The notes under the pieces were generated by a model. That model did no database searches. It was not told where the DNA came from and worked only from the letters and a program-made list of their open reading frames with translations. Shown here one piece after another: positions 1 through 64,000 of a stretch of DNA of 64,000 nucleotides; positions within the stretch are counted from its first letter, which is position 1; each line of letters starts with the position of its first letter. The DNA is taken from NCBI RefSeq assembly GCF_053078305.1, contig NZ_CP166879.1; one strand, 5' to 3'. Made by a program: the position numbers and the translations under genes.

Positions 1-403
1 GGAGTCTTGCCCTGACGGCCTCCAGGTTATTCACCCGGGCTTCACTTTCCCTCAGCATGGCAGAGCTCCGGGTATCATCCAGTGTCAGCAGTACCTGACC
101 TTTCTCAACAATATCGCCTTCCCTGACCTCAAGTGATTTCAGTATACCCGGGTCAAGGGTCTGTATAACCTGCTCCCTGCTGCCGGGAATAATACTCCCC
201 TGACCTCGGGTCACTTCATCCAGAGGACTGTTCCATGCCCAGATAACAAACGTCACTACCAGTACCAGCAGAAAAATCACCATCAGGAAAAGGGCATGAT
301 GCTTTTCCTGCTGAAGAGCTGCCTGTACATCTGTCAACAGCGCCAGGTCTGACTGCCTGACCACCTCTGACGACGCTTTATTCCGTTCCGTTTTTTCTGT
401 CAT
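1..403 (-). CDS. Type I secretion membrane fusion protein (HlyD family), N-terminal part; gene runs off the window start
   Basis: Minus-strand ATG at 403 (plus cat 401-403); translation MTEKTERNKASSEVVRQSDLALL... followed by a single TM segment (LFLMVIFLLVLVVTFVIWAW) and the start of a periplasmic domain, typical of HlyD-type adaptors; lies directly downstream of the ABC transporter gene. Confidence 0.7.
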   Translation of the reverse strand, partial: MTEKTERNKASSEVVRQSDLALLTDVQAALQQEKHHALFLMVIFLLVLVVTFVIWAWNSPLDEVTRGQGSIIPGSREQVIQTLDPGILKSLEVREGDIVEKGQVLLTLDDTRSSAMLRESEARVNNLEAVRARL

Positions 404-462
404 ATCCCTGCGGTCCACAAACTGTTAAACATATCTGCTCTTTTTTCTTATCCGGTTGACGT

Positions 463-2610
463 TCAGGAAGCTGCCGGTCTGCTCTCTTCACTCTGCTGTT
501 TCCCTGACAGTCTTTTCAGTATTTCATCACGGGGACCGTCCATCATTACCCGCCCTTCATTCATCACGACAATACGGTCAACAATATTCAGAACCTGCAG
601 ACGATGTGTCACCACCACCATTGTGCGTCCCCGGCTCCAGTGGCTCAGACCTTTCAGAACAACAGACTCAGTCTGCAGGTCCAGACCTGTCGTGGGCTCA
701 TCAAGCAGTACCACCCGGGGAGACCCCAGTACCATTCTCGTCAGGGCAACCATCTGCCTCTGTCCTCCTGACAGCCCCTGACCGCCTTCCCCTGTCTGCA
801 TATCAAGTCCGCGGGGATGATGCCGGATAAAACGGTCAAACCCGAAACGTCCGGCTGCATTAATCATATCCACATCCGACAGGCTTCCCGGCAGACGCGA
901 AAGCTGCAGATTTTCACGCAGAGTTCCCAGAAAAAGCCGGGGATTCTGTTCCAGAAGAAACACTTTATCCCGGACAAAACAGGGGTCCAGTTGCTGCATC
1001 GCAACCCCGTCAAGAGTAATTTGTCCCCTGTTCTGACGGTACAGCCCCACCATCATTTTCAGCAGCGTCGATTTACCACAACCTATTGAGCCAATAATAC
1101 CCACCCGCTCTCCGGGCCGGATACAGAGCGACAAACCGCACAATGCGTCGGGTAATCCGGGCTTATAAGAAAAGGAGACATCACTGAAACGAAACTCTCC
1201 CTGGATATCCTTCACTGTCAGATAATGTGTCTGACTTTCCCGCTCCACCGGACGGCGGACAATGTCATTCACCCCCTGCATGGCCAGGCGGGCCTGCTGA
1301 AAACGGGTGGCCAGTGATGCTATCTGACCAAGCGGTGCCAGCGCACGACCGGAAAGAATAACTGCGGCAATCAGTGCCCCCATGGTGATTCGGTTATGTG
1401 GGTCATCACTGTGAATAAGGTACGTCCCCAGAATGACCAGCAGAACAGTATTCAGTTGCTGAACTGCTGTGGAAAAGCAGATTATGACATTACTGGTATT
1501 TTTTACCCGTATGGACGAGCGGGCGACACTGGCTGTATATCCATCCCAGCGGCGCTGGACCCAGTTAACTGCATTATTCAGCTTCAGGGTTTCTATTCCG
1601 TCCAGTGCCTCCACAAGTAATCCCTGGCGCTGCGATGATTCCCGCATGGAGGCATTAATATGACGCGAAAGCGGTCGCTGCAGTAATATTCCTGCCAGAA
1701 TCACCAGCGGAACCAGTGTAAGAGGAACAACAGCAAGCCAGCCCCCCACAAGCCCGATGACACCAATGAAAAGCAGGATAAACGGCAAATCCACAAAAGC
1801 CAGCAGCGTGGCGCTGGTCATAAACTCCCTGACAGACTCATATTCCCGCAAATTGCTGGCGTATGAACCGGAAGACGCCGGCCTGTCCGACATTTTCACT
1901 GCCATCACCCGCCTTAACAGTGCTGAGCTGATAATCAGGTCTGCCTTCTTACCCGCAATATCCGTCAGATAGCTCCGGATTAACTTTGCAGCACACTCAA
2001 ACAGAACGGCTGCAATCACCCCGATACTCAGCATCCATAACGTTTCCCAGGAGCGATTGGGTATGACCCGGTCATAAACGTTCATGACATACAGGGAACT
2101 GACCAGCGCAAGAAAGTTAATGATAAAACTCGCAAGAATGACCTGTCCGTAATATGGCCTGAACCGCCACAGTACCCGCCAGAACCATGCCCCGGTCATG
2201 TCATACTCCGGCAGTTCCGAACGGCGATCCTGTGTTGCCTGTGGCTGAACAAACCAGCAGTAACCTGAATAAACAGCCATTAATTCATCGTGAGAAAGTG
2301 TCTTACGGAGTCCCCCGGGCTGGAGTACATGATACTGCCGGGCCAGGCCGGCACCCTCAATACGCACCACCACAATGGCTTCCTGTGCATTCAGTAAAAG
2401 AAGCACAGGAACCGCAAGTGAAGGAATATCTTCCGGAGCCCGCCGGGAAAGATGATTATCGAACCCTTCACTGCGAAGAAACTCGCCAACAGAACGAAAA
2501 TCAATCCCGGAGACATCTGTCCGGACTGTACCGGCAGCCAGCGTCTCAGCAGATACAGGTGTACCCAGTAATGCCGTTACCTGTGATAATCCTTCAAAAA
2601 TACTCTTCAC
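463..2610 (-). CDS. Type I secretion ABC transporter (permease/ATPase) with N-terminal C39-like domain lacking the catalytic cysteine
   Basis: 715 aa; Walker A GSIGCGKST, ABC signature LSGGQRQ, Walker B VLLDEPT; six-TM core; no Cys in the first ~120 residues; apparent GTG start with AAGGA upstream. Confidence 0.9.
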   Translation of the reverse strand: MKSIFEGLSQVTALLGTPVSAETLAAGTVRTDVSGIDFRSVGEFLRSEGFDNHLSRRAPEDIPSLAVPVLLLLNAQEAIVVVRIEGAGLARQYHVLQPGGLRKTLSHDELMAVYSGYCWFVQPQATQDRRSELPEYDMTGAWFWRVLWRFRPYYGQVILASFIINFLALVSSLYVMNVYDRVIPNRSWETLWMLSIGVIAAVLFECAAKLIRSYLTDIAGKKADLIISSALLRRVMAVKMSDRPASSGSYASNLREYESVREFMTSATLLAFVDLPFILLFIGVIGLVGGWLAVVPLTLVPLVILAGILLQRPLSRHINASMRESSQRQGLLVEALDGIETLKLNNAVNWVQRRWDGYTASVARSSIRVKNTSNVIICFSTAVQQLNTVLLVILGTYLIHSDDPHNRITMGALIAAVILSGRALAPLGQIASLATRFQQARLAMQGVNDIVRRPVERESQTHYLTVKDIQGEFRFSDVSFSYKPGLPDALCGLSLCIRPGERVGIIGSIGCGKSTLLKMMVGLYRQNRGQITLDGVAMQQLDPCFVRDKVFLLEQNPRLFLGTLRENLQLSRLPGSLSDVDMINAAGRFGFDRFIRHHPRGLDMQTGEGGQGLSGGQRQMVALTRMVLGSPRVVLLDEPTTGLDLQTESVVLKGLSHWSRGRTMVVVTHRLQVLNIVDRIVVMNEGRVMMDGPRDEILKRLSGKQQSEESRPAAS

Positions 2611-2614
2611 TTAT

Positions 2615-3883
2615 TTATCTGTCCTTCTGCCCTGTTACTTTTTCTTCTGCACCAGAAAGATTCACTCCGCTCCATTTCAGGAGCATTCCCTGGGAATACA
2701 GATAATCCAGCATTCCGTGGAGCATCTGATCCTCTGTCTGAACCCGGGAAAGCCCGACGCTGTACAGTTCGTTTTCTGCATTCAGTAATTCAATCAGTGT
2801 TTTTCTTGCCACCCGGAACTGAAGACGATAAAAGTCCACAACTCTGGCAGAGGCCTGCTCCTGACGTCTGAGCGTTTCCATTTCCATCCGACTTTGTCTG
2901 ACCGTTATCAGCGATAATCGTCCGGTTTCATCAATCATTCGGGCAACAGAGTCCAGTCGTCCGGTAGCTGCAGCTATCTGCGCGGCCTTTTCACTGACAC
3001 CATAACTGGCATTACGGTTGAACAGGTCCCAGGACAGACTGACACCTATCTGCCTGTCATCCCGGGTCACTGATCCCGTTAAATCCACCCGGGGATACCG
3101 GGCAAGCTCCTGCGCTTTCAGCGCCGCTTTTTTACTCTCTACATCAGCCTGACTGGCAAGCCACGACGGATTCCCTTTCTGAGGCGTCTGCGTAAAATCA
3201 GTTAACAATCTGGACTCTGTCATCCGGGAAAAAGGATTTTCAAGATCGGCTTCGGTTACCGGATTTGTGGTCCAGGTCGAAAGTTTTCCCAGCGTGGTTT
3301 TGAGCACTCGGGTGCGGGTATTTATCTGCTGCCGGACCATCAGCCTGCGGGCTTCGGCCTGAACAAATTCAGATTCCCGCCCGGTATCGTGAATACTGAT
3401 GGTGTTAAGATCATTAAGAATTGCGTTATGCCGGGAGAGACTCTGTTCAAGTACCGCAATGGATTGCTTTTCCCTTAGCGCATCAAGATATAATGAAACA
3501 AAGGAGCGAATTGTTTCCTCGCCAGCCTCATCAACTTTATAACGGTAATACTCGGCTTCCGACTCACTCCGGCTGACATCCGCCTCAATAGCTCCCGAAG
3601 CGAATATATTCATTTCACCGCGGATACCGGGCAAAATATCTTCAGAGTCGTAGTCATAGTCGTAGCGGTGACTCTGGGAAAGGAGTTTACTGCCTGTTGC
3701 TGTGACGACCGGCCAGTGTGCTGAACGAGCCTGCTCCACACGGGAACGGGCAGAGGTGGCTTCTGCCCTTGCCTCCATCACTGATGGATCATGAATGAGA
3801 GCATCCCTCAGGAGGGCCGGCAGTGGAGAAGCGAACACGTTGTGGACAGAGAAAAGAAAACAGAAAGATAATATTCTCTTCAC
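2615..3883 (-). CDS. TolC-family outer membrane factor of the type I secretion system
   Basis: 422 aa with N-terminal signal peptide; encoded immediately upstream of, and tightly coupled to, the ABC transporter gene; GTG start preceded by GGAGG. Confidence 0.75.
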   Translation of the reverse strand: MKRILSFCFLFSVHNVFASPLPALLRDALIHDPSVMEARAEATSARSRVEQARSAHWPVVTATGSKLLSQSHRYDYDYDSEDILPGIRGEMNIFASGAIEADVSRSESEAEYYRYKVDEAGEETIRSFVSLYLDALREKQSIAVLEQSLSRHNAILNDLNTISIHDTGRESEFVQAEARRLMVRQQINTRTRVLKTTLGKLSTWTTNPVTEADLENPFSRMTESRLLTDFTQTPQKGNPSWLASQADVESKKAALKAQELARYPRVDLTGSVTRDDRQIGVSLSWDLFNRNASYGVSEKAAQIAAATGRLDSVARMIDETGRLSLITVRQSRMEMETLRRQEQASARVVDFYRLQFRVARKTLIELLNAENELYSVGLSRVQTEDQMLHGMLDYLYSQGMLLKWSGVNLSGAEEKVTGQKDR

Positions 3884-4564
3884 CCGAACCTCCGGGACAC
3901 GCGGGAAATATAATCAGGCATCATGATGCAACCGGGTAAAATATTGAGTAAAATTGAAATGCAGAGACACCGGAATTGATCCAAGCTACCGCCATTATCT
4001 TCCGCGCTGACAGAAGATAATAAAAATGTGAGATACTTCAATTTTATTGAAAACCTGAAAAACCCTTACAATCCTTGCAGTTTATGAAGAAAATTTTCAC
4101 AAAGTAAATTTAAAAATAAACAAATTAAATGTAATATAATCGGGGGAGGATTAACCATCGATGATTGCCGGAACAAAAAACAATATAAACCAACAAGATA
4201 GAAAATCATCACAACAAAGGGAAAGGTCTGTAGATAAAGAGTGGGATGGACTTCTTACTTCATATCACATAATTGATATTTTTTATCCTGCAAACTCCAA
4301 CGGCATTATGTATGACTTAGCCTCAGGCAATTATCACAGGCAAAAAAACAATATATTGTAAGCTTCATAGAATTTGGAACTTTATATAATAAATAATTCT
4401 GAGTTTTTTATCACCATTATATTAACAAAATTAATGTATTCCAGAGATTTCACATTAGTCTCCAATTTTTCAGAAGAATCTATTTACCTGGCAGGAAAAG
4501 TCATCTGGTGTTTCGCCGGAGTGAGGGGTACAGGCAATAGCGGACATAACCATTTGTTCTTTTT

Positions 4565-5300
4565 CTAAGCAGCCATCTGATAATATTTTATCCTGAAGGC
4601 TGTCGGGGAGATATTCCCCAGACGAGAGTGACGACGCTGACGATTGTAGAAAATCTCAATGTATTCCCGTATTACTGAGATGGCCTCATCCCGGCTTTTA
4701 AAACGATAGTGGCTCAGACTTTCATTTTTCAGCGTTCCCCAGAAGCTTTCCATCGGAGCATTGTCGTAACAGTTAACTTTACGCGACATTGATATTTTCA
4801 GACCAAACTGCTCCTGTATGGCCCTGTAATCGTATGCGCAGTACTGTGAACCACGATCGGAGTGGTGGATTAGCCCGGTAGGTGAGCGCTGGTTCCTGAG
4901 CGCCATAAACAGGGCTTTACCTGTCAGCTCTTTTGTCATGCGCTCTCCCATGGCGTAGCCGACAATTTCGCACGTATAAACATCTTTGACGCCAGCGATA
5001 TACAGCCATCCTTCCGGGGGGCAACATACGTTATATCTGCAACCAAGACCTGATTAGGTGCTGTAGGCGTAAAGTTCTGATTCAGGAGATTCGGCGCAAC
5101 CGGCAGATTGTGACCAGAGTTCGTGTTCGCCCTGAACTTGCGTTTCAGCTTACAGTGCAGCCTCAGCTCCTTACGAAGACGTGCCAGTCTGTCACGACCG
5201 ACGATAATTCCGTTATCTGCCAGCTCCGTCTGGAGCAGCTAGGTTCCATATGTTTCGCGTGTGCGGATATGTGCCACCTTAATCTCCAGTTTTAGCCGCT
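4565..5300 (-). mobile_element. IS3-family insertion sequence remnant (transposase OrfB C-terminal fragment, upstream frame broken)
   Basis: ORF 4565..4951 encodes an integrase-core C-terminus (HHSDRGSQY...CYDNAPMESFWGTLK...FYNRQRRHSRLG); no intact orfA or continuous orfB upstream; right boundary approximate. Confidence 0.6.
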
Positions 5301-5503
5301 CATCACTTTGTTTTCTGTCTGAGGGTCATGCTGTACTCAGTCGTAATAACCGATCCTGTATACACCAAGTACCCGACACATCGCTTCAATACATAATCGC
5401 ATCTGAATCGTTCACCGATTCGCGGCATTTTTCAAGGTAGTTGTCGCCATTGTTCGACTAACTGATCGACATTACAGCCTAGAGCCTAGCTGGGGGCTGT
5501 GCA

Positions 5504-5530
5504 CAAAAAAGCCCCGGACATTCCGGGGCT
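5504..5530 (-). terminator. Rho-independent terminator downstream of the lipoprotein gene
   Basis: Minus-strand hairpin AGCCCCGG-AATG-CCGGGGCT followed by TTTTTTG, just 3' of the stop at 5541. Confidence 0.6.
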
Positions 5531-5540
5531 ACACTGCATA

Positions 5541-6314
5541 TTAACGAACGCTCTGTCCGGTTATTTCAACCCTGCGGTTGGGGCGCAGACATTCCTTCAG
5601 TGCTTCGCCCTCCACATCCGGGCAGAACACCACTGGTGCATCATATCCACGGCCCGTTGCATGTATCCTTTCAGCCCTGAATCCCCGGGCAATAAACCAC
5701 CCCCTGACTGATTCCGCCCGTTTCTCTGACAGGAGCCGGTTATACGCCTGCCCGCCAAGATGGTCCGTAAATCCTTCTATCTTCACCCCGACAACATGAC
5801 CCGCCTGAAACTTCTCTGCCACACGGGAAAGTGCATCACGCCCCCTCTCTGTCAGAGTCCATGAATCAAAATCAAATAATATATCACCGGGGACTGACTC
5901 CCTGTATTCTGCTGTCTCTGCCTCCGGCAGACAGTTTTCCGGCTTCCAGTAGAAAGAGCGGGCATCCATGTTCCGGTCAAACAGTATCTTGTACTGGCAG
6001 GTATAATCCCCCTCCGGTCCGGTAAAGTTGAACAGGTAATCCCATTCCCTTACACCAGACATCCCTTCAGCAAAGTGTGGTCTCCCCGCCAGCTGATAAA
6101 TCTGGTCCTTATTCATACCCGCCTTTATCTGACGTAACTTTTCTGGCAGTGGCCACGAACCTTTCTGTGTTCCGTCATGATTAAACTTCACCTTCTCCGG
6201 AGAAGGCCATACCACTTCTTCCGTCGTTCCTTCATCCGTGACATGACTCAGATTTCCACATCCTGCAAGCATCAGGGACAGCACACCCGTCATCATCATT
6301 CGACTAAATAACAT
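5541..6314 (-). CDS. Outer membrane lipoprotein with BamE/SmpA-like N-terminal domain and OmpA-type peptidoglycan-binding C-terminal domain
   Basis: Lipobox LMLAGC; OmpA-like motifs (GFTDHLGGQAYNRLLSEKRAESV, NRRVEI); AAGGAG RBS; sits 25 bp downstream of the adhesin gene on the same strand. Confidence 0.8.
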   Translation of the reverse strand: MLFSRMMMTGVLSLMLAGCGNLSHVTDEGTTEEVVWPSPEKVKFNHDGTQKGSWPLPEKLRQIKAGMNKDQIYQLAGRPHFAEGMSGVREWDYLFNFTGPEGDYTCQYKILFDRNMDARSFYWKPENCLPEAETAEYRESVPGDILFDFDSWTLTERGRDALSRVAEKFQAGHVVGVKIEGFTDHLGGQAYNRLLSEKRAESVRGWFIARGFRAERIHATGRGYDAPVVFCPDVEGEALKECLRPNRRVEITGQSVR

Positions 6315-6338
6315 TACATTTCTCCTTGCTTTTCCCTG

Positions 6339-9300
6339 TTACCACTGCCAGCCCACACCGGCACCGACGGAGAAATTACCCCGGGTGTTCTGACCTGCAT
6401 TCAGTTTCATTATCATCTTACCGTTATCGGAGATTCGGGACACACCTATTGCAATGGCGCTTTCACCACCATATCCACCGACACCCAGCCCCATCAGACT
6501 TTTACCCGGCAGATAGGCCTGAGGTATCCCGCTCATGGCCGCAGCCGATGCGCCAACACCACGGATATCCCGGTTAAGCTCTTCCACCCGGTAGCTCAGC
6601 TGACTGAATTTATTCCCGAGAGTGTTTATCGCCTGTGTATTTCCGGCAACCTGACGGTTAGTTGCATGCAACTGACTGCCATTGACGGCATCCGTTGAAT
6701 TCGCAGACAACACACCCGGTGCCACTGACTGCAGCTGACGCTCCTGTCCCGGCTGACCAAAAGAAACCACCGCAGTATCACTTCCGGTACGTCCCGCAAC
6801 AGCCTGACCGTTCAGGGCATAAGTCCCGGTATTCGCGCGGCCAGCACGGGCATGGCTGCCAACTGCAACAGAGCCGGCAGCAGCCTGACGCGTGACTTCA
6901 GCACCATTACCCATGGCAATGCTGTTTTGTCCCCGGGAAACGGCTCCCTGTCCGACAGCAATGCTGTCACGTCCTTCCGCTTTTGCTGCCTGACCGGAAG
7001 AGGCTGCTTTAAAATACTTCGTGCCTTCACGGTTCAGCATATTCACTGCATCAGCCACATTATCCGGTGTTTTATGTACACCACCATTCACCGTTGTCTT
7101 ACCGCCACCTGCAGTTGTCAGCTCACTGAAGGTGTCAGGAGCCAGCGCTGCTTTTCCGTCTTTCCAGACAACATTATCACCGCCAGCAATTCTGGCTGCA
7201 GATGCCAGCTGGCTCCCGTTAACCGCATCCGTGGATACCGGTGACACATTTCCGGCCGCCACATTTGTCAGAACAAGAGGCTGCTCACTGCTTATTCTGA
7301 CACGGGCCGGCTCAGCCGGCGTCATTGTCAGTTTCCCGGTCGCAGCATCTTCGGTCTGTGTGTAAAAACGACCTCCAATATTGACAAGCGGGTTCCCCTG
7401 GCTGTCGGTGTACTCCACCGGAATCCCCGTCACATCAATCTCATAGCTGTAATTTCCCTTGTCATCCTTACTGATGGCTGAAACCCGGGTATTCTGTCCG
7501 TGGCGGACTTCAACTGTCTGGGAAGAAACAGCAACAGCCTCATCACCGGATTCAGTCTTCAGTGCCCAGGTCGTTGCTGCCGTTGCCTGACTGATTTCAC
7601 GGTTCAGTTGTGAAACGTTAACGGCGTCCTGGTCATTCACCCCGTCTTTCACGCCGGAAATAACCCGGCCAGCCGCATCAATACCGTTCACAGTCACTGA
7701 CGGGCCATCCTTGATGGTCAGCCCGTTTTTATCCATCCGGGTTCCGCCGACAGAAACGCTGCCGTCATCTCCCAGGCGAATGTTATCAGCGAGTCTGACC
7801 GTCAGGCTCCCGTTCTGAACAGTCGTGCTGATATTCTGCCCGTCACCACCAACCGTGATATGCTTCCCGAGAGACGTGTTCACCTTGCTTCCGTCATCCG
7901 CCTGCAGACCAAAGCCGGTATTCACCAGTGCCGCACTGCTGTCACGGAGAGCATTTTTCAGGTCACCGATATTGGCCGCATTATTCAGAACATCTCCACC
8001 GGCGTCAGCAAGCGCAGTGCCGTTCAGACCACTGGCCACACTGGTTATCTGATTTCCACCGTTATTCAGGCCGGAGCCGGTAAGGGAAACCGTATTCCCC
8101 TGACCACCGCCCGCAGCAGGTGTTGTGATTGTGATGCCTTTATCATTAACTGTTGTTATCTGCCCACCTGTACCAAAAACCGCGCTGGCCAAATCACGGA
8201 GGTTTCTGGTCATCCTCACCAGAAGCCCGCCATTATCATTATCAACCCGGATATTGCCGTCAGTCACTTCAGCATTCTTCTCTGCACCACCTTTGATGGT
8301 CAGTTTTTCATTCAGTTTTTTATGAATAACCTTTCCGTCATCACCCTCAAAAGAAAGACCGTCATTCATGGTCGCCAGCTCTTCTGCCGGTGATTTTCCA
8401 TCCGGGGTATAAGTCAGACGTGTCTTCGTGGTACCGGCAGCATCTGTTAATCCACCTTTGCCTGCATTAACAGCAATGGTTGCTGACGCAGACTTTCCAC
8501 CCGCAGCAGGCGAGGATGTCAGTTTAATCGTGCCATCCTGACCATTCAGACTCACAGCCTCCTTACCATCAGCCCCGTTAACTTTGATGCTGCCGGGAGT
8601 ATTATTGCTCCCAACGCTCAGGTCATTATTCAGGGATATTTTTAACCCCTTATCCCCATTGGTGATGGCTGTGGTGGTGATATTGCTGTCCCCGGATACT
8701 TTAATCGCCTGCCCAAGAGACTGTTTCACTTCCTTATCATCAGAGTCTTTCAGTGCGAAACCTGCACCCTGCATACTGGAGGACACACCATCAATTGCCG
8801 TTTTCAGGTCTGCAACACTGGCGGCATTTTTCATCTCTTTATCAGTATTCGTTAACGTCGAAAGTTCCTTACCTTCCAGTCCACTTGCCACACCACTGAT
8901 AACAACACCATTTTGTCCGGCACCATTACCGCCTGACAATGTCAGCTTATTACCTTCGGATGAGAGCGTTACACTTCCGTTATTTCCTTTTCCATTCAGC
9001 TGAACACTGCTGAATGACGGAGTATCAATAACAGAGAATGTAAAATCACCACCACTTTGTTTCACGCTGAGATTTTTACCGGCTTTCAGCGTAACCATAT
9101 CACCGGGTTTTATCAGTGTTTCTGTTCCCTGACCATTTCCCTCGATAACACCACCGGTATCTTTATCCGCTTTAATTTTCCAGCCAGACTGGTTTATGGC
9201 ATCAGCAATGTTTTTCGCAGTAACAAGTTTATCGCCATCACCATTGTTTACTGTAATCTTCCCGTTACCACCATTTACAGGCAACGAAGCTGTCTCTGCT

Positions 9301-10670
9301 GAAATCTCCAGTTTATCTCCAGCCACCTGGGTTTTTATTGGGCCTTTGCCAGTGATTTCGACATTGTCACCAAGACTCTTCGTCAGCGTCTTACCATCTC
9401 CACCTTTAATTTTGATGGCATCATTTTTTATTTCATTTTTCAGCGTTGTTCCGTCAATCGTCATTCCTTTATCATTAACAGTAACTGCAATATCTCCATC
9501 ACCTTTAACAGTTAAAGTGTTACCATTCTTATTATCCTTCCCACCATTAATAGTCGCAGAACCTCCCTTATCATCCTTTAGCGTCCACGTCGGATTAATG
9601 GCATCAAGGTCATCTTTCAGTGTCTTCGCTATCGCATATAACTGACTACCGTTAATGGCATCTGTACTTGTGTCAGAAATCGCACCCGCCCCCACGTTAA
9701 CAATCTGACGCTCTTTACCCGCATCACCAACAGATACTACTGATGCTGCGTTATTTCCGGCAAAGCCACTATATGTGACTTCCGCGCCTCTTTTAGTTCT
9801 GACCTTAGCCTCTGTTACTTTTTGTGCCTGCTTATCCCTGGAGTCAGCGCCGATGGACACGTTCCCCTTTGCGACAGTAACGGTTGCTCCATGCCCCAGG
9901 GCAACCGTTTCATTCTGAGCGGCATTTGCCTCTGAACCAACAGCAAGAGCATCGTTTTTATTTGCAGAGGACTGACTACCAACGGCCAGAGCATTACCGG
10001 CATTAGCCAGCGCATTAAAACCAACCGCAGTCGCCATATCCCCTTTAGCTTCCGCCGTGGCTCCAATTGCATTCGAGGCCATCCCCTCAGCAGAACTCAC
10101 CGAACCAAGCGATACTGACAATTCGCCTTTAGCAAAAGTTCTGCTGCCCAGCGCAATACTGCCATCCCCCTGCGCTTCCGATGCAAGATAGCCATTCTCT
10201 ATTTTTTCCCGACCATAAGTCTTACCATGCAAAGGAGTTAAATCATCCCCACCAATAACAATAGCCCCCCATCCGGTAGCTTTGGTATCGCCACCTATTG
10301 CAATTGACTGTTCTTTAGTTGCTTTCGTTTTCGCTCCTATCGCAATAGACTCGCCTGTGTACAAACCTTCCTTCGTGCTAATGTCACCTCCAGCCTCTGC
10401 ACTGGTACCAATCGCGATAGAGTTACGTCCTTCAGCCACCGGTGATTTATGGTCGAAATTAATTCCCTTTGATTCATCTTTTGCTGTAAATTTCGTTGTA
10501 CCTATTTCAATGCTCTTCCAGTCATCGCCATAGACATCATGGCCAAGGCTGGTTTCATCAACTTCAACAGTTAACTTATTTGTATCTGCCTGAGCACTGA
10601 CCTGTGATATGGATGCCGGATTAAGAACAAGTGATATGGCTATACAGATATGTTTTTTTCTGAGGTTCAT
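6339..10670 (-). CDS. Trimeric autotransporter adhesin (type Vc, YadA-like anchor)
   Basis: 1443 aa from ATG at 10670 (AAGGAG RBS); repeated neck/head motifs (DAINGSQL, DAVNGSQL, NVSQLN); C-terminal anchor ending GNFSVGAGVGWQW. Confidence 0.9.
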   Translation of the reverse strand: MNLRKKHICIAISLVLNPASISQVSAQADTNKLTVEVDETSLGHDVYGDDWKSIEIGTTKFTAKDESKGINFDHKSPVAEGRNSIAIGTSAEAGGDISTKEGLYTGESIAIGAKTKATKEQSIAIGGDTKATGWGAIVIGGDDLTPLHGKTYGREKIENGYLASEAQGDGSIALGSRTFAKGELSVSLGSVSSAEGMASNAIGATAEAKGDMATAVGFNALANAGNALAVGSQSSANKNDALAVGSEANAAQNETVALGHGATVTVAKGNVSIGADSRDKQAQKVTEAKVRTKRGAEVTYSGFAGNNAASVVSVGDAGKERQIVNVGAGAISDTSTDAINGSQLYAIAKTLKDDLDAINPTWTLKDDKGGSATINGGKDNKNGNTLTVKGDGDIAVTVNDKGMTIDGTTLKNEIKNDAIKIKGGDGKTLTKSLGDNVEITGKGPIKTQVAGDKLEISAETASLPVNGGNGKITVNNGDGDKLVTAKNIADAINQSGWKIKADKDTGGVIEGNGQGTETLIKPGDMVTLKAGKNLSVKQSGGDFTFSVIDTPSFSSVQLNGKGNNGSVTLSSEGNKLTLSGGNGAGQNGVVISGVASGLEGKELSTLTNTDKEMKNAASVADLKTAIDGVSSSMQGAGFALKDSDDKEVKQSLGQAIKVSGDSNITTTAITNGDKGLKISLNNDLSVGSNNTPGSIKVNGADGKEAVSLNGQDGTIKLTSSPAAGGKSASATIAVNAGKGGLTDAAGTTKTRLTYTPDGKSPAEELATMNDGLSFEGDDGKVIHKKLNEKLTIKGGAEKNAEVTDGNIRVDNDNGGLLVRMTRNLRDLASAVFGTGGQITTVNDKGITITTPAAGGGQGNTVSLTGSGLNNGGNQITSVASGLNGTALADAGGDVLNNAANIGDLKNALRDSSAALVNTGFGLQADDGSKVNTSLGKHITVGGDGQNISTTVQNGSLTVRLADNIRLGDDGSVSVGGTRMDKNGLTIKDGPSVTVNGIDAAGRVISGVKDGVNDQDAVNVSQLNREISQATAATTWALKTESGDEAVAVSSQTVEVRHGQNTRVSAISKDDKGNYSYEIDVTGIPVEYTDSQGNPLVNIGGRFYTQTEDAATGKLTMTPAEPARVRISSEQPLVLTNVAAGNVSPVSTDAVNGSQLASAARIAGGDNVVWKDGKAALAPDTFSELTTAGGGKTTVNGGVHKTPDNVADAVNMLNREGTKYFKAASSGQAAKAEGRDSIAVGQGAVSRGQNSIAMGNGAEVTRQAAAGSVAVGSHARAGRANTGTYALNGQAVAGRTGSDTAVVSFGQPGQERQLQSVAPGVLSANSTDAVNGSQLHATNRQVAGNTQAINTLGNKFSQLSYRVEELNRDIRGVGASAAAMSGIPQAYLPGKSLMGLGVGGYGGESAIAIGVSRISDNGKMIMKLNAGQNTRGNFSVGAGVGWQW

Positions 10671-11307
10671 ATATACCCTCTTTTCTCCTTTATTTTCTTC
10701 CACTCAGTCGGAATAGCATAAAAATCATGCATGAATATTATGTAAGGTGGACTACCTTCATTTCTTCAGCATCCATTTTTTATAAAGCCAGAAGTGAACA
10801 AAACGGGAACCATTAAAAAGCAGACAAAAGGCAATAAAGTGATTTATAATAATGCAAACATAAAACATATTAAGTTTAAGTAAACTACCCGACATTACGC
10901 GTTACAGCAGAATGCAGGTACACTACCTGCCATTGCCTGACGCACTGGCGAAGGCAGTAAAAATGAGATACATTTCACTTCGCAGCAAAAAAAACGAAAT
11001 CCTGCAATTTTTCTGATTTTACTGACAGAAAAGCCCGAGAGTTAAATTTAAATAACTTAAAAGATTCTGTGGTATAATCAGGTTCATACAGGCCTGATTG
11101 TTTCACAGGAAATTAAATCTTTTAAATCAACAGGCTATGGAGGTGTAATGGTGATGAATTGTGTAAAGATAGAGTGTGAGTATAACTGGAGTAATAAAAC
11201 CAAATTAAAATTATCAATATTTAACAAATGTAATTTATTAAGTTTATTTTTATCAAAATTAAAAGCATTACAACCTGGAAGCTGACGTTACTGATTACTA
11301 TACTGGT

Positions 11308-11330
11308 ACCTGAGGCGCACGGCCTCAGGT
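11308..11330 (-). terminator. Possible stem-loop terminator downstream of the TonB-dependent receptor gene
   Basis: Inverted repeat ACCTGAGGC-GCACG-GCCTCAGGT immediately 3' of the stop at 11344; weak U-tract on the minus strand. Confidence 0.35.
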
Positions 11331-11343
11331 TATCTATATTCTC

Positions 11344-13392
11344 TCAGAAGGATATTCTTACATTAGCCCAGTAACGACGTCCTTCATCGACCTGCCAGTT
11401 ACCATCAATGGTATCGATATCTTCGCTCTTTCTGTCTGTGACGTTAAGTACGGCAAAATTAATCAGCGTGCCTGGCAGGAACTGGTAATTCATACCAATA
11501 TCCATAGAAGTGAATCCATTACGAACACGGGGAACCTTGGCACCATTTCTTTGTGCTGCCCAGATTTGTTTTCCTGTATAATTCAGAGATGAATAAAATG
11601 TAATATCCTGAGTGTAATCCCATTCCAGTTTTGCATTGGCTGCATGTCTGGGAGTTCTTTCCAGAGGTTCCCCTTTCAGCGACTTGCCATTGAGACTTTC
11701 GTCATCGCTTTCTCGACGGGAGTCAGTGAATGTATAGTTTGCAGATACACGCCATTTATCATACACAGGAATCTGAGTTGCAAGCTCCACACCTCTGATA
11801 TTTGCCTCACCCACATTATCATAAATAAAAGTGTTTAGCCCAGTGACTGGATCTTTTGTGCCTATATCGTAACTGGTCAGCTTATTTTTAAAATCTGTAT
11901 TAAACAGAGTCGCGCTTGCTGAAAAACCACTGTCATTATTATAAATAATACCGATCTCTTCGGTTACACTGGTCTCCGGTTTCAGGTCCCTGTTTCCATA
12001 CATAATAGAGGCACCACCCTGCGTCAGTGTTCCAAATCCAGGACTGACCTCACGAATCGAAGGGGCCCGAAATGCTTTTGCGATCCCTCCTTTGAGAGTG
12101 AGATTATCGGTCAGGTTATAAACAGCATACAATCTTGGATTCCAGTAACTGCCATAGATTTCATGGTTATCGAGGCGCAACCCTCCAGTCAGGGCGAGAG
12201 AATCCGTTGCAGCATATTCATTTTCTATAAAAACAGCTTTCTGTTTAACTGAAACAGACTGTGTTTCTGTCGTTTTTTTACCTGTGGCTGAGTCATCACG
12301 GAGTTCTGCATGCTGAAATTGACCTCCGATGGTCAGCACATTTTCCGGCAGAAATGCCGTCACTTTTGCATCTATGATCGTGTTGGTTATTTCCGGTTTT
12401 CTTGACTCGTAATTAAGATCCCAATGATTATATTTATCTTTTTTACCAGATTTAACCTCACGAATAACTTTCTCCTGATAAACAGCAATTTCAGGATGCA
12501 GTATTTCGCCCTGGGCATTCCATGCTGCTACCCAGTGACTACGTGAGTTATGTGTTTCTCTTTTACTGTTTGGTTGTTTAAGATTTCCCCGCATAGTCCA
12601 GGCATCAAGAGAATCACCAGGTGTTAATGTATGTTCCTGGTTATTTTTTCCGTATTCAAAAACAAACTTCTGGCTTTCAGTCGGAGTAAACTGGAGTGTT
12701 GCCGTTATATTCTTATTATCTTTTGCTGGTGTTCCCTGAGAGATACTATCTTCCTTGCGATAGTTCATTCCTCCATATAACTGAAGACCAAGTTTATCCT
12801 TAACCAATGGGCCTGACAGGTAGAAGTCATTCGTGGTTGAGTTACCAAATTTCCCATGTTCCTGAATAATTCCCCCAAGCCCAAGTACGCCATCCCATGT
12901 CTGGTTATTAACAGGTTTGGTTATGATATTAATAACTCCTCCGATAGCATCGGAACCATACAGGGAAGACATAGGGCCACGTATAACTTCAATACGCTCA
13001 ATTGCTTCCACAGGAGGGATAAATCCGGCTTCAAAACCGCCGCTGCCGTTTGGTCTGGATTCCCGACCACTCTGACGTCGTCCATCGACCAGAATCAATG
13101 TATAATCGCCACTTAACCCACGTATACTGATATCCGGTTTTTCATTCCCACCGGTGATACTAATCCCTTCAACATCTTTTACCGCATCGACCAGGTCTGA
13201 AACCGGTTTTTTTTGCAGTTGCTCTGAAGTAATGACTGAAACACTGGCCGGTGCATTTCTGAGTTGCTGAGTGAAGCCGGAGGCAGTAACAACAAGCGTA
13301 TCTTCTTTTTTATCAGAACTGGCATAACCTGATGATATGACTGCAGAACATATCACGGCAATGCCCGGAGCAATGATATATTTGTTCTTCAT
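11344..13392 (-). CDS. ireA: TonB-dependent outer membrane siderophore receptor, IreA-like
   Basis: 682 aa from ATG at 13392 (RBS AAGGGA); signal peptide, plug and beta-barrel features, C-terminal aromatic residue; N-terminus matches my recollection of E. coli IreA; Fur box upstream. Confidence 0.8.
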   Translation of the reverse strand: MKNKYIIAPGIAVICSAVISSGYASSDKKEDTLVVTASGFTQQLRNAPASVSVITSEQLQKKPVSDLVDAVKDVEGISITGGNEKPDISIRGLSGDYTLILVDGRRQSGRESRPNGSGGFEAGFIPPVEAIERIEVIRGPMSSLYGSDAIGGVINIITKPVNNQTWDGVLGLGGIIQEHGKFGNSTTNDFYLSGPLVKDKLGLQLYGGMNYRKEDSISQGTPAKDNKNITATLQFTPTESQKFVFEYGKNNQEHTLTPGDSLDAWTMRGNLKQPNSKRETHNSRSHWVAAWNAQGEILHPEIAVYQEKVIREVKSGKKDKYNHWDLNYESRKPEITNTIIDAKVTAFLPENVLTIGGQFQHAELRDDSATGKKTTETQSVSVKQKAVFIENEYAATDSLALTGGLRLDNHEIYGSYWNPRLYAVYNLTDNLTLKGGIAKAFRAPSIREVSPGFGTLTQGGASIMYGNRDLKPETSVTEEIGIIYNNDSGFSASATLFNTDFKNKLTSYDIGTKDPVTGLNTFIYDNVGEANIRGVELATQIPVYDKWRVSANYTFTDSRRESDDESLNGKSLKGEPLERTPRHAANAKLEWDYTQDITFYSSLNYTGKQIWAAQRNGAKVPRVRNGFTSMDIGMNYQFLPGTLINFAVLNVTDRKSEDIDTIDGNWQVDEGRRYWANVRISF

Positions 13393-13413
13393 AAATTTCC
13401 CTTTTCTAAAATC

Positions 13414-13432
13414 GTAATGATAATGATTTGCG
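13414..13432 (-). promoter_or_regulatory. Fur box upstream of the ireA-like gene
   Basis: AATGATAATGATT core matches 12 of 13 positions of the Fur consensus core AATGATAATCATT, 22-40 bp upstream of the start codon. Confidence 0.5.
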
Positions 13433-14158
13433 TTAGCAAGAAAAAATTTACAATGAACAGAAAGGAAGGTAAATAACATTTAGCTCATTCAGGTAACACT
13501 TTGAACCTGTCCGACTTGATGAGAATCAGCCCCTTTCTACGAGGGACTCCTTACTGTATAATTTATAGTCCTGTCGAAGAGGTAAAATCTTTCAACCGGA
13601 TATCTCCATAAACAGCATTCCAGTAAATCAAGCAAGAGTGAACAGGAGACTGGTGCTGTTTATTACGGTATGCTTGTCCGATGTGGTGGAAAATAAAAAT
13701 GGGCGACTGACCAGATATGGGAGTCTCCGGTCAGTCATTCGCTTGTAGATGCAGGACATAAGCGAACCAAGGCCCACTGCTTCTGCGCAAAAGCAAGGGG
13801 GAGTTTACCCTGGTAGATTGAGTTTCGCGTCACTGACCAGTCAGAGCTTCAGACTCATCTTACACCACTAACCCCCTTACCACTCCTGAATCTTCCCTCG
13901 GCAACAGCCAAGACAGTATCGTACTGTTCACCACCATCTTTTCCCGTGAATGACAGTAAGTGCAAAGCCCCAATATAAATCAGTACTTCCGATGACAGAC
14001 AGTGAAGGCGTAAGGTGAAATATGCACGTAAGGCAGTATGACTTTCCGTGAGACAGATGCTGTCCAACGTGGGATATTTAATGCGGGTTAACATCGTTGT
14101 CAGAGCCGCATGGGTGAGCTGTTGCTACCCCCCTGGAATTTCCACCACGGAGGCCAGC

Positions 14159-15245
14159 ATGAACAACAATAACATGTTGTACGTCGAATTAGATGTTCAC
14201 AAAGAATCGATTACTGTCTCCTATGCTATCAATTCAGAACCTGTTGAACTGATGGGTAAAATTAGCACATCACCTACTGACATTCATAATCTTTATCAAC
14301 GTATCAGGTCAAAGTCATCGCAGGTCAGTATCGTTTATAAAGCGGGACCCTGTGGTTATGGACTTTATCGTCGGCTGGTGAAATCCGGTTTTGACTGCAT
14401 GGTCTGCGCCCCCTCACTTATCCCGAAAAAACCGGGGGAGCGGGGTAAAACCGACACCGTGATGCCATCAGACTTGTGCGTTCACTGCGTGCAGGAGATC
14501 TTTCTGCTGTCTACGTATCCGGCGTTGAAGATGAGGCATTCCGGGATTTGGCCCGGGCATGGGCATCTGCCCGCGATGATTTACGGCATGCAAGGCAACG
14601 TCTGAAATCGTTTCTTCTGGTTCATGGGGTCCATTATGTCGGGCGAGCAGATTGGGGCCCTGCACACCGACACTGGCTCAGCAAATACTCATTCGAAAGT
14701 CCCTGGCGACAATTAGCTTTTGACGAACACCGTTGTACAATAGAAGACCGGCAGGCACAATGTGAACGGCTGGAATCCGCCCGAAGGAGGCCGTTACCGA
14801 ATGGAGGCTGTATCCGGTAGTAGAGGCGCAGCAAGCCATGCGAGGGATTCAGTTTATTACTGCGGTTGGATTAATTTCTGAACTGGGTGATCTGACCCGT
14901 TTTGAACATCCACGACAACTGATGTCATGGTTTGGTATCACGCCATCAGAATATTCATCGGGTGGAAGCAGACATCAGGGCAGCATTACCAAAGCCGGAA
15001 ACAGCTATGCCAGAAAGCTATTGGTTGAGGCAGCGTGGAGTTACCGGCATCCGACACGCATCAGTCCGGCAATACAAAAAATCAGGAAAATTTACCCCGC
15101 CCCGTCATTGACAGAGCATGGGATGCTCAACTCAGGCTTTGCAAGAGGTCTCGAAAACTTCAGGCCAAAGGAAAGAATGTCAATATTACAATTGTCGCTG
15201 TCGCACGTGAGCAGGTGGTTTTATCTGGGATATGGGGCGGGATAG
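14159..15245 (+). pseudogene. IS110-family transposase pseudogene (at least two frameshifts)
   Basis: Transposase-like translation is split over three frames (ORFs 14048..14605, 14476..14820, 14838..15245) with consecutive segments MLYVELDVHKESITV..., ...AVYVSGVEDEAFRDLARAWA..., ...FITAVGLISELGDLTRFEHPRQLMSWFGITPSEYSSGG... Confidence 0.7.
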
Positions 15246-15368
15246 CCACGTTTGTCGCACAATAACCACAATGTCACAAATAAAGAATGAGGATAACCAG
15301 TTCCCTGAAGGTGACGTAGCTCAGAACAAGAGTAACTCATGTTAGCTGTCTGGCGATGGCTGAAGTGG

Positions 15369-15686
<318 letters not shown>

Positions 15687-15693
15687 CTAAGAG

Positions 15694-16371
15694 TCAAGAC
15701 GTTATCGGGATGCAGTTAACATGCCTGTTTTGATTTCGTAGTAATGTATAAACTTCGCGTGAGATATAGCGCTTCAGACAGCGTATTGCTTCCATTTTTG
15801 TATGTCCTTCGGCTACTCGCCTGGAGACATATTCCTTTGTTTTATCGTCAGTTTGTAAACATCCTATAGTGATGATGTAAAGTGCACTATTTGCAACACG
15901 CTCCCCACCCCGATTAAGTCGGTAATGGTTCGTTTTTCCAGAAGATAGGGGAAACTGGCTGACACCGCACAACGCCGCAAAACCTGATTCGGTTCTTAAC
16001 CGTTAGGGATTGTCTCCGGCAGAGATCAACAACTGCAAAGCGCTTTCGTATCCAACAGCATTACGTTTAATCAGTTCAGGTGCCAGTTCATCAACAATTG
16101 CCGCAATCATGACATCCAAGTTGGTGATTTCATCATGAAACTCGAAATAGCGTCGAACAAGGGATTTCAATGTAATGCGATAAACGTTGGTAACATTACT
16201 GTATTCACTGGCATCAGGCCTCCAGGATCCCAGAGTCCTGATAAGTTGCATATGTGTCATATTTCTGAGTTGTTCGAGTAATTCATCCGGTGCAGAGATA
16301 ATATAGGAATGGATAATCTGGAGAGCGCCTCTGCGGGCTGATATTGCGGTTTTGCGGCAAATTTTTAGCAC
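15694..16371 (-). pseudogene. Second transposase remnant in two fragments (IS110-family-like C-terminus)
   Basis: ORFs 16003..16371 and 15694..15972; the latter ends ...ANSALYIITIGCLQTDDKTKEYVSRRVAEGHTKMEAIRCLKRYISREVY, a pattern typical of IS110-family C-termini; broken frame. Confidence 0.45.
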
Positions 16372-16422
16372 CCGCTACTACGCCAAATACCTGAAGTAGA
16401 AATGGATGTGTCACGAACGGTA

Positions 16423-16456
<34 letters not shown>

Positions 16457-16576
16457 AACTTTTCATCCGTCGTTGACAGGATGCGTTAGCAGCACACATC
16501 CGGCTCTGCGCGGGGAATAGCCGGAAACGGCTATCCCTACCACAATAGCTAACTTTGCAATAATCCCCTTTTGAGC

Positions 16577-17608
16577 TCATGTACTCTGACGTAATTCTAT
16601 CTGGTAGTTGAATTGCACGATACGCGACTCTTCTGATTCATCATGATTATTATTCAATAGTCCAATCAGCAGCTTACCCGTCTCTGTCCCCATTTTTTTG
16701 TAGTCAATACGGATGGATGTCAAGGTTGGGTGTGTTTGATCGCAACTGTCTGAACCGTCAAGACAAGCTACAGCGATATTTCCAGGGATTTTTAACAAAC
16801 GCCGCTGGCACTCAAACATGATACCCAGCGCAATCTCTTCGTGGCTGCAAATCACAGCATCCAGCTCTGGTTGTCGCAGTAATATCTCGTTTAATGCGTA
16901 ACGCCCCAATTGCAAACTTGCGGCACCCGGCATGGTGATAACAAGATCAGAGTTCTGGTAATAGCTCAGCATTGCTTTATGCCAGCCGTTCAGTTGCTGA
17001 CGTTGCAGGCGGTTGTCCATATGCGCACCGATAAATCCGATATTCTTATAACCCTGTTCCAGCATATGTTCGGTCAGTTTATGTGATGCTTCAAAAAATG
17101 CTGTTTCGATGGTAATTTGAGCCGGACTGAAAGGGGAACCGACAACGTTAATGGTAGGTATATTTGTTTTCTCGAGTATCTGGTGAGTTTTATCAGCCAA
17201 CTGAGAACCAAAAATAACTAACGCCGCCGGGTTACCTTGAAGAAGCGTCATCAGGATTTCAGCTTCTTTGAGCTGATTATACTCATGACACCCAAGCAGT
17301 AGCTGGAATTCATTTTTATTAAGCACCTGCTGCAACGACTGCATAAAGCGGGAGCTGGTTTTATCTGTCAGGGAAGGAACCAGTACGGCGACTGTATGAC
17401 TGTGACCAGATGCAAGGGCGCCAGCAGTTCTGTTGGGAATATAACCCAACTCTTCTACGGCCTGTTCTATCTTTTCCCTCAGCTTGTCAGAAACCTGTTC
17501 CGGTGTTCTCAGCGCGCGGGAAACGGTCATGGTTCCGACACCTGCAAAGTTAGCGACCTCCTGCAGCGTCACCCGTCCGGTACCACGGCGCTTACGTGTT
17601 TTTCCCAT
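16577..17608 (-). CDS. LacI/GalR-family transcriptional regulator
   Basis: 343 aa; N-terminal HTH (VTLQEVANFAGVGTMTVSRAL) plus periplasmic-binding-protein-like sugar-binding core; divergent from the PTS operon. Confidence 0.9.
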   Translation of the reverse strand: MGKTRKRRGTGRVTLQEVANFAGVGTMTVSRALRTPEQVSDKLREKIEQAVEELGYIPNRTAGALASGHSHTVAVLVPSLTDKTSSRFMQSLQQVLNKNEFQLLLGCHEYNQLKEAEILMTLLQGNPAALVIFGSQLADKTHQILEKTNIPTINVVGSPFSPAQITIETAFFEASHKLTEHMLEQGYKNIGFIGAHMDNRLQRQQLNGWHKAMLSYYQNSDLVITMPGAASLQLGRYALNEILLRQPELDAVICSHEEIALGIMFECQRRLLKIPGNIAVACLDGSDSCDQTHPTLTSIRIDYKKMGTETGKLLIGLLNNNHDESEESRIVQFNYQIELRQST

Positions 17609-17753
17609 TTCGACTCCATGGATAATTACAACCAGCTGTTTTCATTACTTTTATTTTACCATTACTCTTTCCAGTTTTTGCCCACGGTAGCAAATATCCT
17701 GTTGCATTGTATATGCAGGAACCGAATATAGCCAAAGCATGGCGGCAGAGAAA

Positions 17754-17801
17754 TGATAGCGCTATCACAAAGATCGGTAGCGTTATCAGATAGCGCTATC
17801 A
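17754..17801. promoter_or_regulatory. Three tandem LacI-type palindromic operator sites in the divergent promoter region
   Basis: TGATAGCGCTATCA (17754-17767, perfect 14-bp palindrome), CGGTAGCGTTATCA (17775-17788), GATAGCGCTATCA (17789-17801), between the regulator gene and the PTS EIIA gene. Confidence 0.55.
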
Positions 17802-17878
17802 AATGCGACAATCATCACATTAATTAATGCGTAAAATATCTACTCTCCTGTTAATTATCATCGGGAGTTATCAGTCGC

Positions 17879-18322
17879 ATGTTAAAAAATCTATTAAATA
17901 CAAAGGTCGTTCAGGTCGTGGAACAGGTCAAAGACTGGCGGGAAGCCGTGGCGATTTCATGCCGACCGTTGATTGAAAACGGTTCTATCGAACCACGTTA
18001 TGTTGATGCGATCTATCACTCTCACGACACTATCGGTCCGTACTATGTGGTTGGCCCTGGTATTGCGATGCCTCATGCGCGCCCGGAAGAGGGGGCTAAC
18101 AAGCTGTCATTAGCACTGACCCTGATCCCTTCAGGTGTGAATTTTGATGCCGATGAAAACGATCCAGTGAAATTACTGATTGTGCTGGCTGCAACCGACA
18201 GTACCAGCCACATTGAAGCGATTTCTCAACTCGCCAAGTTATTCGATAACGAAAAAGACATACAGGCTATTTTGACGGCCAAAACGACGCAGGACATTTT
18301 GTCTGTTATTGCGCGCTATTAA
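17879..18322 (+). CDS. PTS enzyme IIA component (ascorbate/mannitol-fructose type)
   Basis: 147 aa; phosphorylatable His region (GPGIAMPHARPEEG); first gene of a IIA-IIB-IIC operon. Confidence 0.85.
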   Translation: MLKNLLNTKVVQVVEQVKDWREAVAISCRPLIENGSIEPRYVDAIYHSHDTIGPYYVVGPGIAMPHARPEEGANKLSLALTLIPSGVNFDADENDPVKLLIVLAATDSTSHIEAISQLAKLFDNEKDIQAILTAKTTQDILSVIARY

Positions 18323-18337
18323 TCCTGAGGAACATTT

Positions 18338-18625
18338 ATGAAAATTACAGTGGTTTGCGGTAACGGCTTAGGCACCAGCCTGATGATGGAAATGAGCATT
18401 AAAAGCATTTTGAAGGATTTGTCCGTCAGCGCTGATGTTGATCATGTCGACCTGGGCTCCGCGAAAGGGACGCCGAGTGATATCTATGTCGGCACCAAAG
18501 ACATTGCCGAGCAGTTAGTCGCGCAGTCTGTCGCAGGCAAAATCGTCGCACTGGAAAATATGATTGATAAGAAAGCCATGAGAGAACGTTTATCCGTGGC
18601 ATTAACCGAATTAGGCGCACTGTAA
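18338..18625 (+). CDS. PTS enzyme IIB component (ascorbate family)
   Basis: 95 aa; N-terminal active-site Cys motif KITVVCGNGLGTS; RBS TGAGG. Confidence 0.85.
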   Translation: MKITVVCGNGLGTSLMMEMSIKSILKDLSVSADVDHVDLGSAKGTPSDIYVGTKDIAEQLVAQSVAGKIVALENMIDKKAMRERLSVALTELGAL

Positions 18626-18637
18626 GCTGGGGGCGAT

Positions 18638-19894
18638 ATGGATTTCTTTCGTTTTTTGATGAGCGATGTACTTTCCGAACCCGCAGTGCTGGTCGGTTTA
18701 ATCGCCCTGATTGGCCTGATTGCACAGAAAAAACCGGTAACCGAATGCATTAAAGGTACCGTCAAGACCATTATGGGGTTTGTGATTTTAGGCGCAGGGG
18801 CGGGTTTAGTTGTGTCGTCACTGAGTGACTTCGCAAACATTTTCCAGTATGCCTTTGGTATTCAGGGTGTAGTGCCGAACAATGAAGCCATTGTTTCCGT
18901 AGCGCAGAAAAGCTTCGGGAAAGAAATGGCGATGATTATGTTCTTTGCGATGGTTATCAACATTATGATTGCCCGTTTCACACCGTGGAAATTTATCTTC
19001 CTGACCGGTCATCACACGTTGTTTATGTCGATGATGGTAGCGGTAATTCTGGCAACAGCAGGCATGACCGGCATTACGCTTATAGCCGTTGGCTCTTTGG
19101 TTGTTGGCGTGGCAATGGTCTTTTTCCCGGCTATTGCGCATCCGTACATGAAGAAAGTGACCGGTTCTGATGACGTTGCCATCGGCCACTTCTCAACATT
19201 ATCTTATGTATTGGCCGGTTTCATCGGCAGCAAGTTTGGTAATAAAGAGCACTCGACTGAAGACATGAATGTGCCGAAAAGTCTGCTGTTCTTGCGCGAC
19301 ACGCCGGTTGCTATCTCTTTTACCATGAGCATAATTTTCCTGGTGACGTGCCTGTTTGCGGGTGCAGATGCGGTGAAAGAGCTTAGCGGTGGTAAAAACT
19401 GGTTCATGTTCTCTATCATGCAATCCATTACCTTCGCAGCTGGCGTGTACATCATTCTGCAGGGTGTGCGCATGGTGATTGCGGAGATTGTCCCGGCATT
19501 CAAAGGTATTTCAGACAAGCTGGTTCCGAATGCCAGACCTGCTCTCGATTGCCCGGTCGTCTTCCCTTACGCACCTAACGCTGTACTGGTTGGTTTCCTG
19601 AGTAGCTTTGCTGCAGGTTTAATCGGTATGTTCACGTTGTATTTGCTGAACATGATCGTGATTATTCCTGGTGTGGTGCCGCACTTCTTCGTAGGTGCAG
19701 CTGCAGGGGTATTCGGTAATGCAACGGGTGGACGTCGTGGTGCGATTTTGGGTGCCTTCGCTCAGGGCTTGCTTATTACCTTCCTGCCAGTATTCTTATT
19801 GCCTGTGCTGGGTAACATTGGTTTTGCTAACACCACCTTCAGTGATGCTGACTTTGGCGCACTGGGTATTTTGTTAGGGATTATCGTTCGCTAA
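18638..19894 (+). CDS. PTS enzyme IIC permease (UlaA/SgaT family)
   Basis: 418 aa polytopic membrane protein immediately after IIB. Confidence 0.9.
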   Translation: MDFFRFLMSDVLSEPAVLVGLIALIGLIAQKKPVTECIKGTVKTIMGFVILGAGAGLVVSSLSDFANIFQYAFGIQGVVPNNEAIVSVAQKSFGKEMAMIMFFAMVINIMIARFTPWKFIFLTGHHTLFMSMMVAVILATAGMTGITLIAVGSLVVGVAMVFFPAIAHPYMKKVTGSDDVAIGHFSTLSYVLAGFIGSKFGNKEHSTEDMNVPKSLLFLRDTPVAISFTMSIIFLVTCLFAGADAVKELSGGKNWFMFSIMQSITFAAGVYIILQGVRMVIAEIVPAFKGISDKLVPNARPALDCPVVFPYAPNAVLVGFLSSFAAGLIGMFTLYLLNMIVIIPGVVPHFFVGAAAGVFGNATGGRRGAILGAFAQGLLITFLPVFLLPVLGNIGFANTTFSDADFGALGILLGIIVR

Positions 19895-19907
19895 TATTTT
19901 GATGACA

Positions 19908-19960
19908 TTAATATCCTCCAGGATTTCAGGAACGTGGAGGATATTAATTCCTCTTATTTT
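19908..19960 (+). terminator. Rho-independent terminator after the PTS operon
   Basis: Perfect 13-bp inverted repeat TTAATATCCTCCA...TGGAGGATATTAA followed by a T-rich tract. Confidence 0.7.
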
Positions 19961-20260
19961 CTCCATTTTTCTTTCTTCCAGTCAGGACTGCATCTGATTA
20001 ATCGTAAGCGCTCCGGGAAGTACGTCGCGTAAGGATTATTTTACAGCTGAGAAGTTTCAGTGCAGCAGTTCATGCACACGGTTCGACGGCTAGTCATTGA
20101 TCTTCATAATTACCTCGCGTAAAAAACGGGGTAAGGCCGCTCATCCAGCGTCATCTCCACAGGTAATAATTCAACGCCAATGCCAGAAGAGTTCCTTACC
20201 GGAAGACGCCGTGATATACGCCCTTTGATCGTAAGCGTCAACGGAGCACCGTATTGACGC

Positions 20261-21853
20261 TTATTTATTGGTGAGTACTACGTTCCATGGCAAGAGTTCA
20301 TCAACTCGGTTGGAAGGCCATTCCGGCAGTACGCTCAGGATATGGCGCAGATACGCTTCCGGATCGATACCGTTCAGACGGCAGGTGCCGATCAGCCCGT
20401 ACAACAGTGCTCCACGCTCGCCGCCGTGATCGCTGCCAAAGAACATAAAGTTTTTCTTTCCGAGACAGACTGCACGAAGCGCTCTTTCCGCAGCATTATT
20501 ATCCGCCTCCGCCAGACCGTCATCACTGTAATAACAGAGGGCATCCCACTGATTCAGTACATAGCTGAACGCTTCGCCCAGTCTGGATTTTTTCGACAGC
20601 GTACCATTCTTCTCCACCATCCATTCATGCAGCGACGTCAGTAACACTTTGCTTCGCTGCTGCCTGACGGAAAGACGCTCTGACTCCGGTAATCCCCGTA
20701 TTTCATCCTCGATGGCGTACAGTTCACTGATTCGCTTCAGGGCTTCTTCTGCCTTCGCACTTTTGCTGCTGATGTATACATCGTGGATTTTTCGCCGGGC
20801 ATGGGCCCAGCACGCAACTTCTGTCAGTGCACCACCTTCACGTTCTGCACTGAACAACCTGTCGTAACCTGTGAACGCATCCGCCTGCAGGATACCCCGG
20901 AAGGGGCGGAGGTGTTGCTCCGGGTGTTTCCCCTGCCGGTTCGGCGAGTACGCGAACCAGACCGCTGGAGGAGATGACGAACCCACATTGCGATCATCCC
21001 GGACATACGTCCAGATACGCCCTGTTTTCGCCTTTTTCTGACCCGGTGCCAGTACCTTTACCGGTGTGTCATCAGTGTGAACCTTGCGGGTGTTCATTAC
21101 ATAACGGTACAGGGCATCATTCACCGGTGTCATTAACTGGCAGCACGCGTCAACCCAGTTGGAGAGTAAGGCCCGGCTCAGTTCGACACCCTTGCGGGCA
21201 AAGATTTCACTCTGACGATACAGTGGCAGATGTTCGCAGTATTTTCCCGTTAACACGCGGGCAAGTAATCCGGGGCCCGCGATACCACGCTCTATCGGGC
21301 GGGACGGCGCCGGTGCTTCAACGATGCAGTCACATTTTGTACAGGCTTTTTTTACCCGTTCTGTGCGGATCACTTTCAGGGCGCTGCTCACCAGTTCCAG
21401 TTGTTCTGCACTGACTTCCCCCAGATAATCCAGCTCACCGCCACACTCCGGGCAACAGCTTTCTTCAGACTCCAGACGGTGTATTTCACGGGGAAGGTGT
21501 GCCGGTAACGGACGACGATGGCGCGACTGTCGCAACTGGCGGGGAACCTGTGGATCGTCTTCCCGCCCACTGTAACGATCGCTGTCCTGTTCGCGTTGTT
21601 TCAGCAGGGCCTCAGCCTGTTCAACTTCACGACGCAGTTTTTCAGAACGGGTACCGAACAGCATCCGGCGCAGTTTTTCTATCTGAGCCCGCAGATGTTC
21701 TATTTCCCGTTCATCTTCTTCGATCTTTTCTTCGGCACGTGCCAGTGCAGAGCGCAGGAAGGCCTCCGTCTCTTCAACCAGACTCAGTTGCTGGTCTTTC
21801 TGACGGAGCTGGCTTTCCAGTTCTGCAATGCGAATGAGGTATTTCTGACTCAT
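20261..21853 (-). CDS. IS66-family transposase (TnpC / Orf3)
   Basis: 530 aa; N-terminal coiled-coil/leucine zipper and zinc-finger-like CxxC pairs (CPECG, CTKCDC) typical of IS66 transposases. Confidence 0.9.
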   Translation of the reverse strand: MSQKYLIRIAELESQLRQKDQQLSLVEETEAFLRSALARAEEKIEEDEREIEHLRAQIEKLRRMLFGTRSEKLRREVEQAEALLKQREQDSDRYSGREDDPQVPRQLRQSRHRRPLPAHLPREIHRLESEESCCPECGGELDYLGEVSAEQLELVSSALKVIRTERVKKACTKCDCIVEAPAPSRPIERGIAGPGLLARVLTGKYCEHLPLYRQSEIFARKGVELSRALLSNWVDACCQLMTPVNDALYRYVMNTRKVHTDDTPVKVLAPGQKKAKTGRIWTYVRDDRNVGSSSPPAVWFAYSPNRQGKHPEQHLRPFRGILQADAFTGYDRLFSAEREGGALTEVACWAHARRKIHDVYISSKSAKAEEALKRISELYAIEDEIRGLPESERLSVRQQRSKVLLTSLHEWMVEKNGTLSKKSRLGEAFSYVLNQWDALCYYSDDGLAEADNNAAERALRAVCLGKKNFMFFGSDHGGERGALLYGLIGTCRLNGIDPEAYLRHILSVLPEWPSNRVDELLPWNVVLTNK

Positions 21854-21883
21854 GACCGTTTTTATAATGCGGTCAGGATTTTT

Positions 21884-22234
21884 TTACAACATTGTCAGTG
21901 AGTTACGGCGGGATGTTTTTGGCTGACGCCAGTCCAGCTTATCGAGGAGCATTGCCAGTTGCGAGCGGGTAATGGATACCTTGCCGTCACGTACCGCAGG
22001 CCAGATAAACTGGCCTTCCTCCAGGCGTTTAGTGAACAGGCACAGACCATCAGCATCAGCCCAAAGAATTTTAACGGTGTCACCCCGTCGGCCACGGAAG
22101 ATAAACAGGTGACCGGAGAAGGGATTATCATTCAGCACATGTTGTACCTGTTCTCCCAGTCCGTTGAAGGATTTACGCATATCGGTAACGCCGGCAACGA
22201 GCCAGATACGGGTACCTGATGGGAGTGAGATCAT
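21884..22234 (-). CDS. IS66-family Orf2 (TnpB) accessory protein
   Basis: 116 aa, MISLPSGTRIWLVAGVTDMRKSFNGL...; overlaps orf1 by 4 nt. Confidence 0.9.
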   Translation of the reverse strand: MISLPSGTRIWLVAGVTDMRKSFNGLGEQVQHVLNDNPFSGHLFIFRGRRGDTVKILWADADGLCLFTKRLEEGQFIWPAVRDGKVSITRSQLAMLLDKLDWRQPKTSRRNSLTML

Positions 22235-22656
22235 CTTCCCCTCCCGGTCAGTTCACGGATCAACACCGTGAGCAGCTCTGGCGATGGATTTTCCAGCGTC
22301 ATGTTACCGTGACGGAATTCCACCTTGCAGGAGCTGGCACTGACTCTGGTCTGAGAGGTAGTGGATAAAGATGGCGCAATGGCCACCACAGGTTCTTTCT
22401 GCTCATCCGGCGTTATTTCTACAGGTAATAATTCAACGCCAGTGTCAGAAGAGGTCGTTACCGGAAGACGCCGCGAAACACGCCCTTCGTTCTGCCAGAG
22501 CCTGAGCCATTTGAACAGGAGGTTATCATTGATATCGTGTTCCCGGGCGATACGGGCAACAGAGGCTCCTGGTTGCAAAGCCAGTTTAACCATTTGAAGT
22601 TTAAAATTATTTGAAAATGATCTGCGGGGTTCTGCGGATAATGTTTTTTGCTCCAT
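22231..22656 (-). CDS. IS66-family Orf1 (TnpA) accessory protein
   Basis: 141 aa, MEQKTLSAEPRRSFSNNFKLQMVKLALQPGASVARIAREHDINDNLLFKW... Confidence 0.85.
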   Translation of the reverse strand: MEQKTLSAEPRRSFSNNFKLQMVKLALQPGASVARIAREHDINDNLLFKWLRLWQNEGRVSRRLPVTTSSDTGVELLPVEITPDEQKEPVVAIAPSLSTTSQTRVSASSCKVEFRHGNMTLENPSPELLTVLIRELTGRGR

Positions 22657-22708
22657 AACAGGCGTCCACTAGTTTGAAAAGGTGGGCACCTACGTTACCA
22701 ATACTGGC

Positions 22709-23003
22709 TTAATGGCTACATACGGCAGTCGGTTTACGCTTACCTTTGATCAGCCAGAGCCTGAGCCATTTGAACAGAAGATTATCATTGATATCATGCT
22801 CCCGGGCAATACGGGCAACAAAAACCCTTGGTTGTAAAGCCAGTTTAACCATTTGAAGTTTAAACTCATTTGAAAATGACCTGCGGGGTTCTGCGGATAA
22901 TGTTTTTTGTTCCATAACAGGCATCCACTAGTTTGAAAAGGTGGGCACCTACGTTACCAATACTGGCTTAATGGCTACATACGACGGTCGGTTTACGCTT
23001 ACC
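22709..23003 (-). mobile_element. Partial tandem duplicate of the IS66 end (5' part of orf1 plus terminal repeat)
   Basis: Sequence 22925-23003 nearly repeats 22657-22745; ORF 22709..22924 encodes a truncated Orf1 copy (MPVMEQKTLSAEPRRSFSNEFKLQMVKLALQP...). Confidence 0.7.
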
Positions 23004-23045
23004 AGAAAACTAATAGTGCTATATGCAATTTTTAATATTCAGACT

Positions 23046-25727
23046 TTAGCCTGACAGGCCTGACAAAAACGCGCCCAACTTCCCTTCTATATCACTGTCT
23101 ATAGTACGTAATCTTAGCAATGGCAGACCACATTTCTTCAGTATACTGTTTTTAAGTTCATCACGTTCAGCCTGGACACTGGTCAGATGATAGCCTCCAT
23201 CCACTTCAATAACCCCTAATGGAGTCTTCCCGACCTTATAGTAAACAACAAAGTCACAACTGGCCCGATTACGCATGAATAACAGTTCACGGTGAGTAAA
23301 ATCTCCCCGCTCCAGCAACACCAACTGATTCAGCGCTATTTGTGAATGAAACATCATGCTCCGATAACTATCCTGCGACAGGATATCCCGCAACAGGCAG
23401 GCCACAATCTGTTCTGACTTAAAGCGTGAATCATCTGAATTCAATCTACTATTCAGTCGTTCCAGTGATTTGTCATACTCACTGTACAGCAAATCAAATG
23501 CTGATATCACCGGGCTCTCGAAAATCTCTCCGTCATCAGCGTAGTATCTGATGTAACGAATCAGTGCCGCAATATGTCCAGCGTGGCGTTCAAATACATC
23601 ATTACCAGTCACCAACGTAAATTTGTTTCGGGCCCTTGAAACAGCGACATTCACCAGTTCAGGATTATCAACAAACGCGATATTCCGACTTTGCTGGCTG
23701 CTGCGTTTCTTATCCAGCACAGTGGAAAACACAATTTCATCGCACTCCCGTCCCTGAAATTTATGCACCGTCGATTTCACAAAATCAGCGGGCAGCACTG
23801 TTTCAGCCAGATTAACCTGTGCATTATATGGGGCGATATATCCCCTGCTACTTTCCTCATCCCAGTAATGTCCTTCCAGAGATTCAAGCTCCCTGAGATT
23901 TGAAAAATTACGGGTATGGTTTCCTTTTGCCGTGATGATCAGAGATAATGAGGCTTCACCTGAATCAAGCGTTAGCGGTATCAGAGCATTATCATAAAAC
24001 TGCTTATTACAAAATTGAATGATTTTAGGATGACAGCGATAATGCTCTTTAAGAAGAGTTACTGGCACCATATTCCTGAACGACATACAAACCGAATCAA
24101 GTAGACTATATTTCTCACAATTATAGTATTCTGCCGGTGGAGATGGGCTGTTCGGGAGTAATACAGGAACATGTGGAAGTTGCTTTCGATCCCCTACAAC
24201 GATTACATTACGGGCACATCCTAGTCCCAGAATGCCCGGAACAATATCCTGCTGTGAGGCTTCATCAATAATCACATAATCAAGAAGAGCCCCCTTACCG
24301 ATAGAGTTAATAATAGAATGCGTGCTGCTACCAATAACCGGAAAACGCTTTATAAAACGGTTAAATTCATCCCTGTATGTCTCTGCCGAGAATGAATTTC
24401 TTGTTGAAATATTTCTTCGCAGATGTTGTTTTAAATAAAGCACAGACCATGATGTCAGGCGCTCCAGTAAAATTTTAAAATCAGATTCCTTTAATACTTT
24501 CTCATATTCATTCAAAGAAATTTGTTTTTCCCGGATGGATTTTTCATAATAAGAAAGCTGAAGAGAAGTAAATAGTGCCAGCCTTCTCTCCGGAATCACC
24601 AATGGTTTGACTTTCAGTATCCTGAAGTTTAACAACAAATCAATTCTGTTTCTGAATCCAATCCGCCTGTCAGAAAGGTAATGAATATAAGCCATCAGGT
24701 CAGTTGTTTTTCGTGAGGAAAGTCGGTATTTGTGAGAAAAAAGCTCCTCCGGTCGAAGATTCTGACTCTGCCATTGCTGCAGGTATTTATACTCAACACT
24801 CAGTTCATTAATTTCTGCTTTTAACGAAGCAACCTGGTTGATAGCATTCAGGTGTTTTTTCACTTGTTGAAGTACATCATCAATCATATTTGCAGACGGT
24901 GAGTCAGGTAAGACTTCCTCAGAACGCGAAATCGACGTTGAAAAAAACTGTTGTCTGTTCTCCGTACTTCCCAGTCGTGCCACCACATATCCCAGTCGTT
25001 GTTTGTCCATTTTTTCATAAACATTACTGACAGCTGAGTTATTATTGGACAAAATTGCCACTGTTTTATTCTGAATTAATATATTGGCAACAATATTGAG
25101 AATAGTCTGTGTTTTACCTGTCCCAGGTGGTCCTTCAATAACTGAAATCTGTGAGGAAAATGCCCGTTCAACCGCCATTAACTGACTCTCATTCAGGCCA
25201 AACGGAAAAATCAACCCCCATGGCGAATCACGTTTTTTACTCTGTCCTGAACAGTATGCATGCAAGGCGGTATCCGGATGAGGAACTATTTTCTTTATCT
25301 GTCTGAGGATATTCTCATCGATATTTTTATTATTACCTCGAGCATAAAAAACACGTTCGTCAGCCACCCTGCACAAGTAATTAAACACGGCATGCTCTGT
25401 AAATGCTGAACACTGTTGAAAGTCAAGTCCGGTCGTTTTCATGATGTAGGGTCGTTCGCTCTCACGGTAATAAACAGCAGCATATTTATCACCATAGATA
25501 ATAACCCGTTCAGCCCGGGATGTTACAGCGTTCCCTTTCCTTTCGAGGAAAACATTTCGCAAAATTACAGTTGGCGTTATCTGACATACAGAAAGCGGAC
25601 GAGTATATTTTTTCCCGCTGCGAAAATGACAGGTCAGCATAACCTCTCCGTCATCATTTCCAGCCCACAGAGTCCAGTCGGTAATTTTATGAGTCTTATT
25701 TTCACCGTCAACACAAATCGTGACCAT
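23046..25727 (-). CDS. Superfamily-1 helicase fused to a C-terminal PD-(D/E)xK (DUF2726-like) nuclease domain; candidate defence protein
   Basis: 893 aa; Walker A GPPGTGKTQT, Walker B/motif II VIIDEASQ, further SF1 Upf1/DNA2-like motifs (VGDRKQLPHV, HYRCHPKIIQF, STVHKFQGRECD, VAVSRARNKF); C-terminal VIEVDGGYH...ERDELK...GLPLLRL; N-terminal ~180 aa unassigned. Confidence 0.75.
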   Translation of the reverse strand: MVTICVDGENKTHKITDWTLWAGNDDGEVMLTCHFRSGKKYTRPLSVCQITPTVILRNVFLERKGNAVTSRAERVIIYGDKYAAVYYRESERPYIMKTTGLDFQQCSAFTEHAVFNYLCRVADERVFYARGNNKNIDENILRQIKKIVPHPDTALHAYCSGQSKKRDSPWGLIFPFGLNESQLMAVERAFSSQISVIEGPPGTGKTQTILNIVANILIQNKTVAILSNNNSAVSNVYEKMDKQRLGYVVARLGSTENRQQFFSTSISRSEEVLPDSPSANMIDDVLQQVKKHLNAINQVASLKAEINELSVEYKYLQQWQSQNLRPEELFSHKYRLSSRKTTDLMAYIHYLSDRRIGFRNRIDLLLNFRILKVKPLVIPERRLALFTSLQLSYYEKSIREKQISLNEYEKVLKESDFKILLERLTSWSVLYLKQHLRRNISTRNSFSAETYRDEFNRFIKRFPVIGSSTHSIINSIGKGALLDYVIIDEASQQDIVPGILGLGCARNVIVVGDRKQLPHVPVLLPNSPSPPAEYYNCEKYSLLDSVCMSFRNMVPVTLLKEHYRCHPKIIQFCNKQFYDNALIPLTLDSGEASLSLIITAKGNHTRNFSNLRELESLEGHYWDEESSRGYIAPYNAQVNLAETVLPADFVKSTVHKFQGRECDEIVFSTVLDKKRSSQQSRNIAFVDNPELVNVAVSRARNKFTLVTGNDVFERHAGHIAALIRYIRYYADDGEIFESPVISAFDLLYSEYDKSLERLNSRLNSDDSRFKSEQIVACLLRDILSQDSYRSMMFHSQIALNQLVLLERGDFTHRELLFMRNRASCDFVVYYKVGKTPLGVIEVDGGYHLTSVQAERDELKNSILKKCGLPLLRLRTIDSDIEGKLGAFLSGLSG

Positions 25728-26235
25728 ATTCTCACTCAGTAATTATCATTTAACTTACGGAAAATTGTTATGAAACTCCCGATATTTACCCGGTAAAATA
25801 CTTGTCATTGTTTGAAGCCCTCCCTAAAAAATGACCAGGCATTTGATAACCCGGTGTATTTCTCCCGATATGAGCTCCGGAGGATTTTCCACAACTCCGG
25901 GTGTGTTAACATATTCCCGCCGGCCATATATACATTGAGTTCAGTCATAACAGTCAATACCAGGATTACAGGAACGCGATGCTGATACGCTGGTTATTGA
26001 ATACTGGTAGCCCCTAACTACTAATTCATCACGATACTCTGTACTTACTGTTTTTTACAACCATTCCCCCAGGTAAAAGAGTCCATTTATCATGCCCCTC
26101 TTTAACGCCTGCCAGCATAATTTAAGAATGGATACCGTGGGTGGAATTAACAATACCTGCTCAGGCCAATGCCATGTAACCGCCTCACTGAAAAAGCCAG
26201 ATCATCTAACCAGGTACAGACCAACATCGCAAAAA

Positions 26236-26385
26236 TTACCATGTAGCACGAACTGCTGTCATATTTCTGTTCAGGTATGCCGCTATTTCGCGGGTTTTCT
26301 TCACGCCATAATGCGTTTCAAGGTAGCGAACATCTTCGATTGTCCATGGTGTGCGCGCTCTTCCGGGGGTATTTTCCATTTCCAT
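26236..26385 (-). CDS. Small hypothetical protein (49 aa), possible DNA-binding protein; below the ORF-track length cutoff
   Basis: Own translation of the minus strand: MEMENTPGRARTPWTIEDVRYLETHYGVKKTREIAAYLNRNMTAVRATW; starts 15 nt downstream of the vasL-like stop; no homology support. Confidence 0.3.
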   Translation of the reverse strand: MEMENTPGRARTPWTIEDVRYLETHYGVKKTREIAAYLNRNMTAVRATW

Positions 26386-26400
26386 GTTTTATCTCAGCCA

Positions 26401-27765
26401 TTATGGCTGCCTCTCCTGATTGCCTGTGTGTTCCATCTGATAACGATTAATCAGCTGATTCAGTGCCATTTCAGCCTGTTTTTGCTGCTGTTCACTGCCA
26501 TTCTGATTACGGGCTTCATCATAGCGACGTAACTGCTCTTCTGCCGGGATATGCCGGTTAAAAGCCTGCATGATGCCAAACACCTCCGTTTTCAGTTCAC
26601 TGACCGTCATGTATTTTCCCCGCTGTTCATCCAGACGGTTCAGGCGCTCAGCCAGCTGCTGTAAGCGGGTCATGCCTTCGTTCCAGCCCGTCATCGCCTC
26701 TTCCGGAAGCGCTCGGCTCCTTACGCTCTTCTGCCAGTTATCCACCATTTCCTGAACACGGGGATTGTCGGGGAAAAGTCCCCTCAGTTGCTGCAGCAGC
26801 TGCGCACTGCGTTGCAGGTTGTATGCCGGCGGTAGTTCTGTCAGTCGCGTTATCTGCTGACCGGAAAGGGTTATCCACTCTGACGCATGATTTAACAGTG
26901 AGGGTGTTCTGCTGAGTTGCGCCATCTGGTCTGCTGAAAGCACATCCGGTAGTGGTGCCAGCAGCGCCCTGAGTTGCTGCTCCGCCGATGATGGCTGTGT
27001 CAGAAACTGCCATCCCGGAATGACCACGCTGACAGTCAGCAATGCCGCACAGACACCAGCCACAAACGGTTTCAGAAACGTGGGCGGGGATTTCTGAAGG
27101 GAGGGTGTGGGTTCTGCTTTTGTTTCAGAAACAACATACACCAGACGGGAGTACGGCAGGGGCTGATGTTCCTGTACATCCGGAGCATCAGACCGGAGTG
27201 CCTGAGCCGGAAGGGTTACCGGCGACGATACTTCACCCTGCACAGGCTGATTCTCCAGACGGGTGATATATCCCTTCACCATGGCTTCCGGTAAAGCCAC
27301 TTTACTGCTCTGTTTAAGTTCATGCCGGGCCAGTATGTCACTCAGCGTTTTCAGGCATGTTTCTGTCTGATACAGCAGGGGCAGATTGTCACGCTCATCC
27401 GGTGGCATGGCCCGGAGCGTTTTTTGCAGACGACTGAACAGACCGGTAATAATTTCCAGCCGGGCGTGGGTATTCAGCGGCCACATCACTGACCAGTGAT
27501 GCCGGGTCAGCGCCACAATCAGAGCCAGCCCTTCATTCAGACCACTTAACCCTGCTGTATGCATCCGGGCGATGGTGTACCAGGATACCGTCTGTAATTC
27601 CACGCCATTGTGTTCATACAGACGCAGGCAGAGCGTCTCCACATAACGCCAGTCCACATCCGGACGTGCCGGGTGAGTCAGCTTGCTGATTTCATCGCGC
27701 AGGGCAGCATAATCCGGTAATGACCGGGGGTCATTACCTGTTTTCAGTTTTACTTCAGAAGTCAT
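26401..27765 (-). CDS. T6SS-associated ImpA_N-domain membrane protein (VasL-like)
   Basis: 454 aa; N-terminal domain resembles the TssA N-terminus (DYAALRDEISKL...VSWYTIARMH versus TssA ...ATWYIWARL...) followed by one TM segment and a periplasmic region. Confidence 0.65.
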   Translation of the reverse strand: MTSEVKLKTGNDPRSLPDYAALRDEISKLTHPARPDVDWRYVETLCLRLYEHNGVELQTVSWYTIARMHTAGLSGLNEGLALIVALTRHHWSVMWPLNTHARLEIITGLFSRLQKTLRAMPPDERDNLPLLYQTETCLKTLSDILARHELKQSSKVALPEAMVKGYITRLENQPVQGEVSSPVTLPAQALRSDAPDVQEHQPLPYSRLVYVVSETKAEPTPSLQKSPPTFLKPFVAGVCAALLTVSVVIPGWQFLTQPSSAEQQLRALLAPLPDVLSADQMAQLSRTPSLLNHASEWITLSGQQITRLTELPPAYNLQRSAQLLQQLRGLFPDNPRVQEMVDNWQKSVRSRALPEEAMTGWNEGMTRLQQLAERLNRLDEQRGKYMTVSELKTEVFGIMQAFNRHIPAEEQLRRYDEARNQNGSEQQQKQAEMALNQLINRYQMEHTGNQERQP

Positions 27766-27819
27766 CGGCAGATTCAGTGTTGCTGTATCAAATCATAATT
27801 AATATTCCCGGAAAGAGCG

Positions 27820-28128
27820 TCAGTGTAATACCGGTACCCGGGAAAGGTATTCCACCGCACGGATGATTGCCGGTGTCACATCCCACCGCCGCTTCAGAAC
27901 CGCCAATAACTCACTGAGTGTTCTGATATAACGTTCAGTGAACAGTCGCTGCCCGTCCCTGGTTAAATGAAAACCGGACTGATTACAGGTAATGGTAATA
28001 TGGCAGGCATCATTACCAATATATACGGCTTCCTGTGGCCTGAATCTGACATTCCAGTGCCAGGAATACGGAGCATGATTCAGATAAAAAAGGCGCATCT
28101 GGATGTCATTAAATAACGGGTTCATCAT
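27820..28128 (-). CDS. Hypothetical protein within the T6SS operon (102 aa)
   Basis: ATG start; between tssE and the vasL-like gene; no recognisable motif. Confidence 0.5.
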   Translation of the reverse strand: MMNPLFNDIQMRLFYLNHAPYSWHWNVRFRPQEAVYIGNDACHITITCNQSGFHLTRDGQRLFTERYIRTLSELLAVLKRRWDVTPAIIRAVEYLSRVPVLH

Positions 28129-28177
28129 TCAGCCCTCGTTTATGTCTGTTAAGCACACGGATAAGGGGAACCATAAA

Positions 28178-28627
28178 TCACCCCCTGAAAGTCATCACAT
28201 TATCCACAAACTGCTGTTGCTTCAGATATCGCAGTAACACCCTGCCCTCCGGCATAAAAGTTGTTCCGTAACGAACCAGTCCTGCATCTTTAAGTTCTGC
28301 ATCAATGACATAATGCAACTCACCAGGCTGAGTCTGTTCCTGCATCGTCACCCCGACACGCTTAATACGTGGCTCATACTTCAGCAGAACATCTGAAAGC
28401 ACACACATCAGTTGATGCGCCGTTCCCGGCATTCCCTGCAGAATGCTTGTCATATCCGGCAGACCATAATCCGGAAGATGTTTAAGGCTTCCGGCCCGGG
28501 TATTCAGAATACGCTGCATGTTATCGAGCACCGAAAGAATAACCTGCTCTTCCTCACTGACCTGGTTTAACTCCAGCCCGCCAGCGAAATTGCCATAGAG
28601 AATTTCATAAAGGGAAGGACGCGGCAT
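28178..28627 (-). CDS. tssE: T6SS baseplate component TssE (gp25-like)
   Basis: 149 aa from the internal ATG (ORF-track start is an upstream GTG); conserved SVLDNMQRILNTR...DYGLPD region. Confidence 0.8.
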   Translation of the reverse strand: MPRPSLYEILYGNFAGGLELNQVSEEEQVILSVLDNMQRILNTRAGSLKHLPDYGLPDMTSILQGMPGTAHQLMCVLSDVLLKYEPRIKRVGVTMQEQTQPGELHYVIDAELKDAGLVRYGTTFMPEGRVLLRYLKQQQFVDNVMTFRG

Positions 28628-28629
28628 CA

Positions 28630-29166
28630 CTATTTATCCTTCACCGGTAACAGCGTCAGGGTGTTACCGGATACTTCAATAAGACGGGGCGTGTCCGGCT
28701 CAAGCTCATCCCGGCTCAGCACCACCCGCCAGGTATTTTTCTTCCGGTCAGGCTCCAGAAACATTGCTGCCACACCGGTAAATTTCGCCGCATCATCCAG
28801 AGGCATATCCACGGCCACTGAACCACCTGGCTGCAGCCATACATCTTTCTGTGCAATGATATCGCCTGCCAGAATTTCACTGTCCCCCGTAAAAAGCGCC
28901 TGATAATCCGCGCTGTCAAAATTCCGGTTGTCTTTAAGCTGATAAATCCGCACCACAACCGACAGGGGAATACCGGCAGCACTGGTGTTAATGGCCTCCC
29001 TGGCACGAATATCAAGGTGAAGTGTTTTTATCTGTCGGTAAAACAGGGATTTCGTGGCAGATACCGTACCGTCTGCCACTCTTTGCGTCAGGCCACACCC
29101 TGATAACGACAGGGAAAACAACGCAATAATCAGACCGTAACCAGTCTTACCAGCGATAATCGCCAT
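28630..29166 (-). CDS. tssJ: T6SS outer membrane lipoprotein TssJ
   Basis: 178 aa; lipobox LSLSGC; size and operon position typical. Confidence 0.8.
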   Translation of the reverse strand: MAIIAGKTGYGLIIALFSLSLSGCGLTQRVADGTVSATKSLFYRQIKTLHLDIRAREAINTSAAGIPLSVVVRIYQLKDNRNFDSADYQALFTGDSEILAGDIIAQKDVWLQPGGSVAVDMPLDDAAKFTGVAAMFLEPDRKKNTWRVVLSRDELEPDTPRLIEVSGNTLTLLPVKDK

Positions 29167-30247
29167 TTTCCTGAGCCTCCTTACGTTGATAATGTTCCTG
29201 AACCCGCTGATAACGCCCCAGACTGATGGTCATTACGCGTGCCGCTGAAGTCGTTATCTTTGCCTGTGTTCTCATTACAGCCGTGCGCCCCAGTTGCGGA
29301 CTACCGGCTGCCGGTCGGCAACTGAGCCGGACATCCGGCAACAGTGAACGCTTAACACAAAGTTGCAGACGTACATCCAGACGGCTTCCCGGATAAACGT
29401 GCAACAACGCCAGCAAATCAGAATACAGCTGCCCGCCCGGTAACCAGCCCTGTACCTCGCTGCCCGTCTGTGTTGAAAGCTGTAATAACACCTGTCCGTT
29501 CACATCCGTAGCATGATCGCCCATCACCGGGTGACTCTTCAGACTGACCGGGTGATGAACACGCATGGTCAGCGGCGCTTTCAGCGGGATCCGTCGTCGG
29601 TCATGATGCCAGACACGGGCCTGTGTTCCGGGAGCCAGCAGCGTTACCAGTGATGTCAGCCCTTCAGCTGTTCTTCCGGGTAATAACATCAGGGGCAATA
29701 ACGCCAGAAAACGCGATACCGGCGTGGCAATATTCTGTGCACATCCGGGGATCCCCAGTCTGGCCAGGCCAAGCAGATACTGAGACGTTTTATCCTGCCC
29801 TCCCGGCTCAAAGGTGGCCGGGTACGAATACTTACGCCAGATACGGTAATACTGGGTGATCAGACGATGACTGAATATATCGAGAAAATCCGCTGCGGCC
29901 TCATGGCCTTCCCGCTGCTGTGCAATATCACTGATATAGTGTGCCGGCAGCGGAGACGTGACCCCGTAAAGTCCCATAAACGTCACCTGTACAGTGGGTT
30001 GCAGATGGGATTCTTCAGGAATTACAGCGTCTTTTATTTCACTCGCAGGAAACCCCATTCCCGGGTATGGACAAAAGAGGACCGCTTCCTGACGGGCCTG
30101 CCAGCCACTGCCAATGGGAGGCTGGTCTGGCTGGATTTGCTCCAGCAACTGACAGAAGCGATAAAAATTAATATACGGAAGCTGTTTCCGGTAACGGGTA
30201 ATTAACCGGGCAGGCGCGGATTGTGATTTTCTTTCCACCGGATGCAT
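29147..30247 (-). CDS. tssG: T6SS baseplate component TssG
   Basis: 366 aa; overlaps the tssF 3' end; position and length typical. Confidence 0.75.
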   Translation of the reverse strand: MHPVERKSQSAPARLITRYRKQLPYINFYRFCQLLEQIQPDQPPIGSGWQARQEAVLFCPYPGMGFPASEIKDAVIPEESHLQPTVQVTFMGLYGVTSPLPAHYISDIAQQREGHEAAADFLDIFSHRLITQYYRIWRKYSYPATFEPGGQDKTSQYLLGLARLGIPGCAQNIATPVSRFLALLPLMLLPGRTAEGLTSLVTLLAPGTQARVWHHDRRRIPLKAPLTMRVHHPVSLKSHPVMGDHATDVNGQVLLQLSTQTGSEVQGWLPGGQLYSDLLALLHVYPGSRLDVRLQLCVKRSLLPDVRLSCRPAAGSPQLGRTAVMRTQAKITTSAARVMTISLGRYQRVQEHYQRKEAQENGDYRW

Positions 30248-39793: not shown

Positions 39794-41476
39794 TTAAACA
39801 CCAGACATCATAACTTTAGTATTTTTTACTGCGTTATCATTCAATCGCTGCTGATCATCCATGTACCATACAGAACGAATCCAGCGATCATTTGGTTTAT
39901 TCGGAAAAACGAACGCCTTATTACCTTTAGGACCAAAGCGATGGATAAAAATCTCTCCCGTTGTAGGATCCACCCATAAATTACCATCAGACTCAATATT
40001 CCAGTTGGCAGAACAATGGGTGTATTTTCCGATAATATACAACTCTTCCTCAGTAAAAGCCTGAGGCTCTTGCCCCAAACGTACCGCTTTTCCCTGAGCA
40101 ATGGCTTTATCAACAAAAGGAATTAATTCAGGAGATAAATTCATATCTGGATTTTTGGGGTCAATTGGAGCAAACAATACCCCTGCTTCCTGAGCAGCAT
40201 CCAGCATCACACGCAGGCAAACATTAGCCCAGTCATTAGGTACTGCCATACGCTCAAAAAATACTGCGGCTCCCACCTGCTTTTGTATCACGCCAGCCCG
40301 ACGTTGATTGCTGTTGTTCACACCTACGGAACGAATTTTGGTGGTTAGTTTTCCATGAGGCAAAATATGTTTTAAGGCTGGCAGAGTCATCAACATTTTT
40401 CTGGCTTGCTCTGCATTACGGTATACTCGCGTATCTGTTTCTCTGGTATCGTCACTGACAATTTCAAATGCCGGGCAACTCAGAAACAGACTTTCATTTT
40501 CCTGCAGAGGTGAACCTACCGGATTGTAACCACCTCCAATATCTGAATGCGCCCCTGGTAAAGCCAGTTCGGGCCACATACCTTTAATACTGTTCAGGCT
40601 GAAATTATATCGGTATTCATTCATTGCAGTAATCTGGAAAACTTTCTTCGCGATGGAAGGACGCAATTCCAGCTTTACTCCCGGGTTGCTACGTCCATTA
40701 ATATCGAAGAAATTACTGATTCCACCAATAGCTGCGACAGTATCAAAAAGCCCCAGAAAACGGACTTCACCCGAAGGTTTACCATCATAAAAATCGCCTC
40801 TGAGCCCTTTAGCAATAGCTCTGGCTATAGCAGGATCCTGTTCCATAACCCGATTAGCAAAGTGCCTTGCCGCCGCTGCTCCCCGGCTAAAACCAAAAAC
40901 ATCAAACTGGATTTTTGCGATACAAAAATCAGGATTTAAATTGAACCCCATAAATTCTGATAACGCTTGGGTGATTCGTTCCATTGCCTCGTCGGTTTTC
41001 GTCACCACACCTTCAAATATATCCAGAATACTGGTGCCTAATCCCATGCCAATGACTGAATCTGCTTCACCAGCCGCAGTCCCTATCCCGGAAATGTAAG
41101 TCTGAATTTGTGCTTCAACCTGACTTTCCAACAAAGTCTGATCTGCTACGTAAAGTGAATTTAGCCAGTGGATATTGGAATAATATCCACGATAACTGCC
41201 ATTCGAGATACTGTTCTTGTTAATTTCTTCAAGAAAGTCCTCACAGCTTTGTGCATCTTTTTGATTTACCCCCTGTCTGGCTGCACTACACTCATTAAAT
41301 TTCATCAGACGAGATGCTGTATTCTCCCGATTGTTTCCGGTACCATCGAAAAATATACCAATGGTTAAAGTCACACCCCGCGCCGGTTTTTTCTTTGCAA
41401 CAACAACTTTCCAGTCATTATGAATACTGGTTTTATGGGTGGCATCTGTTACATCATATCCCTGATATTTTGTCAT
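39794..41476 (-). CDS. T6SS phospholipase effector, Tle1 family (DUF2235 alpha/beta hydrolase)
   Basis: 560 aa; hallmark motifs GIFFDGTGNN and GFSRGAAAARHF (GxSxG); start overlaps the vgrG stop (ATGA). Confidence 0.85.
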   Translation of the reverse strand: MTKYQGYDVTDATHKTSIHNDWKVVVAKKKPARGVTLTIGIFFDGTGNNRENTASRLMKFNECSAARQGVNQKDAQSCEDFLEEINKNSISNGSYRGYYSNIHWLNSLYVADQTLLESQVEAQIQTYISGIGTAAGEADSVIGMGLGTSILDIFEGVVTKTDEAMERITQALSEFMGFNLNPDFCIAKIQFDVFGFSRGAAAARHFANRVMEQDPAIARAIAKGLRGDFYDGKPSGEVRFLGLFDTVAAIGGISNFFDINGRSNPGVKLELRPSIAKKVFQITAMNEYRYNFSLNSIKGMWPELALPGAHSDIGGGYNPVGSPLQENESLFLSCPAFEIVSDDTRETDTRVYRNAEQARKMLMTLPALKHILPHGKLTTKIRSVGVNNSNQRRAGVIQKQVGAAVFFERMAVPNDWANVCLRVMLDAAQEAGVLFAPIDPKNPDMNLSPELIPFVDKAIAQGKAVRLGQEPQAFTEEELYIIGKYTHCSANWNIESDGNLWVDPTTGEIFIHRFGPKGNKAFVFPNKPNDRWIRSVWYMDDQQRLNDNAVKNTKVMMSGV

Positions 41477-43992
41477 TCTGTTTCTCCATGAATTTTTACC
41501 TTCCCAAACTCAACTTTTACTACTGACGGAATGGAGGTGTTGACTGGCGCTGTTTTACCATTTTCATCGGTGATCCCCTGTAGAATATCACCTTCAGCCG
41601 TTGTTAATCGATAAGGCGTCGAAGGTTGCGGCACTCCCGCTTCATCGGTAAGAATAAAACCGCCACCAAACCCTCGCGGCATTTCAACAGACGCAATATC
41701 AAGACTTGTTGGTCCCATCTTCTGCATATTCGTGCTTTTTAACAGGATCTGTCCCGGGCATCCCAGCTCAATATTTCCACCGCTTAGTTTGATATAAGCT
41801 CCACCACATGCCAGTATCAGTTCCTGATTAGCAGAAACAGTCACTTTGCCCTCAGAACTTTGAATATCAAGATTCTGTTGGGAACTCATTGACAAATCGT
41901 CACTTTGAGCCTGAATATTTACCCGCCCTTTTGCTGCTAACAGTTGCATCCCCTGGTTTCTGCTCAACAGGCTAACAGCACCTTCTGCTACAACTGTAAA
42001 TGACTGCCCGGCACTAATATCAGTGTTATCTCCCGACATTATGCCCACGCTTTCACTACCCGAAGCAATTCGTAACGCCCGTGCACTAACCATGCCAATC
42101 CCATCAGGAGCATGCAACAGCATTCCCGGCGCAGTGAGATCTGTTAGCGATGAATTCAACCGTTGCTGACAACTTATATCTCCCTGAGTAGCATTTGCAG
42201 CAGTTGCGGCCTTCGCCATACTTCGGGCCAGAGATAATGCCAGCTCCAGTTGGCGGATAGCTTCATTCATATCCAGCATCTTTCCTTGTGCCTGAGGCTG
42301 CATATCTGCACTGATAAATATTCCTTTTCCTCCCCGGATACTTATCCAGTCATCAGTCCTCAGCTCAGCGCCTTCTCCCCTGAGTTTCCGGGAGGCATTA
42401 ACGTTATGACCAAGATTAAGTTGTGTCTTACCGCCAAACTCGGTACTGATCTTGATATGCTCCTCACCGCGTTTGTCCTCCATCCGCAACTTGTTATTTG
42501 CCGGCGTACGGATAACATTGCGCGTACCGTTCTTATCGGTAACGTGATCAACATGACGTGAATCATGCAGGGCATGCGCGATATAGGGGCGATCCGGATC
42601 ACCTTCCTCAAAGGCAATGGCCACTTCCGTTCCCTGAATCAGCGGAAAATGAAAACCATAAGCATCACCACTGTAGGGTTTGGCCAGACGTACCGGCATG
42701 CTTTCCTGTCCCGGATTTTTATCATCACGGTCAGCATCAAATTTCACCCGGTACATACCTGATGCATCCTGCCAGGCGTAGATATCCCCTTCTTTTGCAC
42801 TGGTCACACGGGCCGTCATGGTACCGGTAACTTTCGGACGCGGCAGTAAAGGAGGACGCCAGCAGATAACTTCACTGTAAGGAACGCCCTTCAGTACAAC
42901 CTGCAGGGCATCCTTGCGACTTGCAGAAAAACCGACACAGGTAAGCAACACCGGATTGCGCAGCAGCGCAGGCAACGTCGGCGGAAGACTGTCGGTGATA
43001 GTCAGAACCTGAGCAGGTGCCAGCGTGGCGTCTGTACTGTTGCCGGTTATCCGCACCTGCTCCGCCAGATAACGTTCATGACCAAGGCGGGCATAAAAAT
43101 TGGCCGTCTCCGGCACCGGGTCGATTTTATCCCCCCGTTCCAGATGACGGAAATGGTAGTGGTACACCTCACCATAGTTAATTCCGTCACCATCACCATG
43201 CGTCATGTCTGCCGGGGCGGACTGCAACAGATATTGTGCTTCACGATGGTTATAAGCCTTTGTGGTGACACTGGCCTCTGCCACATTGTGCGTCACATTC
43301 AGCCCCCACACTGAATCCGCTCTGTTATCATTCATTCCGGACGGACTGTTTATCGCCAGCGTCTTATCAAACGTCAGCGCAGCCTGGCTGTCACCAAAAT
43401 GCACTACTTCCGTCTGCGTGTCCGGTTGCAGGGTGAAAAAATAAAAAATCCCCACTTCAGCCAGCAAACGCTGAATAAATTGCAGGTCACTTTCCTGATA
43501 CTGGTTAATTTGTTCACGCTTCGGATACGTTTTTTTGAGACGGAACTCAAACTCCCAGCCTTTCAGGCCGTGCTCCTGGAGAACCTCTGTCACCACCTCC
43601 GGCACCGATTTGTTAACGAAAAATCGGTGAGAACGATGCTGCCTGTCCAGTAGTTTAATAAATGGTTCCAGTATCACCTGGTATTTTGCCTGGTCGGCGG
43701 AGCCCGATATACGACGAAAATCTGTAATGACACCATGTACTACTTTCTGGCTCACCTGCTCCTTAAGCCCTCCCGTACCCATTGTAAATGTGGCTGATTT
43801 ACGCAGCAGCAGCCCGGCATCCAGGTCGTTGTCAGTACTGGTAAAATTGATGATGTAATAATAGGTCTGACTCATCTCCTCCCTGCCGCTGAAATGCTCA
43901 ACATCCAGTGGTGACGGGCAGGAGGGAATAATTAAATGGTAACGATTCAGGGAAGCAGAGATAGTTTTTGAAAGTGTATCTGTCAGACTCAT
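41473..43992 (-). CDS. vgrG: T6SS spike protein VgrG with C-terminal extension
   Basis: 839 aa; GGAG RBS; longer than the ~650-aa core, consistent with a C-terminal effector-binding extension. Confidence 0.9.
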   Translation of the reverse strand: MSLTDTLSKTISASLNRYHLIIPSCPSPLDVEHFSGREEMSQTYYYIINFTSTDNDLDAGLLLRKSATFTMGTGGLKEQVSQKVVHGVITDFRRISGSADQAKYQVILEPFIKLLDRQHRSHRFFVNKSVPEVVTEVLQEHGLKGWEFEFRLKKTYPKREQINQYQESDLQFIQRLLAEVGIFYFFTLQPDTQTEVVHFGDSQAALTFDKTLAINSPSGMNDNRADSVWGLNVTHNVAEASVTTKAYNHREAQYLLQSAPADMTHGDGDGINYGEVYHYHFRHLERGDKIDPVPETANFYARLGHERYLAEQVRITGNSTDATLAPAQVLTITDSLPPTLPALLRNPVLLTCVGFSASRKDALQVVLKGVPYSEVICWRPPLLPRPKVTGTMTARVTSAKEGDIYAWQDASGMYRVKFDADRDDKNPGQESMPVRLAKPYSGDAYGFHFPLIQGTEVAIAFEEGDPDRPYIAHALHDSRHVDHVTDKNGTRNVIRTPANNKLRMEDKRGEEHIKISTEFGGKTQLNLGHNVNASRKLRGEGAELRTDDWISIRGGKGIFISADMQPQAQGKMLDMNEAIRQLELALSLARSMAKAATAANATQGDISCQQRLNSSLTDLTAPGMLLHAPDGIGMVSARALRIASGSESVGIMSGDNTDISAGQSFTVVAEGAVSLLSRNQGMQLLAAKGRVNIQAQSDDLSMSSQQNLDIQSSEGKVTVSANQELILACGGAYIKLSGGNIELGCPGQILLKSTNMQKMGPTSLDIASVEMPRGFGGGFILTDEAGVPQPSTPYRLTTAEGDILQGITDENGKTAPVNTSIPSVVKVEFGKVKIHGETE

Positions 43993-44070
43993 ATTGTTAA
44001 CTCCATGTCTGTACCGGTATTGAACTGCAATTATATAATGATGACCGTTAAGCTTTATTTTCAGAGAGAA

Positions 44071-44298
44071 TTACTGATAATCATCCCATTCATCGTAAAT
44101 ATATGCATATGCAAATCGATACATCAGATAACCGACAAAAAATAACGCAACAGAGAGCCCTCCCCACAGATATTTAAATTCAGCAGATGAGAGAAAAAAG
44201 AACCAGACTGTAAATACAATACCCGACGCACCTAACCCCATACCTGCGCCACGGATAAATCGGGAAAGCATTATAAGTAATGTTCTTTTTATCTTCAT
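44071..44298 (-). CDS. Small two-TM membrane protein (75 aa), unknown; possible immunity protein
   Basis: Internal ATG at 44298 overlaps the stop of the upstream gene (ATGA); hydrophobic (GMGLGASGIVFTVWFFFL, LSVALFFVGYLMYRF); AT-rich. Confidence 0.5.
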   Translation of the reverse strand: MKIKRTLLIMLSRFIRGAGMGLGASGIVFTVWFFFLSSAEFKYLWGGLSVALFFVGYLMYRFAYAYIYDEWDDYQ

Positions 44299-44936
44299 AA
44301 ACCACCGAAAAAATATTCGCATATCCGGTCAAACTCAGCCGAATTTCGGTCTGCGACAATACAGGCTCGTTCAAACGGGCGCACAATATCTTCAACAAGA
44401 AAGTACAAAAGATCCAAATCCCCCTGAGCTTTCAGCTTATCATGCAACACCGGATTTCTGTCTTTCAGAAAACGGGATGTGTAAATCGCACGCGATGTCT
44501 CTGCGCCAACAGATAATAACAACCCGGCAAAACTCCCTGCAAAAAAAGCAGCCAGCCCTCTGGATACCAGAACCTCTCCCAGTTTAACCCCGGTCAATTC
44601 AGCAAATGCCATTCTACCTGCCAGATCTCCTGAAACGTTCTTCACAATGGAGCCTGTTTTTTCCATATTGATCCGGGATACAAAGTCTTCAAGACAAATA
44701 CTGATAATTTTCCCAATAATATCACGGCTGAAAATGCCTTTTTCTACCAGTCTGGCCATTCTGAATTTGTCATTCTGGTTTTCCCGCCTATGCCCGGTAT
44801 CTATAAAATCATATCCCATATAACCGAGACTGACTGGCAAAGATATGAGTCCCTTCCCGACGGCCCCCAGAAACCCATCCCCATTAATATTTACGGCCTC
44901 CAGCATATCCCGGGCAATTTCTTTAGCACTGTCCAT
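44295..44936 (-). CDS. Hypothetical protein (213 aa) between clpV and vgrG, unknown function
   Basis: ATG at 44936 chosen just downstream of the clpV stop; AT-rich; no recognised domain. Confidence 0.5.
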   Translation of the reverse strand: MDSAKEIARDMLEAVNINGDGFLGAVGKGLISLPVSLGYMGYDFIDTGHRRENQNDKFRMARLVEKGIFSRDIIGKIISICLEDFVSRINMEKTGSIVKNVSGDLAGRMAFAELTGVKLGEVLVSRGLAAFFAGSFAGLLLSVGAETSRAIYTSRFLKDRNPVLHDKLKAQGDLDLLYFLVEDIVRPFERACIVADRNSAEFDRICEYFFGGL

Positions 44937-47610
44937 ATATGCTTTCCTGCGGATAATCGCTATTGATTCCATCAAACGCTATCACAATACCATCCTCATC
45001 ATTCCACGTCAGAGACAGGTACGTCGGATGCTGTCTGGCAGCAAGATAGCTGAGCAACTGCCGGCTCAGTACCGGCAGCAGTTGCTGGTTCAGCAGACTC
45101 TCCACATTCCGGGCGCCCGTATCCGGCAGCAGGCAGGCGGATGTCAGGGCATCGTACACACGTTCATCAACCGATGTGCTCAGCCCATAATGGCAGTGCA
45201 GGCGTTCGCAGACCTGTGCAAGCTTCATCTCCACAATGGTGCGCATGGCAGACTGCGTCAGCGGACGGTAAATCACGGTCCGGAAACGGGCAAGCAGTGC
45301 TGGCTGGAAGTGGTCGCGCAGCAGTGGACGGATAAGCTCATGCAGCTCCGATTCCGTTGTCTCCGGCTTTTCGCTAAGTTGCTGCATCAGAAGGTCACTG
45401 CCCAGATTGGAGGTCATCAGAATGACCGTATTACGGAAGTCAATTTCACGCCCCTCACCGTCGCGCATAAAGCCCCGGTCAAACACCTGGTAGAACAGAT
45501 TCAGCACATCCCGGTGGGCCTTTTCCACTTCATCCAGCAGCACCACGCTGTAAGGGCGTTTACGCACAGCCTCCGTCAGAATACCGCCCTGACCGTATCC
45601 CACGTACCCGGGCGGTGACCCCTTAAGCTGGGAAACCGTATGGGGCTCCTGGTATTCCGACAGATTGATGGTAATCAGTGATTTTTCGCCGCCGTACATC
45701 ACGTCTGCCAGCGCCAGTGCCGTTTCGGTTTTTCCCACACCACTGGGACCGACCAGCAGGAACACCCCCTGGGGGCCGTTACCGGATGTCAGACCCGTTT
45801 TCGCCGCACGCAGACGCTGCGCAATGGATTCCAGTGCCACGTCCTGTCCGACCACCCGTCTGCCGATATCCTTTTCCAGATGCAGCAGTTCCGTCTGTTC
45901 GTCCTTCATCAGGGAAGATAACGGCACCCCGGTCCGGTCCGCGACCACACCGGCAACGGTGCGTACGTCAACATCCACACTGAGCAGGGGCTGATTCTGC
46001 TGAATGTCGTGCAGTGCCTGCTGCAGGTGATGTGTCTCACTCTGGCGGGAAATATCGCTGCGGCTTTCAAGTAACTCACCGGTGAGTTCGCACTCCCGGG
46101 CGTACTGCTGCTCCAGGTCATCACGTGCTGTCATCAGCTCGTTCTCTTCCTGCTCAATGGCAGACAGACGTTCGCCGTGATTCTGATGACCAACGGCAAT
46201 ATCTTCCAGCAGTGCCTGTTTTTCCATACCGAGGGAAGCGAGCTGTGAACGGATACGGGTCAGCTGTTCCGGCACCGTGTCGAGGCTCATACGCACACGG
46301 GCAGCAGCAGTATCGAGCAGGTCAACAGCCTTGTCCGGTAACTGGCGTTCTGTCAGATAACGGCGCGACAGCGTGACGGCAGCACGTACCGCCTCATCGG
46401 TGATATGCACGTTATGATGTTCCGCATAACGGGATTTCAGGGAGCGCAGCATCAGACAGGCCGTCTCATCATCCGGCTCGTCCACTCTGACCATCTGAAA
46501 ACGCCGCTCCAGAGCCGCGTCACGTTCCAGGTATTGTTTGTACTCAGACCAGGTGGTGGCGGCAATGGTACGCAGTTCACCCCGCGCCAGCGCAGGCTTC
46601 AGCAGGTTGGCCGCATCCGCGCCGCCGGCCTGATTACCGGCCCCGATAAGGGTATGGGCTTCATCTATAAACAACAGTACAGGAGCCGGTGACTGCTGCA
46701 CGGCATCAATCACGTTTTTCAGGCGCTGTTCAAATTCACCCTTCACGCCGGCACCGGCCTGCAGCAGGCCGAGGTCAAGGGTGCGCAGGGTGACGGGTCT
46801 GAGTGATTCCGGTACGTTACCTTCCGCAATACGCAGGGCGAGCCCTTCCACCAGAGCCGTTTTCCCCACACCAGGGTCCCCCACCAGAATCGGGTTGTTC
46901 TTGCGGCGGCGGGAGAGAATATCCACCATCTGACGGATTTCCGTATCGCGTCCCGATACCGGGTCAATTTTCCCCTCTCTCGCGCTGGCCGTGATGTCCC
47001 GGGTGAATTTATCCAGAGCACTCTGTAACACAGGCGGCAGGTCACCTGACGGTATACCCGCCGTATCCGCACCGACGGGACGCCCGATAAAGGTCACATT
47101 GTCTCCCTGAGGCAGCACAGGCTCTGCATCCTGTAATCTCTCCGGACACTCATCAGACTGCGCATCCAGCAGCGGGGACAGACGCTGCAACTGGCTATGA
47201 CTCAGTGTCAGCAGCGGCCACAGCCCGTCACAGCGAACCAGGTGCGGATTTTCCGTCAGGGCACCCAGCAGATGCACGCTGCGGATATGTTCTTCTCCCT
47301 GTAATGAGGCCACCATCCAGGCCTGTTTCAGCAGGGCATTCAGGGACGGCGCAAGCTGCGGGCAGCTGCGTACGCTACGGGGCTGGTTATCCAGCCAGCC
47401 GAGCAGCGACTGCCATATCGCGTCCATATCCCAGTCATAACGCCGGCCCAGCACGGTAAGGTCTCCTTCGCCCTGCTCCAGCAGTTTCAGTAACCAGTGC
47501 TCCGGGGTGATTTCCGCATGGGCCCGGGTCTGGCAAAGGGAGGCTGCGCCTTCCAGTGCACGGGCACAGTAATGATTAAGACGGCGTAACAGAGCTGCCG
47601 GATTTTCCAT
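44923..47610 (-). CDS. clpV: T6SS AAA+ ATPase ClpV (TssH)
   Basis: About 895 aa from the internal ATG (ORF-track start is GTG at 47619); two AAA+ modules with Walker A motifs GDPGVGKT and GPSGVGKT. Confidence 0.9.
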
Positions 47611-47730
47611 GTTATTCACTCACTGTCAGAAGACCTTCAGACACGCTACCGCCCTTCGCCATAACCCGGGCGCATCAGGTCTGTGTTCAGGACTGAGAAT
47701 TCTTTCTTCAGCACCCGCCAGCAGATACTG

Positions 47731-47770
47731 AAGAAAAAAGAAAAATGACGGACAGGATACCCTGCCCGTC
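47731..47770 (-). terminator. Stem-loop with U-tract between hcp and clpV (terminator or attenuator)
   Basis: Minus-strand GACGGGCAGG-GTAT-CCTGTCCGTC (one mismatch) followed by ATTTTTCTTTTTTCTT, directly after the hcp stop. Confidence 0.5.
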
Positions 47771-47778
47771 CGGGAGAA

Positions 47779-48270
47779 TTACGCAGTGGTACGTTCATTC
47801 CACGCGTCAGAATGAATGATGTTACCGTCCTTATAAGTCCAGGTGATTTTCTCGTAGCGCAGCTCCACCTGCTCAAGGTGGTTATGCTTCTCGTAGGCGG
47901 GATTCTTGATGTCGTGCATGACCGGGTTAACCTTCACCACCTTCACGTTCTCAAGCTTCGTATTGAAATACTCCACTTCCTGACCGGCATCATTGATTCT
48001 GTACCACTTAAACTCAGCAGACTTCAGGGTCTGCCCCGTGGTCACCGCCTTGTAAAGGTAGGGGCTGGAAGAATCAATTTCCTTGGTAAACAGGAACGGC
48101 GTGTGAATACGGGTACCGGTCAGCTTACCGGTATTGTTATCCGTCGGAATGTAAAGGCAGTGCTCCTGAGCCACCACTTCAATACTGCCCTCACGGTCCT
48201 TCACATCCACGGAGCCTTTAATATCCGCTCCGCCATCATCCTGCAGCCACAGATAAACAGGAATTGCCAT
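47779..48270 (-). CDS. hcp: T6SS tube protein Hcp
   Basis: 163 aa from ATG at 48270 (RBS GAGGGAG); MAIPVYLWLQDDGGADIKGSVDV... typical Hcp; the ORF-track 5' extension was rejected. Confidence 0.9.
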   Translation of the reverse strand: MAIPVYLWLQDDGGADIKGSVDVKDREGSIEVVAQEHCLYIPTDNNTGKLTGTRIHTPFLFTKEIDSSSPYLYKAVTTGQTLKSAEFKWYRINDAGQEVEYFNTKLENVKVVKVNPVMHDIKNPAYEKHNHLEQVELRYEKITWTYKDGNIIHSDAWNERTTA

Positions 48271-48304
48271 AAAGTTACTCCCTCTCGTTGTCTTACGCGC
48301 CCTG

Positions 48305-50005
48305 TTACGGCGCCCGGGTGATGTCCGGCAGACGACAGGCATCGGCCTGCGGTACCAGACTGATTTCAACACGGCGGTTACGCGCTCGCCCTTCCGCCGT
48401 CTCATTCGGAGCCACGGGACGACTCTCACCATATCCCTGTACGGCAAAACAGCTTTGAGGGATATCGCCCGTATCCCGCATCCAGTCGCGAACGGCCTCT
48501 GCGCGCTTCAGTGACAGGGCCTGGTTGCGCTGCGGGTCACCCGTATTGTCCGTGTGACCACTGACCACAATCAGCCAGCCCGCTTTTGCCTTAATATCCA
48601 CCAGGGCATTCACCAGCCATTTTGTGGCGCCCGGTTTCAGCGTCCATTTACCGGCATCAAACAGCGCCAGGCTGTTAAGGCGAACCGTTTTCGGCGTCTG
48701 AGTAACTTTCTGTATCACCGGACGGGGAGGCAGTGGTGCAACCCACTCACCAGTCGCTCGCTCAACCGGCGGTATCAGCCACATTCCCTGATACAATCCC
48801 AGTCCGTAACGCTGCGGCACACCATGTTGCTGCCAGTCGTTCAGTAACTGGCTGTCAGCCTGAAGACGTTGCAGTGCAGTTTTTTTCGATTCAGATGAAT
48901 ATCCGCGCATCCGGTGCCAGGCCGTCAGGTGTTCCCCCACACTGCGAACCAGTCGCTGGTTATTCATAAAAGACGCCAGCATAGCCAGCAGAAGAAAAAC
49001 ACCGACAATCAACCCCGTCTGGCGACAAAGTCTGTGCCAGTGACTGAGTCCTCGATGACGGGGGATACCGGACAGCAGAATATCCGGCAACGGCAGTACC
49101 TGTGATGACACGCCGGCAGACGGTGGCAGTGCAGTGAGGGACGTCAGTTGTTGTTGCCAGATATTACCGGGTCGGGCAGCAACCGACGTCAGACAGAATC
49201 CGACGGCAACCGGCCGGAAATAAAGGTGCTCCTGCCGGCAAATATCTGTCAGGGCATCAGTAACCCGGTTGTACCAGGACAACATGGCATTCAGCCATAA
49301 CAGTTCACTGACGCACCGGAGCCTGGACGCTGCATCACACGCCAGCAGCCATTCCTCTGCCGGAATGGCTCCGGCTTCCGTCAGGCGTATGTGCATTCCC
49401 GACAGGTCCGGTGTCAGTGAAAACCAGTGTGCAGAGTGCTTATTTAAGGATGTGTTTTGTGGTGACGGCCCTGAAACCATCAATGTCACCAGCACCGGCG
49501 GCATGGTATTCAGCCACTGCCGGCACTGCATGACTGCACGCTGCCAGTTCCGCAACCACGACAGGAAAGCTTCATCTGAGGTATGCTGCTCCGGTAAAAG
49601 TCCCAGCATGACCACGACCTGGCCACACAGGGCCGGACGGCTGTACGACAACCGCTCTGCCAGTATTCTCATCTGCTCCGGCGTATCCACACGAAGATAC
49701 CATCCCGATGCTGTTTCCCGGTATGCCTGACCGGGTTCGAACCACGCATCTGAGTTTCCGGCAACAAGCAGCACATGCCCCTGAAAATACTCAGGCGGCA
49801 GACCGTCATCGCCGGCATTCTCCGGGATATCACGACGGGAAGACAGACAACGCCACTGATACCACAGCACAAGCCCCGCCACCACGACTGAAACCAGGGT
49901 CAGTATTATCTGGTTTACTGCAGACAGTGGCAGGAATCCCGAAATCAGCCACAGTGTCAGGAACAGACTCAGTATTGTCAGCCAGAGACGGGAACGTACG
50001 TGCAT
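48305..50005 (-). CDS. tagL: T6SS accessory inner membrane protein with C-terminal OmpA/MotB-type peptidoglycan-binding domain (TagL-like)
   Basis: 566 aa from ATG at 50005; N-terminal TM segments; C-terminal OmpA-like motifs (VSGHTDNTGDPQRNQALSLKRAEAV, NRRVEISL). Confidence 0.7.
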   Translation of the reverse strand: MHVRSRLWLTILSLFLTLWLISGFLPLSAVNQIILTLVSVVVAGLVLWYQWRCLSSRRDIPENAGDDGLPPEYFQGHVLLVAGNSDAWFEPGQAYRETASGWYLRVDTPEQMRILAERLSYSRPALCGQVVVMLGLLPEQHTSDEAFLSWLRNWQRAVMQCRQWLNTMPPVLVTLMVSGPSPQNTSLNKHSAHWFSLTPDLSGMHIRLTEAGAIPAEEWLLACDAASRLRCVSELLWLNAMLSWYNRVTDALTDICRQEHLYFRPVAVGFCLTSVAARPGNIWQQQLTSLTALPPSAGVSSQVLPLPDILLSGIPRHRGLSHWHRLCRQTGLIVGVFLLLAMLASFMNNQRLVRSVGEHLTAWHRMRGYSSESKKTALQRLQADSQLLNDWQQHGVPQRYGLGLYQGMWLIPPVERATGEWVAPLPPRPVIQKVTQTPKTVRLNSLALFDAGKWTLKPGATKWLVNALVDIKAKAGWLIVVSGHTDNTGDPQRNQALSLKRAEAVRDWMRDTGDIPQSCFAVQGYGESRPVAPNETAEGRARNRRVEISLVPQADACRLPDITRAP

Positions 50006-50007
50006 GG

Positions 50008-50661
50008 TTATCCCTGCCCGGTAAGCCGTGCCACCTGGTCTGCGAGCACAGAAGAAAGCACACACCAGAGACCAGCCAGCGTCATAATACCCGCCACCCA
50101 TGACAACCAGTACATCGTTCTGCCAGCACGGTACCCCGGTGCACGCACCACCACCGGCGCATCCTGTGCGAAAGTAAATGCAGGAACACGCGCTGTCAGT
50201 GCGCGTATTACATCTTCGCGACGCTCATCATCCTGCGACCGGTACTGACCGGTAAAACCGAGCTGAAGCGTACGGCAGAGGCATGTCAGTACCGCCACAT
50301 CCGGCGCTGGTAATTTCAGTTGCTCACGAATACGCTCCCAGAGCTCTTCACCGGCATTGAGCGTACCAAAAAAATGAGCCTGCAGCGGGTCCTGCTGCCA
50401 GGTGTGCCAGCCATCGTCTGTTTTTTCGCGGTTCAGCACACTCTCGTCCAGCAGGGCACAGAAGGCATACAACATGGTGTCACTGTTTTCCTGACTGAAT
50501 CCTGCTTCGGCCAGCTCTTCACGCGCCTGCGTCACCAGCTGACAGGCACGGCGATACAGGGCCTTACCATCCTCAACCGGTTGTCCGCTGCGCAGCTGGC
50601 AGACCATCAGCCAGCCGGGATAAAAAATCTGTTCAGCCCGGGAAATAACTGGTTTATTCAT
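50008..50661 (-). CDS. tssL: T6SS membrane complex protein TssL (DotU-like)
   Basis: 217 aa from ATG at 50661, overlapping the tssK stop (ATGA); C-terminal TM anchor. Confidence 0.85.
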   Translation of the reverse strand: MNKPVISRAEQIFYPGWLMVCQLRSGQPVEDGKALYRRACQLVTQAREELAEAGFSQENSDTMLYAFCALLDESVLNREKTDDGWHTWQQDPLQAHFFGTLNAGEELWERIREQLKLPAPDVAVLTCLCRTLQLGFTGQYRSQDDERREDVIRALTARVPAFTFAQDAPVVVRAPGYRAGRTMYWLSWVAGIMTLAGLWCVLSSVLADQVARLTGQG

Positions 50662-51995
50662 GTCCGCAGCACCGCAAAAAGTTCCAGTTTCACATCTCCC
50701 AGCGATGCCGGGGTGTAGAAAGTACAACGCCCCGCGTCCAGCATCGCCCGGGCCGCATCCGTACTTAAATCCAGCGCGAAATACTGGTTTTCCAGCCGGA
50801 GCGGAATGGCCGCCGGTACATGCGTAACCGGACGGATAATGACCCCGCTCAGCGCCACATTCACCACCTCAGACACATCATCGGGGCTCCCGGCTTTGCA
50901 TAGCTGCGGAAACTTCGTCTGCAGTTCATGCCCGGGCATGGAAGAGCGCACTGAAAGCCAGAAATCCGCTCCTTCGCGCAGGCGCGCATCGTGTAATGCC
51001 CCCTCCCACATCACACCTTTTTGTTTCAGTTCAATGAAGACCACACGGGAAGGCAGGCTTGCCTCCAGCAGCTGGTTCAGCAAAGAAAGCAAGGGTGGAA
51101 ACACATTTTCAGGTGTTTCATGACGGTATGCCGGAACCGCATCCACATTATGCTCAAGCGAGAATGTGAGCAGGGAGCCTGCCAGCCGGGCAAGCTCCCT
51201 GTACAACAGTTCCGGGTGGCGGTAAGGCATGTCAAGCAACTCTTTCAGAACAGGCTCCGCACTGTTCAGGGCATTCAGCAACCAGAACAACGACACGTCC
51301 GCCACTGCAAAATCCGCAAGACGGGCATTGTTCTCCCGACGCATGGACATCAGTCGCTGGCGACGCGCCTGCAGGTGATGAAGCAACTCCGCAAGCTCAG
51401 TCATCAGCGAAGGACTGGCAGACAGCGTCAGCAGAGGGGGAATAAAACGCGGGTCCCTGCACCACTGTCCCTGTGCATCACGAACAAGACGGGTAACGGG
51501 ACAGGTCAGCCAGGCAGCATTTTCCTGATGAGCCATGCGCAGAGTCAGGTTATGCCGCAATACCGCCACTTCGCTTTGCTCATGCCCGGCCAGCTCCTGC
51601 ACATTCACCCTTTCTGATTTCCAGCGACGCGGACGCCCGCTCTCACGGCCATCATCAAGGTTGCCACCGTTAGCATTCAGTAACGGTAGCGCCAGCACAA
51701 TATCCACCAGGGAACGATCAGAAACCGTCGATAAATCACAGACCGGAGGCAGATTATCCGCACGTTCCGTATCAATAAGCGTTCCGTCCGGGAAACGAAC
51801 AATCAGACGGGTGGCATTCAACCGTGAAAGCGGTAACAGAGAGTCATCAAACTCTGCAGCCACCACGCCCCAGGGATGCGCCAGCCCCATTCGGGCAACG
51901 CTGTCTGCCAGATGAACATCCCAGGCAGCCTGCTGCTGAAACTGCTGGGGCATCAGAAAAGCCCCGTCTTCCCACAGTGGACGATAAATCTTCAT
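50658..51995 (-). CDS. tssK: T6SS baseplate protein TssK
   Basis: 445 aa; position between tssC and tssL. Confidence 0.85.
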   Translation of the reverse strand: MKIYRPLWEDGAFLMPQQFQQQAAWDVHLADSVARMGLAHPWGVVAAEFDDSLLPLSRLNATRLIVRFPDGTLIDTERADNLPPVCDLSTVSDRSLVDIVLALPLLNANGGNLDDGRESGRPRRWKSERVNVQELAGHEQSEVAVLRHNLTLRMAHQENAAWLTCPVTRLVRDAQGQWCRDPRFIPPLLTLSASPSLMTELAELLHHLQARRQRLMSMRRENNARLADFAVADVSLFWLLNALNSAEPVLKELLDMPYRHPELLYRELARLAGSLLTFSLEHNVDAVPAYRHETPENVFPPLLSLLNQLLEASLPSRVVFIELKQKGVMWEGALHDARLREGADFWLSVRSSMPGHELQTKFPQLCKAGSPDDVSEVVNVALSGVIIRPVTHVPAAIPLRLENQYFALDLSTDAARAMLDAGRCTFYTPASLGDVKLELFAVLRT

Positions 51996-52010
51996 TTCCC
52001 GACGCCTGCC

Positions 52011-53549
52011 TTACGCTTTTGCCTTTGGCATCTGCGAAACCAGTGACAGACTGACGTCCATACCTTCCACCTGGAAATGTGGTACAGCATAGAGTTTCAC
52101 GCGGAAAAATCCCGGGTTGTCTTCGATGTCTTCCACCACCACTTTTCCGTCACGCAGCGGATGCGAGGCCTGCAGTTCATCACCCGGATCGGTCATCTCC
52201 GTCACCAGACCCCGGATCCAGTTATTCAGCTCCAGCTCAAGCAGACGGCGATCTTTGGTGGTACCGATATTTTCCCGCTGAATCATCTTCAGGTAATGCG
52301 CAATGCGGGACAGCAGGAAGATATAGGGAAGACGGGCATTAATACGGCTGTTCGCCGTTGCATCCGGCGTATCGTACAGTGCCGGTTTCTGGGTGGAGTT
52401 AGCGGAGAAGAAGCAGGCATAATCCCGGTTCTTGTAGTAAGAGAGCGGAATAAAGCCCAGATTAGCGAATTCAAACTCCCGAGTTTCCGGAATCATCACC
52501 TCTGACGGAATTTTGACCTGATTACCGGTTCCCAGATCATACAGATGGATCGGCAAATCCTGCACCGCACCACCGGCCTGAGGACCGCGGATCTGAACAC
52601 ACCAGCCGTTGGTGACAAAACTGCGCACCATATTGGCCGCAAAAGCAAAAGACGCATTTGTCCAGAGATACTTATGATGATCCGGACCTTTCACCTCTTC
52701 AACATAGTTAAAGCTGCGGACAGGTACGGTATCAGGACCATACGGCAGGCGTCCCAGAACACGTGGCATCACCAGACCAATATAGCGGGCATCATCCGTT
52801 TCACGGAAAGCGTTCCACTTGATGTACTCGGCACGCTCAAAGTGATTGCCAATATCCTTAATGGCGGCCACCTCTTCCATCGTATCCTTCCGGAAGAAAG
52901 CCGGGCCAACTGAACCAATAAATGGCATATGCGCGGACGCAGCCACCCGGGAAATATTTTTCAGCAGCGCCACATCCTGCGCAGACGCATCAAACTCCCA
53001 GGCAGAAATCAGGGCTGCAATGGGCTCACCACCCGGCGTATCGTACTCCGCCACATAAGTCTGCAGATAAAGACCACTCTGAATAATTTCCGGCGCATCC
53101 TCAAAATCCTGGCGCAGATCGTCTTTGGACAGATCCAGCAGCTCAATTTTCACATTACGGCGGAAGTCCGTTTTATCCACCAGAGACTTCACGCCCCGCC
53201 ACAGGGATTCCACTTTCTGAAATTCCGGATGATGAAGCACGGCATCCAGCTGACGGCTGATCTGATAATCAAGCTCTGCAATATGATGGTCAATCAGCGC
53301 CTTATCGAGTTTCTCCACCGGTGCTCCCGCTTTCGCCAGGCATTCCATAAACACCTGCATCCCTGCGGTCAGACGTTCATCTGCTGATGCCTCTGACATG
53401 GCCTGCGGATCCTGCCAGATATCCAGCGCACTCAGGGCTGATACCGGATTCAGATTAATTTTTTCAAACAGGGAAGCATATACGCTGTCGCCGGAATGCG
53501 TTTCAGAAACCGCATTTCCCGCCACATTATTTTCTTTTTGTACAGACAT
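52011..53549 (-). CDS. tssC: T6SS sheath large subunit TssC (VipB)
   Basis: About 512 aa from ATG at 53549 (alternative ATG at 53555; the ORF-track GTG at 53579 overlaps tssB). Confidence 0.9.
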   Translation of the reverse strand: MSVQKENNVAGNAVSETHSGDSVYASLFEKINLNPVSALSALDIWQDPQAMSEASADERLTAGMQVFMECLAKAGAPVEKLDKALIDHHIAELDYQISRQLDAVLHHPEFQKVESLWRGVKSLVDKTDFRRNVKIELLDLSKDDLRQDFEDAPEIIQSGLYLQTYVAEYDTPGGEPIAALISAWEFDASAQDVALLKNISRVAASAHMPFIGSVGPAFFRKDTMEEVAAIKDIGNHFERAEYIKWNAFRETDDARYIGLVMPRVLGRLPYGPDTVPVRSFNYVEEVKGPDHHKYLWTNASFAFAANMVRSFVTNGWCVQIRGPQAGGAVQDLPIHLYDLGTGNQVKIPSEVMIPETREFEFANLGFIPLSYYKNRDYACFFSANSTQKPALYDTPDATANSRINARLPYIFLLSRIAHYLKMIQRENIGTTKDRRLLELELNNWIRGLVTEMTDPGDELQASHPLRDGKVVVEDIEDNPGFFRVKLYAVPHFQVEGMDVSLSLVSQMPKAKA

Positions 53550-53575
53550 CAGCATGCTCTCTCTTAATCCGTTAA

Positions 53576-54073
53576 TCACACCTGTTCCGGCACCAGTGCA
53601 CTCAGTTCGTCACGTAAGGCCTGACTCAGTTCGGGATCCCGCAGAATTTTTTCCAGTTCTTTACGGAAAGTGGCGTTATCCAGCAGATTCGCCTTCAGAT
53701 CCCGCAGAAGGCTGCGCATGGCCAGCATGGCTTTAAGACGGGGAATTTGTCGGGCGATCTGCTCTGGCGTGAAGTCGTTCATATTGCGGAAAGTCAGGCT
53801 GATGCTTTCTTCAGAGCCATCACCGGCAAGCGTGTTCTCCACATTCAGGCGTACTGACGGCGAGATATCAGCCAGAACAGCATTAAAGTTATTTTTATTA
53901 ACATCCATTTTTATGCGCTCTGACAGCGGGCGCTCTTCCTGTCCGTTACTGAAATCACCGGCAACCAGCAGTTTGAGCGGAAGCTCCACTTTCTTCTGCC
54001 CACCACCTGTATGTAGGTCTAATTTCAGATTCACCCTTGCCTTCGGGATCTCATTCTGAAACGAACTGCTCAT
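53576..54073 (-). CDS. tssB: T6SS sheath small subunit TssB (VipA)
   Basis: 165 aa from ATG at 54073 with AGGAG RBS; the ORF-track start at 54097 has no RBS. Confidence 0.9.
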   Translation of the reverse strand: MSSSFQNEIPKARVNLKLDLHTGGGQKKVELPLKLLVAGDFSNGQEERPLSERIKMDVNKNNFNAVLADISPSVRLNVENTLAGDGSEESISLTFRNMNDFTPEQIARQIPRLKAMLAMRSLLRDLKANLLDNATFRKELEKILRDPELSQALRDELSALVPEQV

Positions 54074-54167
54074 GACGTTCTCCTGTGAAACCTGCATCCC
54101 AGGGAGCCCATCGCCACAGAAGGCCTCCCCTTGTGCACTGATTTAATTTCACCCATTATAGGACGAA

Positions 54168-54226
54168 GATCTGCAAATTCTCAATATGACAGACATATCG
54201 ATCGTTTTAATGCCAATAACCAGATC
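54168..54226. promoter_or_regulatory. Cluster of three GATC (Dam) sites in the AT-rich region upstream of tssB, candidate T6SS promoter control region
   Basis: GATC at 54168, 54200 and 54223 within 60 bp, about 100-150 bp upstream of the tssB start. Confidence 0.35.
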
Positions 54227-54571
54227 TTTATTCTGATACATATCACAAAATCAGCATTTATCAAAACTTATATCCAGGAGTAATACAAAAATGCAGAAAA
54301 TTATTCCGGTTAGTGCTTTTGATACAGATGGTTATACCGAATGATTACCAGCAATGACATTCACGAGGAGTGATGATTCGGCAGCATTTAAGGGCATATC
54401 AGAAAAAGAGAAGGACATGAAAGAGGAGAGCAATAAAAGACACGGAAAATAAAGAAGAGAGAGAAAATATTTTTTAAAAACAGAAAATTAACAACGCACA
54501 TCAGGAAACGTCGTCTCCTGATTCAGTGATACCACATGAAAATTTAGTGAACGGTTACCGTTCTGAAGTCT

Positions 54572-54781
54572 ATGTCAGAAGATATTCCATTACCAAAAAT
54601 CAATCAGCGATACAGAGACGATCATGGCGCGCTTGTCACCGTGACCAGTGTTGAGGAAACCCGGGTGGTGTTTATGCGGGACGGCTATCCGCATCCCTGC
54701 ATGCGGCCGATGTACAACTTCCTGGGAAAATTCAAACCCGAACCCCGGAAAGAACCCCCTGCCGGCAATCACACTGCCTGA
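54572..54781 (+). CDS. Small hypothetical protein (69 aa)
   Basis: ORF only; no motif recognised. Confidence 0.4.
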   Translation: MSEDIPLPKINQRYRDDHGALVTVTSVEETRVVFMRDGYPHPCMRPMYNFLGKFKPEPRKEPPAGNHTA

Positions 54782-54800
54782 TGGCAGCATAATCCACTTA

Positions 54801-55034
54801 TTAATTCTCATCCCCGGAGACAAGCCCAGAAAACCACTCCGGGTGTTCACTGTATGCCGTGTTCAGCGCATCCCAGGAAACGTTGATATAAAAGCTGTCC
54901 TGCAATTTGCGGGTAACAATTTCTGCCACCCGGTTACGGTTATCCGCCTGTCCGGCATAACCTCTCTCTGCCAGCCACTCATTCAGTTCATGTTCCGGAG
55001 ACAGATTGATAATATCGTAATCGGACCTTGCCAT
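54801..55034 (-). CDS. Small hypothetical protein (77 aa)
   Basis: ORF only; acidic, no motif recognised. Confidence 0.4.
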   Translation of the reverse strand: MARSDYDIINLSPEHELNEWLAERGYAGQADNRNRVAEIVTRKLQDSFYINVSWDALNTAYSEHPEWFSGLVSGDEN

Positions 55035-55122
55035 TCCCGTTTCCTTAGCACATGTTTTCAGGCTCGGGGATAAAGAATGTCGTACTGCTGCTGCCAGAGC
55101 AATATTCCCCCTGATGGTCGAA

Positions 55123-55782
55123 TCAGAGATAGTAGGCCGGTACTTTGCGGGTTGTTCCCGTCAGATTATCATGCACCTCCGCGGTCGTTGTCACCACCGG
55201 CATTCCGCTCTTTCTCAACCTCAGGACATCAGCCGCAATACGCTGACTGCCGAACCAGAACAGGCCGTCCAGTGCAGTCACCAGCAACCCCGCCTCCAGC
55301 GCATGCTTCAGCCGTTCACGGGGCGCTTTCACTTCCCGGGCAATCTGCTGGTATGGCGATGATGTGTTATCATTCCCAATCACCCGGCGAATACGATGAG
55401 ACAGATGATACCGGTATGTATCCGGCACACCGGAAAGGCTGGCCTTCAGGCTGTACACGCAGCCAAAGCGTTTATCGTTGAACACCACATTTTTCTGGCT
55501 GATATCCCATTCTTCACGCAGCGCGGCAATCAGTTGTGGTGTCCGGGTAAGCAACAAGCGAAAAGGCAGTTCAAAACTGGTGACGTAATCCACATTCAGC
55601 AGTGCAATACGCAGCCGTTCTTCCGGCCCGGCCTCTGTCTGCCGGCACTCCTCCAGAACATCCTGCCACTGCTGGTGAAGGCGTGGAAGTTCATTCAGTT
55701 CAGTAAAACTGTATTTATCCGCAAGATAGTCAATTCGTGTACGCATACTGAAAAGAATTCCGTATAAAGATTCAGCTGGCAA
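55123..55782 (-). CDS. Hypothetical protein
   Basis: ORF-track start is TTG; the first ATG (MRTRIDYL...) is at about 55746; no motif recognised. Confidence 0.4.
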   Translation of the reverse strand: MPAESLYGILFSMRTRIDYLADKYSFTELNELPRLHQQWQDVLEECRQTEAGPEERLRIALLNVDYVTSFELPFRLLLTRTPQLIAALREEWDISQKNVVFNDKRFGCVYSLKASLSGVPDTYRYHLSHRIRRVIGNDNTSSPYQQIAREVKAPRERLKHALEAGLLVTALDGLFWFGSQRIAADVLRLRKSGMPVVTTTAEVHDNLTGTTRKVPAYYL

Positions 55783-55834
55783 AACTTTATCAGTCTGTAA
55801 AAACTAACGGAAGAGTCGATATTTCTCCCGTCCA

Positions 55835-56344
55835 TCACCGGATGATTGTTGCAATACCCCGTGGCATCAGAGACTGAACAGCCGTTTTTAACGCCACGTA
55901 TTGCCCTGATGAACCAGGCCGGGCAACCCGAAAACATCTTTCCACCCGGCATTGTCCGCCAGCACTTATCACCGACCAGGTCTGTTGCAGTAAATCCACC
56001 AGTTGCGCACATTCTTCATCAGCCATGACGCCGACTCGCGGATGGCAAATACTCGTCTGGCTGAGCAGCAACAGACATCGTATCTGTGCTCCTTCATGTT
56101 GTTCCCGCAACCAGCGTAATACCACCGGCGCTGATGGGCTGACCGTGTGATTATGCTCCGTAATACGTTCGTGTACCCGTCGGTGAAAGGAACTACAAAA
56201 TGTCTGAATCTGTTGACCATAGATTCCTTCTGCCGAATAGAGCGTGAAGTGAAATGCCAACAGATTTGGCCAGTGGTCCACCGCCTGCTGAACAAAACGC
56301 CGGATTTCCCCCGGCTCTGAAATTAAGGCTTCGGTTATTTGCAC
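55835..56344 (-). CDS. Hypothetical protein (169 aa)
   Basis: ORF only; no motif recognised. Confidence 0.4.
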   Translation of the reverse strand: MQITEALISEPGEIRRFVQQAVDHWPNLLAFHFTLYSAEGIYGQQIQTFCSSFHRRVHERITEHNHTVSPSAPVVLRWLREQHEGAQIRCLLLLSQTSICHPRVGVMADEECAQLVDLLQQTWSVISAGGQCRVERCFRVARPGSSGQYVALKTAVQSLMPRGIATIIR

Positions 56345-56789
56345 GAAATGTTCCTTTTCAACCCCTGTTGAATTTTGTCAAGCCGGTGCAGACACAGTAA
56401 AGCGCGCATCAACACCTGAAAGGTACGATACAAACACAAGTTACAAACAATAAGAACGGAAGGACAATTAATCAGTGAGGAATAATAACTAAATTAACCA
56501 AAAGAATGTTACTGACAATACTACCAATACTTAAATAGCAATATATTAATTAATGTAAGAACAGATGCCCGGTAAGACATATACACAATACATCCACAAA
56601 CACACTCTTTTCATTAAATCAATCACCTGATTAAACCATGAAAGTGTGATGTAAGTCAAAATTACTGACACTATCAATTGATAATGATTATCTCTATCAT
56701 TATCGTGAAATTCGAGAATGAAAGGAGAAGTAGTCATTATAAGCCTTTTATAAATCGTCATCATCATAGTAAAGTAGAACACTTTTTAT

Positions 56790-57260
56790 ATGAGTTACTA
56801 TATGAAAATATACTGGACAAGAAAACGCATTCCTGAACTTTCAGCACTTCCACCTTCATTAAGAAAGAAAAATTTTACTGACGCATATAATGCAGCATCT
56901 TCTCATATCGAATACTGGATAGGTGCTGGCGTCTCATTTATCTCGATGATGATTTTATCCAGAGTATATGACTTTCTTTTACCCGCCCAAGATACTTTCC
57001 CGGGTGATATCATCAGAAGTTTATGTGTTGTGTGTCCATCCATATTAATCTGGTTTCAGTTTTCGGTATATGTCATGAGGAAATATTACAGACATATTCT
57101 GGTGCGAGGAAAAGAAACCGAAACCATTTCAGAAAGGTTGATACGTGAGGCTGATACACGAGAATATGAACTATGGCGTCCGGTCCGTCGCTTTTTCTCC
57201 ATTATTTTTCTCATTATTCTATTAGTTTGCATTCATTCACTGATAACAACTATAAAATAA
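56790..57260 (+). CDS. Integral membrane protein of unknown function in the microcin locus (156 aa)
   Basis: Predicted TM segments (VSFISMMILSRVY, LCVVCPSILIWFQFSVYV, FFSIIFLIILLVCIHSLI); AT-rich. Confidence 0.5.
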   Translation: MSYYMKIYWTRKRIPELSALPPSLRKKNFTDAYNAASSHIEYWIGAGVSFISMMILSRVYDFLLPAQDTFPGDIIRSLCVVCPSILIWFQFSVYVMRKYYRHILVRGKETETISERLIREADTREYELWRPVRRFFSIIFLIILLVCIHSLITTIK

Positions 57261-57357
57261 AAGTTATGGCTGTTCTGATACAGGAAAATAAACGTTCATT
57301 CTATGGTTACCTCTTCCTATTATAGAAGAATTTTAAACGACAAGTAAGGGAATATAA

Positions 57358-58044
57358 ATGGAAATAACAAAAAATAAAAATGCAACTATAAAAAAACAGT
57401 CATCAGTCGGCTGCTTTTCAATGTTTACCTTATCATTTTCTATTACCTTTATTCCTGTATTCCTTACAAACAGGCAGGAACTTATATCCAGGGGACTTCT
57501 TGTTCCAGCATTATTTCTTGCTGAATTTCTAATTCTTGTTCCACTGTATTTTATTTTCTTCCGAAAAAGAGAAGGATTAGGAAGAGGCTCTTTTCGACTG
57601 GATGTTTTTTTTACTCTTTTCTCTTTAATAATGATTATTCAGTTATTTGTCCCTTATCTGCTGGCAGTGAGGAAAACGGAAGAATGGATGATCTCGCAAA
57701 TGTCTTTTTCCGGGGCCATTTTATGGATTAATATATTTTCTTCCGTACTTCTTGTTCCTGTATATGAAGAGATTGTATTTCGAGGGTGTCTTTTTAACTC
57801 TTTTAAATTCTGGTTTAATGACAATATTTACATCTCTGCTATTGTAACATCAGTCATATTTTCTGCATTACATCTACAATATACTGACTTTCGTACATTT
57901 TTGATGCTCTTTCTGATATCGTTAGTTCTTATCAGTGCAAAAATAAAGTCGAATGGCCTGTTAATGCCCATATTACTTCACATGGCGATGAATGCAGTCA
58001 TAACAGGAATACAATATACGTTACAATATCACATAACAGTCTGA
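57358..58044 (+). CDS. CPBP-family (CAAX protease / Abi) intramembrane metalloprotease, MceF/McmM-like microcin accessory protein
   Basis: 228 aa; the three CPBP motifs are present (YEEIVFRG, FSALHLQY, LHMAMNAV); polytopic. Confidence 0.8.
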   Translation: MEITKNKNATIKKQSSVGCFSMFTLSFSITFIPVFLTNRQELISRGLLVPALFLAEFLILVPLYFIFFRKREGLGRGSFRLDVFFTLFSLIMIIQLFVPYLLAVRKTEEWMISQMSFSGAILWINIFSSVLLVPVYEEIVFRGCLFNSFKFWFNDNIYISAIVTSVIFSALHLQYTDFRTFLMLFLISLVLISAKIKSNGLLMPILLHMAMNAVITGIQYTLQYHITV

Positions 58045-58489
58045 AATTGTTATTATGAGATATCTATAACACCTGAAGTTGGAAAAAGAAGCAAATAATT
58101 CCTTATAAGGGATCGTTTACTAATATATTTAGATAATCTCATATTTGTTTATGATATACATCTGATTAAGATATAATGGATTATAAATTACTCAAAGATG
58201 AACAAATATCTTCGCCTTTTCTCGTAGAAAGAGACTTGAAACTTATAACACATCTATATAAATGTGATTTAAATCACGGTTTGCAGTAAAAGCAATTGGT
58301 ATAATTCATTGGTATTCCTATTATTTTATCTATTGCGCGAACTATTTTACAACAATAAAAAAGATATACAAACAGCAAGAAGTAAAAATATTCGGATAAA
58401 TAAAAACTTTTGCTACCTTGGTTTCTATAGTCTTTATTTCTAAGTTTTTCATAAGCACTCAAAGACTCATGTATAGGGATGGTTTAATA

Positions 58490-58654
58490 ATGAAACTATT
58501 TTTTTATTTCTCGTTGTTCTTTATAATACAACTTATAAATTCAGACTTAGACACATTAACCCTTTATCTTTTCATAAAGAAAATAATTCTTTCGTTACTT
58601 GCGAGTGTACTGTTTTTATTTGTTTTATCTTTCTTTAATAAAAAGAGGAAATAA
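58490..58654 (+). CDS. Candidate microcin immunity protein (54-aa two-TM peptide)
   Basis: MKLFFYFSLFFIIQLINSDLDTLTLYLFIKKIILSLLASVLFLFVLSFFNKKRK; stop is 1 nt before the microcin precursor ATG; the ORF-track TTG extension was rejected. Confidence 0.55.
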   Translation: MKLFFYFSLFFIIQLINSDLDTLTLYLFIKKIILSLLASVLFLFVLSFFNKKRK

Positions 58655-58655
58655 C

Positions 58656-58979
58656 ATGAGAAATATAACAACCGATGAACTTGCTTTAATACATGGTGCA
58701 GGATTAGATAAAGATGCATCCGTTGCAATAGGTACTGCGGCTGGTAGTTTTTTAGGTAAAGCAACAAAAATCCCTGGTGCGGATATAGCAGGAAGTGCAA
58801 TTGGAGGATATATTGGAGGAGTTATTGCTGATGGTTCAAATAGGACAATAACAATACCATCAAACGGTATTAACTATAATCCGGGTATAGGACTTGGAAG
58901 TTTTAATCCAAACTACAATGGAGGTTTATTAAACTCAGGATTTAACTCATCAACATCCTCTTCTAGTAGTGGAAGTTGA
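58656..58979 (+). CDS. Class IIb (siderophore-type) microcin precursor with double-glycine-type leader
   Basis: 107 aa from ATG at 58656 (RBS AGAGGA, 6-nt spacer); leader MRNITTDELALIHGA-G; Gly/Ala/Ser-rich, Cys-free core; C-terminus NSSTSSSSSGS; export and modification genes adjacent. Confidence 0.8.
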   Translation: MRNITTDELALIHGAGLDKDASVAIGTAAGSFLGKATKIPGADIAGSAIGGYIGGVIADGSNRTITIPSNGINYNPGIGLGSFNPNYNGGLLNSGFNSSTSSSSSGS

Positions 58980-58988
58980 TTAATTTCT

Positions 58989-59025
58989 AAAGCAGCATAG
59001 CTTATTATGCAGCAATGCTGCTTTT
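58989..59025 (+). terminator. Hairpin terminator between the convergent microcin precursor and exporter genes
   Basis: AAAGCAGCAT...ATGCTGCTTT 10-bp stem ending in a T-tract. Confidence 0.45.
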
Positions 59026-59039
59026 AGTGATATATTATC

Positions 59040-61142
59040 CTAATTTGTAATTCTAAAAATCCGATCAACTGTTCTTAAAGTTGTCTCTCTATGTGCAATA
59101 ATCACCCGGGTGATATTCATCTTTTTTATAGCAGCATTCACGAAACGTTCACTTTCTGTATCAAGAGAACTTGTAGCCTCATCCATAAATAATATTCCAG
59201 GTTTCCGGTATAAAGCTCGGGCAATGAATATACGCTGTTTTTGACCGCCGGAAAGACCTTCCCCCAGTTCACCTATTAACGTTTCATACCCCATTGGCAT
59301 TTTCATTATCACATCATGAATATGACTTGCTTTGGCACATTCTGTCATCCATTCGTCGTCTGTTTCTTCTGCAAACCCACAGATATTTTCACGAATTGAT
59401 CCTGAAAATAGCCGGTCGTCCTGCATAACACAGGCTATCATACGGTGATAATTATTTATTCCAAGTTGACGTATATCCGTGCCATTAACCAGTACTTTTC
59501 CACTATCTGGTTCAAACAGTCCACATAATACTTTCATTAATGTGGTTTTTCCGGCACCGGAGGCACCAGTTATAGCCACACTTTCTCCCGGAGCCACAGA
59601 CAAATTCAGACCACTGAATACCTGTGCTGACTGGCTGTCATACCGGTAGCTTAAATCAGTGGTTTCCAGTGAAACCGGGCTCATGTCAGCAACGATTTCA
59701 ATTTCCGGTTTCTTTTCTTCCTTTTCATGTAGTGCAATATCTGCAATGCGCTCATTATGCAGACTCATTATTCTCAGTTGAAGAAGAAAACTGGTCAGCG
59801 AAGCAACCCGATCCGAAAACTGCCCACGAAAAGAACCAAATGCCACAAACATCCCTATTGTCATCTGATTATCGATCACAAGGCTTGCACCCAGCCATAA
59901 AATCGCCACCTGATCACAGGCGGCAACAAAAGTATTTATCCCCCCGAAGAGCAAATCCATCCTGGTTAACTTAATACCTGAATTGATCGCATCTATTTTC
60001 AGGTTAAGCCAGTGTGTTCCCCGAATCCCAGCCATACCCTGGATTTTTACCGTGGCAATACCATACAGGCTTTCCATAAAATAGGAGCTGGCCCGGGCCC
60101 CCCTGACAAGAGTTTCTTCCGATATTTGCCGGTAATAGCCGTATGTCACCAGACGAATAAGAACGTAAACCATGGTAAAACCGAGCACTATCCAGGTAAG
60201 ATATCCTCCATATAACAGCATCATCACAAAAACACCCACAACCATAATACTGTCCATGATTGCCCCAACAACACAGGTAGTAAAGGTGGCCCTCAAAGTG
60301 TCAAGGGAGCCAAAACGCGACTGGATATCACCTAATTTACGGCGTTCAAAAAACGCCAGCGGCAGTCTGAGAAGATGGTTAAACAGACCCGACTGCCACT
60401 GTATATTGATGAGCGTGCTCATAACCAGTGAGGACCATGCACGCAGCATACTCACCGCGGCCCTGAGCAATATAAAGAACATCAGGCCAGCAGAAATAAG
60501 CGTCAGCAGCCCTCTGTCCCCCGCCGGAATCGCATGATCCATAACCAGCTGAGTTCCCACCGGCATTACCAGATTGATTGCTTCAATTACAACTGACAGA
60601 CAGAAAATTTTCGCCAGTGTTCTTTTAATACCGTAAATACTGTTAATCAGTGAACGGAGACTTATGCGGGTCTGCTGGGTTTCCGCCAGGAATTCACTTC
60701 CGGGCCAGACCTCAAGTGCAATGCCCGTAAAATACCGGCTCATTTCCTCCCGACCGAGATATCTTCTGCCTCTGGCCGGATCATGCAGTACATAACGGTT
60801 ACGCTTTACGCTGACCAGCACGACGAAGTGACTGAAATCCCAGTGGAGAATACACGGCATTTTGAGGGCACCAAGTTCATCCAGCTCCAGTGAAAGAGCC
60901 CGGGTGACCATCCCCAGCTGCTCCGCTATTCCATTGATTCCTGCAAGGTTTGCTCCACGGGCCGAGAGATTAAACTTCCGGCGAAGAGATATCAGGTCAA
61001 TATTCTTACCAAAATGACCGCATATCATTGCCAGGCAGGCCAGTCCACATTCAGCGGTCTCCGTCTGATGAATAACCGGAACACGACGTCGCCAGCGCAT
61101 ATCAAGCTGATTTATAATTTGTCTGAAATTCCCGTTAGTCAT
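59040..61142 (-). CDS. Microcin ABC exporter with catalytic C39 peptidase domain (CvaB/MchF-like)
   Basis: About 700 aa from ATG at 61142 ([11 protein letters not shown]...); C39 active-site region [16 protein letters not shown] retains Cys; Walker [10 protein letters not shown], signature LSGGQKQR; closely resembles CvaB from memory. Confidence 0.9.

Positions 61143-64000: not shown

What the first reader, a model, noticed from the sequence alone, without database searches (positions are those of the whole stretch)
23046..25727. Stand-alone helicase-nuclease fusion gene wedged between IS66 and the T6SS: candidate antiphage defence gene
One 893-aa protein combines an unassigned N-terminal domain, a complete SF1 Upf1/DNA2-like helicase core and a C-terminal DUF2726-like PD-(D/E)xK nuclease fold (VIEVDGGYH...ERDELK...GLPLLRL). 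This architecture recalls single-gene nuclease-helicase defence proteins (Nhi-like or Hhe-like), but the domain order and N-terminal domain do not match one I can name. It sits alone in a mobile-element hotspot.
Basis: partly seen in the sequence, partly recalled or inferred. Interest (0 to 1): 0.75.

Follow-up and report, generated by a model that had tools for sequence, protein, structure and literature searches.

The report
Uncharacterised single-gene helicase-nuclease, likely defence
An intact 893-residue E. coli gene fuses a Upf1-type helicase to a Vsr-type DNA-cutting domain; its family occurs in several bacterial phyla and in 12% of E. coli genomes, no database or paper searched names it, and it is most likely an untested anti-phage or anti-mobile-DNA enzyme.

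Summary

The same three-part, roughly 900-aa architecture recurs in Proteobacteria, Firmicutes, Actinobacteria, Bacteroidota and others. All helicase and nuclease catalytic residues are at least 90% conserved, and the N-domain is the most variable part.

No neighbouring gene is conserved across 81 loci, so the gene is a single-gene unit. It is accessory: present in 641 of 5426 complete E. coli genomes, AT-rich, flanked by IS elements, and sitting in islands. In a random sample, 13 of 50 nearest neighbours hit known defence families.

It fails membership of Hhe, Nhi, Mokosh, ProA, PDC-S37 and CoCoNuT CnuH. No paper in the library describes it. The closest functional analogue is Hna, which is built on an unrelated helicase.

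Verdict: a plausible but unproven stand-alone defence helicase-nuclease, and a new variant of a known kind. In E. coli the gene is nearly always next to ibrAB; the window's isolation was created by IS66.

The parts
23046..25727 (-). Complete gene, 893 codons plus stop: N-domain, SF1B helicase, Vsr-like nuclease
25413..25727 (-). Residues 1-105: all-beta N-terminal domain, probably two small SH3/Sm-like barrels. It is family-specific and the least conserved part of the protein.
25197..25412 (-). Residues 106-177: helical hairpin (111-146) and linker leading into the PFGxNxSQxxA (Q-type) motif
   Evidence: Y117, L155, Y158, P175, F176, N179, S181, Q182 at least 90% conserved
24933..25196 (-). 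Residues 178-265: first part of RecA1, with Walker A GPPGTGKT (residues 199-206, nt 25110-25133)
24378..24920 (-). Residues 270-450: long alpha-helical (coiled-coil-like) insertion in RecA1. The same feature is described for CnuH helicases.
24168..24377 (-). Residues 451-520: second part of RecA1, with Walker B/motif II IIDEASQ (D488 E489, nt 24255-24266) and motif III VGDRKQL
23538..24167 (-). Residues 521-730: RecA2, with motif IV EHYRCHP (561-567), motif V TVHKFQGRE (653-661) and motif VI NVAVSRA (693-699)
   Evidence: Pfam AAA_12; conservation. The AF2 model is unreliable here, with pLDDT below 50.
23358..23537 (-). Residues 731-790: helical linker carrying the conserved SxFDLLYxxY motif (742-751)
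23049..23357 (-). Residues 791-893: DUF2726/Vsr-like (EDxHD-type) PD-(D/E)xK endonuclease. D825, E841, D843, H847, D856, K859 and R872 are at least 90% conserved (E841-H847 = nt 23187-23207).
25742..25771 (-). Sigma-70-like promoter candidate (ATAACA-18-GATAAT), 15-45 nt upstream of the ATG. A consensus match only.
23024..26078 (.). The 3.05-kb segment shared by all E. coli contexts of the gene: the gene plus 22 bp downstream and 351 bp upstream. Outside it the flanks differ between strains.
22484..23001 (.). Two tandem 259-nt copies (92% identical) of an IS66 end with the start of tnpA. They mark a complete IS66 lying beside an older IS66 remnant, 45 bp from the gene's stop codon.

Best explanation
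This is a self-contained, horizontally mobile immune enzyme directed against phage or other invading DNA.

Shown: it has an intact SF1B Upf1-type motor and an intact Vsr/EDxHD-type endonuclease on one chain; both active sites are under strong purifying selection; it has no obligate partner gene; and its distribution is accessory and island-borne, often beside known defence genes.

Inferred: the motor loads on single-stranded nucleic acid and moves 5'->3', which is the polarity of Upf1-like SF1B helicases. The likely substrates are phage replication or recombination intermediates. ATP-driven translocation is coupled to cutting by the C-terminal nuclease.

Also inferred: the fast-evolving N-terminal beta-barrel domain and the coiled-coil insertion set specificity or keep the enzyme auto-inhibited (for example as a dimer) until a phage-derived cue releases it. 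This is by analogy with Hna, Nhi and Hachiman, where phage SSB proteins or damaged DNA act as triggers.
For: Architecture and folds.

Active-site conservation: catalytic residues of the helicase and the nuclease are at least 90% conserved in 76 sequences from several phyla, while the N-domain averages 0.33 column identity.

Single-gene unit: the largest neighbour cluster is a LysR regulator found in 9 of 80 loci.

Accessory status: present in 641 of 5426 E. coli genomes; GC 0.40-0.44 against 0.50-0.55 in the flanks; at least three different E. coli flanks, with IS elements; integrase or transposase genes beside the copies in Cedecea and Serratia.

Defence neighbours: 13 of 50 randomly sampled nearest neighbours hit PADLOC families. 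These include full-length PD-Lambda-4_A and SoFic, plus Dsr1, a type I MTase, a DpdE/ZorD-like protein, PDC-S15 and HNH. Binomial p is 7.5e-7 against an assumed 5% background.

Helicase affinity to defence helicases: the best PADLOC and NCBIfam partial hits are to MkoA/MkoC, PDC-S37, Hhe and ProA.

Precedent: single-chain helicase-then-nuclease defence is documented for Hna (PMC13381803).
Against: No experiment exists for any family member. No paper in the library mentions this architecture.

The protein is not recognised as a whole by PADLOC 2.0 or by NCBIfam anti-phage models.

Neighbourhood enrichment is not significant against the internal control: 13 of 50 versus 2 of 20 ORFs lying at least 7 kb away, Fisher p 0.12. 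Half of the first 20 neighbours are ordinary metabolic genes.

Several copies sit among housekeeping genes with no visible island.

Substrate (DNA or RNA), polarity, trigger and outcome (abortive or direct) are all inferred.
Confidence: 0.55

Rival explanations
1. The gene is a weapon in conflicts between mobile elements, not a phage defence proper. It would be island-borne and degrade incoming plasmids, ICEs or competing islands, or help maintain its own island.
For: It always lies in variable regions with IS, integrase or transposase remnants. It occupies the same hotspot next to the ape/T6SS clusters in E. coli, Salmonella and Cedecea. The PD-(D/E)xK survey notes that DUF2726 proteins in Fusobacteria are surrounded by mobile elements (PMC3424549).
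Against: No linked integrase, relaxase or replication gene is conserved. Many copies have no adjacent mobile-element genes. The gene is rare on plasmids: 3 E. coli records, at least two of which look like chromosome-sized misassignments.
Confidence: 0.13
2. It is an accessory DNA repair, recombination or replication helicase-nuclease, working like Dna2 or like Vsr-type nicking at lesions, with no immune role.
For: Dna2 is among the best structural and sequence matches. Vsr itself is a repair endonuclease. Some copies sit among housekeeping genes, for example beside uvrC in Methylobacillus.
Against: The distribution is patchy: 12% of E. coli genomes. The gene shows atypical GC, no synteny and many insertion sites. 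A hypervariable N-domain is unusual for a repair enzyme. There are defence genes next door.
Confidence: 0.1
3. It targets RNA or RNA:DNA hybrids. In this reading it is a bacterial Upf1/Senataxin-style surveillance helicase that acts on phage transcripts or R-loops, as predicted for the related CnuH helicases of CoCoNuT systems.
For: The closest solved relatives are RNA helicases: IGHMBP2, Upf1 and Sen1/SETX. The top PADLOC hits are the Mokosh helicases MkoA and MkoC. CnuH shares the coiled-coil insertion and, in type III-B, a fused Vsr-like nuclease (PMC11090510).
Against: Characterised Vsr-like/EDxHD nucleases (Vsr, I-Bth0305I) cut DNA. Upf1-like helicases also act on ssDNA, as Dna2 and IGHMBP2 do. 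No RNA-binding domain was detected.
Confidence: 0.1
4. In E. coli it is the restriction-like arm of a module with IbrA (PAPS-reductase-like) and IbrB (ParB-like). The window copy would then be an orphan left after IS66 removed its partners.
For: The helicase-ibrA junction is present in up to 623 genomes, against 641 that carry the gene. All genes of the module are on the same strand.
Against: ibrA and ibrB are absent from all 81 non-E. coli loci and from the 79-82% identical Salmonella, Cedecea and Edwardsiella copies. The gene stays intact and 99.8% conserved without ibrAB. A gap of about 500 bp separates the two genes. Linkage may simply reflect descent of one island.
Confidence: 0.07

Closest known systems
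Hna (helicase-nuclease abortive infection; Sinorhizobium meliloti, 845 aa)
   Same: It is a single-gene defence protein of similar size with the same order of parts: an N-terminal helicase motor and a C-terminal PD-(D/E)xK nuclease. Its documented mechanism is an ATP-bound auto-inhibited dimer released by a phage SSB (PMC13381803). This is the best model for how the window protein might work.
   Different: The Hna motor is an SF2 DinG/XPD-like helicase with 3'-5' exonuclease action. The window protein has an SF1B Upf1-like motor (expected 5'->3') and a Vsr/EDxHD-type nuclease. It also has an extra N-terminal beta-domain and a coiled-coil insertion. The two are analogous, not homologous.
Hhe (Gao et al. 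2020; DUF4011 + Upf1-like helicase + Vsr-like MTES_1575 nuclease + DUF3320)
   Same: It is a single protein with the same helicase superfamily (AAA_11/AAA_12), followed by a Vsr-clan nuclease. It has been validated as a defence protein (my own knowledge of Gao et al. 2020).
   Different: Hhe is about twice as long: the profiles are 1797-1911 positions. The window protein scores 74.8 bits against a cut-off of 2000, and the best-reported stretches lie in the helicase core. It has no DUF4011 or DUF3320, and its nuclease is of the DUF2726 type (MTES_1575 E-value only 0.075).
CnuH of type III-B CoCoNuT systems (predicted only)
   Same: It is a Upf1-like SF1 helicase with a large helical or coiled-coil insertion after Walker A, a small N-terminal nucleic-acid-binding domain, and a fused Vsr-like nuclease (PMC11090510).
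   Different: CnuH is encoded with McrBC-like CnuB/CnuC and CnuA. The window family has no conserved partner. The CnuH N-domain is a wHTH, whereas here it is a beta-barrel domain. Direct sequence comparison was not possible because no CnuH sequence was available.
Nhi (nuclease-helicase immunity, Staphylococcus)
   Same: It is a single-chain nuclease plus Upf1-like SF1 helicase that defends against phages. Phage SSB is implicated in its triggering, as summarised in PMC13381803.
   Different: The domain order is opposite, with the nuclease at the N-terminus (my own knowledge). There is no hit to the PADLOC Nhi model at E<=0.01.
Mokosh MkoA / MkoC
   Same: These are the best PADLOC matches (4e-43 and 2e-41) over the helicase core.
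   Different: The matches cover only part of profiles that are 1112-1136 positions long. The Mokosh effector is a PLD nuclease (my own knowledge), which is absent here.
Eukaryotic Upf1 / IGHMBP2 / Sen1 / Dna2 helicases
   Different: Only 16-20% identity. The Dna2 nuclease is N-terminal and of a different PD-(D/E)xK family. The accessory domains differ, and the biological setting differs (core eukaryotic genes versus a bacterial accessory gene).

Membership tests
SF1B Upf1/Dna2-like helicases | Q-type LNxSQxxA motif, Walker A GxxGxGKT, DExx, motifs III-VI, and two RecA-like domains | tested here: met
SF1B Upf1/Dna2-like helicases | 5'->3' translocation on a single-stranded nucleic acid | not testable with these tools
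   Inferred from family membership only.
DUF2726 / Vsr-like (EDxHD) PD-(D/E)xK nucleases | Vsr-type fold with a D...ExD-x3-H...D catalytic constellation | tested here: met
Hhe | Full-length match to the Hhe model (NCBIfam equivalog cut-off 2000 bits), with DUF4011 and DUF3320 present | tested here: not met
   74.8 bits. The PADLOC Hhe hit has its best stretch at residues 180-260. No DUF4011 or DUF3320 in Pfam.
Nhi | Match to the Nhi model, with the nuclease N-terminal to the helicase | tested here: not met
   No Nhi hit at E<=0.01. The nuclease here is C-terminal.
Mokosh (MkoA+MkoB, or MkoC) | Full-length MkoA or MkoC match, plus a PLD nuclease either as a partner or fused | tested here: not met
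   Only partial helicase-core matches. No PLD domain. No conserved partner.
ProA / PLuB / PDC-S37 / PDC-S68 | Whole-protein score above the family cut-off, or full profile coverage | tested here: not met
   ProA 111 bits against a cut-off of 1500; PLuB 62 bits against 999. The PDC-S37 match covers profile positions 297-427 of 1550.
CoCoNuT type III-B (CnuH) | Operon with McrB-like CnuB, McrC-like CnuC and the coiled-coil protein CnuA | tested here: not met
   The window flanks are IS66 and T6SS genes. No conserved neighbour in 81 loci.
CoCoNuT type III-B (CnuH) | Sequence clustering with CnuH helicases | not tested
Hna | SF2 DinG/XPD-like helicase domains | tested here: not met
   The helicase is SF1B. 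Hna architecture is taken from PMC13381803.
Anti-phage defence system (generic) | Reduces phage plating efficiency when expressed in a naive host | not testable with these tools
   Only contextual evidence is available.

The most novel reading that the evidence does not exclude
The family is a pan-bacterial, single-chain counterpart of eukaryotic Upf1/Senataxin-type surveillance. In this reading a 5'->3' motor patrols RNA or R-loop/ssDNA intermediates made by invading elements. Its family-specific N-terminal beta-barrel domain reads a phage cue and unleashes the Vsr-type nuclease. That would be a mechanistically new immune sensor, not just another helicase-nuclease.
Probability: 0.12. Interest if true: 0.8.

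Novelty: new variant of a known kind. Interest (0 to 1): 0.45.

Why it matters
If the gene protects against phages, it would add a compact one-gene system (about 2.7 kb, with its own promoter region) to the defence repertoire. The family is found in several phyla and in roughly one in eight E. coli genomes, including EHEC O26 and O103 lineages, and current annotation tools miss it.

It would also be the SF1B/Vsr counterpart of the SF2/PD-(D/E)xK enzyme Hna. That would allow a direct comparison of how two unrelated motors are wired to a nuclease for immunity.

The N-terminal domain has no relatives outside the family and would be a new candidate sensing or regulatory module.

If the gene does not protect, it is simply one more uncharacterised accessory helicase.

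Tried and rejected
1. Looking for a named system. PADLOC, NCBIfam and PHROGs gave only partial helicase-core hits.

2. Literature. Eight of the nine searches looked for this architecture (DUF2726, PF10881, PF13086/PF13087, AAA_11/AAA_12, Upf1-like with anti-phage, Vsr-like with helicase, Hhe/DUF4011) and found no description of it. The ninth retrieved the Hna papers.

3. Assigning the N-domain.
- A profile search of 1.84 billion representative proteins returned only the same family and fragments of it.
- Foldseek against AFDB50 found only the same family, then weak SH3b matches.
- A PDB sequence profile found nothing below E 0.1.
- Pfam on 29 diverse N-domains gave only one KTSC hit at 1.8e-3. 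I kept this as a weak lead, not a result.

4. A conserved partner gene. ORF clustering over 81 loci found none.

5. An ibrAB partnership. It is real in E. coli but absent everywhere else, so I rejected it as a family feature.

6. Phage or plasmid origin. There is no full-length phage copy and only 3 E. coli 'plasmid' records.

7. Modification-dependent (type IV) restriction through a PUA/SRA-like reader domain. No structural support was found.

8. The full-length AF2 model built from 30 sequences left RecA2 (residues 514-768) unmodelled. It was used only for RecA1, the insertion and the nuclease.
Full report
OBSERVATION

Pfam finds AAA_11 (residues 178-518, 2.7e-21), AAA_12 (542-583 and 625-707, 1.3e-13) and DUF2726 (813-879, 6e-12). 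It finds nothing significant for residues 1-177. The gene is AT-rich, with GC 0.40-0.44 against 0.50-0.55 in the flanks. On one side lies a complete IS66 (TnpC 20261-21853, TnpB 21884-22234, TnpA 22231-22656) followed by a truncated second TnpA (22709-22924). On the other side lies a type VI secretion cluster (TssA-like 26401-27765, TssE 28178-28630). The window is E. coli; the best match is strain 04-00955 at 99.8% identity.

ANATOMY

A 30-sequence alignment at 56-83% identity and a 76-sequence alignment spanning several phyla show that every SF1 helicase motif is at least 90% conserved:
- the PFGxNxSQxxA Q-type motif (175-185);
- Walker A GPPGTGKTQT (199-208);
- D488 E489;
- G512 D513 Q516;
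- E561-P567 (EHYRCHP);
- T653-E661;
- N693-A699.

The nuclease constellation is conserved to the same degree: D825 F826, E841 V842 D843 G844 H847, R855 D856 K859, R872 T875.

Between Walker A and Walker B lies a helical insertion of about 180 residues, with long helices at 279-323 and 379-439. The CoCoNuT study describes the same feature for CnuH helicases (PMC11090510).

THE N-TERMINAL DOMAIN

Iterated HMM searches show that the beta-domain is nevertheless homologous in all 74 full-length family ORFs recovered. In three of them most of the region corresponding to residues about 50-105 is missing. It is the least conserved part of the protein: mean column identity 0.33, against 0.7-0.8 around the motor motifs. 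It is therefore a family-specific, fast-evolving domain made of small barrels. Whether it is a sensor, or this family's equivalent of the Upf1 1B barrel and stalk, remains open.

DISTRIBUTION AND CONTEXT

The word-indexed search found 3703 relatives. The top 120 are mostly 890-910 aa (a few are shorter, truncated entries), and nearly all carry the same Pfam domains. They come from Gamma-, Beta- and Alphaproteobacteria.

A scan of one genome per GTDB species returned 78 loci with the same roughly 860-1000-aa protein. They come from Proteobacteria, Firmicutes, Actinobacteria, Bacteroidota, Chlorobi and Desulfobulbia. Clustering all ORFs within 10 kb of the gene in 81 loci gave no conserved neighbour. 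The largest cluster is a LysR regulator in 9 loci, followed by GMP synthase, ABC ATPases and PheST. Pfam-annotated contexts from Methylobacillus, Pseudomonas, Serratia, Salmonella, Cedecea and Edwardsiella agree with this. The gene is a single-gene unit.

It is rare on plasmids and has no full-length copy in 50,697 phage records.

In E. coli it occurs in 641 of 5426 complete genomes, in at least three settings:
- next to the T6SS with an IS66 remnant;
- next to the T6SS with ibrA-ibrB-perC;
- in EHEC O26/O103-type islands between a POTRA gene and ibrA-ibrB-perC.

The segment common to all settings is window 23024-26078. The Salmonella Newport copy sits beside the same aryl-polyene cluster, and the Cedecea copy sits at the end of a T6SS cluster beside integrase remnants. 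The hotspot is therefore shared across Enterobacterales.

THE ibrAB LINK

A 901-nt probe across the junction between the helicase 3' end and ibrA is covered at 80% or more in 623 genomes. One caveat applies: 80% coverage could just be reached without the helicase part of the probe. In E. coli, then, the gene is almost always followed by ibrA (PAPS-reductase-like) and ibrB (ParB-like). The window is one of the exceptions, where IS66 has replaced that flank.

However, tblastn with IbrA and IbrB finds nothing in any of the non-E. coli loci. The 79-82% identical Salmonella, Cedecea and Edwardsiella copies also lack them. I treat the link as island-level co-inheritance. I give 0.07 to the alternative that it is a functional module.

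DEFENCE ASSOCIATION

I sampled 50 nearest neighbours of at least 180 aa at random. Of the first 20, ten were ordinary metabolic or regulatory genes by NCBIfam. The other ten, and the remaining 30, were scanned with PADLOC. Thirteen of the 50 hit defence families at E<=1e-8:
- strong hits: PD-Lambda-4_A (full length, directly downstream in Alkalimonas), SoFic (full length), Dsr1, a type I methyltransferase, a DpdE/ZorD-like SNF2 helicase, PDC-S15 and HNH;
- weaker hits: AbiLii, mad2, PDC-S04, PDC-S68/RecD-like, an effector endonuclease and DpdF.

A control of 20 ORFs lying 7-10 kb away gave 2 hits (mad3 and DrmD). Both were in loci whose near neighbour is also a defence gene. Thirteen of 50 is far above an assumed 2-5% genomic background (binomial p<1e-6). 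It is not significantly above the distal control (Fisher one-sided p 0.12). The association is supportive but not decisive.

COMPARISON WITH KNOWN SYSTEMS

PADLOC hits are partial, and their best-reported stretches lie in the helicase core: MkoA 4e-43, MkoC 2e-41, PDC-S37 7e-36, Hhe 7e-17. NCBIfam scores are far below the cut-offs: IGHMBP2 family 144 bits against 349, ProA 111 against 1500, Hhe 75 against 2000, PLuB 62 against 999. There is no hit to the Nhi model.

Hhe has the same order of parts, a Upf1-like helicase followed by a Vsr-clan nuclease. It is twice the size and carries DUF4011 and DUF3320, which are absent here.

The type III-B CoCoNuT helicase CnuH has a small N-terminal domain, a Upf1-like motor with a coiled-coil insertion and a fused Vsr-like nuclease. 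This is the nearest described architecture, but it is embedded in an McrBC-like operon.

Hna (845 aa) has an SF2 DinG-like motor and a C-terminal PD-(D/E)xK nuclease. It forms an ATP-bound auto-inhibited dimer that is activated by a phage SSB. It is the best-understood functional analogue, but it is not homologous.

No paper in the library describes a DUF2726-helicase protein.

MECHANISM

Shown:
- an intact motor and an intact nuclease on one chain, both conserved across phyla;
- no obligate partner gene;
- accessory, island-borne and horizontally spread;
- frequent defence neighbours.

Inferred, from the behaviour of Upf1-like SF1B helicases and of Vsr/EDxHD nucleases:
- 5'->3' translocation on single-stranded nucleic acid, coupled to endonucleolytic cutting of DNA;
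- the variable N-domain and the coiled-coil govern target choice or auto-inhibition;
- a phage-derived trigger, such as replication intermediates or an SSB, by analogy with Hna, Nhi and Hachiman.

I put 0.55 on a phage or foreign-DNA defence role. The rivals are conflict between mobile elements (0.13), accessory repair (0.10), RNA or R-loop surveillance (0.10) and an E. coli-specific IbrAB module (0.07).

VERDICT

The finding is real and the reading is reasonable. The protein is not a member of any named system, and the family is unstudied. That makes it a new variant of the known helicase-plus-nuclease single-protein defence theme, not a new kind of thing.

Interest is moderate (0.45). The gene is readily testable, widespread, and missed by the PADLOC 2.0 and NCBIfam anti-phage models. 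Its function, though, is unproven, and a specialist would not be surprised by it.

Noticed in passing
window 22484-23001: Two tandem 259-nt copies (92% identical) of an IS66 end with the start of tnpA. A complete IS66 (20261-22656) lies directly beside an older, truncated IS66 copy (TnpA remnant 22709-22924). The closest genome has only the remnant.
   Followed up: partly
L002 9668-11522 and L007 7628-9483 (E. coli E2865 and strain 1105); absent from the window: In up to 623 of the 641 E. coli genomes that carry the gene, ibrA (PAPS-reductase-like), ibrB (ParB-like) and perC lie directly downstream on the same strand. In the window IS66 replaces them. ibrAB are absent next to every non-E. coli homologue examined.
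   Followed up: yes
window 26236-26400 (- strand): A short ORF between the T6SS and the helicase gene, annotated as a 54-aa hypothetical protein in the closest genome. It contains a 'PWTIEDVRYLETHYG...EIAAYLNR' helix-turn-helix-like stretch. It shows weak similarity (40% over 37 aa, E 3e-5) to the 181-aa sigma-70-region-4-like protein directly upstream of the Cedecea homologue (L087 6346-6925).
   Followed up: partly
window 26401-27765 (- strand): A 454-aa ORF at the end of the T6SS cluster. Only its first 195 residues or so match TssA/ImpA-N (82 bits against a cut-off of 230). The closest genomes annotate this stretch as VasL and ImpA-N pseudogene fragments. It is probably a deletion-derived fusion, which would mean this end of the T6SS cluster is decayed.
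   Followed up: partly
L086 (Salmonella Newport) and L087 (Cedecea davisae): The 81-82% identical homologues occupy the same hotspot as in the window: beside the aryl-polyene (ape) cluster in Salmonella, and at the end of a T6SS cluster in Cedecea. In Salmonella the gene directly upstream encodes a LAGLIDADG_3 protein, and a NERD+UvrD helicase gene lies 6 kb away. In Cedecea a T5orf172 (GIY-YIG-like) gene and integrase remnants flank the gene.
   Followed up: no
L009 12795-16616 (Alkalimonas amylolytica): A full-length PD-Lambda-4_A homologue (1274 aa, 1013 bits) lies 110 bp downstream of the family member, and a mad3-like fragment lies 9 kb upstream. This looks like a defence island.
   Followed up: no
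L038, L059, L068, L080, L085: In five Firmicutes loci, a DUF2075/Schlafen-like ATPase (about 620 aa) and a small MazG-like pyrophosphatase (about 106 aa) recur within a few kb of the family member. This may be another defence-type pair.
   Followed up: no
plasmid records CP061244.1 (1.41 Mb) and NZ_CP124741.1 (E. coli O157:H7 EDL933, 287 kb): The few 'plasmid' records carrying the gene are implausibly large for E. coli plasmids. They are probably chromosomal fragments labelled as plasmids, so plasmid carriage of the gene is doubtful.
   Followed up: no
NZ_CP147099.1 (hit H10): In one E. coli genome an IS3 element splits the gene into a 'DEAD/DEAH box helicase' part and a 'DUF2726' part. Truncated 540-722-aa variants are also common in the protein cluster. 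The gene is sometimes inactivated.
   Followed up: no

Follow-up and report, generated by a model that had tools for sequence, protein, structure and literature searches.

The combination of an ImpA_N and a VasL domain is known as TagA in the T6SS literature (PMC6745524). In other E. coli strains, full-length genes encoding proteins of 210 and 204 aa begin 15-19 nt past the same VasL gene that is discussed here. RefSeq lists the longer protein, WP_032234106.1, as a "SANT/Myb-like DNA-binding domain-containing protein", with WP_244588867.1 as the 204-aa form, and both are uncharacterised. An AlphaFold2 model built on a 22-sequence alignment displays four tandem three-helix units, with a mean pLDDT of 84.9.

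Among solved structures, the profile of the full-length family matches c-Myb, B-Myb and MYB3 (PDB 1h88, 1gv2, 1a5j and 3zqc) with E-values ranging from 1.9e-7 to 1.6e-6, the best value being obtained for c-Myb R1R2R3, and it also weakly matches GcrA. The best Foldseek matches of the model are tandem-Myb proteins as well, including SNAPc4, c-Myb and Reb1, with weak E-values (1.6e-3 at best) and low global TM-scores of 0.26 or less. Three-helix repeats, each with a conserved aromatic residue where helix 1 begins, are common to the family and to eukaryotic Myb, whereas the canonical third Trp of the eukaryotic repeats is replaced by a nearly invariant Ala in the bacterial family. The Pfam Myb_DNA-binding model (PF00249) scores the full-length protein at 21.2 bits, under its gathering cut-off of 24.4.

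Two further described groups show a likeness. Repeat 2 of the full-length protein weakly resembles the N-terminal domain of GcrA (PF07750; PDB 5yiu), with E-values of 0.0017 to 0.00026 in Pfam, at a score under the Pfam cut-off, and 0.013 against the PDB; the protein lacks the C-terminal, sigma-70-interacting part of GcrA, and the 49-aa ORF examined in this study is not involved in the resemblance. PHROG 323, a "transcriptional regulator" family with tandem Myb-like repeats, matches the full-length protein at 1.9e-23 and the 49-aa ORF at 8.2e-7. PHROG 323 is a phage family, however, whereas the locus described here is chromosomal and T6SS-linked, and is not a prophage. A tblastn search of 50,697 phage records returned only one weak match, with 35% identity over half the protein.

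The window, meaning the whole 64-kb stretch of DNA that was analysed, belongs to an E. coli chromosome and is 99.9% identical to strain 04-00955 across the region. The 49-aa ORF that it contains is, with high probability, a non-functional 5' remnant of the four-repeat Myb-like gene, cut by an exchange of cassettes, as comparison with intact and truncated alleles suggests. The ORF is referred to below as the stump.

Position and composition of the ORF

The ORF occupies 26236..26385 on the minus strand and consists of 47 inherited codons, two junction codons and a stop. It had been left unlisted solely owing to the 60-aa cut-off of the ORF list and was singled out in a sequence-only reading, whose basic description holds: the ORF is real, begins with ATG and translates into the peptide given there. 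Its start lies 15 nt past the TAA of the vasL-like gene (26401-26403), on the same strand, in agreement with the coordinates of that reading. The product, described as basic and helix-rich, is mildly basic, with a pI of 9.4, a net charge of +1.6 and eight K/R against six D/E, and three helices are predicted in it. The spacer between the TagA/VasL stop and the ATG of the stump (26386..26400, minus strand, 15 nt) carries a Shine-Dalgarno match that is not above background.

GenBank contains the identical 49-aa peptide, from ~70 contigs, under the title "hypothetical protein [Escherichia coli]". A variant of 54 aa, WP_157911220.1, is known from ~71 contigs, and RefSeq annotates it in a genome with 99.9% identity. 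The stump is a fragment of an annotated family, deposited under the name of a hypothetical protein and called inconsistently by annotators. On the opposite strand, a 146-aa ORF with an ATG start (26092..26532, plus strand) overlaps the stump and the last part of tagA in antisense; in all likelihood it is no more than a shadow of the coding strand.

Homology to the full-length gene and the breakpoint

By tblastn, residues 1-47 of the 210-aa protein map to 26385..26245 of the window with 95.7% identity (E = 2e-25), and none of the remaining ~160 codons is encoded in the 64 kb, all other matches having E > 2. The homologous segment (26245..26385, minus strand) corresponds to codons 1-47 of the 204-210-aa SANT/Myb-like gene, encompassing the first two helices of repeat 1 and the beginning of its third. 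DNA alignments to full-length alleles lose homology abruptly at 26245, with unrelated DNA beyond, and megablast matches to these alleles finish at query positions 355-362, equivalent to window positions 26246-26239. Where the full-length alleles encode ...AVRAMAYLVGI..., the stump has the junction codons ACA TGG TAA (26236..26244, minus strand), specifying Thr48, Trp49 and a stop, which the alignments assign to the incoming cassette. The 5' flank is the same as that of the intact gene. The ORF thus displays what characterises a gene remnant, namely a match to just one part of a longer gene, which relatives carry intact and whose other part is lost here; homology, breakpoint and missing remainder are all observed directly.

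The limits of the exchange were located by comparing the helicase-type locus of strain 1105 (L006) with the Zorya-type locus of strain E300010 (L003), which has the intact gene. The left breakpoint lies inside the Myb-like gene (L006:5147 = L003:6358), and the right breakpoint ~40 nt upstream of a PAPS-reductase (ibrA-like) gene (L006:8842 = L003:12143). The 3' three quarters of the Myb-like gene were replaced; an insertion splitting the gene was considered and rejected, its 3' part being missing from the whole window. Direct and inverted repeats were also sought around the cassette, and only short pairs at chance level emerged, with no att-like or IS-end signature.

The most probable course of events would start from an ancestral four-repeat Myb-like gene following TagA/VasL at the end of the T6SS cluster. 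Recombination would have replaced this gene from codon 48 onward, down to ~40 nt upstream of the ibrA-like PAPS-reductase gene, with the incoming cassette bringing an SF1 helicase/DUF2726 gene. Two codons and a TAA from the foreign DNA would have closed the frame at 49 codons, and the stump would keep its ancestral upstream region, neither maintained by selection nor serving a role of its own. The direction of this event, with the full-length gene as the ancestral state, and the stump's lack of function are what we infer from the comparisons.

The full-length gene and its family

Relatives of the full-length protein comprise 3,583 cluster representatives at E <= 0.001, with the close relatives confined to Escherichia, and neither the full-length protein nor the stump has a match in NCBIfam or PADLOC. 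In other organisms, four-repeat relatives at 33-38% identity are again found directly after an ImpA_N+VasL gene. These distant genes, located at L013:1590-2231, L015:1414-2046 and L018/L019:5001-5651, each follow an ImpA_N+VasL gene of 454-469 aa, and in L018 and L019 the Myb-like gene closes a tssF-tssG-tssJ-tssE-...-vasL block. One relative is not found directly after an ImpA_N+VasL gene. The DNA of the distant tagA-linked relatives (L015, L018) has no match in E. coli genomes.

Because distant relatives also follow an ImpA_N+VasL gene, their arrangement supports the full-length, tagA-linked form as the probable ancestral state. The pairing of tagA with a four-Myb-repeat gene is conserved across genera and is uncharacterised, and the Myb-like gene is a plausible candidate for a T6SS-linked DNA-binding protein. 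A literature search for a Myb-like gene linked to VasL or the T6SS found nothing specific.

Several arrangements of the Myb-like gene were encountered besides these. In a 299-aa chimera, P0007, the N-terminal part of TssK (PF05936) is fused to the last ~75 residues of the Myb-like protein; such a fusion would imply a large T6SS deletion in some strain. The intact Myb-like gene also persists at loci that have lost most of the T6SS cluster (L002, L009). A 214-aa gene after VasL in strain EC-16-35 was considered as a divergent Myb-like allele and rejected, the two being unrelated.

The TagA gene and the T6SS cluster

The gene preceding the stump encodes a 454-aa TagA-type T6SS accessory protein (26401..27765, minus strand), recognised by Pfam VasL at 2.8e-38 and ImpA_N at 4.4e-17. 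All 454 codons of its ORF can be read without interruption, both in the window and in each of the seven related loci compared (L001, L003, L004, L006, L008, L010 and L011). RefSeq/PGAP cuts the gene into two or three fragments, mostly labelled as "incomplete" pseudogenes (ImpA N-terminal, hypothetical/POTRA, VasL), a fragmentation that is probably an annotation artefact.

Further upstream lies an apparently complete T6SS cluster (28178..54097, minus strand), including genes for TssB, TssC, TssK, an OmpA-domain TssL-like protein, ClpV, VgrG, TssM, a TssA with a VasJ domain and TssF/G/J/E, together with a Tle1-like phospholipase effector (39794..41476). Since the cluster appears complete, the apparatus is apparently intact in spite of the lost Myb-like gene.

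The helicase cassette and its leader

The incoming segment extends in the window from 26244 down to ~23024, forming a 3.2-kb cassette whose right end was placed at ~23024 by homology to strain 1105. It carries a gene for an 893-aa SF1 helicase (AAA_11/AAA_12) with a C-terminal DUF2726 (23046..25727, minus strand), as recognised with Pfam, PADLOC and NCBIfam. The protein matches the Mokosh models MkoA (4.3e-43) and MkoC (2e-41) of PADLOC and the helicase regions of ProA/Hhe in NCBIfam, and lacks a PLD nuclease. It may be a Mokosh-like defence candidate consisting of a single gene. Records of the O157:H7 EDL933 type show the helicase gene broken into two ORFs.

IS66-family debris stands right after the cassette (21884..22924 and 20261..21853, minus strand). 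It contains two partial, near-duplicate tnpA-like ORFs sharing the same N-terminal sequence (22231..22656, 141 aa, and 22709..22924, 71 aa), a tnpB-like ORF (21884..22234) and, after it, a 530-aa IS66 transposase (20261..21853), all on the minus strand.

Between the helicase gene and the stump lies a 508-bp non-coding leader of the cassette (25728..26235, minus strand), unrelated to the Myb-like gene in DNA alignment. Stump and leader are common to all helicase-junction genomes, an association that might point to a non-coding role, the DNA being kept, for instance, to form the 3' end of the T6SS transcript or part of the regulatory leader of the helicase cassette, with the ORF incidental. The leader does contain one terminator-like site (25855..25834) and weak promoter-like sites near 25771..25742, but these sites, at 25742-25855, lie at least 380 nt downstream of the stump, and their numbers show no excess over shuffled sequence (4 promoter-like sites against 2.1 +/- 1.6, and 1 terminator-like site against 1.1). 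A promoter and terminator scan at the stump or adjoining it found none, an Rfam scan of 25500-26600 at E <= 1 returned nothing, and the sequence of the stump diverges freely between clades. Furthermore, O157:H7-type loci contain the cassette from window position ~26078 on, without VasL, the stump or the first ~170 nt of the leader, although the helicase ORF there is split. A non-coding role is accordingly judged very improbable, and the remnant of a gene cut by cassette exchange remains the preferred reading of the stump.

Selection, decay and structure of the stump

A functional micro-protein, in which a single Myb-like repeat coupled to tagA translation would bind DNA or titrate the partner of the full-length regulator, is very improbable. 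In its favour, the ATG lies 15 nt past the tagA stop on the same strand, and the stump, which keeps the ancestral upstream region, may be co-transcribed with tagA and occasionally translated. The anti-SD duplex energies of its two candidate ATGs, -2.7 and -3.3 kcal/mol, are nevertheless at the level of the window background, with a median of about -3. PGAP annotates the ORF in some genomes: a 1-bp change in the A-run of the spacer puts an upstream ATG in frame and leads to a 54-aa call in two genomes, and no stump is called in four of the six helicase-junction loci inspected (RM14721, 1105, PapRG-04-4 and CFIAFB20190172).

The pattern of substitution argues against a maintained protein. Two stump clades with one and the same junction show 27 differences over 150 positions (~18%); over a longer stretch of 465 nt, their identity is 89.5%. 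The dN/dS between these clades is 0.95, with 5.5 synonymous and 19.5 non-synonymous changes, and that of the RM14721-type stump against the closest intact allele is 0.77, in comparison with 0.20-0.66 for codons 47-203 of the intact alleles. In a binomial test, the non-synonymous fraction of the stump is compatible with omega = 1, and omega <= 0.3 is rejected (P = 0.04), the small counts (20-25 changes) leaving weak purifying selection at an omega of about 0.6-0.7 possible.

Frame conservation, proposed as a check in the sequence-only reading, gives a divided answer. The frame is open in the two clades lying ~18% apart, as the micro-protein would require, but a neutral simulation at the observed substitution density keeps it open in ~40% of trials, so that its openness there carries no information. 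A third clade has a broken frame, the PapRG-04-4 stump having TGG>TAG at codon 14 in addition to a replaced internal segment. In the RM14721-type stump, Leu38, which 20 of 22 family members have, is changed to Arg (L38R). The purifying selection characteristic of the family is thus not seen in the stump, and the relaxed selection and independent decay of related copies that mark a remnant are directly observed. By its substitution pattern the stump evolves like a dead gene fragment, with no sign of selection apparent.

The stump also retains some structural features of repeat 1. In the model of the full-length protein, the helices of repeat 1 comprise residues 16-25, 31-38 and 42-52, and the 22-sequence alignment identifies W14, Y26, R40, A49 and G53 as its nearly invariant residues. 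The stump retains W14, Y26 and R40, and AlphaFold2 predicts the 49-mer as a compact three-helix unit with a mean pLDDT of 81, although neither this prediction nor the unchanged 5' flank counts as evidence of function. The conserved end of the recognition helix is gone, however, with A49 changed to Trp and G53 absent; helix 3 is shortened from 11 to 7 residues, and Asn stands at the S/T position 41. The stump shares with the family its sequence homology and its position right after an ImpA_N+VasL gene on the same strand, but it holds one repeat, cut in helix 3, where family members have four repeats and ~200-215 aa. Its rarity, at only ~15 of 5,426 complete genomes, speaks further against a functional micro-protein.

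Searches with the stump alone gave no match in NCBIfam or, above cut-off, in Pfam, none to PF00249 at E <= 1 and nothing in the PDB at E <= 10 by phmmer. An assignment to DUF7841 (Pfam E = 0.069) was rejected as noise, at 13.8 bits against a cut-off of 25.2. The junction-derived Trp at codon 49 (26239..26241) falls by chance at the canonical third Trp of eukaryotic Myb repeats, a coincidence through which the stump could pass for a "complete" Myb repeat in profile searches.

The suggestion of a small DNA-binding protein or regulator in the sequence-only reading is consequently right in ancestry, the stump being repeat 1 of a four-repeat Myb-like protein (phrog_323 match at 8e-7; family profile against c-Myb at 1.9e-7), and wrong as to a stand-alone gene, since the ORF is no more than the 5' quarter left of a 204-210-aa gene, with a dN/dS of 0.95, and is broken further in related loci. 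Its remark that the ORF may equally be non-coding comes nearer the truth, given the neutral evolution and the decay. That the stump is still translated through coupling to tagA and retains residual activity, such as weak DNA binding or partner interference, is very improbable; if true, cassette exchange would have given rise to a bacterial micro-protein with a single Myb repeat.

The probability of a chance ORF in intergenic DNA, related to no gene, is negligible: ORFs of such length are common, with 85 of at least 30 aa overlapping the same 8-kb stretch, and a length of 49 aa alone is not beyond chance, but the 96% identity to residues 1-47 of the longer gene makes the ORF non-random and, with the phrog_323 match, refutes this explanation.

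Population distribution and the cargo slot

Counts were obtained across the 5,426 complete E. coli genomes. The 3' end of this VasL gene is present in 878 genomes, the full-length Myb-like gene in 21, the stump with the helicase-cassette junction in ~15, and a shorter, frameshifted stump of ~122 nt abutting other cargo in 245. In APEC O1, this ~122-nt stump abuts a hypothetical gene, a KAP NTPase and QatC, and in ST131-type genomes homology is lost exactly at the VasL stop.

The slot between tagA/VasL and the ibrA-like PAPS-reductase/IbrB/PerC block, as seen in the window (23024..26400) and in loci L003, L005, L006, L008, L010, L020, L021 and L022, has variable cargo in E. coli. It contains Zorya II with bactofilin, Qat/KAP NTPase, the SF1 helicase/DUF2726 gene, an unrelated 214-aa gene, or a TraG fragment with Dcm and an ATPase. 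Its left breakpoints are spread over various places within or ahead of the Myb-like gene. The varied states after tagA therefore indicate a hypervariable cargo slot in which the Myb-like gene is clipped at different points. The slot looks like a defence-island hotspot, much of the cargo being anti-phage defence systems; a literature search found no description of a defence hotspot at the tagA-ibrA-like slot.

The stump itself is of little importance, serving chiefly as a marker of the left breakpoint of a cassette exchange in this slot, which in different E. coli holds Zorya II, Qat or the Mokosh-like helicase. Of more interest are the tagA/four-Myb-repeat pair, the cargo slot, the Mokosh-like helicase/DUF2726 gene and the splitting of the TagA ORF by PGAP. 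The fragment also points to the uncharacterised four-repeat Myb-like gene that adjoins tagA across genera.

Comparison with known systems

The closest known counterparts of the stump are the full-length proteins WP_032234106.1 and WP_244588867.1. The stump occupies the same place as their genes after the TagA/VasL gene, with 96% identity over residues 1-47. Upstream, the stump and the full-length allele of LH13-b have the same sequence over the ~35 nt compared. Relative to WP_032234106.1, the copy in the window is without residues 48-210, so that its repeat 1 lacks the end and repeats 2-4 are missing altogether.

Plants have single-repeat R3-MYB micro-proteins of the CPC/TRY type, in which one Myb repeat competes with multi-repeat relatives. 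These micro-proteins are conserved under selection and keep a complete repeat. They offer a conceptual analogue only, and only of the micro-protein explanation, whereas the stump is cut inside helix 3 and evolves neutrally.

Follow-up and report, generated by a model that had tools for sequence, protein, structure and literature searches.

The window analyzed here, a stretch of 64,000 nucleotides from contig NZ_CP166879.1 (assembly GCF_053078305.1), contains a type VI secretion system (T6SS) cluster of the EAEC Sci-1 (T6SS-1) type. Between tssE and tagA of this cluster lies a small ORF, which is a genuine protein-coding gene subject to strong purifying selection. We regard it as a candidate accessory gene of the T6SS, an undescribed family in a familiar role, with a narrow lineage distribution. 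From the position of the gene and its decay together with the T6SS, we tentatively infer that its product could well be a non-essential, lineage-specific accessory protein acting with TagA and TssA at the sheath-termination step. The coordinates of the gene and its surroundings are given in Table 1.

In a near-identical genome, the genes of the cluster are arranged in the order Hcp, TssH, VgrG, Tle1-EAEC, Tli1, PAAR, TssM, TssA, TssF, TssG, TssJ, TssE, the small gene, and the ImpA_N/VasL gene. The small ORF, tssE, and the ImpA_N/VasL gene are all located on the minus strand of the window, which they share with tssJ, tssG, and tssF further upstream of tssE. A terminator scan of the stretch from tssE through the small ORF to tagA detected none on the minus strand, and a promoter scan of the tssE–small-ORF region returned one weak promoter-like match, not above chance. 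The gene thus has the placement by which T6SS accessory (Tag) genes are recognized: it lies inside the cluster, is co-oriented with the core genes, and is not separated from them by a terminator. The initial annotation had placed it between tssE and a vasL-like gene on the same strand; the ORF and Pfam calls agree with this location, with the strand now corrected to minus and the neighbor better named TagA. The architecture that defines TagA consists of ImpA_N, a hydrophobic region, and VasL (PMC6745524). The TssA of the window cluster is of the long type (532 aa, ImpA_N and VasJ). In EAEC, tagA bears the locus tag EC042_4550. In all E. coli loci examined, including EAEC 042 (L003:4071-5438), PGAP/RefSeq splits tagA into two or three pieces labelled partial or pseudogene (one with ImpA_N, one called 'POTRA' or hypothetical, and one with VasL). 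The reading frame is actually intact, at 454-465 aa, as in the window and in EAEC 042, and the splitting is a systematic artefact of annotation by which a functional gene, already studied experimentally, is hidden. Elsewhere in the cluster, between tssA and tssF, the window carries another ORF (31973-32770, minus strand), annotated in other genomes as a 230-aa 'type VI secretion protein' or as hypothetical. Its product is hydrophobic and membrane-protein-like in appearance and belongs to no Pfam family. In L001, L026, and L031, only a 117-nt pseudogene fragment of this ORF is left, and in L025, L032, and L033 it is unannotated; the T6SS clusters concerned otherwise look intact.

Table 1. Location of the small gene and of neighboring features (window coordinates, unless a locus is named).
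Feature	Position	Strand	Remarks
Small gene	27820..28125	-	101 codons + stop; ORF, conserved second ATG, RefSeq, dN/dS, AF2
Codons 42-55, H42-x-T44 and H53-x-T55	27960..28002	-	From alignments; the family's most conserved polar feature
Intergenic region from tssE to small ORF	28126..28177	-	GAGGG Shine-Dalgarno 4-7 nt before ATGATG
Spacer from small-ORF stop to tagA start, 54 nt	27766..27819	-	Length fixed except in L014 (55 nt)
tssE, baseplate gp25-like subunit	28178..28630	-	Pfam GPW_gp25, TIGR03357; upstream neighbor in the window haplotype
tagA, 454 aa	26401..27765	-	ImpA_N 8-109 (PF06812, 4e-17), VasL 302-443 (PF12486, 3e-38)
tssE/small-ORF cassette	L003:1-3646; L016:2438-5575; L023:10154-13935		Absent from the window haplotype
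Members of the 156-aa family	L016:2438-2908; L019:4525-4890; L020:6436-6906; L018:4759-4983		

The ORF listing of the window contains a minus-strand ORF of 102 codons with an ATG start at 27820..28128, and no other ORF of at least 50 aa overlaps it on either strand. The start codon was examined by translation of ten homologous loci. The codon at the first ATG (28128) is variable, encoding M, A, I, or T, and the second ATG (28125) is invariant. Nucleotide homology between haplotypes also starts at the second ATG, and in most E. coli genomes the megablast match begins where the start codon of the small ORF sits. This allowed us to conclude that the gene begins at the second ATG and encodes 101 aa; of the earlier description as an ATG-started gene of 102 aa, the start codon type holds and the length is one residue shorter. 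In a 99.6%-identical genome, the RefSeq product is likewise a 101-aa 'hypothetical protein' (WP_001068590.1), and in EAEC 042 (L003) the copy directly upstream of tagA is EC042_RS31355 (WP_001420595.1). Residue numbers below follow the 101-aa protein; only the secondary-structure ranges of the AF2 model are given in 102-aa numbering. The protein has a molecular mass of 12.1 kDa and a pI of 9.5, as computed from the sequence, and its physicochemical properties reveal no signal peptide, transmembrane segment, or hydrophobic segment.

The selective constraint on the gene was determined by the Nei-Gojobori method. Between T6SS-positive strains, dN/dS was 0.05-0.13 at a dS of about 0.5, and the comparison of the window with EAEC 042 gave 24.5 synonymous and 9.5 non-synonymous differences. 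The 17 T6SS-positive loci supplied 13 distinct alleles, and over 71 pairs of these omega had a median of 0.077 (range 0.026-0.223), with dS reaching 0.6. Across deeply diverged alleles, synonymous changes outnumber non-synonymous ones 2-4-fold when simply counted and more than 10-fold when taken per site. The constraint is at least equal to that on tagA (omega 0.16-0.18) and tssE (0.11-0.28). The fractions of invariant columns at the first, second, and third codon positions were 0.82, 0.91, and 0.49, respectively, and no Rfam family was matched in the region.

The integrity of the small ORF was compared between loci with and without a T6SS. It was intact in 17 of the 18 T6SS-positive loci versus two of the eight T6SS-less remnants (Fisher p = 0.0008, with shared ancestry ignored). 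All 17 Sci-1-type loci with core genes and a full-length tagA contain an intact copy, among them all eight loci that were chosen through tssF and thus picked without regard to the small ORF. In four of the T6SS-positive loci with an intact small ORF, the adjacent GIY-YIG nuclease gene is frameshifted, which indicates that the region is old enough for lesions to accumulate. The two remnants with an intact copy are L002 and L010, the latter with an omega raised to 0.26-0.27 relative to its closest relatives. The lesions in the other remnants were a frameshift (L007), a 29-nt deletion allele present in about 356 genomes (L009), a stop at codon 4 (L024, shared with the contaminant contig L011 described below), an IS insertion (L015), and a frameshift in E. 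albertii (L012); the EAEC 042 paralog is degenerate. Within the remnants, the small ORF and tagA decay independently, as tagA is intact and the small ORF broken in L024 and the reverse is true of L002 and L010. Some E. coli genomes contain fusion ORFs (P0029 and P0039) in which the N-terminal half of the small protein is continued by a C-terminal portion of TagA. They were probably made by deletions spanning the module and would be another sign of remnant decay.

These data bear on the objection that the small ORF is non-functional and a chance survivor in recently acquired DNA. Such a reading would agree with the 'hypothetical' label given to the product in all databases, with the frequent disruption of the ORF in remnants, and with a ribosome-binding site that is weak or absent in most haplotypes. 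It does not agree with the synonymous excess across deeply diverged alleles, with the retention of an intact frame in nearly all T6SS-positive loci while neighboring cassette genes gain frameshifts, or with the confident fold predicted for the product by AF2. We consider it barely credible, and the selection analysis has effectively refuted it.

The second possibility concerns the region downstream of the small ORF. In every locus examined, the small ORF precedes tagA at a distance of 54 nt, or 55 nt in L014, whatever stands further upstream. In this spacer, 63% of the columns are invariant, compared with 49% of those at third codon positions. Conservation is high in the 3' half, and tagA has no evident Shine-Dalgarno of its own. 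The fixed distance, the conserved 3' half, and the missing Shine-Dalgarno are features expected if the small ORF acted mainly in cis, as an upstream frame or leader that sets tagA expression by being translated, the peptide itself being unimportant. This explanation is very improbable in view of the strong amino-acid constraint (omega about 0.08, second codon positions 91% invariant). A confident globular domain is also predicted, a fold that a leader role would not conserve, and full-length homologs with 31-34% identity exist elsewhere.

Homologs were sought among 5.8 billion proteins by a word-indexed search and among 1.84 billion cluster representatives by an exhaustive search with an HMMER profile. 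In these collections, they were restricted to Escherichia, a few records with a Salmonella or Enterobacteriaceae label, and three metagenomic singletons; a second profile search including the distant members added no further homologs. Two other matches, P0032 and P0035, are repetitive proteins and were judged spurious. Identity to the metagenomic homologs (P0033, P0036, and P0038) is 31-34% along the whole protein. These homologs come from contigs of 0.5-2.3 kb with no informative neighbors and no T6SS context on them, and one of the three has a signal-like N-terminus. A degenerate-motif scan of metagenome contigs returned only the contig already found. In a tblastn-confirmed scan of one genome per species (100,044 species), the small ORF was detected only in E. 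albertii, where it is frameshifted, and in a 'Collinsella' MAG. The MAG sequence (L011, JAIJJM010000548.1, 'Collinsella sp.') is a 2.2-kb contig carrying tagA and a small ORF with a stop at codon 4. It shows 87-95% nucleotide identity to the window, and the contig is almost certainly E. coli contamination of the MAG. The literature was searched with the locus tags and WP accessions, and no mention of the small ORF was found by these terms. Judging from the RefSeq locus-tag numbering, the gene appears to be missing from the originally numbered EC042 genes.

The distribution within E. coli and its relatives was also determined. The small ORF is present in 645 of 5,426 complete E. coli genomes and a Sci-1-type tssF in only 68, so most copies reside in decayed T6SS remnants. 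TagA homologs, mostly 41-44% identical, were found on 109 plasmids of Enterobacter, Pantoea, Rahnella, Klebsiella, and other genera, and only one of these, a Citrobacter plasmid with a TagA 88% identical, carries the small ORF. Its absence from the other 108, whose clusters share the gene order, indicates that TagA is generally independent of the small ORF. The small ORF is missing from the related tssF-tssG-tssJ-tssE-tagA clusters of Rahnella, Pantoea, and Enterobacter; in Rahnella, tssE and tagA are separated by a 12-nt gap, and in Enterobacter an unrelated gene occupies the slot. The link to the T6SS is universal in the 17 Sci-1-type loci and was also seen in loci labelled Salmonella, in the Citrobacter plasmid, and in a paralogous remnant. 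One variant-type cluster, L022 (NZ_LR882057.1), has a stop at W22 of the small ORF together with intact tssM, tssA, tssF, tssG, tssJ, vgrG, and tssE and a 456-aa tagA. The lack of the gene in the clusters of three other genera and the stop in L022 indicate that the small ORF is lineage-specific and not essential to the T6SS in general.

The picture given by the initial annotation can be refined on this basis. A small conserved uncharacterized gene inside a T6SS operon is indeed what we found, on the same strand, with no terminator in between, and with an integrity that follows T6SS presence. Of the accessory or regulatory role suggested there, gene position and co-decay make the former a tentative reading. 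Membership in the T6SS core, implied by that annotation, has to be abandoned, as the product matches no core profile, the clusters of Rahnella, Pantoea, and Enterobacter do without the gene, and L022 combines the nonsense allele with an intact core and tagA. Conservation in related T6SS clusters extends to the Escherichia-type Sci-1 lineage (17 of 18 loci intact) and not to the three other genera. Absence or disruption of the ORF in homologous clusters, which had been named as the observation that would count against the gene, was encountered in part, in the clusters of the other genera and in L022.

A further small gene was observed at the same junction. An uncharacterized family of 156 aa is encoded near tssE and tagA in Enterobacter, Rahnella, Scandinavium, Lelliottia, Pantoea (degraded), and some clusters labelled E. 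coli or Salmonella. Its genes, like the small ORF, are short and annotated as hypothetical, and in several genera they keep to the tssE-tagA junction, upstream of tagA in Enterobacter and downstream in Rahnella. The two families are, however, unrelated in sequence (hhalign probability 0.15%, no BLASTP hit). The gene in the Enterobacter and Pantoea slot was considered as an analogue or replacement of the small ORF and rejected, as it is unrelated and the two coexist in L016 and L017. We regard the 156-aa family as a separate accessory candidate.

In contrast to the fixed downstream order, an alignment of the upstream regions showed three unrelated junction types. In the first, limited to the window, L001, and near-identical genomes, tssE is followed by the GAGGG Shine-Dalgarno. 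In the second, tssE is followed by a different AT-rich junction (L008, L014, L022, and L027), and in the third, found in EAEC 042 and most others, the small ORF is preceded by the end of a helicase cassette. Accordingly, the small ORF stands directly after tssE in the window, L001, L008, L014, L022, and L027, and after a nuclease/helicase cassette in L003 (EAEC 042), L016, L021, L023, L025, L026, and L028-L033. Most haplotypes lack an obvious Shine-Dalgarno upstream of the small ORF. The cassette, present in most Sci-1 clusters and equivalent to the EC042_4546-4549 region, encodes a YdcA-like protein, a GIY-YIG nuclease whose gene is often frameshifted, and a NERD/UvrD '3'-5' exonuclease'. EAEC 042 carries a second copy of the region (L003:33455-34495) beside the Sci-2/aai cluster, in which a degenerate tssE fragment, the small ORF, and tagA fragments are directly adjacent. 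It contains the most diverged copy of the small ORF (76.5% identical) and gives evidence of an older or paralogous copy of the tssE–small ORF–tagA arrangement. This adjacency suggests that the order tssE, small ORF, tagA is probably ancestral and that the cassette was inserted later. The idea that the small ORF is cargo of the cassette was rejected, since it is retained without cassettes in the window, L008, L014, and L027 and in the oldest paralogous remnant.

The sequence composition of the region was also distinctive. A local peak of divergence extends from about 28300 to 27715 and covers the 3' end of tssE, the small ORF, and the spacer; within it, the window and L008 are 74-89% identical, versus 96-98% in the flanks. 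The GC content is 0.47 for the small ORF versus 0.54 for tagA, and the dS of the small ORF (about 0.5) is about threefold that of tagA and about sevenfold that of tssJ, with omega staying near 0.08. The lower GC and higher dS suggest that the small ORF has a history separate from its neighbors. One possibility for the divergence peak is that ancient alleles have been shuffled by recombination at the cassette junction. On the other side of the module, just downstream of tagA, the window encodes an 893-aa helicase/nuclease-like protein (23046-25727, minus strand) that matches the PADLOC profiles of Mokosh MkoA (E 4e-43) and MkoC (2e-41). In other strains, the slot beyond tagA holds Zorya II (L023), Qat (L024), OLD-TOPRIM and UvrD (L016), or AAA ATPase/ATP-dependent nuclease genes (L026, L030, and L031). 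The end of the T6SS cluster beyond tagA looks like a defence-island hotspot.

The main rival to an accessory role follows from this setting. The small ORF may be a functional gene unrelated to T6SS firing, a passenger at a recombination or insertion hotspot kept by linkage and by its own selection. Its product could then be, for instance, an enzyme or ligand-binding protein of small size that employs the paired HxT motifs described below, or it could belong to the defence-type cassettes flanking tagA, as a component or as a regulator. It does sit at a junction where nuclease/helicase cassettes come and go, with strain-dependent Mokosh-like, Zorya, Qat, or OLD/UvrD systems beyond tagA, and its divergence peak and low GC fit such a place. 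The distant homologs without T6SS context on their short contigs, the polar His/Thr patch conserved at 31-34% identity, the intact frames in the T6SS-less remnants L002 and L010, and the excess of 645 carriers over the 68 genomes with a Sci-1-type tssF point in the same direction. Even so, we judge a passenger gene somewhat unlikely. The gene stays where cassettes are absent and in the oldest paralogous remnant, and it decays in most T6SS-less remnants, including the deletion allele of about 356 genomes, which is unexpected for an independent, generally useful function. The product also has no PADLOC or PHROG match and no fold match to 2H or other phosphoesterases.

The structure of the protein was predicted with AF2. 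From an alignment of only 14 sequences, a confident model was obtained (pLDDT 88.2, pTM 0.80), and a second, independent run gave the identical topology, which consists of a helix (4-15), five antiparallel strands within 27-66, and two further helices (71-80 and 86-97). The initial annotation had found no assignable motif, and the family searches bear this out, as Pfam, NCBIfam, and a profile search of PDB sequences gave no match and PADLOC and PHROGs returned 0 families at E <= 1. A Foldseek comparison, which had been proposed there, was run with the AF2 model and gave no convincing fold match in the PDB (best E 0.14, TM <0.4) or in BFVD (best E 0.04, all matches being uncharacterized proteins). 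The predicted alpha/beta fold is thus without a convincing relative among PDB or BFVD (predicted viral) structures. On the same results, known anti-phage defence and phage families were discarded, there being no PADLOC or PHROG profile match and only uncharacterized BFVD matches.

The most conserved polar residues of the family are H42-I-T44 and H53-L-T55, which in the AF2 secondary structure lie on the adjacent antiparallel strands beta3 and beta4. Trp22, Tyr35, and Gly37 are also invariant. These features are kept in the three metagenomic homologs and in the most divergent T6SS-positive allele (L030, 74% identical). I43 and I45 are invariant hydrophobic residues that alternate with the polar ones, which suggests that the His and Thr residues are placed on the helix-free face of the sheet; in the model, the four residues may therefore share one exposed face. 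Two H-x-T/S-x motifs are a hallmark of 2H phosphoesterases, and the small protein has both. The assignment to this superfamily was nevertheless rejected, as the protein lacks the fold of about 180 aa in which each of two lobes carries one motif and has no similarity of LigT/CPDase type; no fold match to 2H or other phosphoesterases was obtained. A polo-box-like (PB3) domain was also dismissed, since neither the six-stranded sheet with a helix nor significant structural similarity was found.

A small cytoplasmic binder could also serve as an orphan immunity-like or antitoxin-like protein that neutralizes a T6SS effector or another toxin no longer encoded nearby. Effector-immunity pairs are present elsewhere in the T6SS cluster, and no cognate effector gene lies beside the small ORF, whose neighbors are tssE or the helicase gene upstream and tagA downstream. 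Its identification as a T6SS immunity protein was rejected for lack of this adjacency, and we regard the orphan form of the idea as improbable.

The accessory role can be described in the form of a model. The product would be small, soluble, and cytoplasmic, with an alpha/beta fold not described before. Its gene forms with tagA a fixed two-gene module of the Escherichia Sci-1 (T6SS-1) cluster, and the two are probably transcribed together, within the accessory part of the operon that depends on RfaH and ops. In EAEC, the stretch EC042_4546-4549 consists of accessory genes belonging to an RfaH/ops2-dependent 'accessory gene operon', and mutation of ops2 impairs sheath assembly without abolishing it (bioRxiv 10.1101/2025.02.08.637259). 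In the window, a consensus ops element (GGCGGTAG) was found at 47653 on the minus strand, between hcp and clpV, at the position reported for ops1, an RfaH-dependent element of the EAEC sci1 cluster. The ops2 element, located between EC042_4547 and EC042_4548, has no counterpart in the window because the cassette is absent. The small protein might then act as a protein-binding adaptor or modulator of late T6SS assembly, either in the 'stop and hold' step of TssA and TagA at the distal end or in its timing. Contact would be made through the exposed face of the five-stranded sheet that bears the conserved His, Thr, Tyr, and Trp residues, and loss of the protein would be expected to lower T6SS efficiency without abolishing it, as does loss of tagA.

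The docking of the two proteins was assayed by AF2 prediction of a fusion of the small protein, a (GGGGS)6 linker, and residues 1-135 of TagA, with genome-paired alignment rows. Both domains were folded, the linker was disordered, and no docking was observed (pTM 0.41) in this crude experiment, which covers the ImpA_N domain only. We take the result as weak negative evidence on docking to the ImpA_N domain of TagA. The boldest version of the proposal, that the small protein is the first member of a new family of T6SS accessory proteins, has a new fold, and is a missing third player in the most thoroughly studied model of sheath termination, is unlikely in our estimation. Such a player would have been overlooked since older annotations may have skipped the gene and PGAP fragments tagA.

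EAEC Sci-1 is the reference model for the stopping and holding of the sheath by TssA and TagA, and a conserved, selected gene welded to tagA offers a specific and inexpensive candidate for a modulator that may be missing from this step. The phenotypes of existing ΔtagA or polar constructs and of the ops2 mutant could in principle involve the small ORF. The gene is also a case of a lineage-specific ORFan with a new predicted fold that is fixed inside the operon of a conserved machine. Should it be irrelevant to secretion, it would still represent a small protein family that has no known relatives and in which a double His-x-Thr patch is conserved. Its practical importance is modest, since the gene is restricted to one T6SS lineage found in about 1% of complete E. 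coli genomes.

The closest point of reference among known accessory proteins is TagA of EAEC, the anchor with ImpA_N and VasL domains that stops and holds the extended sheath, which is encoded in the same module and on the same strand. Like the small gene, tagA is missing from many T6SS clusters, and hence neither belongs to the core. A tagA mutant is cited as keeping about 12% of the activity (PMC6730261, citing Santin 2018). The two proteins are not related in sequence or domain content, the small protein being without ImpA_N, VasL, or a hydrophobic segment, and they differ in distribution, as TagA is widespread in Enterobacterales and Vibrio and the small gene is confined to the Escherichia-type Sci-1 lineage. 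TagA, TagB, and TagJ are non-essential partners of TssA-type proteins (PMC6730261, PMC7896307). TagB and TagJ are recruited by short TssA and stabilize the sheath from the baseplate; each thus partners an ImpA_N-family protein and tunes sheath stability, and since the two are unrelated in sequence to each other, such partners arise independently (PMC7896307). The small protein shares no sequence similarity with either and may be compared with them in kind, as all are small, soluble, lineage-restricted, and encoded within T6SS clusters, with TagB and TagJ being non-essential. TagB and TagJ belong to systems with a short TssA and no TagA, whereas the window cluster combines a long TssA with TagA.

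Follow-up and report, generated by a model that had tools for sequence, protein, structure and literature searches.

The gene pair and the cluster that contains it

The window, i.e., the whole stretch of 64,000 nucleotides that was analysed, is an Escherichia coli chromosomal island carrying a T6SS-1 (i1, Sci-1-like) cluster on the minus strand, which is complete by appearance. The genes of the cluster are ordered as tssB, tssC, tssK, tssL, a gene of the OmpA family, hcp, clpV/tssH, the pair studied here, vgrG, tle1 and tli1, followed by PAAR, a 382-aa gene, tssM, tssA, a 265-aa gene, tssF, tssG, tssJ, and tssE. These names were taken from the ORF sizes and the RefSeq annotation of collinear strains, and only vgrG was matched directly to a family model. 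The tle1 and tli1 genes are named Tle1-EAEC and Tli1-EAEC by RefSeq in the collinear strain 04-00955, and the Serratia counterpart of this module corresponds to Pfam T6SS_Tle1-like_cat and DUF2931. Some E. coli T6SS-1 clusters with the pair are disrupted by insertion sequences, as observed in strain 2012EL-2448, which has an IS66 in tssB and an IS1 after vgrG. The features considered in this work are the following, in the direction of transcription.

47779..48270, minus strand: hcp, 163 aa, likely carrier of the 213-aa effector (ORF, translation, and RefSeq annotation; carrier role proposed from Ssp6)
44923..47619, minus strand: clpV/tssH, T6SS ATPase, directly upstream of the pair (ORF; RefSeq annotation of collinear E. 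coli loci)
44923..44936, minus strand: overlap of 14 nt between the start of the ssp6-like gene and the 3′ end of clpV
44295..44936 (stop included), minus strand: ssp6-like gene, for a 213-aa protein of 23.5 kDa predicted to be all-alpha and to act as a pore-forming T6SS effector (ORF and sequence)
44472..44582, minus strand: codons 119-155, glycine-rich hydrophobic helix LVSRGLAAFFAGSFAGLLLSVGAE and then the motif GAExSRAIYTSR (hydropathy and 36-member alignment)
44295..44298, minus strand: ATGA overlap of 4 nt between effector stop and immunity start, in the context ttATGAag; translational coupling
44071..44298 (stop included), minus strand: sip6-like gene, 75 aa, for a membrane hairpin of two helices that is the predicted immunity partner of the 213-aa protein (ORF)
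43993..44070, minus strand: spacer of 78 nt from the sip6-like stop to the vgrG start, without terminator-like site
41473..43992, minus strand: vgrG, spike gene directly downstream of the pair (NCBIfam TIGR01646, 9.5e-100; TIGR03361, 6.8e-74)
39097..41476, minus strand: tle1 (39794-41476) and tli1 (39097-39774), second effector/immunity pair, VgrG-linked and AT-rich

The two ORFs of 213 and 75 aa that a preliminary description had placed at this interval were confirmed on the minus strand. The first begins with an ATG at 44936, has an AGGAAA Shine-Dalgarno sequence 7 nt 5′ of its start and ends with the stop codon at 44295-44297; the second has its ATG at 44298 and its stop codon at 44071-44073. 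The annotation made by PGAP (NCBI) on a near-identical E. coli genome contains the same two proteins (WP_000376468.1, 213 aa, and WP_001562482.1, 75 aa). The ATGA overlap between both genes agrees with the translational coupling that had already been proposed for them. A promoter and terminator scan of the region 43800-45200 found no terminator and a single weak promoter-like site on the coding strand, located at the vgrG start. Since there is no terminator between the pair and vgrG, the pair is likely co-transcribed with clpV and vgrG.

Comparison with the Serratia plymuthica copy gave 50, 24, and 109 differences at codon positions 1, 2, and 3, respectively, in the 213-aa gene, and 14, 12, and 31 in the 75-aa gene. 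Judging from this excess of third-position changes, both ORFs are genuine coding sequences under purifying selection. Among the E. coli copies compared, the number of amino acid differences was from 0 to 5 in the 213-aa protein and from 0 to 1 in the 75-aa protein.

The G+C content of the 213-aa and 75-aa genes is 45.0 and 37.7%, respectively, with GC3 values of 43 and 33%, while clpV has 58.2% and the core T6SS genes range from 49 to 58%. The pair had been described as much more AT-rich than the flanking core genes. This holds with respect to clpV; on the other side, the low G+C content runs on through vgrG (49.4%), tle1 (42.8%), tli1 (40.9%), and the 382-aa gene (45.6%).

Relationship of the two proteins to Ssp6 and Sip6

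Searches of Pfam, NCBIfam release 20.0, PADLOC, PHROGs, and PDB sequences yielded only noise for both proteins. As no library model matches either of them, their family assignment is based on pairwise and profile comparisons together with the RefSeq product name. A large protein collection contained 196 homologues of the 213-aa protein, nearly all of about 210–215 aa and all of them labelled as hypothetical; those with a named organism came from Enterobacterales in every case. The label "DUF4225," which UniRef gives to a few family members, was not reproduced when 36 members were scanned, none of which had a Pfam match.

The published Ssp6 was reached through a wobble-degenerate 26-mer, derived from the published table of ssp6/sip6 primers, which was scanned over 100,044 species-representative genomes. 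A single locus was matched, and exactly, in Serratia bockelmannii S3, which belongs to the S. marcescens complex. The other two ssp6/sip6 primers matched at this locus in 23/24 and 22/23 positions. The locus, without any T6SS gene nearby, contains a 648-bp ORF encoding 215 aa (24.46 kDa, the published mass of Ssp6 being 24.5 kDa) that starts with MAKG and ends with EKVSK and, 3′ of it and with a 4-nt overlap, a 204-bp ORF whose product ends with KFHDGV. Because the primers, the ends, the mass, and the overlapping 204-bp ORF fit the published description, this locus was taken as the Ssp6 orthologue.

The 213-aa protein is 42% identical to the S. bockelmannii S3 protein over 207 aa (E 8e-57), and the profile of its family aligned with this orthologue with an hhalign probability of 100. 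In addition, the Serratia PRI-2C gene ending at CP015613.1:1903812 appears in Supplementary Data 1 of the founding study as "Serratia plymuthica PRI-2c 1," with a HMMER score of 309 and an E-value of 1.5e-95 (PMC6889166). Its product is 72% identical to the window protein (entry P0012), or 74% when the 213-aa call of the same gene is considered (entry P0152). Finally, the RefSeq product name in E. coli MEW, in which the slot region has 98.8% identical DNA, is "Ssp6 family T6SS pore-forming effector." By these three independent lines (the published list, the RefSeq name, and the recovered orthologue) the 213-aa protein was confirmed, at the level of sequence, as a full-length homologue of Ssp6. 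Its activity should not be assumed from this, given the 42% identity to Ssp6 and the nearly silent behaviour of the Serratia paralogue SMDB11_0810.

The AlphaFold2 model of the 213-aa protein is all-alpha, with 11 helices and a pTM of 0.73. At E ≤ 0.001, the AFDB50 matches were exclusively uncharacterised proteins of 139–295 aa (mostly of about 200–220 aa). All the organisms named in them but one are Enterobacterales, and they include species of the published homologue list. Similarity of fold to a solved pore-forming domain, either of colicin type or other, was not found. The hydropathy maximum lies at approximately residues 122–146, in a glycine-rich stretch, and the previous consideration of this protein as soluble is for this reason only half right. 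The alignment of 36 sequences, with a mean column identity of 69%, revealed invariant blocks near GAExSRAIYTSRxL and GDLDLLYFLVED, GAExSRAIYTSR being the most conserved motif of the family. Residues G134, G138, G144, E146, S148, R149, I151-T153, and R155 are invariant across the 36 aligned members, and the family-invariant residues are all present in the window protein. The Ssp6 orthologue keeps the motif as GAMNSRAIHTSR; G138, which is part of a GxxxG motif, is not conserved in it, and the confidence of AlphaFold2 is low at residues 136–142 of the 213-aa protein. Codons 119-155 may be considered a candidate membrane-inserting element.

Regarding the 75-aa protein, two hydrophobic stretches are present at approximately residues 20–36 and 43–59, separated by a short polar loop, and AlphaFold2 predicted a hairpin of helices 2–36 and 42–74 with a mean pLDDT of 87.8. 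Both data are in agreement with the two transmembrane segments initially assigned to it. Sip6 is encoded by a 204-bp ORF with a four-nucleotide overlap with ssp6 and has two predicted transmembrane helices (PMC6889166). It binds Ssp6 directly, neutralises its toxicity, and localises to the outer-membrane fraction (PMC6889166). Pairwise comparison of the 75-aa protein with the Sip6 orthologue gave 22% identity with an E-value of 0.003, a weak match to which the composition of a two-helix hairpin could contribute. A profile of 17 relatives, from which Sip6 was excluded, aligned with the Sip6 orthologue collinearly over 59 columns with a probability of 93.9 and an E-value of 1.6e-7, values that hydrophobic composition may inflate. 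The 75-aa protein and Sip6 share their architecture, and these alignments make a shared ancestry probable.

Homologous ORFs of 72–75 aa, with the same 4-nt overlap, were found 3′ of the effector gene in Serratia, two Enterobacter lineages, Yersinia, and Salmonella. The overlapping small ORF was present in all the other genus-level loci examined (6/6), and it is often unannotated. On account of its position, its 4-nt overlap, its size, and its two-helix architecture, we read the 75-aa protein as a putative immunity protein of the Sip6 type. Only some of the partners of Ssp6 homologues were similar to Sip6 according to the founding study (PMC6889166), and divergence among immunity proteins is expected.

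Content of the clpV-vgrG interval

A full-length clpV of the same type was present in 88 of the 5426 complete E. coli genomes. Among these 88, the Ssp6-like pair occupies the slot in 35, its distribution being therefore patchy within the species (35/5426). Another 35, including EAEC 042 and 55989, contain an unrelated pair, the first gene of which encodes a 188-aa hypothetical protein and the second a match to NF045617, "putative T6SS immunity periplasmic lipoprotein." At least two more (STEC711 and DSM 103246) have nothing between the two flanking genes, vgrG overlapping the stop codon of clpV. On the clpV side, the boundary of the variable cassette falls inside the last 34–45 nt of this gene: the clpV matches to loci without ssp6 start at query position 34 or 45, and the alignment of the slot diverges at the clpV 3′ end. 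The clpV-vgrG interval is an effector/immunity exchange site, i.e., a cassette slot. Many of the listed carriers of the Ssp6-like pair are Shiga-toxin-producing isolates, and they come from humans, cattle, goats, and meat.

According to the preliminary description, vgrG usually follows clpV directly in related clusters. This was not the case, as the closest relatives often hold another two-gene pair and only some are empty. On the other hand, horizontal acquisition of the pair was supported by its presence in only 35 of the 5426 E. coli genomes, the slot being otherwise filled or empty in sister clusters. The same interval is variable in related loci and, with the pair in 35 out of 88, its genes are not conserved in all related clusters.

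Outside E. coli, the order hcp-clpV-effector-immunity-vgrG was found in Serratia plymuthica, Enterobacter mori, other Enterobacter, and Yersinia, and the VgrG cargo encoded downstream differs among them. The order in Salmonella is tagF-effector-immunity-vgrG, with no hcp within the 5 kb fetched upstream. The cassette is AT-rich in every host, with a G+C content of 36–43% versus 58–63% in the adjoining clpV. At the Serratia locus of the Ssp6 orthologue, which lacks an adjoining clpV, the values are 42.9% for ssp6 and 40.7% for sip6 versus about 59% in the flanks.

Predicted function and comparison with known systems

The gene structure, the coupling, the full-length homology to Ssp6, the conserved synteny, the patchy distribution, and the predicted folds established in this analysis are best explained if the pair is an effector-immunity cassette of the Ssp6/Sip6 family that occupies the variable slot of this E. 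coli T6SS-1 (i1, Sci-1-like) cluster, itself complete by appearance. We hold this interpretation with high confidence. The effector/immunity possibility raised in the preliminary description was supported by the full-length homology to Ssp6 and by the Sip6-like position, overlap, size, and architecture of the second protein. The pair can no longer be called cryptic: the system is already known, since the description of the family dates from 2019 and its name is used by RefSeq for the E. coli member.

Secretion of Ssp6 is T6SS-dependent, and the protein is toxic from the periplasm, this toxicity being relieved by Sip6 (PMC6889166). It causes a non-lytic depolarisation of the inner membrane and opens cation-selective pores in bilayers, and it has been described as Hcp-dependent (PMC6889166). 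By homology with this system, secretion, loading route, pore activity, and immunity can be proposed for the E. coli pair as follows. The 23.5-kDa all-alpha protein would be produced together with ClpV and VgrG, loaded onto the expelled Hcp/VgrG structure, most likely within the Hcp tube, and injected into the periplasm of an adjacent enterobacterial cell. Its glycine-rich hydrophobic helices would enter the inner membrane of this cell and, after oligomerisation, form a cation-selective pore; the membrane potential would then collapse and growth would stop without lysis. The coupled two-helix membrane protein of 75 aa would bind the incoming toxin, shielding in this way the producer and its kin.

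Loading of the 213-aa protein probably occurs via Hcp. This route is favoured because Ssp6 is Hcp-dependent and either VgrG alone allows its secretion, 23.5 kDa is small enough, and the VgrG cargoes that accompany the pair are unrelated. A VgrG-linked route is also conceivable, given the constant place of the pair directly upstream of vgrG. Co-variation of Hcp with the slot content was not seen, as Hcp has 0–10 residue differences among the E. coli loci whatever the slot holds, nor was there any Hcp variant specific to ssp6-bearing loci among the loci compared.

The vgrG-adjacent location holds in Escherichia, Enterobacter, Serratia, Yersinia, and even Salmonella, with tagF upstream. This led us to consider that the vgrG-adjacent clade of 213-aa proteins may differ from Ssp6, either by loading through VgrG, by another pore selectivity or target range, or by neutralisation at the inner membrane. 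The junction would then be a dedicated site of exchange across genera. We regard this as rather unlikely.

It is unlikely that the pair, while a member of the Ssp6/Sip6 family, has lost its function in this strain through silencing or decay and is kept mainly for immunity against Ssp6-like attack by neighbours. The Serratia paralogues SMDB11_0810/0809, not detectably expressed and weakly toxic (PMC6889166), offer a precedent for it, and some E. coli T6SS-1 clusters with the pair, e.g., that of 2012EL-2448, are IS-disrupted. However, both ORFs are complete and hardly vary among the E. coli copies compared, every family-invariant residue is present, the third-position excess points to purifying selection, and the gene is translationally linked to clpV in an apparently complete cluster.

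The idea that the pair consists of an adaptor or chaperone and a membrane accessory for loading Tle1 or another cargo on the downstream VgrG, which was also contemplated in the preliminary description, would fit the place directly upstream of vgrG kept in five genera. Nevertheless, it is very improbable. Neither DUF4123/Tap, DUF1795/Eag, DUF2169, nor any other Pfam domain was found in the 36 members at E ≤ 0.001, and no NCBIfam adaptor domain was detected in any of them; the query itself has no Pfam match even at E ≤ 10 and no NCBIfam match. The pair accompanies unrelated VgrG cargoes (Tle1, a PGAP1-like lipase, a LysM protein, and a 775-aa hypothetical protein), and sister E. coli clusters (EAEC) deliver the same Tle1 module without it. 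Moreover, Ssp6, to which the 213-aa protein is homologous, is a toxin that is secreted itself (PMC6889166). It is equally implausible that the pair is not cargo but serves the T6SS apparatus as a membrane accessory, either structural or regulatory: the pair lies inside the core operon, overlapping clpV, but it is missing from most clusters of the same type, as indicated above, and the gene for Ssp6 has no T6SS gene near it.

If the pair is read as an Ssp6/Sip6-family cassette, a small part of E. coli strains has in its T6SS-1 an antibacterial toxin of a depolarising class that is already characterised. This adds little that is new; E. coli homologues of Ssp6 were already mentioned by the founders of the family (PMC6889166). 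Carrier strains would have two membrane-targeting weapons, the Ssp6-like protein and Tle1, in one cluster. The absence of the immunity gene from several RefSeq annotations means that effector/immunity surveys will undercount it. Finally, the slot exists in E. coli in three states (with the Ssp6-like pair, with the EAEC-type pair, or empty), which makes it a handy marker for typing T6SS cargo and a natural system in which to study cassette exchange.

The closest known system is Ssp6/Sip6 of Serratia marcescens Db10 (Mariano et al., 2019; PMC6889166). Both systems share full-length effector homology (42% identity to the orthologue, 213 versus 215 aa), the alpha-helical prediction, the restriction to Enterobacterales, a small two-helix partner with a 4-nt overlap, and an AT-rich cassette. 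They differ in that Ssp6 (SMDB11_4673) is encoded away from all T6SS genes whereas the E. coli copy is inside the main cluster, between clpV and vgrG. In addition, Sip6 has 67 aa and the E. coli partner 75 aa, with about 21–22% identity, and the acidic YDEWDDYQ tail of the latter is not present in Sip6. Nearer in sequence is the 213-aa Ssp6-like clade reported in the same work (PMC6889166), which comprises Serratia plymuthica/inhibens PRI-2C, Klebsiella michiganensis KCTC 1686, and others, with 60–81% identity and equal length. The order clpV-effector-75-aa ORF-vgrG of PRI-2C is that of the window, although the host is different and the downstream VgrG cargo varies between loci.

Enterobacter cloacae EcWSU1 has, according to the text of the same paper, an ssp6-like gene in the tssC-hcp slot, a hotspot of effector exchange (PMC6889166). 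It resembles the E. coli locus in having a swappable effector/immunity slot in the main cluster, but this slot is tssC-hcp instead of clpV-vgrG and, as also described there, the T6SS is of another subtype. The pair of EAEC 042 and 55989 occupies the same slot with the same flanks, has the look of an effector/immunity pair, and is likewise carried by 35 genomes; nevertheless, the sequences are unrelated and the immunity protein is a periplasmic lipoprotein, not a two-helix membrane hairpin. At the level of expected activity, the E. coli pair can be compared with Ssp4/Sip4, VasX, Tse5, Tke5, and the colicin pore domains, with which it would have in common the depolarisation of the inner membrane, countered by a membrane immunity protein.

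Composition of the cluster and of its neighbourhood

The low GC content was found to extend beyond the Ssp6-like pair (window 37647-44936 and 31973-32770). The 3' part of vgrG, tle1, tli1 and the 382-aa gene adjoining PAAR, whose counterpart in strain MEW is annotated as 'KPHS_23130 family T6SS system protein', had a GC content of 41-49%, and that of the 265-aa gene located between tssA and tssF (the second of these intervals) was 40%, whereas the core genes showed 49-58%. Two further gene groups were located in the window, one beyond tssE and the other in the island beside the T6SS:

23046-27765: 893-aa AAA-domain ORF and 454-aa ORF
about 59040-63900: putative genes for microcin H47 export (mchF, one gene of the HlyD family and one for a toxin-activating acyltransferase)

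The first group may represent T6SS remnants or accessory genes; the corresponding region of E. coli 04-00955 (locus L019, 1-3046) contains annotated pseudogene fragments, one from a gene with a VasL domain and the other an N-terminal ImpA fragment. The microcin H47 export genes were assigned by collinearity with 04-00955 and by matching ORF sizes and, as a consequence of this assignment, a second antibacterial weapon would adjoin the T6SS. The position of mchB in 04-00955 corresponds to a point just past the window end.

Persistence and annotation of the Ssp6-like pair

The T6SS cluster of E. coli 2012EL-2448 (locus L001), which bears an identical Ssp6-like pair, is broken by insertion sequences:

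L001 16939-17636 and 29676-32623: ISEc8/IS66 interrupting tssB, and IS1 immediately following vgrG, in place of tle1

Therefore, the effector pair can outlast T6SS disablement. Regarding its annotation, the 75-aa predicted immunity gene (window 44071-44298) is intact, yet it is unannotated in several RefSeq records, including those of 04-00955 (L019 20094-20395) and MEW (L005 about 16172-16399). In addition, this type of immunity gene was absent from the gene calls of the Enterobacter loci and of one of the two Yersinia loci. Effector/immunity surveys based on annotation will overlook it.

The other occupant of the clpV-vgrG slot

E. coli STEC313 (NZ_CP041433.1) carries both slot types, the Ssp6-like and the EAEC-type, at two separate chromosomal sites:

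2241964-2243164 (match H18)
828484-829586 (match H67)

This implies the presence of two T6SS-1-like clusters, or fragments of such clusters, within a single genome.

The clpV-vgrG slot of the EAEC Sci-1 model cluster is occupied by a different and apparently uncharacterised pair, found in E. coli 55989 at L006 7874-8976:

gene 1: 188-aa hypothetical protein, with no match in the NCBIfam search
gene 2: 180-aa protein with a match (E 5e-24) to NF045617, the family named 'putative T6SS immunity periplasmic lipoprotein'

The EAEC-type pair of 55989 is identical in EAEC 042 (H63), and its presence in 35 complete E. coli genomes equals the count of the Ssp6-like pair.

Follow-up and report, generated by a model that had tools for sequence, protein, structure and literature searches.

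A candidate leaky terminator and a second conserved RNA hairpin upstream of the RfaH-loading ops element at the hcp-clpV junction of a sci1-type T6SS cluster

The tube protein Hcp is required in large excess by the T6SS; firing of the system uses up ATPase and baseplate proteins in much smaller amounts than Hcp, and one promoter is shared by all these genes in the type of cluster considered here. The organization of the region that follows hcp has been studied in the T6SS4 operon of Y. pseudotuberculosis, in which the hcp mRNA is far more abundant than that of the downstream genes. In this operon, mutation of the hcp4 stem lowered the hcp4 mRNA and left the downstream genes unchanged, and the authors concluded that it is a protective loop acting after endonucleolytic cleavage (PMC12503267). 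A different arrangement was described in hlyCABD, where a terminator located between hlyA and hlyB is read through with RfaH (PMC9306574). Additionally, in vivo work on the terminator tR2 showed that the trailing ribosome suppresses it almost completely if the stop codon lies only a few bp upstream, and that full strength is regained once this distance exceeds ~30 bp (Li et al., 2016; PMC4824070).

The hcp-clpV junction itself has been analyzed in the sci1 cluster of EAEC, whose ops1 element is the ops of the junction described in this work (Taillefer, Desjardins and Cascales, bioRxiv 10.1101/2025.02.08.637259). The mutation of ops1 or rfaH abolished sheath assembly and sharply reduced the expression of a reporter placed after clpV, a tssC-tssK reporter remaining unchanged, and other enterobacteria were reported to conserve ops between hcp and clpV as well (bioRxiv 10.1101/2025.02.08.637259). 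Moreover, an RfaH ChIP signal was obtained at tssH in UPEC CFT073 (Hustmyer et al., 2022; PMC9765446). The word "terminator" appears zero times in the texts of these two ops papers (bioRxiv 10.1101/2025.02.08.637259; PMC9765446), in which the structures named below as hairpin 2 and P3 are likewise unmentioned, and no literature on an hcp terminator in sci1-type clusters was found.

The window (the whole stretch of DNA that was analyzed, 64 kb) carries a T6SS cluster whose gene order is of the sci1 type, as annotated in E. coli CFIAFB20190157, a genome in which hcp is annotated and the junction is 99.3% identical, so that E. coli is the most likely source of the window. The hcp gene (48270-47779, minus strand; 163 aa; Pfam T6SS_HCP, E 2e-35) ends in a TAA stop codon at 47781-47779 (minus) and is followed, after an intergenic region of 168 nt, by clpV/tssH (47610-44923, minus), encoding the sheath-recycling AAA+ ATPase (895 aa; Pfam AAA_2, AAA_lid_9 and ClpB_D2-small). 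The start of clpV is preceded only by a weak Shine-Dalgarno-like GAGTGA. The genes tssB, tssC, tssK, tssL (DotU) and an OmpA-domain tagL-like gene are located 5' of hcp, and vgrG, tssM, tssA, tssF, tssG, tssJ and tssE are located 3' of clpV. At the border of the cluster past tssE (20261-27765, minus), a VasL/ImpA_N gene (26401-27765), a gene encoding an 893-aa superfamily-1 helicase-like protein with DUF2726 (23046-25727) and an IS66 transposase gene (20261-21853) were observed. The junction variant was detected at an identity of at least 90% in about 90 of 5,426 complete E. coli genomes, all of them with a chromosomal location, and the plasmid matches to the intergenic region were restricted to one record, from Citrobacter, with 93.5% identity.

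An earlier note on this DNA had placed a GC-rich hairpin and a long T-run right after hcp, at 47731-47770, and both were recovered when the region was analyzed by folding, pattern scan and covariation. Hairpin 1 (47770-47747, minus) is of the terminator type, with a GC-rich 10-bp stem and a GUAU loop, GACGGGCAGG-GUAU-CCUGUCCGUC, the pairs being seven G-C, two A-U and one G.U, and a spacer of 8 nt separates the stem from the hcp stop codon. On the other side, a single A separates the stem from the U-tract TTTTTCTTTTTTCTT (47745-47731, minus; UUUUUCUUUUUUCUU in its RNA-sense form), in which 13 of the 15 positions are T and whose composition after the A is U5-C-U6-C-UU. The end of this tract is 120 nt from the ATG of clpV, a distance for which the previous figure of about 110 nt was roughly right.

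The stability of hairpin 1 was then compared with that of shuffled and antisense sequences. The hairpin alone (24 nt) reached -17.7 kcal/mol (z -6.2), versus -13.2 kcal/mol for the antisense fold, and -19.1 kcal/mol (z -4.5) was obtained in a 61-nt context; none of 200 shuffles matched its stability. A strict terminator filter (at least nine consecutive pairs, at most one G.U, at least six G-C, a loop of 3-8 nt and at least nine T in 12 nt) was applied to both strands of the window. The hairpin 1 site was the sole match, and no site at all was given by 200 dinucleotide shuffles. A loose terminator pattern was uninformative, with 18 sites against 15 expected, and the hairpin 1 site ranked top in both cluster scans. 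The junction presents the elements by which an intrinsic terminator is recognized: a stable GC-rich hairpin, a U-rich tract directly 3' of the stem and a selected structure on the transcribed strand. A repeat element was ruled out, since the hairpin sequence occurs only once in the window, and a bidirectional terminator was also discarded, as the plus strand lacks a T-run after either hairpin and its folds are much poorer. On the basis of the sequence, a probability of roughly 0.55 is assigned to the reading that the hairpin and the U-tract constitute a leaky, Rho-independent (intrinsic) terminator located within the T6SS operon, right behind hcp; we infer that termination would take place at the U-tract and that it would be partial.

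Two elements that the earlier note had overlooked, a second hairpin and the ops/RfaH site, alter the picture of the junction. Hairpin 2 (47739-47700, minus) has an 18-bp stem whose 5' arm, UUUUUUCUUCAGUAUCUG, is the distal U-tract (its last nine nucleotides) and whose 3' arm is CGGGUGCUGAAGAAAGAA; a 7-nt single-stranded linker, AUUUUUC, lies between hairpins 1 and 2. The sense fold of hairpin 2 reached -22.3 kcal/mol (z -6.25), the antisense fold just -8.5 kcal/mol, and across 56 aligned loci (see below) 92% of the cells were paired and nine of the ten pairs had changes on both sides. This strand specificity, together with the covariation, indicates that hairpin 2 is an RNA structure. Since it includes the U-tract, hairpin 2 would form only in transcripts that have gone past the terminator. 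No description of it was found in the literature searched, and this second conserved hairpin is the only part of the junction with some novelty.

The conservation of these structures was analyzed by searching genomes with Hcp as the query. This yielded 80 loci whose Hcp shares at least 91% identity; they represent more than 20 genera of Enterobacterales, among them Enterobacter, Citrobacter, Klebsiella, Serratia, Erwinia, Pantoea, Rahnella, Yersinia and Edwardsiella. The region between hcp and ops contained a hairpin with a T-rich tail in 76 of the 80 loci, the stem usually starting 5-11 nt past the stop codon; two of the four missing loci have the hairpin beyond an inserted repeat. The non-redundant junctions, 56 in number, were used to build alignment A1, in which the stop-to-stem spacer measures 5-9 nt in 52 loci. 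Hairpin 1 was paired in 97% of the cells of this alignment, with six of its ten pairs changed on both sides. When hairpin 1, hairpin 2 and P3 (the short stem next to ops) were taken jointly, the observed values were reached by none of 500 column shuffles, and a control with slid partners gave a pairing of just 38-51%. One fold is maintained by three stem families, GCGGACAGG / CCTGTCCGC, CAGCAGACGG / CCGTCTGCTG and GACGGGCAGG / CCTGTCCGTC, the last one being the window's own, and the same module is present in E. coli 55989 with a fully Watson-Crick stem. Both hairpins are also inverted repeats in the DNA, and could be viewed as an operator bound by a protein at the DNA level, or as chance features. 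Such an explanation is very improbable, because the stem sequences differ among genera with the pairing kept and the fold depends on the strand owing to the G.U pairs (-22.3 versus -8.5 kcal/mol in hairpin 2); as regards chance, the shuffles never yielded such a site (0/200).

The T-rich tail was also conserved: of the 8 nt that follow the stem, at least five are T in 55 of the 56 loci and at least six in 49. The T-run is degenerate in L001 and L004 and absent in L052, and in L025, L038 and L043 it is located between the two hairpins, outside hairpin 2. The presence of the tail in 55 of the 56 loci, this last group included, suggests that the U-tract has been selected in its own right. Two points nevertheless go against the terminator reading: the T-run is degenerate or absent in some relatives, and the tract could owe part of its conservation to the arm that it contributes to hairpin 2.

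The same tail bears on the possibility that hairpin 1 is only a protector of the mRNA 3' end. According to this explanation, an endonuclease would cut the junction, for example in the AUUUUUC linker, hairpin 1 would block 3'-to-5' exonucleases and the hcp mRNA would accumulate without any termination. This is the behavior that the hcp4 stem mutation revealed in Y. pseudotuberculosis, and the position of hairpin 1, at the 3' end of the hcp cistron, fits a stabilizer of the hcp4 type. Between the two stable hairpins lies a U-rich linker of 7 nt that would suit cleavage by RNase E, an enzyme with a preference for such U-rich single-stranded linkers, and the hairpin is kept in L001 and L052 without a good T-run. 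However, a pure stabilizer needs no T-run, and one follows the stem in nearly all of the aligned loci, also where it lies outside hairpin 2; T6SS4 is, moreover, a different type of T6SS with a different junction (hcp4-tssE4). Protection as the only function of hairpin 1 is consequently considered unlikely, and the stabilizer and terminator roles, which are not mutually exclusive, can coexist.

Additionally, an Rfam scan of the whole window detected no family at its gathering score. In the junction, it gave weak chance-level matches (L20 leader, SorX and snoRNAs) and a partial match to JUMPstart (RF01707), which scored 16.6 bits, where the gathering score is 35, and covered 20 nt of the 38-nt model, and it was this partial match that led to the ops element. 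This element, GGCGGTAGCGTG, the loading and pause site of RfaH, is an exact 12-mer at 47653-47642 on the minus strand, which is the non-template strand. It is located 78 nt past the U-tract and 31 nt before the ATG of clpV, in untranslated intergenic RNA and not in coding sequence. The 12-nt consensus GGCGGTAGnnTG is present on the non-template strand of the junction, and it was found after hcp in 63 of the 80 loci, GGGCGGTAGCnT being invariant across the 56 aligned ones. No ops core was found upstream of hcp within the cluster. By analogy with the EAEC and CFT073 orthologues, RfaH occupancy and RfaH-dependent downstream expression would be expected at the ops of the window.

Directly 5' of ops, covariation supported the short stem P3 (CGCC / GGCG; 47672-47657, minus), with 96% of the cells paired and three of its four pairs changed on both sides. 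In many relatives, P3 is lengthened by an inner variable stem, giving a JUMPstart-like arrangement. Its 5' arm is the 3' end of a conserved box, GACCTGATGCGC (47681-47670, minus), which corresponds to near-invariant columns in alignments A1 and A3. In the stretch between hairpin 2 and ops (47670-47690, minus; A1 columns ~155-190), a box that reads CACAA(T/A)CTGCC in most relatives and AACACAG in the window was also observed, as well as a second, near-invariant box, GACCTnATGCGC. Two other candidate structures were rejected. A long-range pairing between the last codons of hcp and ops, obtained with RNAalifold, was dropped because its columns are all invariant, with no covariation, and because it would link the hcp coding region with ops, which is a signal in the DNA. 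The 90-nt ops-proximal leader was discarded as a single structure, since its fold was no better than that of shuffles (z -0.95), and just P3 was supported in it.

A second ops-like site, GGCGGTAGCTTG, was observed elsewhere in the window (3982-3993, minus), approximately 100 nt ahead of a TolC-like OEP gene (3883-2615) that is adjoined downstream by an ABC transporter gene (2610-463). The site is preceded by a 6-bp stem, ATCTTC...GAAGAT (3994-4020), and by an AT-rich region, and in its sequence it looks like another RfaH-controlled leader, in this case of a type I secretion operon. Just upstream of this ops-led OEP/ABC operon (5541-10703, minus), a gene encoding a 1,454-aa YadA-type trimeric autotransporter adhesin was found, and then a gene for a 257-aa BamE/OmpA-domain protein.

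The search for promoters between the hcp stop codon and ops detected no sigma-70-like site of at least 9/12 in the 56 loci, the best ones reaching 6-8/12 at non-conserved positions. The pattern scan gave one 9/12 sigma-70 site, at 47629-47602, which was ruled out as a clpV promoter because it overlaps the clpV start, and a sigma-54 consensus was absent from the junction when this was inspected by eye. These results are relevant to another explanation, in which an efficient terminator would end the tssB-hcp operon, clpV and the downstream genes would have a promoter of their own, within the junction or close to it, and ops would then lie in a true 5' leader. The ops at tssH was in fact treated as lying in the 5' leader by Hustmyer et al. 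(PMC9765446), who referred to "potential promoter regions of tssH". In the aligned loci, a weak -10-like CACAAT/AACAAT is recurrent, with up to 8/12 in a few of them, and this and the conserved CACAA box count in favor of such a promoter. By contrast, every sigma-70-like match remained below 9/12 with the best ones at differing positions, CACAAT is absent from the window itself, and P4532, the known internal sci1 promoter, is downstream of clpV and outside the junction. Moreover, hairpin 2 covaries and includes the U-tract, which argues for selection on RNAs that cross the terminator. A separate promoter for clpV thus appears quite improbable.

With no conserved sigma-70 promoter from the terminator to ops, read-through is the simplest way for the polymerase to reach ops and clpV, although a weak promoter or one of another sigma class could also operate there. 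To judge from the sequence, hairpin 1 would have to let the polymerase through, since there is no conserved sigma-70 promoter, hairpin 2 spans the U-tract and ops needs an elongating polymerase. The partial terminator with read-through that had been proposed in the earlier note is partly supported, by its anatomy, by the compensatory changes across genera and by the probable passage of the polymerase; against its termination step stands the closest analogue tested by mutation, the hcp4 hairpin, which stabilizes the mRNA with no termination.

According to the leaky terminator reading, polymerases starting upstream of tssB would transcribe tssB, tssC, tssK, tssL, tagL and hcp, and a fraction of them would stop at hairpin 1. 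The resulting transcripts, ending after hcp and carrying a stable 3' hairpin, would enrich the mRNA of the tube protein. The remainder would pass, and in this step the ribosome finishing hcp could block the folding of the 5' arm: as the stem is only 8 nt past the stop codon, the ribosome may occlude this arm and confer a built-in leakiness, which would plausibly be tied in this way to the translation of hcp. As there is no ops core upstream of hcp, the polymerases arriving at hairpin 1 would not yet be modified by RfaH; with ops located downstream, RfaH could not act on the hcp terminator, and read-through would have to be intrinsic or ribosome-assisted. In the read-through RNA, the distal U-tract would pair with the downstream A/G-rich arm to form hairpin 2. 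Hairpin 2 and P3 would leave little of the 130-nt untranslated spacer single-stranded, and this folding may limit Rho loading and the access of RNase E until RfaH is recruited at ops. The polymerase would then pause at ops, take on RfaH and continue into clpV and across the ~20 kb of T6SS genes that remain.

The variation among the relatives is informative about the module. In about a dozen loci (L006, L012, L017, L018, L020, L036, L049, L066, L070 and others; ~2993-3125), an element of ~127 nt was observed to separate the hairpin from the stop codon of hcp; judging by the ERIC primer sequences, it looks like an ERIC/IRU repeat (...CGCTCACCCCGGTCAC...TATGCTCCCGGGGA...). In these loci, the hairpin is ~130 nt from the stop codon, and hairpin 1, hairpin 2 and ops are retained downstream of the insert. 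Ribosome occlusion cannot, therefore, be essential. In L083 (E. coli A30), a gene annotated as a YoeB-family toxin lies between ops and tssH (1686-2021), with hairpins 1 and 2 and ops intact upstream. The post-hcp module with ops was also observed behind hcp genes lacking an adjacent clpV in L052 (2993-5487), L002 and L008; in L052, the next gene is vgrG (Pfam Phage_GPD and T6SS_Vgr). Its presence behind hcp genes that clpV does not follow indicates that the module travels with hcp.

A broader interpretation can be offered only tentatively. The junction may possibly be a conserved and portable cassette of three hairpins that first terminates and then anti-terminates, in which a ribosome-tunable terminator would set the Hcp:machinery ratio, hairpin 2 would mask the U-tract in the read-through RNA, and hairpin 2 and P3 would keep Rho and RNase E away from the spacer until the loading of RfaH at ops, the whole traveling with hcp across Enterobacterales, including orphan hcp-vgrG islands such as that of L052. 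If this were true, hairpin 2 would represent a kind of functional RNA element not previously described in operons controlled by RfaH.

If confirmed, a leaky terminator behind hcp would account for the setting of the stoichiometry at the level of the RNA. The published effect of RfaH would become clearer too: since ops comes after the terminator, RfaH would only secure completion by the polymerases that are already past it, so that it would not decide how many polymerases pass but ensure that those that do finish the ~20 kb. The junction is a defined control module of 170 nt with three testable RNA structures, relevant to the expression of the T6SS in E. coli, Enterobacter, Klebsiella, Serratia, Erwinia and Pantoea. 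The finding refines the existing model and overturns none.

When compared with the systems described to date, the EAEC sci1 and CFT073 loci are of the same type and contain the same site, and the module of E. coli 55989 is identical in kind, but the corresponding papers deal with ops only. As in the JUMPstart/ops leaders of polysaccharide operons, GGGCGGTAGCGTG is found here behind a short stem-loop, untranslated and on the non-template strand. Unlike those leaders, which are promoter-proximal, the ops of the junction is inside an operon and after a terminator. The junction shares with Y. pseudotuberculosis T6SS4 a GC-rich hairpin directly after hcp in a T6SS operon; however, the paper on hcp4 makes no mention of ops or RfaH, and its hairpin was shown by mutation to be a stabilizer and not a terminator (PMC12503267). 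With respect to the ribosome, the stem lies 5-9 nt past the stop codon in 52 of the 56 loci, the range in which tR2 was repressed almost completely in a synthetic reporter system (Li et al., 2016; PMC4824070). The relatives with an ERIC-like insertion, having the hairpin ~130 nt from the stop codon, differ from this stop-proximal case.

The closest functional analogue is hlyCABD, in which a stem-loop terminator is likewise located inside the operon, between an abundant cargo gene and the machinery genes, and distal expression depends on RfaH (PMC9306574). The two systems differ in their order: in hly, ops is in the leader, upstream of the terminator, and the RfaH-modified polymerase reads through it, whereas in the hcp-clpV junction ops is 78 nt downstream. 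The junction hairpin is thus an undescribed example of a well-known class, that of intra-operon intrinsic terminators or 3' stabilizers, placed ahead of an ops element that was already known.

Follow-up and report, generated by a model that had tools for sequence, protein, structure and literature searches.

The 498-bp intergenic region upstream of tssB in the stretch analyzed here (64,000 nucleotides of contig NZ_CP166879.1, assembly GCF_053078305.1; hereafter the window) holds the orthologue of the main sci1 promoter of EAEC, which drives tssB and the downstream T6SS genes. We give a probability of about 60% to the reading that the window carries a natural variant of this promoter in which the Fur/Dam switch has decayed, so that expression would depend less on iron and be more uniformly ON than in EAEC. 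We see in it an allelic form of an established system, not a novel mechanism; a first-pass annotation of this region had the locus and the literature right, but the element that defines the switch is missing.

The sci1 (T6SS-1) promoter of EAEC is controlled by iron, through Fur, and by Dam methylation (PMC3145626). In the model of Brunet et al. 2011 (PMC3145626), in which the promoter is represented by a 596-bp fragment upstream of sciH/tssB, the binding of Fur at box 1 (F1) occludes the -10 element and shields the first GATC site (GATC-I, G1) from Dam, while methylation of G1 keeps Fur off and stabilizes the ON state; the mechanism depends on the position of G1 within Fur box 1, over the -10. 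Taillefer et al. 2026 (PMC13262931) reported that the second Fur box (F2) and the third GATC (G3) dominate the ON/OFF heterogeneity in EAEC: mutating the Fur boxes leaves the promoter constitutively ON, mutating G3 locks it OFF, and G1 mutants are weaker but still heterogeneous. The switch sets the heritable proportion of ON and OFF cells in the population, a compromise between killing and retaliation, and it was proposed, with engineered mutants only, that promoter architecture is selected to tune this ratio (PMC13262931). In EAEC the ON/OFF split is roughly 60:40.

The first-pass annotation had identified the gene downstream of the region as tssB, in agreement with the match of its product to PF05591. 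The genes at this end of the cluster are the following:

53576..54073, minus strand: tssB, T6SS sheath small subunit, 165 aa (PF05591 T6SS_VipA, E 2.2e-52)
54079..54084, minus strand: RBS of tssB, AGGAGA, 5 nt upstream of the ATG, conserved in the nine-promoter alignment
54572..54781, plus strand: divergent DUF4222 gene (Pfam PF13973, E 7e-23)

tssB is the first gene of a sci1-type T6SS-1 cluster that is encoded on the minus strand and ends at tssE (~28178). It can be aligned to annotated tssB genes, among them that of E. coli 042, and this alignment together with the RBS sets its start at the ATG 54073-54071; the open reading frame list had 53576..54097, and the in-frame ATG at 54097 was ruled out as the start by the position of the RBS and by the same alignment. 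The earlier placement of the region of interest upstream of tssB, at 54098-54571, stands, except for its 5' boundary, given that the tssB ATG is at 54073 on the minus strand; the intergenic region is 54074-54571 (498 bp, 38% GC). The cluster had also been described as homologous to the sci-1 type, and it is indeed colinear with sci1 of E. coli 042 from tssB to tssE, with 91-98% identity over three segments:

042 locus (L005) 1-10170, window 55118-44981: 94% identity
042 locus (L005) 11352-16191, window 43930-39091: 91% identity
042 locus (L005) 16260-27890, window 39843-28213: 98% identity

All the open reading frames of the T6SS cluster in the window appear intact.

The orthology of the promoter was established through the published oligonucleotides. 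Four oligos from Table S1 of PMC3145626 (two cloning primers and two Fur-box inserts) match strain FDAARGOS_772 (L004) exactly; the promoter of E. coli 042 is of the same type, the oligos are exact there too, and its GATC spacings of 429, 32 and 17 bp are those of Figure S1 of PMC3145626. The window aligns with this EAEC-type reference over the whole Psci1 fragment, with ~78% identity, and its distance between the second and third GATC (G2 and G3) is 32 bp, as in Figure S1. With the oligos exact on the reference and the reference aligned end to end, the earlier proposal that the region is the homologue of the published Fur/Dam promoter is confirmed. In both loci the DUF4222 gene is divergent, the downstream order is tssB-tssC-tssK-tssL-tagL-hcp-clpV, the -35 and -10 elements are present, G2 and G3 are 32 bp apart, and a distal GATC is located inside the DUF4222 gene; in the window this gene holds the distal GATC at 54620 and the 5' cloning primer site of Psci1 with one mismatch. 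In contrast with EAEC, the window lacks G1 (GATCA is replaced by GGGTG), F1 is degraded and F2 is not recognisable; it also has an additional GATC 23 bp upstream of G3 that is absent from EAEC 042, a different 5'UTR haplotype, and a promoter that is only ~78% identical overall. The boxes are named here by the match counts given in the text of PMC3145626, that is, fur1 or F1 is the 13/19 box that lies over the -10 and the BclI site, and fur2 or F2 is the 11/19 box; the oligo names in Table S1 appear to be swapped relative to that text.

The only sigma-70-like promoter in 54000-54700, on the minus strand, consists of TTGAGA and TATAAT separated by an 18-nt spacer and agrees with the consensus at 11 of 12 positions. 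Its elements were compared in an alignment (A2) of nine promoters that includes 042, four members of the window clade and one T6SS-less O157 remnant. The name G4 is our own label for the upstream GATC that EAEC 042 does not have.

54155..54160, minus strand: -10 element TATAAT, within the run CTATAATG, invariant across the nine promoters
54179..54184, minus strand: -35 element TTGAGA, 18-nt spacer to the -10
54150..54154, minus strand: position of the lost GATC-I (G1), GATCA in EAEC and GGGTG in the window
54168..54171, no strand: GATC-II (G2), in AGATCT, inside the -35/-10 spacer, invariant in 9/9 promoters
54200..54203, no strand: GATC-III (G3), in ATCGATCG, 16 nt upstream of the -35, invariant in 9/9
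54223..54226, no strand: extra upstream GATC (G4), in AGATCT, sequence AAAGATCTG, present in 7/9
54142..54160, minus strand: degenerate homologue of Fur box 1 (F1), TATAATGGGTGAAATTAAA; TATAATGATCAAAATTAAA in EAEC; 10/19 versus 13/19 consensus matches
54206..54224, minus strand: homologue of EAEC Fur box 2 (F2), TCTGGTTATTGGCATTAAA; CCTGATTATTTGCATTATA in EAEC; 9/19 versus 11-12/19

The invariant runs around G2 (CAGATC, 6 nt) and G3 (CGATCGAT, 8 nt) are among the longest in the alignment, comparable only to the -10 region and to the block GGAATAATTT. With its 10 nt the latter, located at 54298..54307 on the minus strand, ~115 bp upstream of the -35, exceeds every other invariant run in length; its EAEC counterpart is in the 5' SspI fragment that was not shifted by Fur (PMC3145626). 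G4 is missing from 042, which reads AAAGTCCTG, and from the O157 remnant, which reads AAAGAACTG. In the window the F2 homologue shares its 5' edge with G4, and its 3' end is 2 nt from G3.

The site that defines the published switch is the one that has changed. In the alignments A1 and A2 the G1 region TATAATGATCAAAATT of EAEC corresponds to TATAATGGGTGAAATT in the window; on the 3' side of the -10 the window has TATAATGGGTG as opposed to TATAATGATCA in EAEC, and no GATC is present between 54050 and 54168. The central hexamer of F1 is thus GGGTGA in the window and GATCAA in EAEC. Among the nine promoters G1 is retained in five lineages and lost in the window, 2013C-3181, O22:H8 154 and OkiPb01677. 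According to PMC3145626, the adenine of GATC-I is a conserved base of the Fur consensus, and the thymine next to it makes contact with Fur; both are replaced in the window, and this is a stronger argument for the decay of Fur box 1 than the matrix scores given below.

Two further elements were observed at the distal end of the region. A perfect 7-1-7 palindrome, GAACGGTTACCGTTC, lies at 54549-54563, directly upstream of the DUF4222 start codon, and is imperfect in EAEC; ~50 nt upstream of it, at 54500-54522, there is a conserved inverted repeat, ATCAGGA...TCCTGAT, that can form a hairpin. Both may take part in the control of the divergent DUF4222 gene. An Rfam scan of 53900-54900 returned just two sub-threshold matches (E ~0.4), which were dismissed.

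The three GATC sites that had been noticed within 60 bp of the AT-rich region upstream of tssB are there (54168-54171, 54200-54203 and 54223-54226, spanning 59 bp, all in the intergenic region of 38% GC); according to the site alignment, however, they are G2, G3 and G4 and not the published G1 to G3. Their clustering was discarded as statistical evidence. The window has 116 GATC sites, against ~250-267 expected, and four triples within 60 bp (starting at 31836, 42546, 52535 and 54168); when 116 sites are placed at random under a uniform null, at least one such triple appears in 39% of trials, and the average GATC density of E. coli would predict ~five triples per 64 kb. Since the number of triples is ordinary, the meaning of these sites must rest on orthology and conservation. 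An inverted repeat formed by the G2 and G4 regions (54166-54186 and 54208-54228; 21 nt, 71% complementary) was likewise considered as an operator and rejected, given that both sites are the palindrome AGATCT, which explains most of the complementarity.

The distribution of GATC in the remainder of the window showed features of its own. Multi-kb blocks free of GATC are located at 44674-51715 and 31882-37527, both in the T6SS-1 operon, and also at 5468-11849. The block from tssK to clpV has 0 sites versus 24.0 expected and the tssM-tssA block 0 versus 18.2, with other 4-bp palindromes near expectation in the GATC-free T6SS blocks. In the genes of these blocks Asp codons are GAT 134 to GAC 58 in general and 2 to 28 before a codon that starts with C, and ATC follows a codon that ends in G in 0 of 39 cases; synonymous codon context actively avoids GATC in these T6SS genes. 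No such bias is seen in the adjacent genes tssB, tssC, vgrG, tle1, tssF and tssG. The deserts are present in EAEC 042 too (L005 3431-10335 and 18572-24222), the tssK-clpV block is poor in GATC in Salmonella (2 versus 27.6 expected) and Serratia (9 versus 31.1), and blocks of this kind were noted at L021 10001-17055 and L023 12962-17099.

With respect to Fur, the first-pass annotation had found no convincing box by eye and had suggested a scan with a position weight matrix. The text of the Fur information-theory model of Chen 2007 (PMC2189734) gives no site sequences, and for this reason we built our own matrix, symmetrised and 19 bp long (consensus GATAATGATAATCATTATC), from 12 iron-regulated promoter regions of K-12 (fepA-fes, fepD-entS, fepB-entC, fhuA, cirA, fecI, fecA, fhuF, tonB, exbB, fiu and ryhB), which obtain leave-one-out scores of 8.6-21.4 bits. 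With this matrix F1 scores 7.2 bits in EAEC 042 and its window homologue 4.1 bits; F2 scores 7.7 bits in 042 and its homologue -0.8 bits. In the tssB-proximal 200 bp no site exceeds 4.1 bits, whereas random sequence of matched composition reaches a maximum of 5.8 bits on average, and no canonical Fur box in the 8.6-21.4-bit range was found in the intergenic region, whose overall maximum is 8.2 bits (P = 0.41 versus shuffles). By consensus counting the proximal promoter reaches 10-11/19 at most, and many unrelated positions reach 11/19. The scan is therefore in line with the verdict by eye, and neither published box is recovered by it in the window. Among the nine promoters F1 is conserved in every sampled lineage but the window clade, F2 has a positive score only in the EAEC-042-type promoter, and the window clade is the sole sampled lineage without a Fur-like box in the proximal promoter. 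The EAEC boxes are proven by experiment and yet weak by matrix: their 7.2-7.7 bits are roughly what random AT-rich DNA attains, and low scores are therefore compatible with weak or cooperative binding of Fur at the window promoter.

The same matrix recognizes strong sites in other parts of the window. As a positive control, ireA (11344..13392, minus strand), which encodes a TonB-dependent siderophore receptor, has overlapping Fur sites of 17.9 and 13.6 bits at 13413-13437, 21-45 bp upstream of its ATG. Proven Fur sites in E. coli usually consist of overlapping sites 6 bp apart. Three overlapping sites with this spacing (13.2, 18.4 and 13.1 bits; GATAATGATTATCTCTATCATTATC) form an array at 56674-56704, which is a better Fur-site candidate than any at the T6SS promoter; it is located ~90 bp upstream of an unannotated 156-aa open reading frame (56790..57260, no Pfam match), which is followed by a gene for a CPBP/Rce1-like protease (57358..58044), and it is identical in O157:H7 Xuzhou21 (L003 3915-3945). 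A Fur-like site of 16.9 bits lies within vgrG, at 42645-42663, 45-100 bp from the GATC triple 42546, 42591 and 42597; it is also present in EAEC 042 (L005 12619) and could be a further internal regulatory site or due to chance. In the T6SS cluster of the window no GATC overlaps a Fur-like site of at least 6 bits.

In EAEC, P4532 reportedly has a Fur box, a GATC and a -10 element that overlap. It is cited as a second, internal Fur/GATC promoter of sci1 in PMC13262931. Upstream of EC042_4532, at L005:10612, we found a candidate site of 7.1 bits that contains TGATCA (ATTATTGCTGATCATTTTA) and is presumably the published P4532 site. The cluster of the window is of the same type; unlike 042, however, it lacks the segment that holds the candidate, since L005 10170-11352 has no counterpart in the cluster alignment. 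The corresponding interval, 43930-44981 between clpV and vgrG, carries other genes, including an open reading frame at 44295..44975, where the 042 segment carries EC042_4531/4532, and no Fur-like site overlapping a GATC was found in it.

The G1-less allele is not confined to this genome. A 40-nt query centred on the G1 site was searched in 5426 complete E. coli genomes, and the window allele was found exact in 23 of them, so that a sequencing error can be discarded. Exact matches to the EAEC allele were obtained in 101 genomes, including 042 and O104:H4, and another 61 have it with one or two mismatches. Humans, cattle and food are the main sources of the 23 carriers, many of which bear strain names of the STEC type. 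In some of them tssB is disrupted by an IS (2012EL-2448, OkiPb01677), whereas the cluster of the window is intact. The G1 substitution travels with a distinct 5'UTR haplotype, and strain 1105 combines the upstream haplotype of the window with an EAEC-type -10-proximal part; this mosaic suggests a recombination-like origin for the window G1 allele.

The DUF4222 gene and the promoter are present in 1590 of the 5426 genomes, and in ~1,370 of these no tssB follows the promoter; in ~205 genomes the promoter remains connected to the T6SS 5'UTR. In the tssB-less genomes homology ends at about window position 54138, just beyond F1, and the remnant, with -35, -10, F1 and G1-G3, spans window 54138-54640 (L003 6001-6508; L020 7001-7509). 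These numbers raised the idea that the promoter might serve a system other than the T6SS, which was rejected because in O157:H7 Xuzhou21 and MS14385 the two flanks of the T6SS cluster are still there, separated by IS elements; the tssB-less promoters are therefore remnants of T6SS deletion. Outside E. coli, the promoter pattern CTATAATGNNNNAAATTAARTCARTGCAC gave 0 matches in 100,044 species-representative genomes. The nearest clusters are those of Salmonella, Enterobacter and Serratia (TssK 80-87% identical), and their tssB upstream regions are not homologous and have no comparable GATC/Fur arrangement. For these two reasons the Fur/Dam promoter looks specific to E. coli.

What these differences mean for function we infer from the presence or absence of each site, the promoter elements and the orthology. 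Since G1, the one methylation site within the Fur operator, is replaced in this strain, we consider it probable that the published switch does not operate in the described form and is weakened or lost. In the variant, GGGT stands in place of the G1 site of Fur box 1, over the -10, F1 lacks its central hexamer and F2 is not recognisable. Fur would then no longer occlude the -10 efficiently, and the promoter would be weakly or not repressed by it; without a Fur-protected GATC neither an ON nor an OFF state could be locked. Compared with EAEC, iron would repress expression less and expression would be more uniform; the GATCs that remain would ordinarily be methylated, with a modulatory effect at most. 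The GGG that follows the -10 is similar to the discriminator that is optimal for sigma region 1.2, and in the window allele it would fit a stronger constitutive promoter. The iron- and methylation-dependent switch that the first-pass annotation considered plausible here is thus not favoured by the sequence, with GATC-I gone and both box homologues reduced in score.

Some observations sit less easily with decay, and part of them would be better explained if the Fur/Dam switch still worked, moved upstream. Fur would bind weakly or cooperatively at the F2 homologue, with a residual contribution of F1, and methylation of G3 and G4 would compete with it, giving iron-dependent ON/OFF heterogeneity with a different set point. 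The weak matrix scores of the verified EAEC boxes leave room for such binding, given that weak boxes can evidently work. In EAEC, heterogeneity is set mainly by F2 and G3 and not by G1, whose mutants are heterogeneous (PMC13262931); G2 and G3 are invariant in 9/9 promoters, in runs that are among the longest conserved, and the F2 homologue, adjoined by the perfectly conserved G3 at its 3' end, is now also flanked by G4, which overlaps its 5' end. In addition, the T6SS cluster is intact, and regulation of some kind is to be expected. We nonetheless regard a relocated switch as unlikely, given that the F2 homologue scores -0.8 and F1 4.1 bits, that the proximal 200 bp never rise above random expectation, and that, among the sampled lineages, both boxes are lacking in the window clade alone. 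Furthermore, a positive-scoring F2 is found in the EAEC-042-type promoter alone, which makes F2 look lineage-specific.

At the other extreme, the GATC cluster may be inert in this strain, a mixture of inherited and chance sites that are always methylated, with the T6SS controlled elsewhere, for instance through silencing of the AT-rich region by H-NS or post-transcriptionally. Three sites in 59 bp are ordinary (four such triples in the window, P = 0.39), and the promoter with G1-G3 is kept in more than 1000 T6SS-deleted genomes, where the sites persist with no T6SS to regulate. Nevertheless, G2 and G3 are in the most conserved runs of a region that is ~78% identical, and mutation of these sites alters expression in EAEC (PMC13262931). 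Inert sites seem to us quite improbable; the idea overlaps with the decay of the switch, which also predicts little switching, and differs from it only by denying a modulatory effect.

The promoter also shares some traits with other systems under Dam control. In agn43 (OxyR/Dam) and pap (Lrp/Dam), whose common concept, discussed in PMC3145626, is the competition of a regulator with Dam, promoter GATCs are clustered and the operon encodes cell-surface or secretion machinery, as it does here. Unlike in the window, where no regulator site overlapping G2-G4 was identified, their GATCs sit inside regulator sites. A methylome paper on APEC (PMC11963381) cites the switch and contains no data on this promoter.

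The Fur/Dam switch of EAEC sci1 is among the few epigenetic controls of a bacterial weapon that have been dissected. The window provides a natural allele with an intact T6SS, without a Fur-protected GATC or recognisable Fur boxes, in which G2 and G3 are kept perfectly, and hence a ready test case for the idea that selection acts on promoter architecture (PMC13262931). It also calls for caution in the use of homology, which alone is insufficient to transfer a regulatory model: the GATC trio of the window resembles the published trio, but the sites differ. On the grounds that G1 and F1 are lost at the main promoter, that F2 is not found and that the segment with the candidate internal promoter is absent, we tentatively suggest that a clade composed mostly of STEC strains (23/5426) may have uncoupled its T6SS-1 from iron sensing and from Fur/Dam heterogeneity, either in favour of uniform expression or with G2-G3-G4 serving another methylation-sensitive regulator. 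If true, this clade-wide uncoupling would put to a natural test the 2026 proposal, in which promoter architecture is selected to tune the ON/OFF ratio.

Follow-up and report, generated by a model that had tools for sequence, protein, structure and literature searches.

The four small genes between the T6SS and the microcin locus of the window (the whole stretch of 64,000 nucleotides analysed here) are conserved E. coli island genes lying at the seam of two blocks, not decayed fragments. The first block, genes A, B and C (54572–55812), is the conserved 5′ flank of a Sci-1-type T6SS, in which C, and possibly A, would act as a regulator, and the second block, gene D, is a YagK/YfjJ Rep-like relic of island backbone at the boundary of the microcin H47 island. 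Taken as a whole, we consider this explanation moderately probable. Genes A–D are ordinary in kind; the C family, though, is a surprisingly frequent neighbour of bacterial weapon loci.

Four genes at the seam of two blocks

The ORF listing of the window gives exactly four ORFs in this interval, of 69, 77, 219 and 169 aa as longest frames, in agreement with a preliminary description that had placed four ORFs of 69–219 aa between the T6SS and microcin loci (Table 1). The cluster is bounded by tssB and by the AT-rich beginning of the microcin block, and its GC content is 50–54%, as compared with 31–40% on either side. Two of the four ORFs had been thought to start at non-ATG codons. The GTG of D holds, being the start of the RefSeq CDS and preceded by AAGGA, but the TTG of the 219-aa ORF merely reflects the choice of the longest frame: the RefSeq CDS, the starts of homologues from other genera at the equivalent ATG, and the conserved promoter and 5′UTR directly upstream all point to the ATG at 55746, and gene C is therefore taken to encode 207 aa.

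Table 1. Positions of genes and sequence features at the T6SS–microcin junction of the window.
Feature	Position	Strand	Remarks
tssB	53576–54097	-	flanks the ORF cluster on one side
tssB/A divergent intergenic region	54098–54571		AT-rich
Promoter-like site upstream of tssB	54155..54184	-	TTGAGA-18-TATAAT; 11/12 consensus matches
Gene A	54572–54781	+	69 aa; ATG start
Gene B	54801–55034	-	77 aa; ATG start
Gene C	55123–55746	-	207 aa; ATG start; 624-nt CDS in RefSeq
Predicted C promoter and 5′UTR	55747..55812	-	inferred from sequence
Putative C promoter, -10	55784–55789	-	TAAAGT; 17-nt spacer from -35, ending TGA
Putative C promoter, -35	55807–55812	-	TTCCGT
Gene D	55835–56344	-	169 aa; GTG start; 510-nt CDS in RefSeq
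Core of imperfect direct repeat (H47 island attachment site)	56309..56351	no strand	

The A–D segment is present in 2956 of the 5426 complete E. coli genomes, at a median of two places per genome, and all four copies in the window are intact, while some copies of the junction segment in other strains are frameshifted. Pairwise dN/dS was 0.14–0.57 for A and 0.16–0.56 for B (on few substitutions). For C it was 0.07–0.25 among intact, full-length sequences across the Enterobacterales and 0.31–0.35 for two E. coli copies that are degraded or partial; the values for D, 0.31–0.66, are compatible with relaxed constraint. C is conserved across a bacterial order, with many residues invariant among genera. 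This occurrence, the cross-genus conservation and the dN/dS values rule out that the ORFs are unconserved, decayed fragments, which the preliminary description had named as the case that would count against its own reading.

None of the ORFs had been credited with a recognisable motif, but profile tools assign A, C and D to named families. Gene A scores 80.4 bits with Pfam PF13973 (cutoff 27, E = 7.1e-23, profile positions 1–52 of 53) and also matches phrog_1343 and phrog_285, with no match in a PDB sequence search. Its closest known counterpart is RgdR (ECs1581), a prophage-encoded DUF4222 protein that regulates motility and LEE type III secretion in EHEC O157:H7 (Flockhart et al., 2012, PMC3378721). 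Like RgdR, A is small and island-borne and has the DUF4222 domain across its full length; unlike RgdR, it is transcribed divergently from tssB and the T6SS operon rather than lying within a prophage, and with 69 aa instead of 99 it is missing the C-terminal third. RDD and RDG are present in its sequence but the RGD tripeptide is absent, and that tripeptide matters for LEE activation by full-length, 99-aa RgdR, whose DNA binding is weak and non-specific (PMC3378721). Aligned with the 63-aa alleles found in O157 and O104:H4, A departs from them only in its C-terminal tail; the 63-aa copies z1197, z1636 and ecs5415 in OI-43/48/SpLE1 have been termed RgdR truncates (PMC3378721). Judged by its family, A is a probable DNA-binding regulator, a short form of the RgdR family of the kind already noted in O157 islands.

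Gene B, whatever function it may have, encodes an acidic protein; it separates C from the secretion locus downstream and is convergent with A. It had no match in Pfam, NCBIfam, PHROGs, PADLOC or PDB. The 138 relatives found are nearly all from E. coli, with a 62-aa form common among them, and the gene occurs in T6SS-linked and also in CDI-linked arrangements; so far as its sequence relatives tell, B is largely confined to Escherichia and belongs to no family.

On the T6SS side, three GATC sites lie near the promoter-like site upstream of tssB, which is consistent with a Sci-1 T6SS promoter: the published Psci1 architecture comprises Fur boxes and three GATC sites, and Sci-1 expression has been explained via Fur and Dam alone (PMC13262931). 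The closest genomes carry Tle1/Tli1-EAEC. Among the repeats, promoters and terminators sought in 54000–57000, this site was the only notable one, with counts not above those of shuffled controls, and an Rfam search over 53900–57400 at E up to 1 returned no RNA family.

Gene C and its weapon-locus neighbours

Over its full profile length (positions 1–190 of 190), C matches the NCBIfam equivalog NF052300, the ECs1377 family, with 324 bits against a cutoff of 190. Its confident two-domain fold joins an orphan N-terminal domain of ~125 aa to a C-terminal winged helix-turn-helix; a PDB sequence search gave no match. The predicted fold makes C a probable winged-helix DNA-binding regulator and, together with the RgdR-family assignment of A, fits the earlier suggestion that island junctions often hold regulators. 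C also appears to have a conserved promoter of its own, which with the 5′UTR occupies most of the 88-bp gap between D and C. The motif T[GA][GA]TAAAGT lies 36–50 nt upstream of the C start codon in 36 of 85 loci whose upstream neighbours are unrelated, and the block aligned across genera reads TTCCGG-17-TGnTAAAGT...AGAAGGGAA-ATG.

In the window, in O104:H4, in Kosakonia (gap ~610 bp), in Citrobacter (gap ~1 kb) and in Serratia oryzae, C precedes tssB in the same orientation, and is thus encoded immediately upstream of a T6SS cluster, an arrangement seen in a minority of species. It is upstream of another type of T6SS in S. ureilytica and Yokenella, of cdiB-cdiA in E. coli W224N and Nissle (the cdiB-B-C junction is carried by 403 genomes), and of two-partner secretion genes of the cdiB/tpsB type in Citrobacter sp. 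18056, Serratia DD3 and Ag1, and Cedecea; among these two-partner secretion genes a close CdiB homologue is found only in Citrobacter. In the ~78 usable loci of a set of 80, a weapon locus followed C in 11 cases and preceded it in one (binomial p = 0.006), and in several genera 0.45–1 kb separate C from the opening gene of the T6SS or CDI locus. The T6SS-1 linkages may go back to one ancestral co-transfer, so that independent events would be fewer than loci.

This placement resembles that of RovC (PMC7535981, PDB 6XZ5), a Yersinia pseudotuberculosis activator whose gene adjoins the T6SS4 cluster on its upstream side. Like RovC, C is small and has an uncharacterised mixed helix/strand N-terminal domain followed by a C-terminal HTH-type DNA-binding domain, its gene immediately precedes a T6SS cluster, and homologues occur in Serratia, Trabulsiella and Erwinia; with respect to position, C is co-oriented with the T6SS, not divergent from it. 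A relationship by descent was considered and rejected, neither homology nor fold similarity to RovC (PDB 6XZ5) being supported.

In the explanation we favor, C, possibly with A, would bind the adjacent AT-rich promoter region, and its binding would modulate how the weapon locus beside it is transcribed, adding to the control that Fur and Dam are known to exert on Sci-1. Elsewhere in E. coli, B and C flank CDI or two-partner secretion loci in place of the T6SS, in some cases together with A. E. coli copies of C that have no T6SS are often found beside remnants of one (a lone tssB, tssB with a tssC fragment, or VasL/ImpA fragments), and C alleles in E. coli often outlast the decay of adjacent weapon loci. 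That the cassette is kept after such decay suggests that C would also have targets in trans.

Most C homologues have other neighbours. In a one-genome-per-species sample, ~85% have no T6SS or CDI locus within 8 kb, and the genes around them, as in K. pneumoniae and S. marcescens, are a housekeeping mix (160 clusters among 230 genes); Pfam assignments of 109 genes downstream of C gave a housekeeping mix as well, and no neighbour gene was conserved across 91 C loci. A search for a 12-mer common to the T6SS-side and CDI-side upstream regions returned low-complexity sequence, with a score of 10 against 12–13 in shuffles. C homologues also occur on 536 plasmids, 495 of them conjugative, lying between nuc and excA on IncK2/Z plasmids and upstream of ehxCABD on a pO157-like plasmid. 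The identification of the homologue on I-complex plasmids as yggA was discarded, yggA being a different small gene near oriT.

These orphans amid unrelated genes and the plasmid settings are what would be expected if C acted as a xenogeneic or global regulator with no dedicated tie to its neighbour, perhaps as an anti-silencer of acquired, AT-rich DNA bound by H-NS, and its adjacency to T6SS, CDI, hemolysin or conjugation genes merely reflected a common acquired-DNA setting. The Hha, PerC and HTH regulators among neighbouring island genes, the separate promoter of C, and its survival when the adjacent T6SS is lost point the same way. Mere co-location on islands, however, would not be expected to yield the 11-to-1 bias toward an upstream, co-oriented position or the short distances to the first weapon gene, and C resembles Ler, SlyA/RovA and VirB only by the generic winged helix. 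We regard such a global role as unlikely.

A second alternative makes recombination primary: C, with or without B, would serve as a homology arm for swapping T6SS, CDI and microcin loci, D and its repeat would do likewise for the microcin island, and the functions of the proteins would be secondary. Near-identical C alleles do flank either T6SS or CDI/TPS loci, both within E. coli (84–93%) and within Serratia (91–92%), and many genomes have breakpoints in common just upstream of tssB, at ~54139–54154 of the window. A mosaic step in identity also falls between C and D, in that A–C are 88–95% identical to O157 SpLE1 as against 98–99% for D and the neighbouring gene E, and the RecA-independent movement of the H47 island proceeds via imperfect repeats at the 5′ end of D. 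C, however, is under strong purifying selection at the protein level (dN/dS ~0.1) and has invariant residues and a confident two-domain fold, none of which a mere homology arm needs, and orphan copies sit amid core genes with no swapped cargo, making this alternative improbable.

Gene D and the microcin H47 island boundary

Gene D encodes a UCP030791-type protein. Searched against Pfam, it gave no match, PF11726 included, at E up to 1, and its relatives at 27–36% identity reach PF11726 only at E ~1e-3, below the cutoff; in a PDB sequence search, a weak match to AcaB (E = 0.14) was treated as insignificant. At the profile level D is homologous to YagK/YfjJ (probability 96.3%), with a ferredoxin-like Rep/palm fold. 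It is like the YagK/YfjJ proteins (PF11726) of CP4-6/CP4-57-type islands in profile, in fold and in its island-backbone setting, D-like genes recurring in the integrase-proximal part of such backbones alongside genes for HTH, Hha and YfjI proteins. It is unlike them in falling below Pfam significance and in that the HYH of YagK/YfjJ aligns to QIR in D, a loss common to the distant clade to which D belongs (consensus xxRMLLL). By these comparisons D is a divergent YagK/YfjJ homologue (inovirus Gp2-like, Rep/HUH fold) that does not have the HUH motif. With the catalytic motif lost, any function that D retains would be at most that of a DNA-binding relic, and no nuclease role is expected.

The first codons of D mark the boundary, or insertion site, of the H47 island. 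The core of the direct repeat comprises D codons 1–12 and the 7 nt upstream. In L101, a genome nearly identical here, the repeat (43 nt at 27307–27349, equivalent to window 56309–56351) recurs at 40982–41024 with 81% identity, 13.7 kb away and past the microcin genes. The microcin H47 island has been described as having imperfect attL/attR repeats (Azpiroz et al., 2011, PMC3191183; 2017, PMC5426353), and the published primers map beside those found here: in1 lies at 40784–40806 of L101, with one mismatch, beside the right repeat copy, and out2 lies, also with one mismatch, inside the D-like gene of W224N (L097). The repeats are thus like the published attL/attR in bracketing the mch genes and in where the primers fall. 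They differ in length, as the core in this lineage is 43 nt at 81% identity and the published repeats are 148 and 144 bp at 76%; a permissive extension toward the published 148 bp reached 55% identity and was unconvincing. The published papers give no gene description of the flank, whereas here the repeat consists of the first 12 codons and the leader of a YagK/YfjJ-like gene. The island has been reported within an EAEC 042 genomic island and moves by RecA-independent recombination between the imperfect repeats (PMC3191183, PMC5426353), and its excision needs no flanking genes (PMC3191183). The 5′ end of D and the sequence upstream of it thus make up the imperfect direct repeat by which, we suggest, the H47 island was inserted and can excise. 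An integrative-element remnant had been among the expectations for this junction, and D, as a degenerate Rep-like protein with its 5′ end in the H47 repeat, fits that description.

The Rep/HUH fold of D, its homology to the "inovirus Gp2 family" proteins YagK/YfjJ and the recurrence of D-like genes in integrase-proximal backbone, along with the match of C to the prophage family phrog_24243, might instead suggest that D and C are what is left of a module that replicated or maintained an integrative element or satellite, with a Rep-like initiator and a DNA-binding partner controlling excision or replication of the island. That reading seems to us very improbable. D has no HUH histidines, C has its own promoter in the D–C gap, excision of the microcin island needs neither flank, and a single phage record carries a C homologue. 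Nor are C and D inherited together: C occurs without D in O104:H4, in Nissle and in almost all loci of other genera, one locus having a weak D-like match near C. That the ORFs are a toxin–antitoxin pair, an anti-phage defence cassette or pseudogene debris, as their small size, their place at an island junction and the frameshifted copies elsewhere might suggest, is largely refuted by the intact copies in the window, the dN/dS below 1 for all four and the conservation of C, by the convergent arrangement of A and B and the separate promoter of C, and by the lack of any toxin, antitoxin or defence match in PADLOC, Pfam or NCBIfam, no adjacent co-transcribed pair with such a domain being found among A–D and no PADLOC defence or toxin–antitoxin model matching these four ORFs, gene E or the neighbouring CPBP gene. 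The earlier reading of the junction as a place of regulators, toxin–antitoxin pairs or integrative remnants is thus partly supported.

A candidate regulator of contact-dependent competition

Tentatively, and with more doubt than we attach to the account of this one locus, ECs1377-family proteins could represent an unrecognised class of local weapon-locus regulators in Enterobacterales, kept as orphans that have targets in trans. The loci that they would control from the 5′ edge could include Sci-1-type T6SS, CDI and two-partner secretion loci, and perhaps hemolysin or microcin-export operons. If the regulatory role proposed for C is true, a dedicated regulatory protein would act on Sci-1, a model T6SS, in addition to Fur and Dam. 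The recurrent placement of C gives a testable candidate regulator of contact-dependent competition systems. Regulation of this type may also explain why C outlives the weapon systems beside which it is found.

Four genes in two blocks at the junction

The junction between the T6SS and the microcin genes holds four small ORFs, and a six-frame ORF list gives exactly the four reported in the preliminary description. All are real genes. The segment 54100-56800 is matched in 2956 of 5426 complete E. coli genomes, at a median of two places per genome, with a single place covering at least 80% of it in 727 of the complete genomes. RefSeq annotates A as a DUF4222 protein, B as a hypothetical protein, C as an ECs1377 family protein, and D as a UCP030791 family putative phage-derived protein. 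In pairwise Nei-Gojobori comparisons of the window genes with other copies, dN/dS ranged over 0.14-0.57 (A), 0.16-0.56 (B), and 0.31-0.66 (D). Intact full-length comparisons of C gave 0.07-0.25, those with other genera (dS above 1) included; two degraded or partial E. coli copies gave 0.31-0.35. Occurrence across genomes and dN/dS together exclude unconserved, decayed fragments. Of the two non-ATG starts proposed, the GTG of D holds, being kept by RefSeq, and has AAGGA just upstream; the TTG of C gives way to an ATG at 55746 (207 aa), because RefSeq, the homologues from other genera, and the conserved upstream promoter agree on it.

Features of the junction in window coordinates
Feature	Position	Strand	Remark
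tssB	53576-54097	-	flanks the cluster
A	54572-54781	+	69 aa, ATG start
B	54801-55034	-	77 aa, ATG start
C-B gap	55035-55122		88 bp
C	55123-55782	-	219 aa counted from TTG
D-C gap	55747-55834		88 bp
Predicted C promoter and leader	55747-55812	-	fills most of the D-C gap
Predicted -10 of C	55784-55789	-
Predicted -35 of C	55807-55812	-
D	55835-56344	-	169 aa, GTG start
Direct-repeat core	56309-56351		D codons 1-12 and 7 nt upstream
ORF E	56790-57260	+	156 aa
CPBP gene	57358-58044	+	intramembrane protease family

The cluster, bounded by tssB on one side and by an AT-rich stretch leading into the microcin genes on the other, has a GC content of 50-54%, against 31-40% on both sides. The window is E. 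coli DNA. The nearest genomes are STEC and clinical strains (99.2-99.8% identity), and the T6SS of the best-matching strains carries Tle1/Tli1-EAEC and is therefore of the Sci-1 type. Gene A is frameshifted in the nearest relatives (99.8% identity), as is tssK in one of them (L001 12473-12681; L101 21658-22994 and 25571-25779); the window carries both genes intact. Against O157 SpLE1, A-C are 88-95% identical and D and E 98-99%, a step consistent with two blocks, A-B-C flanking the T6SS and D flanking the microcin island. O157:H7 ATCC 35150 (L096 4406-12628, SpLE1/OI-43/48) carries A-B-C-D-E, a truncated CPBP gene, and then IS1, past which lie the 3' part of an alpha/beta-hydrolase gene and a glycosyltransferase gene, both of the microcin cluster; the A side has a truncated POTRA/HecB gene. 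This arrangement looks like a decayed version of the intact one in the window.

Gene D and the boundary of the microcin H47 island

D, named "inovirus Gp2 family" in some sources, has no direct match in Pfam. Relatives at 27-36% identity emerged from an exhaustive HMMER search, and several of them reach PF11726 (YagK_YfjJ_C) at E ~1e-3; a D-clade profile matched PF11726-positive island proteins with a probability of 96.3% (E 1.7e-9). By profile and fold D falls within the YagK/YfjJ superfamily, but it lacks the catalytic motif: the HUH motif (HYH) of YagK/YfjJ aligns with Q-I-R in D, and is absent across the entire D clade. On these alignments, the best reading of D is a Rep-like relic that is catalytically dead.

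The 5' end of D, with 7 nt upstream of it, also forms one copy of an imperfect direct repeat of 43 nt (81% identity). L101, a near-identical genome, has the copies at 27307-27349 (equivalent to the repeat core in the window) and 40982-41024, the second 13.7 kb off and past the microcin genes. This distal copy reads like a D-like N-terminus with the start codon changed from GTG to GAG, so a YagK/YfjJ-like gene is, at its 5' end, the source of the island attachment repeats. The repeat pair around the mch region agrees with the microcin H47 genomic island described by Azpiroz et al., whose boundaries are imperfect repeats and which undergoes excision and integration but encodes no recombinase (PMC3191183, PMC5426353); the att site here corresponds to that published island. 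Of the published primers, the internal one (in1) maps next to the distal copy in L101, and the external one (out2) within the D-like gene of strain W224N. There, the D-like gene is directly followed by an HTH gene that in L101 lies beyond the distal repeat, a gene order that looks like an unoccupied insertion site. Repeat position and primer mapping therefore make D the outer flank of the island attachment site. Inside the island near this boundary are ORF E, which is membrane-like and without a Pfam family, and the CPBP gene; CPBP proteins are often bacteriocin self-immunity factors.

Genes A, B, and C on the T6SS side

A scores 80.4 bits against Pfam DUF4222 (cutoff 27), with the whole domain covered. 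To our knowledge, RgdR (ECs1581) is the only DUF4222 protein studied. This prophage-encoded protein of 99 aa regulates LEE type III secretion and motility, and 63-aa "RgdR truncates" are encoded by z1197/z1636 in OI-43/48 and ecs5415 in SpLE1 (PMC3378721). A is the same gene as these truncates with a slightly different tail (69 vs 63 aa), and is thus a truncated form within the RgdR family; the RGD tripeptide is absent from it. A and tssB are divergent, and the 474-bp region between them (38% GC) contains three GATC sites as well as a site for tssB that strongly resembles a promoter, a layout that fits the architecture published for Psci1 (PMC13262931). In most E. coli copies without a T6SS, homology to the window starts some 40-55 bp upstream of the tssB start and the AT-rich Psci1-like region is kept; the few shared breakpoints, at ~54139-54154, imply few ancestral deletion or IS events and later spread.

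Searches of Pfam, NCBIfam, PHROGs, PADLOC, and PDB gave no match for B. Nearly all of the 138 relatives that could be detected come from E. coli, a 62-aa variant being common, and B accompanies C in T6SS-linked and CDI-linked arrangements alike. Single matches labelled Edwardsiella tarda and Vibrio parahaemolyticus may be contamination.

C matches the NCBIfam equivalog "ECs1377 family" over its full length (324 bits; cutoff 190) and also belongs to phrog_24243. Its AlphaFold2 model is confident and has two domains (pLDDT 94.6). A scan of one genome per species found homologues at 80 loci (59-92% identity) in hosts including Escherichia, Citrobacter, Kosakonia, Klebsiella, Enterobacter, Serratia, Rahnella, Erwinia, and Pantoea, and an alignment of 82 sequences has 38 invariant positions. 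The ~66-80 nt directly 5' of the start codon are kept across genera whatever the upstream neighbour (loci L005-L092), with TTCCGG, a 17-nt spacer, TGnTAAAGT, and then a 5'UTR containing AGAAGGGAA. This block reads as an extended -10 promoter and leader and, because it lies in the D-C gap, C would be an independent transcription unit with no D-C operon. The gap following a plasmid homologue of C is 87 bp (L100 7625-7711); the equal spacing downstream of C may be chance, the D-C gap being explained by the predicted promoter. A 422-bp contig from the Gram-positive assembly of Macrococcus carouselicus (L079) holds a fragment 94% identical to E. coli C, probably through assembly contamination.

Linkage of the ECs1377 family to weapon loci and its possible role

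The neighbours of C vary widely, forming 160 sequence clusters among 230 genes, and their Pfam families are a housekeeping mix. One layout recurs, in which a contact-dependent weapon locus directly follows C in the same orientation. This is a Sci-1-type T6SS in the window, O104:H4, two Kosakonia species (K. radicincitans and K. sacchari, with tssB ~610 bp away), Citrobacter (~1 kb), and Serratia oryzae; in S. ureilytica and Yokenella it is a T6SS of another type, and one Enterobacter has a VgrG gene there. cdiB-cdiA lies downstream in E. coli W224N and Nissle 1917, the cdiB-B-C junction occurring in 403 complete genomes. Two-partner secretion (TPS) genes of the cdiB/tpsB type take this place in Citrobacter sp. 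18056, the only one with a close CdiB homologue, Serratia DD3 and Ag1, and Cedecea, as does a microcin-type exporter in a Pluralibacter genome. With one genome per species and equal sequence length searched on either side, weapon loci lie downstream of C in 11 cases and upstream in 1 (p = 0.006). We found no description of this linkage to T6SS/CDI loci in the literature.

We infer that C, as a DNA-binding protein at the head of a weapon locus, would modulate transcription from the adjoining AT-rich promoter region, perhaps together with A of the RgdR family, and that such control would add to that of Sci-1 by Fur and Dam. C resembles Yersinia RovC in architecture and position, but it failed the test of homology and fold and is thus an analogue of RovC at most. 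Since C is retained once the T6SS or CDI locus decays, it may have further targets in trans. Counting against local regulation, most C homologues are orphans, and no operator common to the T6SS-side and CDI-side upstream regions was found.

One rival reading takes C as a global anti-silencer. Its homologues occur on 536 plasmids, 495 of them conjugative, at 63-64% amino acid identity; in IncK2/Z (I-complex) plasmids the gene lies between nuc and excA (L099 7001-7624), and in a pO157-like IncF plasmid (L100 7001-14621) upstream of a DUF2569 gene and the enterohemolysin operon ehxCABD. Only one phage record has a homologue. Alternatively, C and D could be conserved homology arms for swapping weapon cassettes. 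C alleles cluster by host and not by linked system, being 84-93% identical in E. coli beside T6SS, CDI, or the O157 remnant, and 91-92% in Serratia beside T6SS or TPS. D and C might also form an element-maintenance module; against this, D is absent near C in O104:H4, Nissle, and almost all loci of other genera, a weak D-like match near C being present at only one locus of those genera. Pfam, NCBIfam, and PADLOC searches and dN/dS effectively exclude a toxin-antitoxin, defence, or pseudogene reading.

Named parts can now be given to the whole A-D region, which as an island junction is of an ordinary kind. What stands out is the repeated occurrence of the ECs1377 family beside T6SS and CDI loci, an association that can be tested directly.
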